From Thermosulfurimonas dismutans (lineage in GTDB: Bacteria; Desulfobacterota; Thermodesulfobacteria; Thermodesulfobacteriales; Thermodesulfobacteriaceae), in NCBI RefSeq assembly GCF_001652585.1, contig NZ_LWLG01000013.1, positions 30,001 through 62,000 of the forward strand: a stretch of 32,000 bases of DNA, written 5' to 3'. A program made the translations under genes and the position numbers. Within the stretch, counting starts at the first letter, position 1; every line of letters starts with the position of its first letter. This document shows, one piece after another, positions 1-32,000 of the stretch. A model generated the notes under the pieces. It made no database searches, was not told where the DNA came from, and was given only the letters and a program-made list of their open reading frames with translations.

Positions 1-1438
1 TTGCGGAATCCTCCACCACCTGCGGAAAGGCATCCAAGAGCTTAAAGAGCTTGAAATCCTCCGGGGTATCTAGGCGAGTGTAATCCGCATCTCCAAAAGT
101 CTCGAGTTTCAGACCAGCCTCTTCGGTCTTGCGGAAGACACTGCTCAGGCGCGCATGGGCATATTGCACGTAGTAAACGGGATTCTCCTGGCTCTGACGC
201 TTGGCAAGCTCCACATCGAACTCCAGAGGAGCGTCACACTTTCGGGTCAGAAAGGTGAAACGCACGGCGTCCCGGCCCACCTCGTCCATAAGCTCCCGCA
301 GAGTTACAAATTCTCCAGCCCGGGTGGACATACTCTTGAGCTTTCCTCCCTCGATGAGATTAACCATTTGAATAAGGAGGACCTGCAACCTTTCAGGATC
401 GATCTCCAGAGCGGAAAGTACGGCCTTTAACCGGGGCACATAACCGTGATGGTCGGCCCCCCAGACATCCACTACGAGGTCAAATCCCCGTTTCAGAAAC
501 TTTTCCCGATGGTAGGCGATATCCGAGGCAAAATAGGTGGGCTCGCCATTTGAACGTCGGACCACCCGGTCCTTCTCATCGCCAAAGGCCGAAGCCCGGA
601 ACCAAAGGGCCCCTTCCTTTTCGTAAAGATGGCCAGCCTCGGAAAGGGCTCGCAAGGCCTCCTCCACCTCGCCCCGTTCGTAAAGCCCCCTCTCCGAATA
701 CCAGACATCGTAAGAAACTCCGAAATCAATGAGATCCTGTTTGATCTCTTCTAGAATCTCTCTGAGGGCAAAATCGCGAGCAATGGCTACGGCTTCTTCT
801 TCTGGCAAGGTAAGTAAATTCGGCCTTTCCGCCAAAAGCTTACGGGCAAGGTCCTTGATATAGTCCCCTCGATAGTGATCCTCGGGAAAATCTATCTTTT
901 CACCGGAAAGCTCCCGGGCCCTGAGCCACACGGAGCGCCCCAGGATCTCCATTTGCCGGCCGCGGTCGTTTACATAGTATTCCTTGACGACTTCGTAACC
1001 GGCAAAGGAAAGGATACGAGCCAAGGTGTCGCCTACAGCCGCTCCCCGGCCGTGACCGATATGGAGCGGACCGGTGGGATTGGCCGAAACAAATTCCACC
1101 TGAACCTTACGGCCACGGCCTAGTTCGCTGCGCCCATAGTCCTCGCCCCGAGAAAGGACTTCTTTTACTACCGACTGCCAATATCCCGGAGCCACAAAAA
1201 AGTTGATAAACCCCGGCCCGGCCACCTCCACCTTCGAAAAGAGGTCCGCGCGAGCGGAAAGCTTGCCCGCAAGCTCATCCGCAAGTTCGCGGGGAGGACG
1301 TTTGAGCCTTCCGGCCAGCACCAAGGCGGCATTGGTAGCGTAGTCGCCAAAGGCTTCCTCCCGAGGAGGTTCCACTTTGAAAGGAAGATCCTCCGGAAGA
1401 TGTTTAAGTAGTTCCTCCCGAATCTTCTTTACGATCAT
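1..1438 (-). CDS. argS: arginine--tRNA ligase, N-terminal ~479 codons (gene runs off the left edge)
   Basis: Absent from the ORF track because it has no stop in the window. My own minus-strand translation from the ATG (complement of 1436-1438, GAGGGTG 5 nt upstream) is uninterrupted: MIVKKIREELLKHL...FVSANPTGPLHIGHGRGAAVGD (class I HIGH)...YYVNDRGRQM...GADHHGY...MSTRAGEFVTL (KMSKS-equivalent)...QYAHARL. Confidence 0.92.
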   Translation of the reverse strand, partial: MIVKKIREELLKHLPEDLPFKVEPPREEAFGDYATNAALVLAGRLKRPPRELADELAGKLSARADLFSKVEVAGPGFINFFVAPGYWQSVVKEVLSRGEDYGRSELGRGRKVQVEFVSANPTGPLHIGHGRGAAVGDTLARILSFAGYEVVKEYYVNDRGRQMEILGRSVWLRARELSGEKIDFPEDHYRGDYIKDLARKLLAERPNLLTLPEEEAVAIARDFALREILEEIKQDLIDFGVSYDVWYSERGLYERGEVEEALRALSEAGHLYEKEGALWFRASAFGDEKDRVVRRSNGEPTYFASDIAYHREKFLKRGFDLVVDVWGADHHGYVPRLKAVLSALEIDPERLQVLLIQMVNLIEGGKLKSMSTRAGEFVTLRELMDEVGRDAVRFTFLTRKCDAPLEFDVELAKRQSQENPVYYVQYAHARLSSVFRKTEEAGLKLETFGDADYTRLDTPEDFKLFKLLDAFPQVVEDSA

Positions 1439-1580
1439 CTTCACCCTCGTGTTTCAAAGTGACGTCGAGGCTAAAATCCGGGCACTTGATGGGTTTGGTA
1501 TTATCAAAGGAAAAACGTTTTACACAATGCTCCCGCCAGGCGCAACGGGCACAAATAACTACCTCTTCCTCTTTTTTCAC
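1404..1580 (-). CDS. possible small Cys-rich protein (58 aa), GTG start
   Basis: Not in the ORF track (GTG start, under 60 aa). Its GTG overlaps the upstream CooT-like stop as GTGA (1577-1580). Translation: VKKEEEVVICARCAWREHCVKRFSFDNTKPIKCPDFSLDVTLKHEGEDDRKEDSGGTT, with Cys at 10, 13, 19 and 33. It fills the 138-nt gap between the two genes and overlaps the argS start by 35 nt. No family recognised. Confidence 0.3.
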   Translation of the reverse strand: MKKEEEVVICARCAWREHCVKRFSFDNTKPIKCPDFSLDVTLKHEGEDDRKEDSGGTT

Positions 1581-1768
1581 GCCTCCTCCTCCACTATCAC
1601 CCGGTGTTTCAAGAAGTCTATCTCCCGAATCCGTCCTTTGATCTCCTTGGGGGGCTCAAAAAAAGCCCGAAGAACGACACCATCCGGCTTAACCTCCAAG
1701 GCCACCACATCCTTCATGATTTCTTCCTCTGTATCTCCCCGACGCACAAAAACCCGCGTCTGACACAT
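1577..1768 (-). CDS. CooT-family (small nickel-binding / formerly 'predicted RNA-binding') protein
   Basis: 63 aa starting MCQTRVFV (conserved Cys2). The pattern ...DVVALEVKPDGVVLRAFFEPPKEIKGRIREIDFLKHRVIVE resembles the CooT family as I recall it. Perfect SD AGGAGGTGAT lies upstream of the ATG at 1768. Confidence 0.6.
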   Translation of the reverse strand: MCQTRVFVRRGDTEEEIMKDVVALEVKPDGVVLRAFFEPPKEIKGRIREIDFLKHRVIVEEEA

Positions 1769-1804
1769 AAGATCACCTCCTAGTTTCTATTCAAAACCTA
1801 TACC

Positions 1805-2566
1805 TTAAAAATTGTTTTGTCCATCCGGCAGAAGAAAGGCTTTGAGGTCTTTGGACTCGCACGGAATAGACGGAAAATAGGACGGAAGAGGAGCAAAGAG
1901 AAAAAGAGGAAATCTTTTAATGGGGTGCATCAAGGCCAAAGCCAGGGCGTGAAGGAGAATGGCTTTACCGGAAAGCACTCGCCGACGGGAACCGTAGCGT
2001 CGATCCCCCATTACAGGATGGCCTATATGCGCAAGTTGGGCCCGAAGCTGGTGTTTCCTTCCGGTCTCCGGGAAAAGTAAAAGGGCTGTGCTTCCCTTAA
2101 AACGTCCCACCACCTTAAATCCGGTTACCGCTTTCCGAAAACCCTCACGAGGAGTTTCCGAGACCAGAGTTCTTCCTAGACGGGCATCCCATCGGAGATA
2201 AGCTTTCATAATTCCGGCTTCTTCAGACAGATGCCCTTCCACCACCGCCAGATAGGCCTTCCGTACCCCTCCTTCCCTGAAGACCTCGCTCAGTCGGGCC
2301 GCAGCCTTGGAAGTTTTGGCCAAAAGAACTACCCCTGAGGTTACCCGATCCAGCCGGTGAACCAGACCGAGATAAACCCCTCCAGGTTTCCGGTATTTCT
2401 CTTTCAAGTAAGCTTTGGCGGCCTCAAGAAGAGTAGGGTCTCCGGTACGGTCTCCCTGAATCAAAAGGCCGCCCGGCTTTTCTATAGCCAGGAGATGATT
2501 GTCCTCGTAAAGGATTTTCAAGCTCTCCTTGACACCCGCAGGCTTTTGTTCCATATTCATTTTCAT
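1805..2566 (-). CDS. RluA-family pseudouridine synthase
   Basis: Catalytic motif HRLDRVTSGVVLLAKT, and KxY..HQLR-type motif GRKHQLRAQLAHIGHPVMGDRRYG. Confidence 0.9.
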   Translation of the reverse strand: MKMNMEQKPAGVKESLKILYEDNHLLAIEKPGGLLIQGDRTGDPTLLEAAKAYLKEKYRKPGGVYLGLVHRLDRVTSGVVLLAKTSKAAARLSEVFREGGVRKAYLAVVEGHLSEEAGIMKAYLRWDARLGRTLVSETPREGFRKAVTGFKVVGRFKGSTALLLFPETGRKHQLRAQLAHIGHPVMGDRRYGSRRRVLSGKAILLHALALALMHPIKRFPLFLFAPLPSYFPSIPCESKDLKAFLLPDGQNNF

Positions 2567-2861
2567 GGAATTTTACCTGATCCTAGCAGCCATAATTGGC
2601 GTCTTGTTTGCGGCCTTTGCCATCCAGAACGCCTCGCCGGTAGCGGTCAAGTTTTTGGTCTGGCAGTTTGAGAGCTCTCTAGCGGTGGTCATCATTCTCT
2701 CGCTTCTGGCAGGCATGATCCTTATCTTTCTGATATCTCTCCCTGGAAGACTCAAACGCCGCAAAGAACTCTTTGACAAAAACCGGAAAATAAACGAACT
2801 AGAGAAACAGCTAAACGAGTTGAAACAGAAAATAGGCGGTTCGGAAAGCTCCTCGTCATGA
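2565..2861 (+). CDS. LapA/DUF1049-like small inner-membrane protein
   Basis: Two hydrophobic helices (MEFYLILAAIIGVLFAAFAI..., LAVVIILSLLAGMILIFLISL) followed by a charged coiled tail (RLKRRKELFDKNRKINELEKQLNELKQK). I start it at the internal ATG 2565 rather than the track's 2529. Confidence 0.6.
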   Translation: MEFYLILAAIIGVLFAAFAIQNASPVAVKFLVWQFESSLAVVIILSLLAGMILIFLISLPGRLKRRKELFDKNRKINELEKQLNELKQKIGGSESSSS

Positions 2862-3619
2862 CTGCTTTTATAACCGTAAAACCGGATTATGCCTATGCCG
2901 AAAAACTAGAACTCTTAAAGGGCCTCTATCACTTTATAGAAAACGAGGCCAAGAACTTCGGATTCGTATGTAGCCCGGGATGTAACTCCTGCTGCACCAC
3001 TTACCTTTGGACCACCTCCCTCGAGGCCCGGTATCTCAAAGAAGTTTTGACTCCGGAACTTGAAGCCCGATTGCTGGCCCTTAAAGAATACCCCCGTCCT
3101 GGGAGCACACCCAACACCATGGCTTTCCTTCTCATGCAGGGGAAAAACCCCCCCGAAGATCAGATGGCCAACCTCGGGCCCTGCCCTCTTCTCTCTTCCG
3201 AGAACCTTTGTCTGGCCTATGAAAGGCGGCCCCTAACCTGCCGGGTAATGTTTTCCAAAACGAAATGCGAACTCTCAGGAGAAGCCATAATGCCCCCGGA
3301 ATTTCTCGGGCTCTCAAGCCTCCTCTTTCAACTCATTGAAGAACTGGATGTAGGCGGAGTTTATGGGCATCTCATAGATCAGATAAAATTTCTGAGGGAT
3401 CTTGAAGCCGGCGCGCAAGAAGTACCGGAATGGCTTCTAGGGAACCGCGAGGCCCCTGATCTGGCCTACTCCCCAGAAGAAGAATACCTGCGAAAGGCCC
3501 TCTCCAGGCTTTATCGCCTGAAGTTGCCTTCGGGGAAAACTTTCAAGGAACACCTCGACGAGATCAAGGAAGGTTTCGGACAAAGAGAAGCCCTTTCGTT
3601 CTTGGATGAGATCCTCTAA
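2858..3619 (+). CDS. YkgJ-family cysteine-cluster protein (UPF0153)
   Basis: CSPGCNSCCTT cluster near the N-terminus, plus a second cluster GPCPLL...NLCLAYERRPLTCRV. ATGA overlap with the upstream gene. Confidence 0.65.
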   Translation: MTAFITVKPDYAYAEKLELLKGLYHFIENEAKNFGFVCSPGCNSCCTTYLWTTSLEARYLKEVLTPELEARLLALKEYPRPGSTPNTMAFLLMQGKNPPEDQMANLGPCPLLSSENLCLAYERRPLTCRVMFSKTKCELSGEAIMPPEFLGLSSLLFQLIEELDVGGVYGHLIDQIKFLRDLEAGAQEVPEWLLGNREAPDLAYSPEEEYLRKALSRLYRLKLPSGKTFKEHLDEIKEGFGQREALSFLDEIL

Positions 3620-4250
3620 ACCGCTTGTTCTCCTACTTTTGCGACACGAGGAAACTGAAAATCCCAGAGGGATTCTCTATGGCCAAACGGATGTCCCACT
3701 GAGCCCCGTTGGGCGCAAAAAAACTGAAGAACTGGTAGAAAAACTCTCACGTTTTCAAATAAAGGCCGTTTACGGAAGCGATCTCTCCCGCTCAAGTTAC
3801 GGAGCCAAACTCCTTGCCGAAAGGTCTGGCGTGCCTCTAACTCTAACCCCTCTTTTAAGGGAGATCGATTTCGGAAAGTGGACCGGTCTCACTTTCAAGG
3901 AACTCTTGAAGATCCCGGAATTCCGGGAGCGATTGGAGCATCCCGAAAAAATAAAACCCCCCGGAGGAGAAAGTCTAAAGGATCTTTCCGAACGGGCTCT
4001 ACGGGTAGTATCCGAGATTAAATATCACTTCCCGGAAGGACTGGTGGTTATCTTCTCACACGGAGGCCTCAACCGTGTCTTGATAGCCCGTCTCCTGGAT
4101 ATCCCTCTTAATCGCTTTTTTGCCCTGGAACAACGTCCCGGGGCCATAAATCTCCTGGTCTTCTTCCCGGACTCCCCTCCCCTATTGGCCCTTTTCAACG
4201 CTCCGCCAGAGATAGACCTCCGGCCTTACCTTGAGTATTATGGAATATAG
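3606..4250 (+). CDS. histidine phosphatase family protein (PGAM / alpha-ribazole-phosphatase-like)
   Basis: N-terminal LLLLRHEETE (RHG-type catalytic His) and a later IFSHGGLNRV motif. Confidence 0.8.
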   Translation: MRSSKPLVLLLLRHEETENPRGILYGQTDVPLSPVGRKKTEELVEKLSRFQIKAVYGSDLSRSSYGAKLLAERSGVPLTLTPLLREIDFGKWTGLTFKELLKIPEFRERLEHPEKIKPPGGESLKDLSERALRVVSEIKYHFPEGLVVIFSHGGLNRVLIARLLDIPLNRFFALEQRPGAINLLVFFPDSPPLLALFNAPPEIDLRPYLEYYGI

Positions 4251-5212
4251 TGAGAAAAGTAATCGAGGGATTAAAGGAAGCTGCCGGTATTTTTAAAGGT
4301 GAACGCCCGGTTTTCATAAACCGGGCGTTCCGTAAGCTTTTCGCTCTCAAAGAAGGAAGTGACTTCTCCCTTTCGGAGCTCTTCTTTCCGCTTCCGAACG
4401 ATCCTGGGTTATTCGAGGCCCAGAGGTTAAAACCCCTTGAACCGGTCATTAATCTTTCTGGGCTTCTGCTTCCCTTTGGGAAAGACCAAAACTTGGTTAT
4501 CCTCTGGGAAAAAGAAGAAGGAGCCTGGTTACGAGAAGAAAGGCTGGCCGCCATGGGCAAACTGGCCGGAGAAATCGCTCACGAGATAAACAATCCCTTG
4601 GGAGGTATCCTTCTCTATAGCAATCTCCTTAAAGAAGATCTGCCACCGGAAAGCCCCCTTCACACTCACGTGGAAAAGATCATCAAGCTGGCCACCCGCT
4701 GTCGCATAATTGCCAAAGCCCTCCTCAATTTTGGACGTCCAGAGGACGTTCACAAGGAGCCTCTAAATCTAAATTCTCTCCTGAAAGAAATGTATGAGCT
4801 GGTCTCAGACTATAGAATCCTTCGCCGTGTAAAACCCTATTGGCAACTCCAACCAGATCTCCCTCCCGTGGAAGCCGTAAGACCCCAACTAGAGCAGGTA
4901 GTTCTAAACCTTATCATCAATGCCGGGGAAGCCATGGAAGGTCAAGGTGAGATCCATTTTAAGACCGGCCAAACGGAAACCGAGGTCTTCTTCGAGATTC
5001 GCGATACCGGTCCGGGGATACCGGAAGATCTCCTCCCCCTTATCTTCGAACCCTTTTTCACCACCAAAAAGAGCGGAAAGGGCACAGGGCTTGGGCTTTC
5101 CATATGTCACGGTATAGTTAGACAACATGGGGGCCGAATAGAGGTAAGAAACGTCAAACCCCAGGGGGCAGCTTTTAGGGTGTTTTTACCTCTGAAGACC
5201 TATGAAGACTAA
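4250..5212 (+). CDS. cytoplasmic sensor histidine kinase
   Basis: H-box GEIAHEINNPLGG, N-box LNLIINAGEAM, G1 IRDTGPGIP, G2 GKGTGLGLSICHGIV. No TM segments. GTG start overlaps the upstream stop (TAGTG). Confidence 0.85.
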   Translation: MRKVIEGLKEAAGIFKGERPVFINRAFRKLFALKEGSDFSLSELFFPLPNDPGLFEAQRLKPLEPVINLSGLLLPFGKDQNLVILWEKEEGAWLREERLAAMGKLAGEIAHEINNPLGGILLYSNLLKEDLPPESPLHTHVEKIIKLATRCRIIAKALLNFGRPEDVHKEPLNLNSLLKEMYELVSDYRILRRVKPYWQLQPDLPPVEAVRPQLEQVVLNLIINAGEAMEGQGEIHFKTGQTETEVFFEIRDTGPGIPEDLLPLIFEPFFTTKKSGKGTGLGLSICHGIVRQHGGRIEVRNVKPQGAAFRVFLPLKTYED

Positions 5213-6554
5213 AGCTCGGATCCTCATTGTAGATGACGACCCTGGAATTAGAGATGCCTGTTTTCAGGTGTTAAGCCGTGAAGGCTACGAGATAGAACTG
5301 GCCGGTACTGCGGAAGAGGCTCGCAAGCTTATCTCGGACTTTGAGTTCGATGTTGTCCTCCTGGATCTAAAGCTCCCAGGTGTGGAAGGATTAGAACTCC
5401 TAAAAGAAATCAGAGAAGAAGATCCCCAGGCCCAAGTCATTGTCATCACGGCTTATGGGACGGTACAGGTAGCAGTTTCGGCCATGAAATTGGGGGCCAC
5501 CGACTTCTTGCAGAAACCCTTCAGCCCTCAGGAATTAAGGCTGGCCGTAGAAAAGGCCCTAGAGAAACGACGGTTGACTCTTGAAAACCTCTACCTCAAA
5601 CGCACTCTAGCCGAAAAGGAAGGCACTATCGAATTCATAGGTCAGAGTCCGGCTATAAAGCGCGTCCTTGAGAGAGCGGCGCTTGCGGCCCAAACCGATT
5701 CCACCGTACTCCTCACTGGAGAATCCGGAACCGGCAAAGGCCTCTTGGCTCGGAAGATCCATGAAATGAGTCCCCGACGGGAAGGCCCCTTTGTAGCCGT
5801 AGACTGCGGCACCCTAGTACCTACCCTTTTCGAATCCGAGCTCTTCGGACACGTAAAGGGCGCTTTTACCGGAGCTACCTCTCACAAGATCGGAAAGTTC
5901 GAGTTGGCAAACAATGGTACCATCTTTTTCGATGAAATTGGCAATATATCGCCTGATATTCAGGCCAAACTCCTTAAGGCCGTTGAAGAAAAGGAAATCT
6001 CGCCGGTAGGCAGTCATCGTCTGATAAGAGTGGATGTAAGAATCATAGCCGCCACCAATAAAAATCTGAAGGAAGAGGTCCGTAAAGGAAATTTTCGCGA
6101 AGACCTTTTTTTCCGTTTAAACGTAATTTCCATCCAGCTACCACCCTTGAGGGAAAGAAGAGAAGATATTCCCCTGCTAGCCGAATATTTCCTTAAACGG
6201 TATGCGAGAAAACATGGCAAACCGGTAGAAGCTCTGTCCCCAGAAGTCATTGAAGCCTTTCAAAGCTACACCTGGCCGGGTAACGTGCGAGAACTCGAAA
6301 ATACCATCGAAAGACTGGTAGTATTCGCTCGCAAGGATATCATTACCCCGGAAGACCTTTATTTTGCTGGTTTCGAGAGTGAAAAATTAGAATTCAAGCT
6401 AGAGGATGATCTACCGCTTGAAGAAGTAGAAAAACGTTATATCCTCAAGGTGCTTCGAAGCTGTGGTGGCAACAAGACCCTAGCTGCCAAACGACTGGGC
6501 ATCGATCGCAAGACCTTGAGGGAAAAATTAAAACGCTGGGGAATTTCAAAATAA
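5202..6554 (+). CDS. sigma-54-dependent response regulator (NtrC family)
   Basis: Receiver domain (ILIVDDD...VLLDLKLPG), AAA+ domain (GESGTGKG, GAFTGA sigma-54 contact loop, FFDEIG), and C-terminal Fis-type HTH (GNKTLAAKRLGIDRKTLREKLKR). Confidence 0.93.
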   Translation: MKTKARILIVDDDPGIRDACFQVLSREGYEIELAGTAEEARKLISDFEFDVVLLDLKLPGVEGLELLKEIREEDPQAQVIVITAYGTVQVAVSAMKLGATDFLQKPFSPQELRLAVEKALEKRRLTLENLYLKRTLAEKEGTIEFIGQSPAIKRVLERAALAAQTDSTVLLTGESGTGKGLLARKIHEMSPRREGPFVAVDCGTLVPTLFESELFGHVKGAFTGATSHKIGKFELANNGTIFFDEIGNISPDIQAKLLKAVEEKEISPVGSHRLIRVDVRIIAATNKNLKEEVRKGNFREDLFFRLNVISIQLPPLRERREDIPLLAEYFLKRYARKHGKPVEALSPEVIEAFQSYTWPGNVRELENTIERLVVFARKDIITPEDLYFAGFESEKLEFKLEDDLPLEEVEKRYILKVLRSCGGNKTLAAKRLGIDRKTLREKLKRWGISK

Positions 6555-7946
6555 AGGATACCAGAACACCTTGAGTCGAAACCTTCCCCCTTCCTTCCCA
6601 ATAGCAAACAAGCCATGAAACAATGAAAATTCAAATTCCGAAGGTGATCGGCGCAGAGATAACAAAAATGCTATTTCTTGTACGCTTTTAGAAGGTCCAG
6701 CCTCATAACGATAAAGCCCCCATAAAAGTTTGAAGTACCGTTTTCCATCGGGAAACCGGTAATATTCAAGCAACTTTAGAAAAGGACCCCAATTTCTTTC
6801 AACACCTTCATCATAGAAAGGCAATATGGCCGGAAAGTAAAAAAGACTTTCTCCCTCGGAGCTCCTATATCGTACAAACAAAGGCCAGAAACGAATAAAA
6901 CTTTCTTTCTCCTCTCCCTCCCGATAAACCTTACGATATCTCGATAGGAGGAGAATCCTGGCGGAGGTTTCCTCTTCCTTCCCCCTCACAAGATGTTCTC
7001 CCTGGAAAATAGGCCAAAGAACAAAGTTACTCTCTTTATCCGAAGTCTTGCGGTATCCGAAAAGGGGAAAGATTCGGAATCCTTCTTTATCTTCGCCTTT
7101 CTGAATCTGAAAAATGGGCCAGGGAAGATCCCACTGTTTAAATCGCTGGTCAGTGGTCTCCAAATGCTGAAAGAAAGGCCAGAAATAGATAGTTTTGCGA
7201 TAACGAGGTCCTTCCTCTCTTACCCACAAAGGGAAAAACATCCTCTTGCGGGCCGGAGGACCATCATCGTAATACCTTTCTTCCGAGATAAAAAATGGCC
7301 AGAGGAAAAAAGAACGCCGAAATTGGCCCTTCCTTTCGCGATAACCCCATATAGGCCAGACTTTGAACCCCGAGAGTTCTGGACCACGGCTGTAGTTAAA
7401 GATGGGCCAGAGAATATTGGTGGATCGATTGGAACCCTCTCTGGCCTGGGAGTAGATCGGCCATAGTACGAATCTGATCTCGTCGTATCCGAAACGTTCC
7501 TTCATGCGGCCGTAAATAGGAAAGAGCCCCCAGTACTTCTCCCCGCTCTCAGTCCTTCCCCAGAAAACCGGAAAATAGGTGTGGTGGGCCCCCGAAGTTT
7601 TCTCTCCCTCTACCCAGTCGTAAGAAAATAGAGGGACCAAACGAAACCTTCGGAAATCTTTCTCTTTATGATAATGCCCGAGAGGAGAGAGAAAATAGAG
7701 ATCCTCGGTTTTTTCCTCTTTGTTGGTGACCTCCGTAAAGATGGGTCTTAAAGAGAAAGAATCCTCTTTGGTGTTACGATAACGATAAATAAAAGGCCCC
7801 AAGAGCTCAAGACGGGACCTTTCCTTTTCTTTGGCATAGAAAAGAAGGGGCCAGAGATTGATACGAAAACTATCTCCCCAACCGAGGCCCGGAAGCAGAA
7901 GACAGAGCAAAAGGCCCACAAAAACCGATCTCTTCATCTTGTCCAA
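6546..7946 (-). CDS. secreted repeat protein of unknown function (WP-repeat, outer-membrane-like), last gene of the mla operon
   Basis: Signal peptide MDKMKRSVFVGLLLCLLLPGLGWG. About 17 copies of a [LFV]-[WF]-P-[ILF]-[FYW] motif every ~20-28 aa (LWPLLFY, FPVFWG, LFPIYG, LWPIYS, LWPIFN, VWPIWG, LWPFF, FWPFFQ, PWPIFQ, IFPLFG, LWPIFQ, FWPLFV...). C-terminal ...VFWYPLF ends in Phe, as in OMP signatures. Confidence 0.7.
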   Translation of the reverse strand: MDKMKRSVFVGLLLCLLLPGLGWGDSFRINLWPLLFYAKEKERSRLELLGPFIYRYRNTKEDSFSLRPIFTEVTNKEEKTEDLYFLSPLGHYHKEKDFRRFRLVPLFSYDWVEGEKTSGAHHTYFPVFWGRTESGEKYWGLFPIYGRMKERFGYDEIRFVLWPIYSQAREGSNRSTNILWPIFNYSRGPELSGFKVWPIWGYRERKGQFRRSFFLWPFFISEERYYDDGPPARKRMFFPLWVREEGPRYRKTIYFWPFFQHLETTDQRFKQWDLPWPIFQIQKGEDKEGFRIFPLFGYRKTSDKESNFVLWPIFQGEHLVRGKEEETSARILLLSRYRKVYREGEEKESFIRFWPLFVRYRSSEGESLFYFPAILPFYDEGVERNWGPFLKLLEYYRFPDGKRYFKLLWGLYRYEAGPSKSVQEIAFLLSLRRSPSEFEFSLFHGLFAIGKEGGRFRLKVFWYPLF

Positions 7947-7952
7947 CTACCC

Positions 7953-9029
7953 TTATTGCATAGCTGCCCCGGCAATAGTGCCTAGGATAGAAATAGGTAC
8001 CTGTTCCTGAATCCCGGTGCTGGCTCTGTTCACGTTTTGAAGGGTCTTCTTGGCCTCGATGTAGAGAGAATCATCGTTGATGAGTTTACCCAAGGTACCT
8101 TCACCTCGTTCAACCTTCTTTACGATCCGATTCAGGGAGGCCGCCGTGTCCTTGAGCTCTTCATAAAGTTCGTCATCCGTCAAAAGCTTGCCAAGAGTAC
8201 CTTCCCCTTTGTTTATTCTATCCGCTACTTCTGCAATGGCCGTGGACCCCCTCTCCACGCTCTTCATGGCTTCCTTAAAGCTGAGGTAAAGCTCTTCATC
8301 CGTAAGGAGTTTGCCTAAAGTACCTTCTCCTCGCCGCATCTTTTCGGAGACCTCTTTTAAATTGGCCATAGTGACTTTAAAGTCTGCAAAGCTGCGTCTA
8401 ATATCTGTGTAAAGGGTCTCATCTACTAGGAGTTTACCCAAAGTGCCCTCACCCCGGACTACCTTTTCGCCCACCTCTTTAAAGGCCGCACTGGCATCCC
8501 TAAGATTAACGATCAATTCCTTGAGGTTATTACGTCCCTCCTCGCTTCCCAGAATCTCACTCAACCCCTCGGCCACCTTCTTCAAATCTTTGATAGCCGG
8601 GCCAACCTCCGCAATTACCTGACTGAGATCCATAGGACTTTGTGTGTGGGCTAGGGTAGCTCCAGCCACAAGAAATTCCGAAGATTTTCCCTGTCTAACC
8701 TCTACAAAACGATCTCCAAGAACCCCAGCCGTCCGGATAAGGGCCTCGGCGTCCCGGGTTAGCTTGAAGTCCTTGTAGATCAGGAGTTCGACCTTGGCCC
8801 GGCCTTCGGGAAGAAGCGAAATGGCCCCCACCTTTCCAATCTCTACCCCAGCCATCTCCACCCGGGCTCCCCGCACGAGTCCCGAAACGTTATCGAATAC
8901 CGCATAGACCGGATAAGTTCCTCGGGGAACCAAGGATTCTTCCGCAAGTTTGACTGTGAGATAAGCTAAAGCCAAAAGGGCCACCAAAACAAAAACGCCA
9001 ACTTTAATCTCCGTGCTTTTCTTGTACAT
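7953..9029 (-). CDS. mlaD: MlaD/MCE-domain protein with C-terminal repeat extension
   Basis: N-terminal TM anchor (KVGVFVLVALLALAYL), then an MCE domain (YPVYAVFDNVSGLVRGARVEMAGVEIGKV). Four C-terminal GEGTLGKL(L/I)xD(D/E)xLY repeats. Start taken at MYKKSTEIK (9029). Confidence 0.85.
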   Translation of the reverse strand: MYKKSTEIKVGVFVLVALLALAYLTVKLAEESLVPRGTYPVYAVFDNVSGLVRGARVEMAGVEIGKVGAISLLPEGRAKVELLIYKDFKLTRDAEALIRTAGVLGDRFVEVRQGKSSEFLVAGATLAHTQSPMDLSQVIAEVGPAIKDLKKVAEGLSEILGSEEGRNNLKELIVNLRDASAAFKEVGEKVVRGEGTLGKLLVDETLYTDIRRSFADFKVTMANLKEVSEKMRRGEGTLGKLLTDEELYLSFKEAMKSVERGSTAIAEVADRINKGEGTLGKLLTDDELYEELKDTAASLNRIVKKVERGEGTLGKLINDDSLYIEAKKTLQNVNRASTGIQEQVPISILGTIAGAAMQ

Positions 9030-9780
9030 CTCTACCCTCCTCGGGATAGCATCCCTCAAAAGCACTTTTCAAGAATTCCCTCACAAAGGGATGCTCGCTC
9101 TTTTTGATCTCTTCCGGAGTTCCCTCGGCTACCACCCTTCCTTCATTTAGGAACGCGATATAATCCGCCGCCATGAGAGCTATAGGGACATCGTGGGTAA
9201 CAACTACTCCGGTAAGACCATACTGCTGTTGAGTCTTCCGGATAAGTTTCATGGTGGCGACCTGAAGCATGGGATCAAGACCGGTAGTAGGCTCATCAAA
9301 AAGAATAATTTCGGGCTCAAGAGCCAAGGCCCGGGCAAGAGCCGCTCGTTTCTTCATACCTCCAGAAAGCTCAGCCGGATATTTGTTCCGGGCCTCAAGC
9401 AAACCCACTTGAGAAAGTTTCTCCTCCACCTTTCTTTGGATTTCTTTTTTGGAAAGCTTGGTATGTTCTATCAAAGGAAAAGCTACGTTTTCCGCCACCG
9501 TCATAGAATCAAAGAGAGCCCCCTCCTGGAAGAGGAATCCGAACTTACGCCTAAGTCTCTGCCACTCCTTTTCTGAAAGGTGGGTCACATCCTGACCGTC
9601 AATCAGGATTTGCCCTCGGTCCGGTTTGAGAAGACCTATGATATGTTTGAGGAGCACGCTCTTTCCGGTTCCGCTGCGGCCCATTATAAAAGTGAGCTTT
9701 CCCCGAGGGATCTCTAGATTGATCCCGTTTAGGACCGTCTGTTCCCCAAAACTCTTGTATAAATCGACCAATTTCACCAT
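9004..9780 (-). CDS. mlaF: ABC transporter ATP-binding protein (MlaF-like)
   Basis: Walker A GRSGTGKS, signature LSGGMKKR, Walker B ILFDEPTTGLD. Position between mlaE and mlaD. Confidence 0.9.
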   Translation of the reverse strand: MVKLVDLYKSFGEQTVLNGINLEIPRGKLTFIMGRSGTGKSVLLKHIIGLLKPDRGQILIDGQDVTHLSEKEWQRLRRKFGFLFQEGALFDSMTVAENVAFPLIEHTKLSKKEIQRKVEEKLSQVGLLEARNKYPAELSGGMKKRAALARALALEPEIILFDEPTTGLDPMLQVATMKLIRKTQQQYGLTGVVVTHDVPIALMAADYIAFLNEGRVVAEGTPEEIKKSEHPFVREFLKSAFEGCYPEEGRDVQEKHGD

Positions 9781-9782
9781 GA

Positions 9783-10580
9783 CTAAAAAAGAAGCGAGGT
9801 CAGGATATAGTCTCCCACCAGGATACTTACCGAAGCAATGACCACGGCCTCGGTGGTGGCCCGTCCTACCCCTTCTGCTCCCCCGGAGGCGTTATAACCT
9901 TTATAGCAACCAATTATAGACAACAAACCTCCGAACACGAAGGCCTTGTATATACCGCTCGAAAGATCCAGCCATTCCACCATTTCCTGCATCTTTCGAA
10001 TAAAGATTCCGGCATCCACATTCAAGAGCATGACCCCAACCAGGTAGCCACCGGCGATCCCCACCAGATCAGCAATGATAGTAAGAAGAGGCACCATAAT
10101 CACGGCCGCCCAGAAACGGGGCACCACCAAATAGTGAACCGGGTTTACAGCCATCACCTCCAAGGCATCGATCTGTTCGGTAACCCGCATAGAGCCCAGC
10201 TCGGCCGCCATGGCAGAGCCAGCACGGGCCGTAACCATAAGACTAGTAAGCACCGGCCCCAGCTCCCGCACAAGACTCAAAGCTACCAAACCTCCGAGAA
10301 GGCTTTCCCCTCCGAATTTGGAGAGGGCATGATACCCCTGAAAGGCCATTACCATTCCGGAAAAAAGGGCTGTAAGAACCACCACCAAAAGGGAATTGAC
10401 ACCAACAAACTCCATCTGTTTAAAAAAGAGCCTCAACCTAAAGGGAGGCCTAAAGGTATAAACCAGAGTAGTCAGAAAAAGAAGGGCCATCCCCCCGGCT
10501 TGAGAGATAAAATCTAACCCCACCCGCCCTAAATAAGACAAAAAGTTGAGCATTACGATCCACCTTCTCCTGGCTAGCAT
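9783..10580 (-). CDS. mlaE: ABC transporter permease (MlaE-like)
   Basis: Polytopic membrane protein with the typical MlaE stretch LGPVLTSLMVTARAGSAMAAELGSMRVTEQIDALEVMAVNP. The true start may be the internal MLNFLSY. Confidence 0.9.
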   Translation of the reverse strand: MLARRRWIVMLNFLSYLGRVGLDFISQAGGMALLFLTTLVYTFRPPFRLRLFFKQMEFVGVNSLLVVVLTALFSGMVMAFQGYHALSKFGGESLLGGLVALSLVRELGPVLTSLMVTARAGSAMAAELGSMRVTEQIDALEVMAVNPVHYLVVPRFWAAVIMVPLLTIIADLVGIAGGYLVGVMLLNVDAGIFIRKMQEMVEWLDLSSGIYKAFVFGGLLSIIGCYKGYNASGGAEGVGRATTEAVVIASVSILVGDYILTSLLF

Positions 10581-10584
10581 TATT

Positions 10585-11433
10585 TTATACCTGATCCAAA
10601 CTACTAAGCAAGCTTCCTATTTCATTAAAATTTGGTACTCCAGATAACCCTGGCCGGCTAACCCCGATAGCGGCCATTCTTATGGCCTTTTCTAAGGCTT
10701 CTTCCGGACTTTTCCCTCTATAGAGAAAGGCAAAAAAGGCCCCTGCCAAGATATCTCCGGCCCCAGTAGGATCTACGACTTCCACCTTTCGGGCCGGAAC
10801 AAATTTTTCTTTTGAATTTGAATTTATAAAGAGACTTGCACCTTCCGCGCCCCTGGTCAACACAAGTATTTCCGAAATATTTTTTAGTTCTTTTAGTAAC
10901 CCCTCCGGATCCGCAGAAAGATCCTCCTCACTTAGTACCAAAGCGTGAAAATGGGGAGCCTTTGATAGATCCGGACGAGCATGAATGACGGCCCCGTCAG
11001 GGGCCACTCTCCGAAACCAACCCTGAGGATTGCCTACCAAAAAACGAAAACGAAAAAGCTCAACATAAACCTTTCCCTCTATCGGAACTTCGTCCAAGAT
11101 CGGAGCCAGATGTAGGACATCCGTTTCAATAGGTCTATTTAGCAAAGAAAAATCAAGAGGTTTGGCTCTGGCATGTACCTTTTGTCTTCGTCCATAGGGG
11201 GTTTCTTGATTTTCGAAAACCGTAGTCTCCGGTGAAATTTGATTATGAATGAAGAGCTCCGGAAAAAGGTTCTTTAGTTCTTCAGGGTCTTCGGCCGAGG
11301 CCGTAATAACGTGGGTCTCGAAACCCAACCTTCTTACCATGAGACCGGCGTAAAGTACGGCCCCACCGAAACGAAAACCGCCTTTCGGTACTAGGTCCCG
11401 GGTAATGTGCCCCAATAGGAGATAGCGGGCCAT
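10585..11433 (-). CDS. PfkB-family carbohydrate/nucleoside kinase
   Basis: C-terminal DPTGAGD motif and ribokinase-like layout. Substrate unknown. Confidence 0.75.
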   Translation of the reverse strand: MARYLLLGHITRDLVPKGGFRFGGAVLYAGLMVRRLGFETHVITASAEDPEELKNLFPELFIHNQISPETTVFENQETPYGRRQKVHARAKPLDFSLLNRPIETDVLHLAPILDEVPIEGKVYVELFRFRFLVGNPQGWFRRVAPDGAVIHARPDLSKAPHFHALVLSEEDLSADPEGLLKELKNISEILVLTRGAEGASLFINSNSKEKFVPARKVEVVDPTGAGDILAGAFFAFLYRGKSPEEALEKAIRMAAIGVSRPGLSGVPNFNEIGSLLSSLDQV

Positions 11434-13092
11434 TTAGTCTTCGAAAACTGCTCCTTTGGCCCCTGAACTTACCAGTTTTGCGTATCGGGCAAGGACTCCG
11501 GAAACCTTTTTCTTTTTGGGCCTCCAGGCCTTGCGCCGAGTAGAAAGTTCATCCTCCGAGACCAAGAGCTCTAGTTTCCTCTCCGGAATATCTATCCGGA
11601 TACGATCTCCATCTTTTACCAAGGCGATGGGGCCACCTTCGGCGGCCTCAGGAGAAACATGCCCGATACAGGCCCCCTGAGTACCACCGCTGAAACGTCC
11701 GTCCGTAATCAAAGCCACTGAGGAACCGAGTCCCATACCAATGATGGCTGAAGTGGGAGACAGCATTTCCCGCATCCCGGGACCGCCCTTGGGTCCCTCG
11801 TAACGAATGACCACCACATCCCCCGGCTTTATCTTTCCACCAAGAATGGCCCGGTAGGCCTCCTCCTCGGAATCAAAAACTCGGGCTGGCCCCTCATGTT
11901 TCATCATTTCGGGAACCACGGCACTGGTCTTGACCACCGCCCCCTCCGGAGCCAGATTTCCCCAAAGTATGGCAATACCCCCTTCCTCTCGATAAGCCTT
12001 CTCTACGGGCCTTATAACTTCGGGATTGAGGATGCAGGCCTCTTTTAGGATTTCTTTGAGTTTTTTACCTGTGCTGGTAAGCACACCGGTCTCTATCACC
12101 CCCACTTTGGTCAGCTCCGCCATGACCGCCGGTATGCCCCCGGCCTCATGAAGTTCGGGCACACTGTAAGGCCCGGAAGGGATAAGGCTCGCCAAAACTG
12201 GCGTCTTGCGGGAGATCTCGTCAAAGACCTCAAGAGGGAGCTCAAGACCCGCCTCCCGAGCGATGGCCGGTACATGAAGGACGGTGTTGGTGGAACAGCC
12301 CAAGGCCATGTCCACCGCGATGGCATTACGAAAGGCCTCCGCAGTAGCGATCTTACGGGGGGTGATCCTCTTTTTAAGGAGTTCGACCACCTTCATCCCG
12401 GTCCTTTTGGCCAGACGTAGTCTTTCAGCCGTGACCGCTGGTATGGTCCCGTTTCCGGGAAGCGCCAAACCTAGAGCCTCGGAAAGGCAGTTCATGGAAT
12501 TGGCCGTAAACATCCCGGCACAGGAACCGCAAGTAGGACAGGCACATTCCTCAAGCTCCGCTAGGTCCTCCTCGGTCATCTCTCCGGCCTTGACCCGCCC
12601 CACGCCTTCAAAGACCGAAATGAGATTGACCTTGCGTCCGCGGAAACTGCCGGTAAGCATGGGGCCGCCGGAGACGAGAAGAGCCGGGATATTGAGCCTC
12701 AAAGCCGCCATGAGCATCCCCGGGGTGATCTTGTCACAGCTTGAGACCAGGACCAGGGCGTCAAAGGCATGGGCCTGAGTCATGATCTCTATGGCATCGG
12801 CGATTATTTCACGGCTCACCAGAGAATAGCGCATGCCTTCGTGGTTCATGGCAATGCCATCGCAGACCCCGATAACCCCAAACTCAATCGGAACCCCTCC
12901 GGCCATCCGTACCCCGGCCTTAACGGCTTCGGTAATCTGACGGAGGTGCATGTGGCCGGGAACAATTTCATTAAAGGAATTGGCAATCCCTATTAAAGGT
13001 TTCTTGAGCTCCTCATCCGTGAGGCCTAAGGCCTTCAAAAGGGATCGGTGAGGGGCCCTTTCCAGCCCCTTCTTGACACGATCACTCCGCAT
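11434..13092 (-). CDS. ilvD: dihydroxy-acid dehydratase
   Basis: Full-length IlvD pattern ([19 protein letters not shown]..., [26 protein letters not shown]). I start it at ATG 13092. The track's extra MGGGLD is the translated SD GGGAGGAGG. Confidence 0.95.
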
Positions 13093-13201
13093 ATCTAAAC
13101 CTCCTCCCAAGTTTCAATCACTATAATAATCTTCTTTATAACACCCTTGCTTTTTCAATAAAAGCGGTTAACTTTAGGCCAAATTGAAAAGGGGGTTCAT
13201 T

Positions 13202-13426
13202 ATGCGAGAAGAGGTCGAGGCCGCTCTGGCCAAAGTCAGGCCCATGCTTCAGGCCGATGGTGGAGACGTGGAGCTGGTGGACATCACGGAGGATGGGGTG
13301 GTAAAGGTTCGTCTCCGTGGGGCCTGCGGGACCTGTCCCATGTCTCAGATGACCCTTAAGATGGGTATTGAACGTTACCTCAAAAAAGAAGTCCCAGAGG
13401 TCAAGGCTGTAGAAGCCGTAATGTAA
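13202..13426 (+). CDS. NifU C-terminal-domain (Nfu-type) Fe-S scaffold protein
   Basis: [17 protein letters not shown]...[17 protein letters not shown] (CxxC). ATG 13202 is preceded by AAGGGGG. Confidence 0.8.
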
Positions 13427-13438
13427 GGAGGTTGCGGG

Positions 13439-13702
13439 ATGGCCCGCGTTACAGTTGAAGATTGTCTAGAAAAGGTTCCCAGCCGCTTTAGACTTATTCA
13501 TTTAACGGTAGAGCGGGTAAGACAACTGCGCAAGGGGGCCAAACCCCTGGTAGAATGTGATAACCGCGAAATTGTGACCGCTCTCAGGGAAATTGCGGCT
13601 GGTAAGGTAACCTTCGAAAATATCAAAGAATTGGCCAAGGAAGCCGAAGACTTCTCCATTTCTGACCTTCTTGAAGGTAAAGGGCCCGGTAAAGAGTCGT
13701 GA
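13439..13702 (+). CDS. rpoZ: DNA-directed RNA polymerase subunit omega
   Basis: [38 protein letters not shown] is the canonical RpoZ N-terminus. SD AGGAGG upstream. Confidence 0.88.
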
Positions 13703-14820
13703 AGGAAAAAGACTACTATGCCATCCTGGGAGTTTCACGTAACGCCACCCAGGAGGAGATTAAAAAGGCCTACCGGCGTCTGGCGTTAAAATACCATCCC
13801 GACCGCAATCCTGGAGACCGGGAAGCGGAGGAACGGTTCAAGGAAATCTCCGAGGCCTATGAAGTTCTTTCGGATCCTCAGAAAAGGGCCATCTATGATT
13901 CTCAGGGATTCTCTGGCCTACATCGGACGGGTTTTCGTGGTTTCGAAGACGTAGAGGACATCTTTTCTGCCTTTTCTGATCTCTTTGAAGAGTTCTTCGG
14001 TTTCGGCTTTAAAGAGAAACCAGGCCGACGCCCCAGGTCCGGAGCTGATCTCTCCTACGAGATCTCGCTCACCCTTGAGGAAGTCTATCGAGGCAAGGAA
14101 ACCGAGGTTACCCTTGAGCTTTATCAAAAATGCGAGGAATGTGCGGGTTCAGGATTGGCGCCCGGGGCCGGCCCACGGTATTGCCCGGTTTGTAAAGGCC
14201 GGGGGCATATCGTGCATTCGGAGGGCTTTTTTAGGCTGAGCACCACTTGTCCGCATTGTCACGGGATGGGCACTTACGTTTCCGATCCCTGCCCCAAGTG
14301 TCACGGTGAAGGTCGGATCTGGGGGCGTAAAAAACTCCGAGTCAAGATTCCTCCCGGGGTAGAAGAAGGTTCTCTTATCCGCATTCCCGGTGAGGGCGAG
14401 GCCGGACTATATGGTGGTCCCCCGGGGGACCTCTATCTTAAGGTAAGGATCAAACCTCACGAATATTTCCGCCGGGAAGGCAAAGATCTTCATCTTGATC
14501 TCGTGGTCGGTGTGGTGGACGCCATCCTCGGAGCCGAAACAGAAGTCACCCATCTTTCCGGGGAAAGGATCAAGATCAAGATTCCCAAGGGAAGTCAACC
14601 CGGAGATCGCATCACTATAAAGGGTAAAGGACTTCCGGATTCCCGCGGGGGGGCTCCCGGAGACCTTATCGTCCATCTTCAAGTAAAGCTACCTTCCAAA
14701 GTAAATCGGGAGCAGGAAGAGCTTCTCCGACGGTTCGCCGAACTCGAAAAGGAAAAGGCCCCCAGGATTAAATCGCAACGCAAGAAGAGCTTTCTAGGAA
14801 AAATTTTCGGAGAAGCCTGA
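13699..14820 (+). CDS. dnaJ: type I DnaJ co-chaperone
   Basis: J domain (DYYAILGV...YHPDRNPGD), G/F region, and four CxxCxGxG zinc-finger repeats ([32 protein letters not shown]). GTGA overlap with the rpoZ stop. Confidence 0.9.
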
Positions 14821-15323
14821 TGGCATTTACGCATCTTGCCGAAGACGGTTCAGCCCGGATGGTGGATGTCTCCGAGAAAGTCCCTACGGCTAGGGAGGCC
14901 GTGGCTCGGGGACGGGTCATCTTGGGAGACAAAGTTTTTCCTCTAGTAAAAGACCGCAATCTTCCCAAAGGGGACCTTTTCGGCGCTGCCCGGATCGCCG
15001 GAATACTAGCGGCCAAAAAAACCCCGGAACTCATCCCTCTCTGTCATCCTCTACCCATAAGCAAGATCGAAATCCATTTTGCCCTGAACGAAGCGGAAAA
15101 AAGTCTTGAAATCGAGGCCCGGGTGAAAACCGTAGCCCAGACCGGAGTGGAAATGGAGGCCCTTACGGCCGTATCAGTAGCTGCCCTTACGATCTATGAC
15201 ATGTGTAAAGGTATTGACAAAGGGATACGGATAACGGATATTCGCCTTCTTGAGAAAAGAGGGGGCAAGAGCGGAGAGATCATTCTGGAAAAAGGAGGAC
15301 TTCATGGATCCCAAAAAGCTTGA
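14820..15323 (+). CDS. moaC: cyclic pyranopterin monophosphate synthase accessory protein
   Basis: MVDVSEK..T.REA.A.G......KGDLFGAARIAGILAAKKTPELIPLCHPL...TGVEMEALTAVSVAALTIYDMCK. Confidence 0.9.
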   Translation: MAFTHLAEDGSARMVDVSEKVPTAREAVARGRVILGDKVFPLVKDRNLPKGDLFGAARIAGILAAKKTPELIPLCHPLPISKIEIHFALNEAEKSLEIEARVKTVAQTGVEMEALTAVSVAALTIYDMCKGIDKGIRITDIRLLEKRGGKSGEIILEKGGLHGSQKA

Positions 15324-15666
15324 ATACTTCAAAAACCTCCTGCTTGAAAAGAGGCAAAAACTAGTTCAGGAAGCCGATCGCACCTTTCATTCTCTTGAAG
15401 GGGGGAGCGAACGCCTGGCTGATCCTACGGATATCGCCTCCAAGGAAAGTGATCTTGGTTTTGAACTCCGCATTCGTGACCGGGAGCGCAAACTTATCAG
15501 GAAGATAGACAAGGCCCTGCAGAAGATTGAAGAAGGGTCTTACGGGATCTGTGAGGCCTGCGGAGAGGAGATTGAGGAAAAGCGTCTCATGGCCCGTCCG
15601 GAGGCCACTCTCTGCATCCGCTGCAAACGAGAGCAGGAGCGTCTGGAGAAACTTCGCGGAGAATAG
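15304..15666 (+). CDS. DksA/TraR-family C4 zinc-finger protein
   Basis: C-terminal CEACGEEIEEKRLMARPEATLCIRCK preceded by a coiled-coil. Start taken at MDPKKLEYF (15304). Confidence 0.8.
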   Translation: MDPKKLEYFKNLLLEKRQKLVQEADRTFHSLEGGSERLADPTDIASKESDLGFELRIRDRERKLIRKIDKALQKIEEGSYGICEACGEEIEEKRLMARPEATLCIRCKREQERLEKLRGE

Positions 15667-15672
15667 CCTAAA

Positions 15673-16668
15673 GTGCCGGAATTCCGGCGAGACCCTGTAA
15701 GCGGTCGCTGGGCCATCATCGCCCCCGAGAGAGGAAAAAGGCCTACTGATTTCCTTCTCCCTGAAGAAAATACCAAAGAGGGACGTTGTCCTCTATGCCC
15801 TGGGAGTGAAGACCTCACTCCTCCGGAAGTGCTAGCCCTTGGAAGACCTGAAGAAGCCCCACCTAATAGCCCCGGATGGAAGGTAAGGGTTGTCCCTAAC
15901 AAATATCCGGCCCTCATACCCGGAGAAATAGAAAAAGAAACGGAGGGGCTTTATGAAAGGTTTTCCGGGGCGGGGGTTCACGAGGTCATCGTAGAAACCC
16001 CGGAACACGGAAAGTCTCTGGTCAGGTTCAGTCCCAACGAGCTGGCCCTGGTCTTCGAGGCCTACCGTTTGAGACTTGAGGAGCTGGCTCGAGACGGGCG
16101 ATGGCGATATGTACTTATCTTCAAGAATCGAGGTGCCCGGGCTGGAGCCTCTCTGAGTCACGATCACAGCCAGCTCGTGGCTCTGCCCCTGATCCCGGAG
16201 TTGGTAAAAATTGAACTCGAAAGAAGCCGGATCTATCATGAAAGGAATGGAGAATGCCTTTTCTGTAAGCTCGTCAAAAGTGAACAGAATGGCCCCCGGC
16301 GGATTTGCGAAAACGAACGTTTTTTGGCCTTTATGGCCTACGCCCCCAGACAACCACTTGAGACCTGGATTATGCCTAAAAAGCACCGCAGCGACTTCCT
16401 AGACCATTTCGACGAAAACCTCGAGGCATTGTGTGATATTTTTCTCAAGGTCTTCGGAAAGCTTGAGGCCATTCTTCCGGGGTTGCCTTACAATTTTGTA
16501 CTGCACACTGCCCCCCTCGGAAGCGCTCCCCTGCCCTACTATCACTGGCACTTTGAAATCATTCCTTGTCTAACCCGGGTGGCGGGCTTTGAATGGGGTA
16601 CCGGGGCCTATATCGTGCCCTTGCTTCCCGAGGAGGCCGCGGCCTTTTTGCGTGATATCTCTCCATGA
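15673..16668 (+). CDS. GalT-like hexose-1-phosphate nucleotidyltransferase (HIT superfamily)
   Basis: N-terminal RRDPVSGRWAIIAPERGKRP, zinc knuckle CPLCPG, active-site HDHSQL (HxHxQ). GTG start. Confidence 0.8.
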   Translation: MPEFRRDPVSGRWAIIAPERGKRPTDFLLPEENTKEGRCPLCPGSEDLTPPEVLALGRPEEAPPNSPGWKVRVVPNKYPALIPGEIEKETEGLYERFSGAGVHEVIVETPEHGKSLVRFSPNELALVFEAYRLRLEELARDGRWRYVLIFKNRGARAGASLSHDHSQLVALPLIPELVKIELERSRIYHERNGECLFCKLVKSEQNGPRRICENERFLAFMAYAPRQPLETWIMPKKHRSDFLDHFDENLEALCDIFLKVFGKLEAILPGLPYNFVLHTAPLGSAPLPYYHWHFEIIPCLTRVAGFEWGTGAYIVPLLPEEAAAFLRDISP

Positions 16669-17300
16669 ATCGCAAATTATTCCAAAACGAAATCCGAAAA
16701 ATTGTCCCCGAGCTTAACGAGACTCAACTAGAGAAGCTCTTCCTTTATGCCGAACTCCTGCAAGAGGTAGCCTACGCCCTAGGCCTCAGCAATTTGTCTC
16801 GAGAAGCGGACATCCTCGAAAAACACCTCCTCGACAGCCTCATGCTACTTCCCCATCTACCGGAAGGTCCCTTCTGTGATCTTGGAAGTGGCGCCGGGCT
16901 TCCGGGAATACCCCTAAAGATCGTCCGCCCCGAAACCGAGGTCTATCTGGTAGACTCCCGCCGGAAGGCCGTGTCCTTTTTGGAGTACGCCGCAGCAAGA
17001 CTAGGTCTCGAAAGATTGGAGATCCTAAAAGCCCGGGTCGAGGCCCCCGAGGTGCCCCGCGAATACTTCGCCGCTGTGGTCTCCCGAGCGGTGACCGCCC
17101 TCTCCGAACTCTGGGATTTGGCCTACCCCCTCCTGAGACCCGGAGGAAAACTTCTGGCCTTAAAGGGCCCGCGTGGAAGAGAAGAGGTAGAGGCCTTACA
17201 GGAAAGACATCCGAAGCTTCCCATCCGGAGTCATCCCTACGAGCTCCCTTGCGGAAGACCCGGAACGGTGGTGGAGGTGCTCAAATCGTCTCCCAGTTAA
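16665..17300 (+). CDS. rsmG: 16S rRNA (guanine527-N7)-methyltransferase
   Basis: GidB layout with SAM motif DLGSGAGLPGIPLKI and SRAV motif. Confidence 0.85.
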   Translation: MNRKLFQNEIRKIVPELNETQLEKLFLYAELLQEVAYALGLSNLSREADILEKHLLDSLMLLPHLPEGPFCDLGSGAGLPGIPLKIVRPETEVYLVDSRRKAVSFLEYAAARLGLERLEILKARVEAPEVPREYFAAVVSRAVTALSELWDLAYPLLRPGGKLLALKGPRGREEVEALQERHPKLPIRSHPYELPCGRPGTVVEVLKSSPS

Positions 17301-17475
17301 GACAGTTGGGACAAACCCAAGTGATGGCGTTACAAGAAAAGTGCTTCTGATCCTGGGATAGACATCGCTGACAAACCGTAAAACCGCACTTCCGGCAGCG
17401 CCAAACCAGGGGCATCTCCTGGCCGCAGAACTCACATTTCCCAGCCCCGTATTTAGTCCTTCTAAAGGCTCGCAT
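17281..17475 (-). CDS. small Cys-rich zinc-ribbon protein (64 aa)
   Basis: MRAFRRTKYGAGKCEFCGQEMPLVWRCRKCGFTVCQRCLSQDQKHFSCNAITWVCPNCLNWETI has four CxxC pairs plus one extra Cys. Its 3' end overlaps the rsmG 3' end by 20 nt (convergent). Confidence 0.45.
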   Translation of the reverse strand: MRAFRRTKYGAGKCEFCGQEMPLVWRCRKCGFTVCQRCLSQDQKHFSCNAITWVCPNCLNWETI

Positions 17476-18214
17476 CTTTGCGCCTGGCTTTGAGTTTGGC
17501 ATCGTGAGCCGCAATCTTGGCGATCTTTTTTTCTAACTTAATAAGTCTTTTTTCCTCCGAAAGCCAGGGGTGATAACGAAAATAGGCCTCCAGAAACGCT
17601 TTTTCAAACTCTCGGGTTCCCGGCCCTAGAATCTGCCTGGCAGAATAAAAAAGTTCGGCGAGGTCCTTAATGACCCAGTAGGGTTTGATTTTGCGGGCTC
17701 TACGCACTCGCTGGAGATCGATCATAAAGAGTCTTTTTCCGTCCCAAAACAGATGACAAAGATAGAAATCTTGGTGGGAAAACCCCAGGGCATGAAAACG
17801 GGCCGCGGTCTCCACCAGGGGCGGAAGGAGTTTGCGGAAGAGCTCCGGACTCTCTTTAAAGAGGTCCTCAAGACGTCTTCCGGGGACCTCGCGAAACAGG
17901 CTCAAGGCCCGATGACGCCTCAGGCCGCGCTCAAGGCCAAAGGCGACGGGCTCCGGCACATGAAAACCATGGGCAGAAAGTTCCCTGGCCGCCCACCATT
18001 CCCTCTCGGCTCCACTCTTGAGAAAGCCAAAGAGTGGAAATCGAAAATACCGCTTCAAAAAAAAGCGATCGTCTCCAAGCTCAAGTAGGGCTATCTCCCG
18101 ATCCTTCTTGGATTTGAAGGGCTTGGTGGGAGCCTTCCAGAGAGCTTCAAAGGTGACCAATCCCTGACCTTTAAGTAATTCTTGCCAGCGCGGGCTGATC
18201 TCAAATATCGTCAT
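17462..18214 (-). CDS. lipopolysaccharide-kinase (Kdo/WaaP/InaA) family protein
   Basis: Kinase-like core with HALGFSHQDFYLCHLFW and FMIDLQRV (catalytic / DxD-like region), typical of the InaA/Kdo-kinase family as I recall it. Confidence 0.65.
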   Translation of the reverse strand: MTIFEISPRWQELLKGQGLVTFEALWKAPTKPFKSKKDREIALLELGDDRFFLKRYFRFPLFGFLKSGAEREWWAARELSAHGFHVPEPVAFGLERGLRRHRALSLFREVPGRRLEDLFKESPELFRKLLPPLVETAARFHALGFSHQDFYLCHLFWDGKRLFMIDLQRVRRARKIKPYWVIKDLAELFYSARQILGPGTREFEKAFLEAYFRYHPWLSEEKRLIKLEKKIAKIAAHDAKLKARRKDASL

Positions 18215-19509
18215 GCCGACAACTCCCGGACATATCTTTTGAGCTCCTCTATAGCCTCCCAGTCCGGACTTTTGAAGGCCGGAAAGACGGAGTTATTGTG
18301 AAAGATAGGGTCCTCGGAAAGAGGATATCGCGAAATCCTTTCGGTCTCCTCGAAAAGAGGTGTCCCCGGAATAGGGGAAAATTCCGCAAGTACGGGTCTG
18401 GCCCCGGCCTGAGCCACGAACTCCGCGGCCTTCTTTACCTCCGCAAGGGTTTGCCCCGGAAGACCGAAGAGGAGATAGGCCCCTAACTCCCTGGCCGTAA
18501 AACCGGCCTCCCTTAAATAGGCCACCGCCTGCCCAAACTCCTCCTCGTTCACTTTACGATCGAGCCTCTGCCCCACGGTCTCAAGTCCTAGCCGCAGGGT
18601 AACAAATCCGGACTGCTTGAGAAACCCCGCCACCTCTCGGTTGATGAACCGCGCATGCAGGGCATTGGGCGTATGGAAGCGGACTCTAATTCCGGCTGAA
18701 AGGACGCCCTCCAGGATGACTGCCAGATGGTTCTCAAAGTCAAGAAGAAGGGCATCGTCGTAAAAGGCAAAATCCACTACCCCGTAATGCTCGTGCCAGT
18801 AAAGGATCTCAGAGACAACCTCCTCCGGAGACCGCCTCTCAAAATCCGGAAATAGTCTCGTCGAGGCACAATAGGGACACCGAAAGGGACAGCCCCTTCC
18901 AGTAAGAAGGACAACATAGGGTATTTGCCGCTGGAGATCAAAGATTGGAAAGGAATGGGAATTAGGCTCACCTGTAGGATCGCAAAGTTCAGAGATCCTC
19001 TTCAAGATCCTTTCCTCGGCGTGCTCGGTTATGATCTCAGCCCCGGGAAAGATCTCCCTGGCGTGTTCCGGGCAGAGGCGAGCGTAAACTCCTCCAAGAA
19101 GCACGGGAGTATCTGGGAAACGGCTCCTGAGCAGCCGGAAGGCCTCAAGGGTCCCAGGATACCAGTAGGTGAGCAGACAGGTGATGAGGATGACTTTCGG
19201 GGGTTTGAGACCGGCCACTTCTTTCTCGGCCAATTTTCTGGGAAGCCCGTAGCGGGCCAAACGCCGGGGCACGTCTTCGAAGAAGATCGGCTTGGGGACC
19301 TCCTCTCGCCAGAAATGGCCGGTACCATAGGCCCGGCGTTTCGGCTTTCGGGGAAGCTCGGGGTGGAAGGGATCCAGAAGATCCAGAAATTCTACTCGAT
19401 ACCCTTCTTTCCTGAGAAGACCACCAAGTCTTAAAAGCCCGTAGGGTCTCAGCCAGAAATCGTAGGCCGCAAAGTCATAGATCCAAGGATTGACTAACAG
19501 AACATCCAC
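18211..19509 (-). CDS. B12-binding-domain radical SAM protein
   Basis: N-terminal VDVLLVNPW... B12-like domain and radical SAM cluster GRGCPFRCPYCAS. I prefer GTG 19509 as the start. The track's extra 22 codons (to 19575) are the translation of a tRNA remnant. Confidence 0.85.
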   Translation of the reverse strand: MDVLLVNPWIYDFAAYDFWLRPYGLLRLGGLLRKEGYRVEFLDLLDPFHPELPRKPKRRAYGTGHFWREEVPKPIFFEDVPRRLARYGLPRKLAEKEVAGLKPPKVILITCLLTYWYPGTLEAFRLLRSRFPDTPVLLGGVYARLCPEHAREIFPGAEIITEHAEERILKRISELCDPTGEPNSHSFPIFDLQRQIPYVVLLTGRGCPFRCPYCASTRLFPDFERRSPEEVVSEILYWHEHYGVVDFAFYDDALLLDFENHLAVILEGVLSAGIRVRFHTPNALHARFINREVAGFLKQSGFVTLRLGLETVGQRLDRKVNEEEFGQAVAYLREAGFTARELGAYLLFGLPGQTLAEVKKAAEFVAQAGARPVLAEFSPIPGTPLFEETERISRYPLSEDPIFHNNSVFPAFKSPDWEAIEELKRYVRELSA

Positions 19510-19519
19510 AGGAAACCAC

Positions 19520-19563
19520 TGGCGGCCCCACCGGGACTCGAACCCGGGTCTCTGGCGTGAGAG
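19520..19563 (-). pseudogene. orphan tRNA 3' half (anticodon-loop 3' side, variable loop, T arm, acceptor 3' strand, CCA); att-site-like remnant
   Basis: Minus strand reads CTCTCAC-GCCAG-AGAC-CCGGG-TTCGAGT-CCCGG-TGGGGCC-G-CCA. It has a canonical T stem-loop and an encoded CCA. No complementary 5' acceptor strand (GGCCCCA), D arm or 5' anticodon stem lies upstream. Possibly Glu(CUC)-type if the 7 nt are the anticodon loop. Confidence 0.75.
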
Positions 19564-19579
19564 TAGGATTCGCATTTCT

Positions 19580-19605
19580 CAATCTTAATCAATCTCATTC
19601 AATCT
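19580..19605. repeat. three CAATCT hexamers at exact 10-bp spacing
   Basis: tCAATCTtaatCAATCTcattCAATCTtgcg, with copies starting at 19580, 19590 and 19600, 17 nt from the tRNA remnant. Confidence 0.8.
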
Positions 19606-19766
19606 TGCGATTTTAACGGGTGCTAATCGCCATGGTGGTTATAAAATTCCATTTTACGGCCACCAATATGGACACCAAGCCCGGAACTTTTAAGTATCAA
19701 GGCTTTGTGGTCTTGAAGTGATTTTCAGTTAAGCGAAAATAATCGGCCGGAATCTGGTTTGACATT

Positions 19767-19997
19767 TTATAGAAGGTTATCAAGCTCATCAAGGCTTATT
19801 CCAGCGGCTTTAAGAATACATTTGAGGGTTTTGGGAGCTAGAATTTTTCCGCTATGAACCGGTATGGTAACCAAGACTTCTTTCTCGTCATGATAGAGAT
19901 GGTAGTGGCTTCCTTTGATTCGGACTATTCGGAAATCTGCTCGCTGTAAAGCTTTTACTAGGTCTTTCCCGGTGATCCTAGGCAGCTTTCTGCTCAA
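19767..19997 (-). CDS. hicA: type II toxin HicA (mRNA interferase)
   Basis: LPRITGKDLVKALQRADFRIVRIKGSHYHLYH...TIPVHSGKILAPKTLKCILKAAGIS is the YcfA/HicA signature. Confidence 0.85.
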   Translation of the reverse strand: MSRKLPRITGKDLVKALQRADFRIVRIKGSHYHLYHDEKEVLVTIPVHSGKILAPKTLKCILKAAGISLDELDNLL

Positions 19998-20196
19998 ATT
20001 CGACCTCTATTTCGGCCTGAAAAGACTTTCTGAGTTCTGTCAGGGCTTCAAGGTGTCCTTCGATGGCTTCTTTGGCATTTCCTATGGCTTCTTCGATAGT
20101 GTCTCCCTGAGTGACGCATCCCGGAAGATCCGGGACCGTGACCGTGAAGCCGCCTTCTTCATTGGGCTCGATCACAATTTTATAACGAAGTGTCAT
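19978..20196 (-). CDS. hicB: type II antitoxin HicB
   Basis: MTLRYKIVIEPNEEGGFTVTVPDLPGCVTQGDTIEEAIGNAKEAIEGHLEAL (HicB RNase-H-like fold signature). AGGAG lies 9 nt upstream of ATG 20196. Overlaps hicA by 20 nt. Confidence 0.85.
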   Translation of the reverse strand: MTLRYKIVIEPNEEGGFTVTVPDLPGCVTQGDTIEEAIGNAKEAIEGHLEALTELRKSFQAEIEVEFEQKAA

Positions 20197-20271
20197 CTTC
20201 TCTTCTCCTGTTTTTGGGATTCGTTTTATCATTTTAGATAAAATTCAGACGGATTTGAAGTTTGAATTTGC

Positions 20272-20472
20272 TCATCCGGTATCGATTTCCCGGAGCAAGT
20301 GCGCAGGCAGGTCAATAAAGGCAAAAAAATCTTTTGGGTAGAGGTAAGGTTCTCCACTTTCGTCTATGACTTTGAGGAGGCCGTATTCCTCTCCGAGGAC
20401 GGGATAAACTTTCCACTTTTCGAGAGAAAGCTCATAGCCCTGGTTTTTGATGCAAAGGGCGATCTTACTCAT
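20272..20472 (-). CDS. small hypothetical protein (66 aa)
   Basis: MSKIALCIKNQGYELSLEKWKVYPVLGEEYGLLKVIDESGEPYLYPKDFFAFIDLP. The ...VIDESGE.YLYP..FF motif recurs in small orphan proteins I have seen in accessory regions. No function known. Confidence 0.5.
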   Translation of the reverse strand: MSKIALCIKNQGYELSLEKWKVYPVLGEEYGLLKVIDESGEPYLYPKDFFAFIDLPAHLLREIDTG

Positions 20473-20486
20473 GGCTTGAGACCTTG

Positions 20487-20774
20487 ATGATCCGTTTCAT
20501 TTTGAATTCCTTCCCTGTGGAAAGCATCAACGCTGGACTCGAAAAATGGCTATGGAGCTCGGAAACTATTTCCCTTCGGAAAGAGCTCTAGAGGTGAACC
20601 TTTTCATCCAGATGACCAATCTCAAGGACAAATGGTGGCAAAAACCCATGTCCACCGTGCAGACCGTAAGCTATGAGCTCCAGCAGAAGTTCGTCTTGAC
20701 CTATGAGCTTGAAGGGGTAGCCTAAAATGGAAAAGAAGCTCGCTAACCTTTATGCAAAATTCCCTATAGGCCCC
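20487..20774 (+). pseudogene. IS256-family transposase 3' remnant (frameshifted) with terminal inverted repeat
   Basis: The frame from ~20490 gives IRFILNSFPVESINAGLEK (compare TTNIIESVNSKFRK in the intact copy). After a frameshift in an A5 run, ...MAMELGNYFPSERALEVNLFIQMTNLKDKWWQKP (compare RVFPTEESLLKCLYMAAMELERKW). The outer end ...AAAATTCCCTATAGGCCCC resembles the GGGG-initiated IRs of the other copies. Confidence 0.6.
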
Positions 20775-21003
20775 AAAGGGAAACCAGTCCCTCAAGAGCC
20801 TGTCTCTTCCACCAGGGAATAAGATTGGGATGCAGGTCAAACTGGGCCGCAAGCTCCGAAAGACTTTTCTCTTCCTTCAAAGCTTCTAAGGCTACCTTGG
20901 CTTTAAATTCCGGCGAATACCTCTTTGGCTTCTTTCTTTACATTTGGACCCCTCCTTAGTCTACTTTTTTCACCTTACCATGCTGTCCAAAATTTGGGGT
21001 CCA
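20775..21003 (-). pseudogene. IS3-family element 5' end: IRL plus OrfA (HTH) fragment, nonsense at codon 2, cut by the IS256-like remnant
   Basis: Minus strand starts TGGACCCCAAATTTTGGACAGC (an IS3/IS150-type IR beginning with TG), then GGAGG-N8-ATG-TAA. The frame continues RKKPKRYSPEFKAKVALEALKEEKSLSELAAQFDLHPNLIPWWKRQALEGL (HTH_Tnp_1 pattern) and ends where the IS256-like IR begins. Confidence 0.65.
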
Positions 21004-21035
21004 CTTCTCTTGAGACGCAGTTTGCTTCTTCTCAT

Positions 21036-21066
21036 GTTGGGGGAGTTAATTCTAGGCTCCCCCAAC
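21036..21066. terminator. 10-bp GC-rich hairpin downstream of the PLD/NTPase gene
   Basis: GTTGGGGGAG-11 nt loop-CTCCCCCAAC, 50 nt past the stop at 21117. No adjacent U-run on the minus strand; a T6 run lies 12 nt away on the plus strand. Confidence 0.3.
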
Positions 21067-21116
21067 GTCAATATCTAGTTTTTTCGAACACCCTCATTGA
21101 TTGTGCTTTGCGTTTT

Positions 21117-22948
21117 TTAGCCGCTCGAAAGCCTCTGAGTAAGCCTTTTCCACCAGCGAAAGCCTTTCTTCTCATCCTCCAGATCCAGAAAGTTCTTAAA
21201 TCTTTGGGCGTCCAAGAGGACTACCCCTTTGGTTTCCACCACCACGCCCGAGGGAAGATAGTTTACCAGCGAATCCTTATCCGGCCGGGAATGTTCCAAG
21301 AAGGCCCGGGTGATATCAAAGTACTCCCGACCGTCAATTTTTATAGTCTTTGCAAACAGTTCCTGGTGGGCGTGGTAAAAGGTAAACCAGGCCCGGCGGG
21401 CTCGCTCCCGATAGTAAAGATCTACAAGCCTTTCCTCCGTAAACCACCTCGGCCGATCCAGATCCAATTCCTCAAAATACTCCAGAAAGATTTCCCTGGC
21501 AGGTTTTAAGAAGTCTTCGGGGAAAAAGATTTCTTTCTGCCGGAATCTTCGTTCGAGTCTGAAAACGAAATCTCGGAAGAGGTCCTCTTCAAGACGGTAT
21601 TCCCGTTTTACTCTCTGAGGAAACGGGACGGAAAGTGGAAGATAGTAGATTCGGCGCATGACCTCCGGAGGGGCGTGGAAGTCCTTCTCGTTTCCGGTGG
21701 CCAGGAAACAGGCATGGGGGCCGGAGAAGGTGTTGGCCATCTCTTTGATGAACTGCACGCCTTCGTATGATCTTTCCGAAGTGGTGGTGAAGTACTGCCG
21801 TTTAACCTCGTCCACCAGGACGGGAAAGAGATTTCCGTTGGTAAGAAGAAGATAAATACCGCGCGAGTTGATTTTTCCGGCCGGGAATTTGGCCTTGGGA
21901 GTATAATGGTAATGAAGGCCGTGGTTTCCCAGAAGACGACTTATGGCACGCAGAAGAAAGGTCTTTCCGGAGCCGGCCGCCCCTGCGATATAAAGGAAGA
22001 TGGGTACTTCCGCTAGATACTCTTCCCCCAGAAGGGAAGCCTCTTTGCGAATGAGCCACAGAAAGGGCGACATGAAGGCGTAAAGGACGGCCTCGAAGGC
22101 AATGCGGCTAGCCCGCTCTTCGCCGGTAAGCTCGGAGTAGGAGCTCAAAAACTCATTAAGTCCCTGAAAAACCGTCTGGAGCCTCTCCAGAGGAAGCTCC
22201 CTTCCCAGAGGCTCGCCATTTCTGAAAAGTCCTTCCTCACGCCATTGGAATCTAGGCCTATCGTCCTCGAATTCCCTGGTCTCCTGGACGGTTCGCTTGA
22301 GCACCCGGAAAAGGGCCTCTTTTTTCGCATAAACCTCTCTGGGGGAGATAAGGATGGCCCCGGATTCCGTGCGCTTGGTTATGACCCGAAAAACCTCAAG
22401 GAGCTTTCTTTGTTCGCGGACGTTTTCCTCTTTTTCTTTGATCTTCTTTTCCATCTCTTCCAGAGAGTCTTTTAAGTGAGCTTCCACAAGGAGGGTTTTC
22501 ACCTCCCCGATACGGTCGGCAAAAAACTCCAGGGTTTCCTTGTCTTTGACCAATAAGGCTTCAGGGAGTTTCTTTTTCTTTTGGAGAAAATCTTTAGGGA
22601 ATAGGGGACGAGAAGATTTCTTTAAATGTCTTAGTACCTTTTCAAAGAGGGCAAATTTGGACGGATTCTCTTCTTCATCAAAGACTTCGAGGATCTCCCA
22701 TTGGCGTCCGCCAAGGGCTCTCTCGGTGAGGTTGGCGCTTCCCCAGATAAGCCTGCGCCCAGTCTCACCTTTTAAGAGAAAGATTTTGGCATGACTGGCT
22801 TCAAAGGGTACCAATACTTGGTAATCTCCTTTGGAGAGTTTTTCGAGAATTTGGGCGTTGGCCGAAACTTCTTCAAAGAGTCGGCGATTTTCCTCCGGTT
22901 CAAAAAAGGCCGCAAGTCCTCGCGCCGATTCCGGGAAACCTACTATGA
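21117..22948 (-). pseudogene. 3' part (607 codons) of an IS-interrupted PLD(HKD)-nuclease / P-loop NTPase gene
   Basis: HKD motif SHAKIFLLKGETGRRLIWGSANLTERAL (~22728-22793). Walker A IAGAAGSGKTFLL (~21960-21983). Walker B-like LFPVLVDEV (~21804-21827). Joins in frame to 24206-24433 once the IS and one target-duplication copy are removed. Confidence 0.8.
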
Positions 22949-24205
22949 GGGACTGTCCACCCGTTTGTGTAAATTTCATTATAGCCGGTCCTCGAAGAGA
23001 ATTGCTATCTGGCCGTATATCTGAGGCCAGCCCTTGATCTGGGCCCATTTCCGCTCAAGCTCCATAGCTGCCATGTACAAGCACTTTAACAGGGATTCTT
23101 CCGTCGGAAATACCCGTCTTCCGGCCGTAGCCTTACGAAATTTACTATTTACGCTCTCTATAATATTTGTCGTGTACATTACTCGCCTAATCTCCACAGG
23201 ATACCTGAAAAAGGCTGTAAGAGCCTCCCAGTTCGCCTGCCAGCTCTTCACTACGTGAGGGTATTTACTCCCCCATTTCTCCGAAAAAGCCTCCAGCTCC
23301 CTCTCCGCCGCCTCAAGCGTGGCCGCCCCATAGATCCTCTTGAGATCCCGAGCTATTTCACGTCTCTCTTTCCAAGCCACATACCTCAAGGAATTCCTGA
23401 TCTGATGCACTATGCATCTCTGGATATCCGCCCTCGGGTAAACCGCCCCTATGGCCTTCTCAAGCCCAGAAAGCCCATCCACGCTGAAAATGAAAACATC
23501 CTTCACCCCTCGAGACTTTAGGTCGTTCAATACACCAAGCCAAAATCGGCTCGATTCTGTCCCGTTTATCCAAAAACCTAAAATCTCCTTATAACCCTCA
23601 AGATCGAGTCCTATCGCCACATATACCGCCTTGTTCCTTACCTGCCCCTCCTCCCTGGCTTTATAGAAAATACAGTCTATCCAAATCAAAAAATACTTCT
23701 CCTTGAGCGGCCTCGAACGCCATTCCTCTATCTCCGGAAGTAGCCGATCCGTAATCTTGGAAATCAAAGAAGGACTTACGTCAAAACCATACATCTCCGA
23801 AAGGATCTCCTGGATATCCCTGGTACTCATACCTTTGGCGTAAAGGGCTACAATCTGGTTTTCGATCTCATCCAGCATAGTCTGGCGCTTCCTGACTATT
23901 TGAGGCTCAAATTCGCCCTTCCGATCCCTGGGAACCTTGATCTCCAGGGCCCCGGAAGAGGTCTTAATCGTCTTGGAACTGTAGCCGTTCCGGGAATTGT
24001 CGGTATCCGAGCGCTCGTATCTCCCGTAGCCCAAAAACTCCTCTAGTTCGGCCTCAAGGGCTTCCCTCAAAGTACGCCGGACAAGTTCCTTAATGGTGGC
24101 CTGCACTTCTTCGGGCTGAGGTGCCTTCTTGGCTCTTGCCATAGTGTCCACCCTCCTTTTGTAATTTGCTTATTCTAAAATCTCCACAGTTGGGTGGACA
24201 CTCCC
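22949..24205 (-). mobile_element. intact IS256-family insertion sequence (1257 bp)
   Basis: Imperfect terminal IRs GGGACTGTCCACCCGTTTGTGTAAATTT (22949 onward) and GGGAGTGTCCACCCAACTGTGGAGATTTT (complement from 24205). Flanked by a perfect 8-bp direct repeat TACTATGA (22941-22948 and 24206-24213). Confidence 0.88.
22979..24151 (-). CDS. IS256-family (mutator-type) transposase, 390 aa, intact
   Basis: NSRNGYSSKTIKTSSGALEIKVPRDRKGEFEPQIV..., DCIFYKAREEG..., SVDGLSGLEKAIGAVYPRADIQRCIVHQIRN, YTTNIIESVNSKFRK. These are the DDE and signature blocks of IS256 transposases. Confidence 0.95.
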   Translation of the reverse strand: MDTMARAKKAPQPEEVQATIKELVRRTLREALEAELEEFLGYGRYERSDTDNSRNGYSSKTIKTSSGALEIKVPRDRKGEFEPQIVRKRQTMLDEIENQIVALYAKGMSTRDIQEILSEMYGFDVSPSLISKITDRLLPEIEEWRSRPLKEKYFLIWIDCIFYKAREEGQVRNKAVYVAIGLDLEGYKEILGFWINGTESSRFWLGVLNDLKSRGVKDVFIFSVDGLSGLEKAIGAVYPRADIQRCIVHQIRNSLRYVAWKERREIARDLKRIYGAATLEAAERELEAFSEKWGSKYPHVVKSWQANWEALTAFFRYPVEIRRVMYTTNIIESVNSKFRKATAGRRVFPTEESLLKCLYMAAMELERKWAQIKGWPQIYGQIAILFEDRL

Positions 24206-24433
24206 TACTATGAAACACAATTTTTCGAAACCAAGATTCAGGAAGAACTCCAAGGCCTTTCTTATGGAGGCCGAATAGGTGAGCACCAGGGCCTCCTGAT
24301 AGCCTGCCACTAAACTCTGAGGGTCTCCAGAGAACTCCCGCCCTTTATATAAGATCTTGAGACGGCTCTCCGAAGTGTTTTCAAAAAGCCCCGCCATCCT
24401 TTTCATCTTGAGGTCTTTTTGTTGTTTTGACAA
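24206..24433 (-). pseudogene. 5' part (up to 76 codons) of the IS-interrupted PLD-nuclease / NTPase gene
   Basis: ...MAGLFENTSESRLKILYKGREFSGDPQSLVAGYQEALVLTYSASIRKALEFFLNLGFEKLCFIV, then it runs into the IS (GSVHPTVEILE* is IR-encoded). The start is ambiguous (TTG 24433, ATG 24406 or ATG 24397). Confidence 0.7.
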
Positions 24434-24455
24434 GGCGTCGCTTGGAGTTATATTC
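24427..24455 (+). promoter_or_regulatory. candidate sigma-70 promoter for the plus-strand operon
   Basis: TTGACA (24427-24432), a 16-nt spacer, then TATATT (24449-24454), ~24 nt upstream of ATG 24478, in the divergent intergenic region. The track's TTG start at 24427 is this -35 box. Confidence 0.35.
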
Positions 24456-24477
24456 AGAAAATCAACTCATAGAACCT

Positions 24478-25230
24478 ATGGCACTTGACGAAAAGATTCT
24501 CTATCGCATTTTTTCCGAGCTTTTTCCGGATGAGACGGTTGAAAATTGGGCCTTTCTCGGAGACGGCTTTACGCCTTTTGCGGACTGGAGGCGAGCCGCC
24601 GGCCCCAAAAGAGAGCTTTGCTTTCTTATCAAAACCTGCGATCCTCGAAAGTTTATCGTAAAAGCCGAGGATATTCTCGGTTCCCATTGCCGCATAGCCA
24701 AGCTCGATGAGGCCATGGGGGTCTATTCTTTCTGGGTAGGCTGGTGCGAGACGCCGATCTTTGCGGTCTCCTTTTTCGTGCCGTTTTCGGACCCGTGGCG
24801 GAAAAAGCTCTTTGAGAGGATTTTTTACGGAGATAAGGAAAAATTTCACTATTGCAAACTATTCAATCATGGGGTGCGTCTCCTTCCGGACGAAGACTTT
24901 GGGGTTCTTTCCGTGGCCCTCGGAAGACAGGTAAGACGCCCACTTGATGGATTTTACGCTCTGGTGCTGGCCTCAAATGACCGAGCCACGGCCGAGAGAA
25001 TCGAGGAGCTTGCGGGGATTCTTAAAATTTTAGAAAAGTTGAAAATCTTGGAAAAGAAGGCTTCTTTATTCAATTTAGCCAAAAACAGAATGGAAAGTTA
25101 CAAGGATCGTGGTATCAATCGGTTTTTTTATTTTTGGGACTATGAGGAGCGCTGGTTACGGAGCGCGAAAGCCGAAGAAGTAAGAATGTTAAAGCGTATG
25201 AAAAGCTCCCTGCTTTTCAAAGACGACTAG
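24478..25230 (+). CDS. hypothetical protein (250 aa), first gene of the operon; no motif recognised
   Basis: MALDEKILYRIFSELFPDETVENWAFLGDGF... with a helical, charged C-terminal third (ERIEELAGILKILEKLKILEKKASLF...). Same strand as the downstream MPE gene and 5 nt from it. Confidence 0.65.
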   Translation: MALDEKILYRIFSELFPDETVENWAFLGDGFTPFADWRRAAGPKRELCFLIKTCDPRKFIVKAEDILGSHCRIAKLDEAMGVYSFWVGWCETPIFAVSFFVPFSDPWRKKLFERIFYGDKEKFHYCKLFNHGVRLLPDEDFGVLSVALGRQVRRPLDGFYALVLASNDRATAERIEELAGILKILEKLKILEKKASLFNLAKNRMESYKDRGINRFFYFWDYEERWLRSAKAEEVRMLKRMKSSLLFKDD

Positions 25231-25235
25231 GAGTT

Positions 25236-25958
25236 ATGCTAGCCTTTGCCGCGGACATTCACGGCGAGTGGCGCAGGCTTTACGAGAACCTCCCTCAGGA
25301 GGTGGAAGCGGTTTTCATCTGCGGGGACGCTGAAATGGTTCGCTCTGAGGAGGATTTGGCGCTTATACCGGCTCCCAAGAAGCATCTAAAGCTCGGAGAT
25401 TTTCATTTCTTTTGGGAGCGGGGCGAGGTTCCCGTTCCGACCTATGTCCTTCTTGGAAACCACGAGCCGTACCTGTGGCTCTGGGAGCACGAAAAAAACG
25501 GACCGACGGAGGTCATTAAGAACCTATGGGTGCTGGCACGGTCGGGAGTTATTGAGCTTTGCGGGCTAAAGATTGCTTATCTTGGCAGGGTTTTTGCCCC
25601 TACTACCTATTTTGAAGGGCGAGTATGGAATCCAGAGAAAGACAAGAGGTCCAAAAAGTCGAAGCTTGCGAGCCGTTTTACACCGGAAGATGTAGAAAGA
25701 CTCATTTCAGAGGCGGCTAAAGTGGAAGATGTCGATGTACTCGCTCTCCACGAAAATCCGAATTATTGCAAGGACGCACGAGGAAGAGAAGTCTATCGGA
25801 ATATTGTTGAGCTTGTGAGACCGAAACTCATCATTTGCGGACATATGCATCGTCTTTTACTGGAAACTTTTTCTGGTGTTCCTATTTTTGGGCTTCCATA
25901 TGGGATTCCAGTCACTTGGCAAAAAATCGAGTGTTCGATGGAAAACACAAATCTTTGA
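25236..25958 (+). CDS. calcineurin-like metallophosphoesterase, Dbr1-like motif architecture (240 aa)
   Basis: All five MPE motifs: ADIHGEW, ICGDAEMVRSEEDLALIPAPKKH, LGNHEPY, LALHENP, CGHMH. Confidence 0.85.
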   Translation: MLAFAADIHGEWRRLYENLPQEVEAVFICGDAEMVRSEEDLALIPAPKKHLKLGDFHFFWERGEVPVPTYVLLGNHEPYLWLWEHEKNGPTEVIKNLWVLARSGVIELCGLKIAYLGRVFAPTTYFEGRVWNPEKDKRSKKSKLASRFTPEDVERLISEAAKVEDVDVLALHENPNYCKDARGREVYRNIVELVRPKLIICGHMHRLLLETFSGVPIFGLPYGIPVTWQKIECSMENTNL

Positions 25959-26010
25959 GCGCTAATTCGACCTCGATGTTTCGTCCAAGCCGATAAGTTT
26001 TCAATAGGCT

Positions 26011-26880
26011 ATGCATTTCGCAGTCATCGGTGATGTTCACGGGCGATTTGAGTTGCTGGCAAGGGTGCTTGCGGTCCTGCGCGACCGCTACGGGGTAGAA
26101 CTCGCCTTTCAGGTGGGCGACTTGGCCTTTCTATCCTCAAGCGACCCCAAGTACCTCAAGGCCCTGAAGATGGCCGGGCCGCAAACTCCGCCCCTCATTT
26201 ACGACGTTTTTGATGATGAAGTCCAAGCCATAAGGTTCCTCCACGGCGACATCGAGCTTCCCGTCCCGGTCTACTTCGTAGGCGGAAATCACGAGGACTG
26301 GCCGTACTTAGACTTCGTGGAAGAGAAGATGCGCGAGCAGGGGATAGCACCGCCCTACGAGATTGCGCCGAACCTCTTTTTCCTGGGAAAGGCGAGCGTG
26401 GTGGAGGTGTCCGAAATGCGGGTCGTCACCCTTTCAGGGATCTACGACCGCCTCAAGTGGGAGCTCTGCGTGACCTCACCGCGGAAGCTCTACTACCACA
26501 ACCAAGAAGACGAAGAGGCGCTTCTCTTCCATGCGCCCGGGGCGGACCTTTTCATCGCGCACGAGTGGCCGGTGAAGCTCGCTTCGGGCGCAACCTGGGA
26601 GGAGGCCATTTACGCAGCCGTCGGCTCTCCCACGGTGGACCGGCTCATCCACCACTTTCGGCCCGCGCTTTCGTTCCACGGGCACATGCACCGCTACGCG
26701 CAGGGCATTCGCGGCCCCATGGGAGAGCGGCCCACGAAGTGGGTGGGCCTGGACATGCTCATCGTGGACCACTACCACAGAGTCCGCAATGTGGCCCTTT
26801 GCGAGTTCGAGGGGCCGGGTGCGGTGAGGCTCCTTTTTACCGCGGAGGCGAGGAAACTCTTAAAGGACGCTTCCGCTTAG
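26011..26880 (+). CDS. calcineurin-like metallophosphoesterase, Dbr1-like motif architecture (289 aa), GC-rich
   Basis: IGDVHGRF, VGDLAF, GGNHEDWPYL, FIAHEWP, VGSPTVDRLIHHFRPALSFHGHMH. Clearly higher GC than the preceding paralogue; long spurious ORFs in the other frames are a symptom of this. Confidence 0.85.
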   Translation: MHFAVIGDVHGRFELLARVLAVLRDRYGVELAFQVGDLAFLSSSDPKYLKALKMAGPQTPPLIYDVFDDEVQAIRFLHGDIELPVPVYFVGGNHEDWPYLDFVEEKMREQGIAPPYEIAPNLFFLGKASVVEVSEMRVVTLSGIYDRLKWELCVTSPRKLYYHNQEDEEALLFHAPGADLFIAHEWPVKLASGATWEEAIYAAVGSPTVDRLIHHFRPALSFHGHMHRYAQGIRGPMGERPTKWVGLDMLIVDHYHRVRNVALCEFEGPGAVRLLFTAEARKLLKDASA

Positions 26881-26889
26881 GAGAGCACG

Positions 26890-27297
26890 ATGTCAACCCG
26901 AGACCTTTTGCGGTTTGCAAGAGAAGTGGAAAAGAGCCGTCCCCGACTGAGGCGGGTCCTCAAGGTGGAGGAGCTTTATACCGAGTACCTCACGCGTCTT
27001 CCCCGCCTTCCGGTGGTGCGGGCCGGTTTCGAGGTCCTCAACGAATTTAATCTCCGCATCGTTTCCCCGAAAGCGCTTATTGCGGTGCTCCTCTGTCTTC
27101 CCGAGCGCTCAATGGACCTCTCTGCTTTCGTGCGGGTGCTTCCCGAAGTCTTTCCAGAGGATCTTTCCAGAGCCCTGCAAGTCCTTTCGGGGGACCCCGG
27201 GGTGCTTGCAGTGGTTCTCTACGGTTCAAGGGCTCGAGGAGATGCTCGGCCGGATTCGGACTGGGGTGGTATTCAATTTTGTGTGTCTGGAGAGTAA
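26890..27297 (+). pseudogene. Pol-beta-superfamily (MNT-like) nucleotidyltransferase with a ~110-aa N-terminal extension, truncated inside the catalytic motif by an IS
   Basis: ...VLAVVLYGSRARGDARPDSD|WGGIQFCVSGE*. The G-S motif and first Asp are present. The expected DxD continuation is replaced at 27263 by the IS inverted repeat. AGGAG lies 7 nt upstream of the ATG. Confidence 0.65.
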
Positions 27298-27300
27298 ATA

Positions 27301-27328
27301 AGGAAGGCCCCTGGTGAAGGGCCTTCCT
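27301..27328 (+). promoter_or_regulatory. 10-bp stem-loop in the IS leader
   Basis: AGGAAGGCCC-ctggtgaa-GGGCCTTCCT, 38 nt inside the left IS end and upstream of the transposase SD. The position fits a hairpin that blocks read-through transcription into an IS. Confidence 0.3.
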
Positions 27329-27373
27329 AAAAGAAAAGGGGAAAAGAAGAAACTCATCAAGGAGGTAACCGCT

Positions 27374-28587
27374 ATGAAACAGAATAATCCCTTCACCGAA
27401 GAATTTCTAGAACAACTTAAGGACTGGGAAAACTTTGTCCCCAGAGAGTTCCTCTCCTGGCTCTTTAAAAACCTGGGCCTGGCACACCGCGCCATCCACC
27501 TCAAGAAACATCCCCATGACAAGGGAAACGGCTTCTACGAAAGAACACTACAGATAGGATACAGATAGGAAGTCTTCCTTTTCCCGTAGAGGTGGCCCGT
27601 ACACGGTATGAAAAGTTCCGGCCCTTTTTCCTCCCTCCAGGACACCTCCGGTATCTCCCCGAAGATTACCTCCACCTGACCTCCTCCCTTCTCCTGGGCT
27701 CCCGATCCATCGATAGCGCTTCCCGGGCCCTAAAAAATATGGGCCTCCCCATAAATCAAGATTACCTGGAAGAAGTGATCGAAGAGTTCGTGACCTATCT
27801 CGAGGACCTCAACTCCTGCCCGCTGCCTTCAGATTTGGCCGCCCTCATCCTGGATGCCAAACATATCCACCAGAAGCTCAAAGACGGACAGAAGGTCATG
27901 GGACATACCACCTATGTGGCCCTGGGCCTTACCCTGGATGGGCAGAAGAAGATCCTAGGCCTCTACACCTTCGAGGGCTCAGAGAGCCTCGAGGGCTGGA
28001 AGAAGACCCTGGAGAAGCTTCTTCAGCGGGGGCTGAGGGGGATCCTTATCGTGATCCATGATGACTTCCCTGGACTCCTGGGCCTCACCTCAAGCCTTTT
28101 TCCTCAGGCGGATATTCAACTTTGTACGGTGCACCTTTGCCGGAATGCAAGAAAACACCTCTCCCAGGAGAACTATCGCACCTTTAAGAGCTACTTCAAA
28201 AGCATCAAAGCAAGCCTCAGCTATGAGGAAGGCTTGAGGCTTTTTGATTCTCTTCTCAAGGAGCTTCCACAGGAGAACACCTTTGTGAAGCTTCTTGCAA
28301 AGAAGAAAGAGCACTATCTGGCCTTTTTGAAGTATCCGGAGGAGGTGAGACCGCTGTTTTCCTCGACCAATCTGGCCGAGGGGATCAACCGGAAGATAGA
28401 AGAGGCGGAGAGGGCCTGTGGGGGTTATTTCCATTCGGAACGGGACCGGGACTTCAGGTATGGGGTGCTAGCTAAGGAATTGCTAGAGGGCAGATGGAGG
28501 AGGGTCAACTGGAAATACCAGCGGGTGGCTCACCTCCTGAGATATCTTTTCGAGGAAAGGTTTAAAAATGAGGACCTCTTGGTCTAG
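27374..28587 (+). pseudogene. IS256-family transposase, frameshifted by an 11-bp tandem duplication
   Basis: ATG 27374 with AAGGAGGT upstream. ...GNGFYERTLQIG is followed by TACAGATAGGA duplicated (27549-27559 and 27560-27570). Removing one copy restores ...LQIGSLPFPVEVARTRYEKF... into the 331-aa ORF (DAKHIH..., HDDFPGL, QLCTVHLCRN, SSTNLAEGINRK). Confidence 0.85.
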
Positions 28588-28612
28588 ACACAGAAAACTT
28601 GACAAGCGCCCC

Positions 28613-28795
28613 ATTTGGCCTCAAGGGAGAGAGCGCAAGCCTCTATCCATTGTTTCCGGGAAAACTTGGCTAACCCCTCTATCAGCTTGTCCAGCGCCCC
28701 TTCCTGGAGCTTTTCCAGACGCCCCAGGTTAGCCACGATCCTCTGGCGAACTTTTTCGCCTCACTAGCCCTTCCCTGCTGTCAAACTTGGGTTAG
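28613..28795 (-). pseudogene. IS1634-like element 5' end fragment, copy 1 (internally deleted, cut by the IS256-family element)
   Basis: Minus strand encodes ...VRQRIVANLGRLEKLQEGALDKLIEGLAKFSRKQWIEACALSLEAKW, then hits the IS IR. Shares a ~71-bp block (3 mismatches) and the terminal ...CAAGTTTGACAG... with copy 2. Confidence 0.6.
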
Positions 28796-28840
28796 ACTTT
28801 TTTCTAGAATTCTATTTAGTGGAAGGGTTGGGAGAAGAAA

Positions 28841-29044
28841 ATGAAGATCTACGAAACGGTAGTCACGCCGGATCGAAAAATAGTCGTGGAAAATATTTCT
28901 TTGATGCCGGGAGAAAAGGTCAAGTTGCTGATACTCAGGGAAAAGTCTGGCCGGAAGGGATATCCGCTCAGGGGAAGAAGAGTAGAATATATTGATCCTT
29001 TCGAAAGCGTGGCGGAAGATGAATGGGAAGCCCTAAAATGGTAG
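28841..29044 (+). CDS. putative type II antitoxin (VapB-position)
   Basis: 67 aa ending ...YIDPFESVAEDEWEALKW. Its stop overlaps the PIN gene start (ATGGTAG). Confidence 0.55.
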   Translation: MKIYETVVTPDRKIVVENISLMPGEKVKLLILREKSGRKGYPLRGRRVEYIDPFESVAEDEWEALKW

Positions 29045-29502
29045 TTCTTGACACCCATGTCTGGGTCTGGTGGGTTCATTCTCCAGAAAAATTAACCTCC
29101 AAACAAATTAGTGTCATTCAGGCTAATGAAAACGATTTAATAGGAATCTCGGCCATTTCCTGCTGGGAGATAGCGAAGTTGGTGGAACGGGGACGGTTGC
29201 GGCTTCCCTGCACCCTGGAGGAATGGTTCGATCTGGCTTTTTCCTATCCGGGGATAGAGATAATCCCTCTGACCCCTGAAATCGCCATAGAATCGACCAG
29301 GCTACCTGGAAACTTTCACAGAGATCCGGCGGATCAGCTGATTGTGGCCACAGCTCGGGTCCTGAATTGTCCGCTTGTCCAGCGCCCCTTCCTTAAGCTT
29401 TTCCAGACGCCCCAGGTTAGCCACGATCCTCTGGCGCACTTTTCCACTAACCCGCTTGCCCTCCACGATATAGAGATAGGTTTTTGGAGGTGGAGACGGT
29501 AG
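29038..29502 (+). pseudogene. vapC: PIN-domain toxin (VapC-like), 3' end replaced by IS1634-like sequence
   Basis: MVVLDTHVWVWW (Asp1), ISCWEIAKL (Glu), RDPADQLIVATARVLNCPLV (Asp3). From ~29373 the frame reads through antisense IS sequence (QRPFLKLFQTPQ...), so the last conserved acidic residue is missing. Confidence 0.75.
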
Positions 29503-29608
29503 AACAGAGGCAGGGAAGGGGAAAAAAGGGGGCATTTTAGGGGTATTTTGGGCCGAAAATACTCACTTCAGATTCACCAGCCCTTTCCGACTGTCAAACT
29601 TGAGTTTG
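29373..29608 (-). pseudogene. IS1634-like element 5' end fragment, copy 2 (IR plus first ~45 codons of the transposase)
   Basis: Minus strand encodes MPPFFPFPASVLPSPPPKTYLYIVEGKRVSGKVRQRIVANLGRLEKLKEGALDK. The Y.Y.VE..R..GKVRQR..A.LGRL pattern is the IS1634-family transposase N-terminus as I recall it. Confidence 0.6.
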
Positions 29609-29885
29609 AGGTATGTTGCGAAGAGATTGAGCCAACGCGAGAGGAGAGCTTTTCGTCAGAGGGCTAGACAGCAGCGATTTTGAAGCTAAGATCAAGATGT
29701 TGATGTTTCAAAGCGGACTTTCCCTGTTGGGTGATTTGTTGTATTGCACGAAAGATAAGTATACCAGGGGGACACCTTTTCTTTTAGAATCTCTTAGATT
29801 GGTTGAAATAATGTTAGAAACACTGGTAATTAAGAAGAGTCAAAGTGAAAGAAGTTGAAAAAAATACAACAGAGGAGGTAAAATT

Positions 29886-30911
29886 ATGAAAAGAGCACTG
29901 ATAACTGGTATAAGAGGTCAAGATGGAGCTTACTTAGCAAAACTGCTATTAGAAAAAGGATATGAAGTTTACGGTGCAGACAGGAGGAGTGGCGATTCCA
30001 GTAATTGGCGTTTAAAAGAACTTGGTATAGAAAAATACGTGAAGGTAATTTATATGGATCTTCTAGAGCTAACGAACATACTCAGAGTAATTAAGGAAGT
30101 TCAACCTGACGAGGTATATAATCTTGCAGCACAAAGTTTTGTACAGGCTTCTTTTGAACAGCCTATACTAACGGCAGAGGTAGATGCTATTGGAGTTCTT
30201 AGATTGTTAGAAGCTCTAAGATTTTATAAATCAGATGCAAAATTTTATCAAGCATCAACGAGCGAGATGTTTGGAAAGGTTCAAGAAGTTCCTCAAAAAG
30301 AAACAACACCTTTCTACCCAAGGAGTCCTTATGCTGTAGCCAAGCTCTTTGGACACTGGATTACAGTTAACTACAGAGAATCTTATAACATGTTTGCATG
30401 CTCTGGTATTTTGTTTAATCACGAATCCCCTTTAAGAGGGTTAGAATTTGTAACAAGAAAAATTACTTACACTTTAGCACGGATTAAATATGGATTAGAA
30501 GATAAGCTTATTCTTGGAAATCTTGATGCTAAAAGAGATTGGGGTTATGCTCCCGAATATGTAGAAGTTATGTGGTTAATGCTTCAACAAGATACGCCGG
30601 ATGATTATGTGATAGCAACGGGTGAAACTCATACAGTCAGAGAGTTTGTAGAAAAGGCGGCAGAAATTGCGGGATTTCAAATAGAATGGGAAGGAGAAGG
30701 GATAAATACGAAAGGTATAGATAAGAAAACTGGAAAAATTATAATAGAGGTTTCTCCTAAGTTTTATAGACCTGCTGAAGTAGATATTTTAATAGGAGAT
30801 TATTCTAAGGCAAAAACTAAGCTTGGCTGGAAACCTAAAATTAAATTCGAAGAGCTTGTTAGAATCATGATGGAGGCTGACCTTAAACGAATTGAAAAAG
30901 CGAAACAATAG
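29886..30911 (+). CDS. gmd: GDP-mannose 4,6-dehydratase
   Basis: [79 protein letters not shown] upstream. Confidence 0.95.
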
Positions 30912-31017
30912 ATTAATCTCAACTTATGAGAGTAAATGAAAATTGCAGTAATAGCTAATTGTTAAGCTAAACTATTAGAGTGTTAAAACTTTTTGATTTT
31001 GAATCTAAATAACTTTT

Positions 31018-31026
31018 GGGGGGGGG
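31018..31026 (+). repeat. G9 homopolymer at the SD position of manC
   Basis: ttttGGGGGGGGGcgttctATG. The run ends 6 nt before ATG 31033 and sits in an otherwise AT-rich stretch. Confidence 0.9.
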
Positions 31027-31032
31027 CGTTCT

Positions 31033-32000
31033 ATGTGTCAAGTAAATTTTTTAATACTTGCGGGAGGTTCTGGAACAAGACTTTGGCCGCTATCCAGGAA
31101 AAATTTTCCAAAACAGTTTTTAAAACTACCCCTCCCAAATTCAACTCAACCGGAAAGCTTTTTCCAGAAAACCTTGAAGCGTATAGCTTTATATCCTGAT
31201 GACGCTAATTTTTACATTATTACCAATGAAAAGTATAAATTTTATATTCTAAATCAAATAAAAGAAATTTGGGATAATCCTGACAATTCTTTCGACACGG
31301 TGTTGGAGCCGGCATCCAGAAACACTGCTCCTGCTATTGCCCTTGGAGTAAGATATGCCCTTGAAAAAGGGGCCTCTTTAGAAGATGTGTTCGTTGTAAC
31401 TCCCTCAGACCATTTGATAGAGCCCAAAGAGAAGTTTGTAGAATATCTTGAACGCGCGGTAGAAATAGCAGAAAAAGGTCATATCGTTACCTTCGGTATA
31501 AAACCGACTAAACCCGAAACCGGATACGGTTATATAAAGGCAAATGAGCAATCTTTTCAGGATGGCTATTTTAAGGTTGAAAGATTCGTAGAGAAGCCGG
31601 ATCTGGAAACCGCCAGGAGGTATCTTGAAGAAGGAAATTATTTCTGGAATTCTGGAATGTTCGCCTTTTCTGGTAAAACCTTTATTGAAGAACTTAAAAC
31701 CTATTTACCCGAAGCATCTATAATATTTGAGAAACCCATGGAAGAGGTTTTTCAAAGATTCTCCGATCTTCCTGATATTTCTATAGATTATGCCGTGATG
31801 GAAAAGACGAACAAGGCGGTAGTGCTTCCTTTGTCTTTATATTGGTCCGATATAGGGTCCTGGGAAAGCTTGTTCGAAGTTTTCGAAAAAGACGAGAAGG
31901 GCAACTTGTTGCTTGGCAATGTGCTCGATCTTGATGTGAGGAATTCCTTTGTTTTTGGAGATAGAAGACTTATTGCCCTTTTAGGGGTGAAAGATCTGGT
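31033..32000 (+). CDS. manC: mannose-1-phosphate guanylyltransferase (runs off the right edge)
   Basis: Absent from the ORF track (no stop in the window). My own translation: MCQVNFLILAGGSGTRLWPLSRKNFPKQFLKL...EPASRNTAPAIALG...VTPSDHLI...TFGIKPTKPETGYGYI...FVEKPDLETARRYLEEGNYFWNSGMFAF...SIDYAVMEK...WSDIGSW. The track ORF 30993-31199 is an off-frame artefact. Confidence 0.9.
   Translation, partial: MCQVNFLILAGGSGTRLWPLSRKNFPKQFLKLPLPNSTQPESFFQKTLKRIALYPDDANFYIITNEKYKFYILNQIKEIWDNPDNSFDTVLEPASRNTAPAIALGVRYALEKGASLEDVFVVTPSDHLIEPKEKFVEYLERAVEIAEKGHIVTFGIKPTKPETGYGYIKANEQSFQDGYFKVERFVEKPDLETARRYLEEGNYFWNSGMFAFSGKTFIEELKTYLPEASIIFEKPMEEVFQRFSDLPDISIDYAVMEKTNKAVVLPLSLYWSDIGSWESLFEVFEKDEKGNLLLGNVLDLDVRNSFVFGDRRLIALLGVKDL

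What the first reader, a model, noticed from the sequence alone, without database searches (positions are those of the whole stretch)
21117..27297. Candidate undescribed system: IS-split PLD-nuclease/P-loop NTPase gene facing an operon of an orphan protein, two Dbr1-like phosphoesterases and a Pol-beta nucleotidyltransferase
**What the sequence shows.** The locus sits inside an IS- and toxin-antitoxin-rich accessory region.
- A ~683-codon gene on the minus strand fuses a single-HKD PLD nuclease domain (SHAKIFLLKG...GSANLT) to a P-loop NTPase (GAAGSGKT / LVDEV) through a long charged helical linker.
- It is arranged head-to-head with a plus-strand operon, with about 45-80 bp between the starts depending on start choice, and a TTGACA-N16-TATATT promoter lies between them.
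- The operon encodes a 250-aa protein with no motif I recognise, two divergent metallophosphoesterases, and a nucleotidyltransferase with an unusual ~110-aa N-terminal extension.

**Inference.** Nuclease plus NTPase plus NTase plus phosphodiesterases is the kind of parts list seen in phage-defence or abortive-infection systems: signal or modification synthesis, its hydrolysis, and an ATP-driven nuclease effector. I cannot match this combination to any named system (it is not Mokosh, DISARM, Lamassu, Gabija, Septu, CBASS or a retron as I know them). Both the putative effector and the NTase are knocked out by IS elements. That is what one expects for a costly or toxic accessory system in decay.
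Basis: partly seen in the sequence, partly recalled or inferred. Interest (0 to 1): 0.85.

Follow-up and report, generated by a model that had tools for sequence, protein, structure and literature searches.

The report
IS-broken PLD nuclease–SF3 helicase gene
The five genes are real but are not one system. A stand-alone nuclease–helicase gene of an uncharacterised family, broken by a jumping gene, sits by chance next to a rare, decaying cluster of phosphoesterase and nucleotidyltransferase genes.

Summary
Deleting 22941-24205 (an IS256-family element with an 8-bp target duplication) restores a 674-codon gene. It aligns without gaps to an intact 675-aa orthologue at 88% identity.

This gene belongs to a conserved family, labelled Pfam PF27394 'Aq_aa27', with 368 representatives at 50% clustering. 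Its architecture is an N-terminal single-HKD PLD nuclease (closest fold: NgoAVII R-protein) followed by a D5/P4-type SF3 helicase.

The proposed five-gene system is not supported.
- In 11 independent loci the PLD-SF3 gene has no conserved neighbour. None of these loci carries the orphan, phosphoesterase or NTase genes.
- The plus-strand cluster recurs in only one other contig, where the PLD gene is absent and the cluster also carries lesions.
- The two homology tracts abut at 24409|24410, 3 nt upstream of the PLD start codon.

The two phosphoesterases are indeed closest to Dbr1 among solved structures. The NTase is MNT-like and is truncated by a second, defective IS.

Best reading: the locus is a mosaic accessory island. 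It holds a dead copy of a stand-alone nuclease-NTPase, probably an ATP-driven anti-foreign-DNA enzyme with no named match, beside an unrelated lineage-specific cluster of unknown function.

The parts
21117..22940 (-). 3' part (codons 68-674 plus the stop codon) of the PLD-SF3 gene. It holds the HKD motif (22731-22793), Walker A (21960-21983), Walker B (21807-21824), motif C N484 (21690-21692), R497 (21651-21653) and the C-terminal domain (21120-21584).
22949..24205 (-). IS256/Mutator-family insertion sequence, 1257 bp. It has an intact 390-aa transposase (22979-24151) and is flanked by the 8-bp target duplication TCATAGTA (22941-22948 and 24206-24213).
24206..24406 (-). 5' part (codons 1-67) of the PLD-SF3 gene. 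The conserved start is ATG 24406. Homology to the orthologue in L001 ends at 24409.
24410..24477 (+). Leader region of the plus-strand cluster, shared with L008. It contains the promoter-like TTGACA-N16-TATATT at 24427-24454. Position 24409|24410 is the junction between the two homology tracts.
24478..25230 (+). W_267/250-aa orphan gene; the likely start is ATG 24478. There is no hit in any family library, one homologue in 5.8 billion clusters, dN/dS 0.53 against L008, and an uninformative AF2 model (pLDDT 45).
25236..25958 (+). Metallophosphoesterase 1 (240 aa). All MPE metal-binding motifs are present. The closest solved relative is the Dbr1 catalytic domain.
26011..26880 (+). Metallophosphoesterase 2 (289 aa), 25% identical to MPE1 and also closest to Dbr1. 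G+C is 0.60 in 26001-27000, the kilobase bin that covers MPE2, against 0.47 in 25001-26000, the bin that covers MPE1.
26890..27261 (+). 5' fragment (about 124 codons) of an MNT-type nucleotidyltransferase with an N-terminal extension of about 95 aa. It is cut right after the GS...DSDW motif. The full-length relative in L008 is 349 aa once a 1-nt frameshift is repaired.
27262..28613 (+). Second Mutator/IS256-type element, defective. Its transposase is split (27314-27568 and 27592-28587), its terminal inverted repeats are imperfect, and it has no target duplication. It is associated with loss of the NTase 3' part.

Best explanation
The locus is a mosaic stretch of an accessory island in Thermosulfurimonas dismutans. 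It holds two unrelated modules that happen to abut.

**Module 1 (21117-24406, minus strand).** This is a recently IS-inactivated copy of a stand-alone gene of the Aq_aa27 family. Its parts, from N to C terminus, are:
- a single-HKD PLD nuclease domain of the BfiI/NgoAVII type;
- a helical linker;
- a D5/P4-type SF3 (AAA+) helicase module;
- a C-terminal domain of about 150 aa.

Inferred mechanism: the SF3 module oligomerises into a ring and uses ATP to load onto or translocate along DNA. Pairs of single-HKD domains come together to form a complete PLD active site and cut the DNA through a phosphohistidine intermediate. The protein would thus be a one-polypeptide nuclease-NTPase directed at foreign DNA. 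This is analogous to SauUSI, NgoAVII/CglI and Azaca, but with an SF3 motor instead of an SF2 motor.

**Module 2 (24410-27261, plus strand).** This is a lineage-restricted, internally mosaic gene cluster: an orphan gene, two Dbr1-like metallophosphoesterase paralogues, and an MNT-like NTase. Its function is unknown. It is inactivated here by IS-associated loss of the NTase 3' part.

**Shown versus inferred.** Shown: the architecture, the conserved catalytic residues, purifying selection, the solitary distribution, and the mosaic junction. Inferred: DNA as substrate, ring formation, the defence role, and any activity of module 2.
For: **Repair and selection.**
- The rebuilt ORF aligns without gaps to the intact orthologue.
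- dN/dS is 0.096 against L001, and the IS has a perfect target duplication and an intact transposase. The inactivation is therefore recent.

**A real family.**
- There are 368 representatives at E<=1e-3 and 56 at E<=1e-30. Those at E<=1e-30 are mostly full-length, about 670-720 aa.
- H, K, GSxN, Walker A, Walker B, N484 and R497 are invariant.

**Structure.**
- The AF2 model has pLDDT 83.6.
- Foldseek PDB top hits for the C-terminal part are ASFV PrimPol, vaccinia D5, AAV Rep40, SV40 LTag, E1 and the SaPI5 primase-helicase.
- For the N-terminal part the hit is the NgoAVII R-protein 4rct (rmsd 4.6 Å over 163 columns). SauUSI is also listed.
- BFVD hits are all D5/P4 primase-helicases.

**Solitary distribution.**
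- In 11 loci the only recurring neighbour is a DNA methyltransferase, in 2 of them.
- Some settings resemble defence islands. L005 has a methyltransferase, ResIII, HD, ParE and DUF2283 genes. pATS1 has a helicase, a methyltransferase and a DEAD helicase.
- On plasmids a separate replication initiator is annotated.
- No phage record carries the gene.

**Independence of the two modules.**

**Background.** PLD nucleases coupled to NTPases are established in restriction and defence: NgoAVII/CglI (PMC4267653, PMC4267654), SauUSI (PMC7913695), and Azaca and Mokosh (bioRxiv 10.1101/2025.07.10.664194).
Against: - No member of the family has been tested, so a defence role rests on analogy and on a few suggestive neighbourhoods. 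Several loci sit among housekeeping genes.
- The Asp of the canonical HxK(x)4D motif is not conserved.
- SF3 helicases are classically replication proteins of viruses and plasmids, so a replication or maintenance role cannot be excluded.
- The sample of contexts is small: 11 loci for module 1, and one other copy of module 2 as a cluster.
- The orthologue loci come from different organisms. Absence of co-occurrence there does not strictly exclude a local functional interaction in T. dismutans.
Confidence: 0.55

Rival explanations
1. All five genes form one undescribed defence or abortive-infection system: the NTase makes a signal or modification, the Dbr1-like phosphoesterases remove it, and the PLD-NTPase is the effector. 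The system is now decaying.
For: - The genes lie head to head with a 71-bp gap and a promoter-like site between them.
- They sit in a TA- and IS-rich island.
- Both the PLD gene and the NTase are hit by IS elements.
- The parts list resembles signalling defence systems.
Against: - There is no co-occurrence in 10 other PLD-SF3 loci, in the L008 copy of the cluster, or in the MPE2 orthologue and distant-homologue loci.
- The homology tracts abut at 24409|24410.
- The PLD-SF3 gene is under strong purifying selection as a solitary gene elsewhere.
Confidence: 0.04
2. The PLD-SF3 protein is a replication or maintenance factor of a mobile element. It would be a functional analogue of the HUH-SF3 Rep proteins or the P4/D5 primase-helicases, with the PLD domain nicking DNA at an origin through a covalent phosphohistidine intermediate and the SF3 ring unwinding it.
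For: - All structural neighbours of the C-terminal two thirds are viral or plasmid replicative SF3 proteins.
- Family members occur on plasmids of Aquifex, Athalassotoga, Arcobacter and lactobacilli. In the Arcobacter plasmid the gene is next to parAB.
- The unit of homology between genomes is essentially the ORF alone.
Against: - The plasmids carry their own annotated replication initiators.
- Chromosomal copies are solitary, without integrase, origin-like repeats or other element genes.
- None is found in 50,697 phage records.
Confidence: 0.2
3. The plus-strand cluster (orphan, two Dbr1-like MPEs, MNT-like NTase) is on its own a small novel system. It would act on 2'-5' or other unusual phosphodiester or nucleotidyl linkages, independently of the PLD-SF3 gene.
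For: - The spacing is operon-like: gaps of 5, 52 and 9 bp.
- The promoter-like site is shared with L008.
- dN/dS is 0.14-0.28 for the MPEs and the NTase.
- Dbr1 is the closest solved relative of both MPEs.
- There are weak PADLOC candidate hits, PDC-S09 and PDC-S10.
Against: - The cluster is seen in only two closely related contigs.
- L008 carries an in-frame stop in MPE1, a frameshift in the NTase and a duplication at the 5' end of the orphan gene.
- MPE2 orthologues and distant homologues have other neighbours and no NTase.
- The cluster is compositionally and phylogenetically mosaic.
- The orphan gene shows relaxed constraint (dN/dS 0.53).
Confidence: 0.12

Closest known systems
SauUSI (type IV ATP-dependent restriction endonuclease, PDB 7clg; PMC7913695)
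   Same: Both are single polypeptides with an N-terminal single-HKD PLD nuclease that must pair to form an active site, an NTP-driven DNA motor and a C-terminal domain. Both are stand-alone genes without a cognate methyltransferase. SauUSI is listed by Foldseek at rank 27.
   Different: SauUSI has an SF2 helicase-like motor and an SRA-like reader of 5mC/5hmC. The protein here has a D5/P4-type SF3 AAA+ module, expected to form a ring, and an unrelated C-terminal domain. There is no sequence-level homology outside the PLD core.
NgoAVII / CglI ATP-dependent restriction enzymes (R-protein PDB 4rct; PMC4267653, PMC4267654, PMC5861437)
   Same: The N-terminal PLD domain is the best structural match for residues of about 16-180 (E 1e-3, rmsd 4.6 Å over 163 columns). 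Pfam RE_NgoFVII hits occur in family members. In both cases a PLD nuclease depends on a separate NTPase activity.
Azaca (ZacABC) and Mokosh, the PLD class of 'nuclease-NTPase' anti-phage systems (bioRxiv 10.1101/2025.07.10.664194)
   Same: Both use a PLD-like nuclease together with a P-loop NTPase. In the alignment, 41 of 44 family members hit the PADLOC ZacB model.
   Different: The ZacB hit covers only about 60 residues around the HKD motif of a 586-position model. Azaca needs three proteins and an SF2 helicase. Mokosh uses an SF1 helicase with a C-terminal PLD domain. No ZacA, ZacC or MkoA equivalents are present.
D5/P4-type primase-helicases (vaccinia D5 8apl, ASFV PrimPol 8iqh, SaPI5 7ola)
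   Same: Residues of about 300-675 have the same overall module: helices preceding an SF3 AAA+ core with Walker A, Walker B, a motif C Asn and an Arg, followed by a C-terminal domain.
   Different: The N-terminal catalytic domain is a PLD nuclease rather than an AEP or Toprim primase. There is no viral or satellite context.
RNA lariat debranching enzyme Dbr1 (PDB 4peh)
   Same: The catalytic metallophosphoesterase domain of Dbr1 is the closest solved relative of both W_240 and W_289 (E 7e-12 and 3e-8). Eukaryotic Dbr1 proteins appear among the remote hits.
   Different: Neither protein has the Dbr1 C-terminal domain (PF05011). They are 240-289 aa rather than 350 aa or more, and the first metal motif is DxH. 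No branched-RNA source such as a retron or a group II intron was seen nearby.
MntA / MNT minimal nucleotidyltransferases of HEPN-MNT (type VII) toxin-antitoxin modules (PDB 7ae2)
   Same: The NTase core motif YGSRARGD...DSDWD is closest to MNT antitoxins (NCBIfam MntA E 1e-5; 7ae2 E 1.5e-3).
   Different: All scores are below the curated cut-offs. The full-length relative (349 aa) has an N-terminal extension of about 95 aa and a C-terminal region of about 200 aa with no family match. No HEPN partner is present.

Membership tests
PLD-superfamily nuclease (HKD) | HxK(x)4D(x)6GSxN motif | tested here: inconclusive
   H117, K119, G134, S135 and N137 are invariant in 44 sequences, but the Asp position is variable (it is K in the window). 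Pfam PLDc_2 gives E 4e-4, below the gathering score.
PLD-superfamily nuclease (HKD) | PLD fold similar to known nuclease members | tested here: met
   The AF2 model has pLDDT of about 85-95 across this domain. Foldseek hits the NgoAVII R-protein 4rct with prob 1.0 and rmsd 4.6 Å over 163 columns.
PLD-superfamily nuclease (HKD) | Nuclease activity through a phosphohistidine intermediate, with two HKD motifs brought together by dimerisation | not testable with these tools
   This needs biochemistry.
SF3 helicase (AAA+; D5/P4 type) | Walker A, Walker B, motif C (Asn) and an arginine finger, in that order | tested here: met
   G387/G392/K393, D444/E445, N484 and R497 are invariant.
SF3 helicase (AAA+; D5/P4 type) | Structural similarity to solved SF3 helicases | tested here: met
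   The top PDB hits are 8iqh, 8apl, 9rm5, 1n25, 2v9p and 7ola (E 5e-6 to 2e-3). All top BFVD hits are primase-helicases.
SF3 helicase (AAA+; D5/P4 type) | Hexamer formation and ATP-dependent unwinding or translocation | not testable with these tools
   No multimer prediction or assay was available.
Pfam PF27394 (Aq_aa27) | Match to the family model | tested here: met
   The precomputed Pfam label is on P0001-P0005 and on all the contexts looked up. The local Pfam copy lacks the model.
Azaca (ZacABC) | Full-length ZacB together with ZacA (DUF6361) and the ZacC SF2 helicase in one operon | tested here: not met
   The ZacB hit is local only, residues 117-188 against model positions 298-357 of 586. 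No ZacA or ZacC is present in the window.
Mokosh | SF1 RNA-helicase domain (MkoA/MkoC) with a PLD nuclease | tested here: not met
   There is no PADLOC Mko hit. The NTPase is SF3, not SF1.
   Zero of 10 other PLD-SF3 loci, and none of the other MPE loci examined, carry the combination. L008 carries the cluster without the PLD gene.
Dbr1 lariat debranching enzyme | MPE catalytic domain most similar to Dbr1 | tested here: met
   4peh gives E 7e-12 (W_240) and 3e-8 (W_289).
Dbr1 lariat debranching enzyme | Dbr1 C-terminal domain (PF05011) and 2'-5' debranching activity | tested here: not met
   There is no PF05011 hit, and the proteins end soon after the GHxH motif. The activity itself cannot be tested with these tools.
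HEPN-MNT type VII toxin-antitoxin | MNT NTase scoring above the family cut-off, next to a HEPN toxin | tested here: not met
   MntA scores 25 bits against a cut-off of 60. No HEPN gene is present in the window or in L008.

The most novel reading that the evidence does not exclude
Aq_aa27 proteins are a new class of single-polypeptide anti-foreign-DNA enzymes. A ring-forming D5/P4-type SF3 helicase, the motor normally used by viruses and plasmids to replicate, has been joined to a PLD nuclease in the position where the primase normally sits. This would give an ATP-driven nuclease that works alone. The window holds a freshly IS-killed copy.

A still more speculative reading, not excluded, is that the protein mediates its own gene-sized mobility or acts as a PLD-type Rep.
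Probability: 0.35. Interest if true: 0.55.

Novelty: new variant of a known kind. Interest (0 to 1): 0.38.

Why it matters
If the stand-alone reading is right, the useful product of this finding is not a five-gene system. It is a defined, testable protein family of about 370 clusters on chromosomes and plasmids of thermophiles, Campylobacterota, lactobacilli and haloarchaea.

The family would add an SF3-motor branch to the nuclease-NTPase class of defence enzymes, whose described members include SF1 and SF2 helicases among other P-loop NTPases. It would also show a viral replication helicase module reused against foreign DNA.

The negative result matters too. It shows how an IS-rich island can place unrelated modules head to head around a plausible promoter and so mimic an operon-level 'system'.

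Tried and rejected
- **Alignment-based locus search.** The search for related loci with the PLD-SF3 alignments A1 and A2 failed because no stretch was conserved enough. I used per-protein context look-ups and plasmid tblastn instead.
- **Genome-contig scan with MPE2.** The alignment A3 returned only one close relative and eight distant single-MPE loci.
- **Metagenome scan with the repaired L008 NTase.** It found only L008 itself.
- **AF2 of the orphan W_267.** With two sequences the model had pLDDT 45, so no fold search was attempted.
- **PDB sequence search with the PLD-SF3 protein.** It gave only spurious ubiquitin matches in the low-complexity linker.
- **Literature search for 'Aq_aa27'.** It matched only DOI strings. 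Searching 'debranching + metallophosphoesterase + anti-phage' found nothing.
- **Considered and rejected:**
  - Membership in Azaca, Mokosh or DISARM: only local HKD-motif hits.
  - The PLD-SF3 protein as the plasmid Rep: the plasmids have their own Rep.
  - The Arcobacter plasmid's metallophosphoesterase 7 kb away as a conserved partner: it has no similarity to W_240 or W_289.
  - W_267 as an NTase-fold protein: this rested on motif resemblance only, with no supporting hit.

Full report

Yes. The ORF map matches the finding.
- On the minus strand there is a 643-codon ORF (21117-23048), a 390-aa transposase ORF (22979-24151) and an 87-codon ORF (24170-24433).
- On the plus strand there are ORFs of 267, 240, 289 and 135 codons (24427-27297), separated by gaps of 5, 52 and 9 bp.

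The element inside the minus-strand gene is an IS256/Mutator-family IS.
- Its transposase matches PF00872 at E 9e-125.
- Its inverted repeats lie at 22948-22983 and 24171-24206.
- A perfect 8-bp target duplication, TCATAGTA, flanks it at 22941-22948 and 24206-24213.

Read from the conserved ATG at 24406, it encodes 674 aa. These align end to end without a single gap to an intact 675-aa protein from a metagenome-assembled genome (P0002, 88.3% identity) and to P0003 (72%). NCBI's own annotation of this gene, P0001, identifies the organism as Thermosulfurimonas dismutans.

The promoter-like TTGACA-N16-TATATT is at 24427-24454. The two conserved ATG starts, 24406 and 24478, are 71 bp apart.

The NTase ORF is cut immediately after its GS...DSDW motif by a second Mutator-type element (27262-28613).
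- This element has imperfect terminal repeats, a split transposase and no target duplication.
- The remaining ~225 codons of the NTase, known from a relative, are nowhere in the window.

**2. What is the minus-strand gene?**

Single-sequence Pfam hits are weak: PLDc_2 at E 4e-4, and AAA_16/22 at the Walker A. The family itself is solid.
- An exhaustive phmmer search of 1.84 billion representatives found 368 proteins at E<=1e-3 and 56 at E<=1e-30. Those at E<=1e-30 are mostly 670-720 aa and matched along most of their length.
- Public precomputed annotation labels them Pfam PF27394 'Aq_aa27'. The name implies that the founding member is aq_aa27 of the Aquifex aeolicus plasmid ece1, and that plasmid gives a partial tblastn match.
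- In an alignment of 44 members, the invariant residues are H117, K119, G134, S135 and N137 (HxK...GSxN); G387, G392 and K393 (Walker A); D444 and E445 (Walker B); N484; and R497.
- The Asp of the textbook HxK(x)4D motif is not conserved.

An AlphaFold2 model built on that alignment has mean pLDDT 83.6.
- Against the PDB, the C-terminal two thirds match SF3 helicases: ASFV PrimPol 8iqh (E 5e-6), vaccinia D5 8apl, AAV Rep40, SV40 large T, papillomavirus E1 and the SaPI5 primase-helicase 7ola.
- The N-terminal domain matches the PLD domain of the NgoAVII R-protein, 4rct (prob 1.0, rmsd 4.6 Å over 163 columns). SauUSI is also listed.
- Against viral models, every top hit is a D5/P4-type primase-helicase.

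The architecture is therefore a PLD nuclease, a helical linker, a D5/P4-type SF3 module and a C-terminal domain. The nuclease sits in the slot where primase-helicases carry their primase.

**3. Do the five genes belong together?**

No. I examined the neighbourhoods of ten other family members:
- P0002 (L001-L004);
- P0003 (L005, L006);
- P0005 (L007);
- P0007 (L009);
- P0008 (L010);
- P0013 (L011);
- P0010 (L028);
- P0016 (L030);
- the plasmid copies in Athalassotoga pATS1 (L025) and an Arcobacter plasmid (L026).

None of these loci contains a relative of the orphan, of either phosphoesterase or of the NTase (tblastn).

An all-against-all comparison of every ORF within 5 kb across the 11 loci found a single recurring neighbour. 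This is a DNA methyltransferase shared by L005 and pATS1.

DNA similarity between the window and L001 covers 21121-24409 only, that is, the gene and nothing else.

The converse also holds.
- The orphan W_267 has one homologue in 5.8 billion clusters. It lies on a JGI metagenome contig (L008).
- L008 is 91% identical to the window from 24410 to 26819, and has IS debris rather than a PLD gene upstream.
- The two homology tracts thus meet at 24409|24410, 3 nt upstream of the PLD start codon. The head-to-head arrangement is a junction specific to this genome.

**4. Is the plus-strand cluster itself a unit?**

Only weakly.
- MPE2 orthologues at 77% identity (Thermodesulfatator MAG, L014-L016) and at 48% (L013) have different neighbours and no NTase. 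More distant homologues (L017-L020) are single genes.
- L008 carries lesions in three of the four genes: a 10-11-nt duplication near the orphan's start, an in-frame stop in MPE1 and a 1-nt deletion in the NTase. Sequencing error cannot be excluded.
- Within the cluster, G+C jumps from 0.47 to 0.60.
- Synonymous divergence from L008 jumps from about 0.1 (orphan, MPE1) to 0.43-0.62 (MPE2, NTase). The cluster is itself a recombinational mosaic.
- dN/dS is 0.17 for MPE1, 0.14 for MPE2, 0.28 for the NTase N-terminus and 0.53 for the orphan.

- The Dbr1 catalytic domain (4peh) is the closest solved relative of both enzymes, at E 7e-12 and 3e-8.
- The Dbr1 C-terminal domain is absent, however.

The NTase core is closest to MNT antitoxins but scores below all curated cut-offs. 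The repaired L008 relative is 349 aa, with unassigned N- and C-terminal regions. The orphan gave no family hit and an unusable structure model.

**5. Most likely mechanism.**

Shown:
- The PLD-SF3 gene evolved under strong purifying selection as a solitary gene (dN/dS 0.096 against L001).
- It was inactivated recently: the IS has a perfect target duplication and an intact transposase.

Inferred from established knowledge of the families:
- Single-HKD nucleases such as Nuc, BfiI, the NgoAVII R-protein and SauUSI pair two domains to form one active site, and they cut through a phosphohistidine intermediate.
- SF3 helicases act as ATP-driven hexameric rings on DNA.
- The protein is therefore best read as a self-contained ATP-dependent nuclease.

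Precedents for coupling a PLD nuclease to an NTPase for restriction or anti-phage defence:
- NgoAVII and CglI (PMC4267653, PMC4267654, PMC5861437);
- SauUSI (PMC7913695);
- the PLD class of nuclease-NTPase systems, Azaca and Mokosh (bioRxiv 10.1101/2025.07.10.664194).

Some neighbourhoods look like defence islands (L005, pATS1 and the TA- and IS-rich window itself). Others are housekeeping.

The main rival is a replication or maintenance role. The SF3 ancestry and plasmid carriage favour it. Against it, the plasmids have their own annotated initiators, no phage copies exist, and the chromosomal copies are bare.

I put about 0.55 on the mosaic plus stand-alone nuclease-NTPase reading as a whole. 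I put about 0.9 on its 'not one system' component.

**6. Comparison with what is known, and novelty.**

PADLOC finds no full-length match. ZacB is hit by 41 of 44 members, but only over about 60 residues at the HKD motif. Membership in Azaca, Mokosh, DISARM or an R-M type is not met.

The family is catalogued in Pfam but, as far as the searched literature shows, uncharacterised. If it is a defence enzyme, it is a new variant (SF3 motor, single polypeptide) of the known nuclease-NTPase kind. The five-gene system as proposed is not a real unit.

**7. Verdict.**

- Observation: confirmed.
- Interpretation: partly supported. The parts are right; the system is not.
- Interest: moderate. The window itself holds a dead copy, and the family-level lead needs experiments.

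Noticed in passing
window 28682-28755 / 29370-29443 and 28761-28796 / 29574-29609: Two pairs of direct repeats (95% and 83% identical) bracket the antitoxin/PIN pair at 28841-29502. The last ~40 codons of the PIN ORF run into the repeat. A minus-strand ORF at 29302-29535 over the repeat looks like the N-terminus of a transposase but has no Pfam hit. This may be IS debris that duplicated around, or captured, the TA pair.
   Followed up: partly
window 24409|24410: Homology to the PLD-SF3 orthologue locus (L001) ends at 24409. Homology to the only other copy of the plus-strand cluster (L008) begins at 24410, 3 nt upstream of the PLD start codon. The PLD gene therefore has no ancestral upstream region of its own here. 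In L001 its start overlaps (ATGA) an unrelated 168-aa gene.
   Followed up: yes
window 25001-27000; L008 3712-6710: The 'operon' is itself mosaic. G+C is 0.47 over MPE1 and 0.60 over MPE2. Synonymous divergence from L008 is about 0.1 for the orphan and MPE1 but 0.43-0.62 for MPE2 and the NTase. NTase protein identity is only 53%.
   Followed up: partly
L008 7474-14324: The metagenome contig with the second copy of the cluster also carries a MazE/PIN pair, a third MPE paralogue whose start overlaps the end of the PIN gene, and a remnant of a fourth MPE (8877-9079). Downstream on the minus strand are an AAA protein, a DUF2357 protein and a 716-aa P-loop protein, which looks like an McrBC-like or other defence cluster.
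   Followed up: no
L014/L016 2882-3769 (Thermodesulfatator sp. MAG): The 295-aa ORF immediately upstream of the 77%-identical MPE2 orthologue has VLIDVDV and GGVHFVVG motifs reminiscent of archaeo-eukaryotic primase-polymerases. It has no Pfam hit. A PrimPol-like gene paired with a Dbr1-like MPE might deserve a look.
   Followed up: no
L005 2081-8487 and L025 (Athalassotoga pATS1) 1-7645: In 2 of 11 PLD-SF3 loci, a related N6/N4 DNA methyltransferase with large helicase or ResIII genes lies divergently upstream of the PLD-SF3 gene. This is the only recurring neighbour found. It could mean an occasional R-M-like partnership, or simply a shared defence-island setting.
   Followed up: partly
L028 4690-5763: In one lineage the PLD-SF3 gene is followed, at gaps of 1-2 bp, by two genes of 196 and 160 aa with no family match and no relatives in the other loci. 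These may be lineage-specific accessory subunits.
   Followed up: no
window 27314-28587: The transposase of the second Mutator-type element is split into an 84-codon ORF and a 331-codon ORF (27314-27568 and 27592-28587). The element has no target duplication. It is a defective IS, and the NTase 3' part was probably lost through an IS-mediated deletion.
   Followed up: partly
window 19767-20472: A HicA/HicB toxin-antitoxin pair (19767-20232) and an unassigned 66-aa ORF (20272-20472) lie just downstream of the PLD-SF3 gene. The island is bounded by a radical-SAM/B12 gene and a Kdo-kinase gene on one side and by GDP-mannose 4,6-dehydratase on the other.
   Followed up: partly

Follow-up and report, generated by a model that had tools for sequence, protein, structure and literature searches.

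What is the relationship of two adjacent metallophosphoesterase (MPE) genes of the vent bacterium Thermosulfurimonas dismutans, MPE1 and MPE2, to the eukaryotic lariat-debranching enzyme Dbr1, and do their products act together with a nucleotidyltransferase (NTase) encoded immediately downstream? Both ideas had been put forward from the DNA sequence alone. They were examined here in the window, a stretch of 32,000 nucleotides of contig NZ_LWLG01000013.1, to which all positions in Table 1 refer.

Two divergent metallophosphoesterase genes

Pfam Metallophos (PF00149) was matched end to end by MPE1 (E = 6e-14) and by MPE2 (E = 8e-13). The residues of the five motifs of this family (D-x-H, G-D, G-N-H-[ED], H and G-H-x-H, with a two-metal site) were invariant in the alignments, and all eight metal-binding and catalytic positions were kept both in MPE1 (D7/H9, D31, N75/H76, H172, H203/H205) and in MPE2 (D8/H10, D37, N93/H94, H184, H225/H227). 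The active sites are thus intact and the two reading frames carry the MPE motifs that had been assigned to them. In the AlphaFold models (pLDDT 90.6 for MPE1 and 84.0 for MPE2) both proteins adopted a four-layer alpha/beta sandwich fold, and all of the top Foldseek matches of either model were MPEs. The start of MPE1 is preceded at 4 nt by a good Shine-Dalgarno match, AGGAG.

Table 1. Features of the MPE locus and its surroundings, in window coordinates.
Feature	Position	Strand	Remarks
PLD-like nuclease + P-loop ATPase gene, 3' part	21117..22947	-	IS-split
Intact IS256/Mutator-family element	22948..24206	-	390-aa transposase, 36-nt inverted repeats
PLD/P-loop gene, 5' part	24207..24433	-	IS-split
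Sigma-70-like promoter match	24427..24454	+	TTGACA-16-TATATT, 11/12; consensus match only
Upstream gene	24478..25230	+	Ends 5 nt before MPE1; listed ORF from TTG 24427 (267 aa)
MPE1	25236..25958	+	240 aa, Asp-type Dbr1-like metallophosphoesterase, intact ORF
MPE2	26011..26880	+	289 aa, Asp-type Dbr1-like metallophosphoesterase, separate deep subclade, intact ORF
MNT-class NTase 5' fragment	26890..27264	+	ORF continues to 27297 via IS-derived codons
IS256/Mutator-family element truncating NTase	27262..28611	+	Boundaries approximate

The sequence strings singled out in the original prediction were all located, ICGDAEMVRSEEDLALIPAPKKH and LALHENP in MPE1, and IAHEWP, GGNHEDWPY and VGSPTVDRLIHHFRPALSFHGHMH in MPE2. 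The Dbr1-like features said to be common to both proteins do exist, but they are divided between the two. MPE1 has the acidic stretch and the P.K motif, with LGNHE in place of GGNHE and without GSP; MPE2 has GGNHE, SGIY, HEWP and GSP…GHMH, with the segment past motif II rearranged.

The two genes are not a recent duplication, as had been proposed. Their products are 23-28% identical and fell into separate deep clades in a neighbour-joining tree, which is indicative only, and the genes differ in GC content (MPE1 49.0%, MPE2 60.7%) and in GC3 (50% and 78%, respectively). The high GC and GC3 of MPE2 are consistent with a separate origin, and MPE2, together with the NTase remnant that follows it, probably had a history different from that of MPE1.

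Relationship to Dbr1

A test set beforehand, whether the best matches would fall in MPE clades other than Dbr1, came out in favour of Dbr1 by sequence, profile and fold. Searched with phmmer against all PDB sequences, the two proteins matched only Dbr1 (E = 7e-12 for MPE1, 3e-8 for MPE2) and CWF19L1, and no further MPE was matched at E<10. A profile built from bacterial sequences only was aligned over nearly the full length with Entamoeba Dbr1 (E = 1.5e-42), compared with 2e-14 for CWF19L1 and 6e-4 or worse for all remaining MPEs. Indeed, Dbr1 was also ranked first by Foldseek for both models (MPE1, 4e-15, TMq 0.75; MPE2, 8e-14, TMq 0.67), followed in both by CWF19L1, and the best other MPE (5.5e-8 with MPE1, 2.4e-7 with MPE2) did not exceed TMq 0.56. 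In these profile and fold searches the gap between Dbr1 and all other MPE families exceeded 35 orders of magnitude in E-value and was about 0.2 in TM-score.

The stretches quoted in support of the prediction align with Dbr1. Compared with the Entamoeba histolytica structures (4PEF, 4PEH, 5K77 and 5K78) and with yeast and human Dbr1, the features in common are the MPE core, the GD-x-x-x-x-R-x-E-x-D-L…P-x-K-Y segment past motif II, GGNHE, the (L)SGIY that opens the lariat recognition loop (LRL), an insertion of comparable size in that place, HDWP/HEWP, the general-acid His and G(H/A)xH. The resemblance is genuine and far beyond chance, the catalytic domain of MPE1 and MPE2 is nearer to that of Dbr1 than to those of all other MPE families, and the three proteins share a common ancestor.

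Next after Dbr1, in sequence as in structure, came the N-terminal (pseudo-)MPE domain of CWF19L1/Drn1 (8ro1_L1, 8ro2_L1), another member of the Dbr1-related branch of the superfamily. Drn1 orthologs have lost the catalytic residues and carry C-terminal CwfJ domains (PMC4105757); MPE1 and MPE2, unlike these, keep every catalytic residue and have neither a CwfJ nor any further domain. GpdQ, Rv0805/Icc, LpxH, Mre11/SbcD and MPPED2 have the fold, the five motifs and the motif I Asp in common with MPE1 and MPE2, but are far more distant (profile 6e-4 or worse; TMq <=0.56 versus 0.67-0.75 for Dbr1) and gave no alignment over the segment past motif II or the loop at the LRL site.

These comparisons bear on a plainer reading, that MPE1 and MPE2 are generic housekeeping enzymes, cyclic-nucleotide or small-molecule phosphodiesterases of the Icc/CpdA/YfcE type whose Dbr1-like motifs are superficial. 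Their motif I Asp is typical of non-Dbr1 MPEs, they are short single-domain proteins that NCBI names 'metallophosphoesterase' only, and one MPE1 homolog (L008) lies amid metabolic genes. The distances in E-value and TM-score given above make this reading improbable, as do NCBIfam YfcE and acc_ester matches far under the cut-offs and the presence in the clade of MPE1 and MPE2 of the Dbr1-specific P-x-K-Y and of an insertion of LRL length.

Departures from Dbr1

MPE1 and MPE2 are not Dbr1 proper, because motif I has Asp, Arg158 is missing and there is no C-terminal domain (CTD). Motif I contains Asp7 in MPE1 and Asp8 in MPE2, whereas Dbr1 has Cys (Cys14 in E. histolytica, Cys11 in yeast), which is invariant and essential (PMC4176325, PMC5113202); in the yeast C11D variant, 7% of the activity on bis-pNPP was left and hardly any debranching (PMC5113202). 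Arg158, invariant in Dbr1, lies at the centre of the LRL and organises it (PMC4176325); MPE1 has Thr at this position, and MPE2 has Asn. The Dbr1 CTD (PF05011), deletion of which abolished activity (PMC4176325), was not matched in MPE1 or MPE2, both of which end soon past motif V, at 240-289 aa compared with 350-550 aa for Dbr1. Cys14, the LRL and the CTD have been described in papers on Dbr1 as unique to it, and the absence of Cys, Arg158 and CTD from both proteins counts against an activity of Dbr1 type. Further differences are the absence of the Asp205 region from MPE1 and the host, which is prokaryotic and has no spliceosome, whereas Dbr1 is eukaryotic.

Other elements of the Dbr1 active site are partly retained. 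The equivalents of His16 and of the general acid His91 are kept in both proteins. Tyr64, which sandwiches the branch-point adenine with His16, is replaced by His50 in MPE1; in MPE2 a Pro was aligned there, in a rearranged region (DPKY and PPLIY nearby) in which the alignment is unsure. The insertion at the LRL site (span Eh 128-162, 35 residues in E. histolytica Dbr1) is 39 residues long in MPE1 and 29 in MPE2. SGIY is retained in MPE2, whereas MPE1 has GRVF, and the MPE1 loop is basic and includes …NPEKDKRSKKSKLASRF…. In MPE2 this region (residues 146-162) was modelled at pLDDT<50.

A mainly prokaryotic Asp-type clade

The bacterial proteins belong to a large group, with 480 representatives at E<=1e-30, eukaryotic Dbr1 counted in. 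It is mainly prokaryotic and Asp-type (125 of the 150 best cluster representatives), spans Myxococcota, Actinomycetota, Acidobacteriota, Thermodesulfobacteriota and some archaea, and consists of short proteins (median 273 aa). Every one of the 21 prokaryotic sequences in alignment A1 had Asp in motif I; of the aligned representatives, 125 had Asp and 19, all long proteins, had Cys. None of 29 long Asp-type proteins matched PF05011, whereas all four Cys-type controls scanned did. Arg158, which most of the Asp-type clade lacks, was Arg in 19 of 125 Asp-type (15%) versus 19 of 19 Cys-type representatives.

Among the same 125 Asp-type sequences, Pro61 was conserved in 87%, Lys/Arg63 in 84% and an aromatic residue at Tyr64 in 78%, and within the HDWP motif Trp182 was found in 90% and Pro183 in 98%. 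The loop spanning Eh 130-158 had a median length of 31 residues, equal to that of Cys-type Dbr1. The P-x-K-Y motif, the loop at the LRL site and HDWP are therefore common to the clade and Dbr1. The clade already has the purine-stacking P-x-K-Y motif and the insertion of LRL length, yet has kept Asp and has no CTD, so that features of Dbr1 can be sorted into those that are likely ancestral and those added in eukaryotes.

The clade is apparently uncharacterised; the literature searched held no biochemical data on any member and no characterised prokaryotic Dbr1 homolog, which is not proof of absence. Most members, for instance in Myxococcus, Streptosporangiales and Acidimicrobiia, lie in ordinary chromosomal surroundings, and no conserved neighbour gene was found across about 60 loci. 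Neither a group II intron nor a retron RNA was detected with Rfam in the window or at 20 homolog loci, Myxococcus included. Apparent tandem Dbr1-like pairs at two loci (L023 and L033) were rejected, the second MPE reading frame being spurious in each; another locus (L007) has four tandem MPEs, one of which is Dbr1-like.

A decaying mobile island

MPE1 and MPE2 are cargo of a decaying mobile island rich in IS elements and toxin-antitoxin genes. The island is a mosaic of about 10 kb containing IS256 elements, HicAB, VapBC, a gene for a PLD-like nuclease with a P-loop ATPase, and the NTase remnant. The PLD/P-loop gene, which is divergent from the MPE cassette, is split by an intact IS element flanked by the 8-bp target duplication CTACTATG, and is uninterrupted in the near-identical relative L004. 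The element next to the NTase has imperfect terminal inverted repeats, GGGGTGGTATTCAATTTTGTGTGTCT and GGGGCGCTTGTCAAGTTTTCTGTGTCT, and a transposase split into two reading frames (27314-27568 and 27592-28587). For the gene upstream of MPE1, the ATG start in Table 1 fits the 250-aa call in L004; its product had no match in Pfam, NCBIfam, PADLOC, PHROG or the PDB. The promoter match is placed to drive the upstream gene, MPE1 and MPE2; sigma-70-like matches in the region are no more numerous than in shuffled sequences.

Such surroundings would suit a role in anti-phage defence, in which the MPEs would be effector or regulator and the divergent PLD/P-loop gene and the upstream gene would belong to the same system. 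In line with this, the PLD/P-loop protein weakly matched ZacB and other defence ATPases, and homologs lie in an ssrA-integrated island (L001) and beside Uma2, SNF2, WYL and RlaP genes (L003, L007). The PADLOC candidate families PDC-S10 and PDC-S09 were matched by MPE1 and by the NTase, respectively, but the PDC-S10 score of MPE1 (1.8e-6, 25 bits) compares with 53 bits for the generic Pfam Metallophos model, and that of MPE2 (0.041, 11 bits) was likewise weaker than its Pfam match; the PDC-S10 and PDC-S09 matches were taken as too weak to assign membership. In addition, the PLD/P-loop and upstream genes were found only in two near-identical relatives, L004 and L067, the former gene is disrupted here, most clade members occupy the ordinary contexts described above, and a pattern scan of IMG/VR viral contigs gave no match. 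A defence function in this company is thus unlikely.

The truncated nucleotidyltransferase

The original prediction had raised the possibility of a make-and-break pair, in which the MPEs and the downstream Pol-beta-fold NTase would act on a 2'-5'-linked nucleic acid or nucleotide signal. The arrangement of the genes would agree with this: the window, L004 and L067 have one gene order (upstream gene, MPE1, MPE2, NTase), the MPE2 and NTase reading frames are separated by 9 nt, MPE2 and the NTase fragment are alike GC-rich, and the ancestral NTase, as reconstructed from L067, was a complete protein of about 349 aa with extra N- and C-terminal regions. In T. dismutans, however, the NTase is cut by the IS256-family element right past ...PDSDW, i.e., after the DxD motif. 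The fragment keeps GSRARGDARPDSDW and everything beyond is lost, leaving positions 5-33 of the 93 of the Pfam profile, and the 3' part was not found anywhere in the window. The gene is broken in the close relatives too (frameshifted in L067, a remnant in L004), while the MPE genes are under purifying selection, with dN/dS values of 0.15-0.17 for MPE1 and 0.09-0.14 for MPE2.

The class of the NTase also argues against such a pair. The best family and PDB matches of its core were MNT antitoxins and minimal NTases (7ae2; NF047752 MntA), and family models detected no OAS, cGAS or CD-NTase core, only Polbeta/NTP_transf_2, MntA, a weak HalB and PDC-S09. The nearest full-length relatives adjoin HEPN genes; of P0188 and P0189, both of which have the whole domain, P0189 is beside one. 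The minimal GS-x10-D-x-D core of the remnant is common to MntA of the HEPN-MNT (type VII) systems; the extra terminal regions of the ancestral protein are unlike MntA, and whereas HEPN-MNT systems have a HEPN partner, the IS-truncated remnant has none, no HEPN gene being present in the window. By these sequence matches, the NTase is assigned to the MNT (HEPN-MNT antitoxin) class and not to the OAS/cGAS-type 2'-5' synthases. Furthermore, this NTase was not found beside the Dbr1-like MPEs at about 60 other loci. The make-and-break pair is therefore largely refuted for the T. dismutans genome, and the probability left to it is very small.

Purifying selection and predicted activity

The reading that MPE1 and MPE2 are decaying island remnants without current function accords with the IS disruption of both flanking genes and with a nonsense codon in MPE1 of L067 (W81*) and a frameshift in MPE2 of L004, but is barely credible for genes that are full length in the window with all catalytic residues, show the dN/dS values given above (0.09-0.17) and, in MPE1, have a good ribosome-binding site. 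Because of these two mutations in the relatives, neither MPE gene can be indispensable.

The account that probably holds is that MPE1 and MPE2 are phosphodiesterases of a sister group of the Dbr1 catalytic domain, carried as island cargo and acting without the NTase. They would be anciently diverged, catalytically competent, cytoplasmic binuclear enzymes from a large, mainly prokaryotic group that is sister to the catalytic domain of eukaryotic Dbr1. Canonical two-metal hydrolysis of a phosphodiester is predicted, with His76 (MPE1) or His94 (MPE2) as the general acid. A nucleotide or nucleic acid is expected as the substrate, a purine of which may be held by the motif I His and the aromatic residue of P-x-K-[Y/H], while the basic LRL-like loop may contact a strand. 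The enzymes would act on their own and not paired with the NTase.

A 2'-5' phosphodiesterase activity of MPE1 and MPE2 would be plausible. That the natural substrate is a 2'-5' linkage, in branched RNA, msDNA or a 2'-5' oligonucleotide, is suggested only tentatively, and another nucleic-acid or nucleotide phosphodiester would be the likelier substrate. Equally speculative is the extension of this idea to the whole Asp-type, CTD-less 'mini-Dbr1' clade as genuine prokaryotic 2'-5' phosphodiesterases and the stock of eukaryotic Dbr1. If true, these would be the first bacterial and archaeal debranching enzymes, with group II intron lariats, retron msDNA or 2'-5'-linked oligonucleotides as targets, and eukaryotic Dbr1 would have arisen from the clade by a switch from Asp to Cys and the gain of Arg158 and the CTD.

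At the level of the window the result is more modest, namely a decaying mobile island that carries a pair of orphan enzymes, with no sign of a dedicated pathway. The placement makes two questions testable, whether a debranching-type 2'-5' phosphodiesterase exists in bacteria and where Dbr1 originated, and the two thermostable T. dismutans paralogs would be convenient for testing the 2'-5' reading.

In viral collections, INPHARED yielded one weak match, gp166 of Rhodococcus phage Grayson, and the best BFVD match was a 251-aa siphovirus protein (TMq 0.62) auto-named 'RNA lariat debranching enzyme'. In public records, MPE1 and MPE2 already bear the name "RNA lariat debranching enzyme" as well.

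Two metallophosphoesterase genes within a variable island

Both metallophosphoesterase (MPE) ORFs of the original prediction, MPE1 and MPE2, were confirmed on the forward strand of this contig of Thermosulfurimonas dismutans (Thermodesulfobacteriota). Each product matched Pfam Metallophos over its full length (E 6e-14 for MPE1 and 8e-13 for MPE2). The strong divergence claimed for the pair was upheld, with only 23-28% identity, a GC content of 49.0% for MPE1 and 60.7% for MPE2, and a GC3 of 50% versus 78%. The Dbr1-like peptide strings that had been described as shared were all present, but were divided between the proteins: MPE1 carries the acidic stretch with the P.K segment (ICGDAEMVRSEEDLALIPAPKKH) and LALHENP, and MPE2 carries GGNHEDWPY, IAHEWP and VGSPTVDRLIHHFRPALSFHGHMH. 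UniRef names both proteins "RNA lariat debranching enzyme"; NCBI lists them as metallophosphoesterases.

Features of the MPE locus and of related loci (window coordinates unless a contig is named).
Feature	Coordinates	Strand	Remarks
HicA/HicB toxin-antitoxin pair	19767-20232	-	flanks the MPE cassette
PLD-like nuclease and P-loop ATPase gene	21117-24433	-	~700 aa; IS-split; divergent from the MPE cassette
Intact IS256-family element	22948-24206		36-nt inverted repeats; 8-bp target duplication CTACTATG
Gene without assigned function			250/267 aa; ends 5 nt before MPE1
MPE1	25236-25958	+	240 aa; OAQ20301/WP_068671198
MPE2	26011-26880	+	289 aa; OAQ20302/WP_068671200
NTase fragment ORF	26890-27297		retains no more than positions 5-33 of 93 in the NTase profile
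Degenerate second IS256-family element	~27262-28611		
VapB/PIN (VapBC) pair	28841-29502	+	flanks the MPE cassette
Second MPE family, contig L067	7924-8883		
Second MPE family, contig L007	7312-8004, 8738-9475, 9475-10311		

The variable island that holds these genes spans ~10 kb (about 19.6-29.6 kb of the window); it also contains IS scars and is bordered by a radical-SAM gene on one side and a low-GC GDP-mannose dehydratase gene on the other. The PLD/P-loop gene, whose product gave weak PADLOC matches to ZacB and mad8, is cleanly split by the intact IS256-family element in the window and is uninterrupted in L004, a contig of a close relative. A 74-bp repeat resembling a transposase-gene scar (28682-28755 and 29370-29443, 94.6% identical) was also observed, and because one copy overlaps the 3' end of the PIN ORF, this gene may be altered. 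GC content falls sharply from the window's ~50% to 34-41% over 29600-32000, at the GDP-mannose 4,6-dehydratase gene (29886-30911), which suggests that a horizontally acquired polysaccharide gene cluster borders the island. Elsewhere in the window, a 466-aa ORF without a Pfam match (6546-7946, -) adjoins a MlaD/ABC ATPase/MlaE-type transporter operon (7953-10580, -).

Relationship to Dbr1

Dbr1 ranked first by every method applied. In phmmer searches of all PDB sequences, MPE1 and MPE2 matched only Entamoeba Dbr1 (E 7e-12 and 3e-8, respectively) and CWF19L1, with no further MPE at E<10 for either protein. A profile made from 21 prokaryotic sequences, eukaryotes excluded, recovered Dbr1 at E=1.5e-42 (149 bits; profile positions 3-223 against Dbr1 residues 10-252), followed by CWF19L1 at 2e-14, MPPED2 at only 6e-4 and Mre11 at 0.2. 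Dbr1 was likewise the best Foldseek match of the AlphaFold models of MPE1 (pLDDT 90.6; 4e-15, TMq 0.75) and MPE2 (pLDDT 84.0; 8e-14, TMq 0.67). CWF19L1 came next, then GpdQ, Rv0805, LpxH, Mre11 and aq_1956, the MPEs other than Dbr1 and CWF19L1 giving values of at least 5.5e-8 (MPE1) and 2.4e-7 (MPE2) with TMq of at most 0.56. The best matches thus fell to Dbr1 and not to other MPE clades, and the proposed resemblance is real.

Dbr1 features were taken from structural and mutational studies (PMC4176325, PMC5113202) and mapped onto an alignment with 21 prokaryotic sequences and a larger one of the best 150 representatives and four added eukaryotic Dbr1 sequences, the latter including 125 Asp-type (median 273 aa) and 19 Cys-type (median 424 aa) proteins, named for the residue at position 14 of Entamoeba Dbr1. 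In MPE1 and MPE2 the metal ligands and general acid were all kept (His16, Asp45, Asn90, His91, His180, His230 and His232). Several features regarded as Dbr1-specific were also shared: among Asp-type representatives, Pro61 was kept in 87%, Lys/Arg63 in 84%, an aromatic at the Tyr64 position in 78% and HDWP in 90-98%; SG(I/V)(Y/F) at the start of the lariat recognition loop (LRL) was common to Dbr1 and the clade, and the LRL-site insertion was equally long in both groups (median 31 residues each). Tyr64 of Dbr1 stacks on the branch-point adenine (PMC4176325, PMC5113202). Its counterpart in MPE1 is His50; in MPE2 a rearrangement after motif II makes the equivalent uncertain. The LRL-site loop of MPE1 is strongly basic (NPEKDKRSKKSKLASRF) and conserved inside its subfamily.

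Three features were missing. Cys14, invariant in Dbr1, is Asp in MPE1, MPE2 and every prokaryotic sequence of the smaller alignment; yeast Dbr1 with the C11D substitution keeps 7% of its activity on bis-pNPP but hardly debranches at all (PMC5113202). In place of Arg158, the invariant LRL centre in Dbr1, MPE1 has Thr and MPE2 has Asn, and Arg occupies this position in 19/125 Asp-type versus 19/19 Cys-type representatives. The C-terminal domain (CTD) PF05011 was absent from MPE1, MPE2 and 29/29 long Asp-type proteins scanned, and present in 4/4 Cys-type controls. Because Cys14, Arg158 and the CTD are missing though the other features are shared, MPE1 and MPE2 are classed, on their sequences, as putative enzymes of the Dbr1 clade and not as Dbr1 sensu stricto.

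Extent of the clade

When 1.84 billion cluster representatives were searched exhaustively with hmmsearch, 8862 proteins reached E<=1e-3, and 480 of them, eukaryotic Dbr1 included, reached E<=1e-30. By GTDB, members occur in Myxococcota (Myxococcus, Corallococcus, Polyangium), Actinomycetota (Acidimicrobiia, Streptosporangiales, Microbacterium), Acidobacteriota, Abditibacterium, Thermodesulfobacteriota and a few archaea. In a neighbour-joining tree, which is indicative only, MPE1 and MPE2 fell in separate deep clades and the Cys-type eukaryotic sequences formed one clade amid prokaryotic ones. Likeness to Dbr1 is itself not new, as automatic annotation already gives such proteins that name; the new element is that a prokaryotic clade has been delineated which is Asp-type, lacks the CTD and shares both the P-x-K-Y motif and the LRL-site insertion. 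A literature search found no publication on a characterised prokaryotic Dbr1 homolog.

Selection and mosaic history

The order 250/267-aa gene, MPE1, MPE2, NTase (a Pol-beta-fold nucleotidyltransferase) was kept in two close metagenomic relatives (L004 and L067). L004 has a 1-nt deletion in MPE2 just ahead of HEWP and an NTase remnant; L067 has a TGG to TAG change at MPE1 codon 81 and an NTase frameshift at PDS|DWDFLVL. Despite these lesions the MPE genes are constrained, with dN/dS of 0.15-0.17 for MPE1 and 0.09-0.14 for MPE2 across the window, L004 and L067.

Between the window and these relatives, dS was ~0.06-0.10 for MPE1 versus 0.6-0.8 for the adjacent MPE2, and identity over the NTase N-terminus was no more than 53%. 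The cassette is thus mosaic, in line with the differing GC content of the MPE genes. MPE2 of L004 and L067 is close (dS 0.13). Such uneven divergence between the same genomes suggests that, in the T. dismutans lineage, recombination replaced the GC-rich block made up of MPE2 and the NTase.

The NTase and the predicted activity

The original prediction had proposed that the MPEs and the NTase form a make-and-break pair. The NTase ORF is a fragment: an IS junction immediately follows GSRARGDARPDSDW, and the remaining ~225 residues were not found anywhere in the window. An IS insertion, a frameshift and a deletion, one in each of the three relatives, inactivated the gene. The ancestral protein reconstructed from L067 (6348-7396) has 349 aa, with an N-terminal region of ~90 aa, a complete minimal NTase core and a C-terminal stretch of ~170 aa for which no family was detected. 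Its best matches were MNT antitoxins and minimal NTases (7ae2, 1wot; NF047752 MntA), its nearest full-length relatives were double-MNT proteins, one adjoining a HEPN gene, and no link to OAS or CD-NTase enzymes was found. The NTase accompanied no other Dbr1-like MPE among the homolog loci examined, and the window and 20 homolog loci yielded neither group II intron nor retron RNA. The pair is therefore not supported and was rejected.

MPE1 and MPE2 each have an intact binuclear MPE active site on a Dbr1-type scaffold; both are under purifying selection, and neither sequence shows a signal peptide. We propose that these sites would hydrolyse a phosphodiester by a two-metal mechanism, the substrate probably being a nucleotide or nucleic acid. 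His76 in MPE1 and His94 in MPE2 would serve as general acid, a purine could be held between the motif-I His and the aromatic of P-x-K-[Y/H], and the basic LRL-site loop may contact the strand. That the scissile bond is 2'-5' is plausible but less likely than not, because the Cys, Arg158 and the CTD are missing.

Distant homolog loci

Distant MPE homologs were solitary, with no neighbour in common; they adjoin Uma2, SNF2, WYL or RlaP genes or sit amid metabolic genes, and one (contig L001) directly follows a tmRNA gene and an integrase fragment, forming an ssrA-integrated island.

A second, distinct MPE family (…DGNHE/EGNHD…GG..S.D…W.PEE…(S/T)H..P…GHWH) occurs near Dbr1-like MPEs in contigs L007 and L067, which are unrelated. 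In L007, three of its genes form a tandem array with a single Dbr1-like gene; the copy in L067 had no sequence match in the PDB. The family is absent from the window, where tblastn matched the two Dbr1-like MPE genes only, at ~25% identity.

The L001 island (6571-16729), which carries an MPE1 homolog, also encodes an AAA/ClpB-like ATPase and, beside it, a 1665-aa product with beta-type (Rpb2_6, Rpb2_7) and beta-prime-type (Rpb1_2, Rpb1_5) RNA polymerase domains, a predicted compact fused RNAP-like protein.
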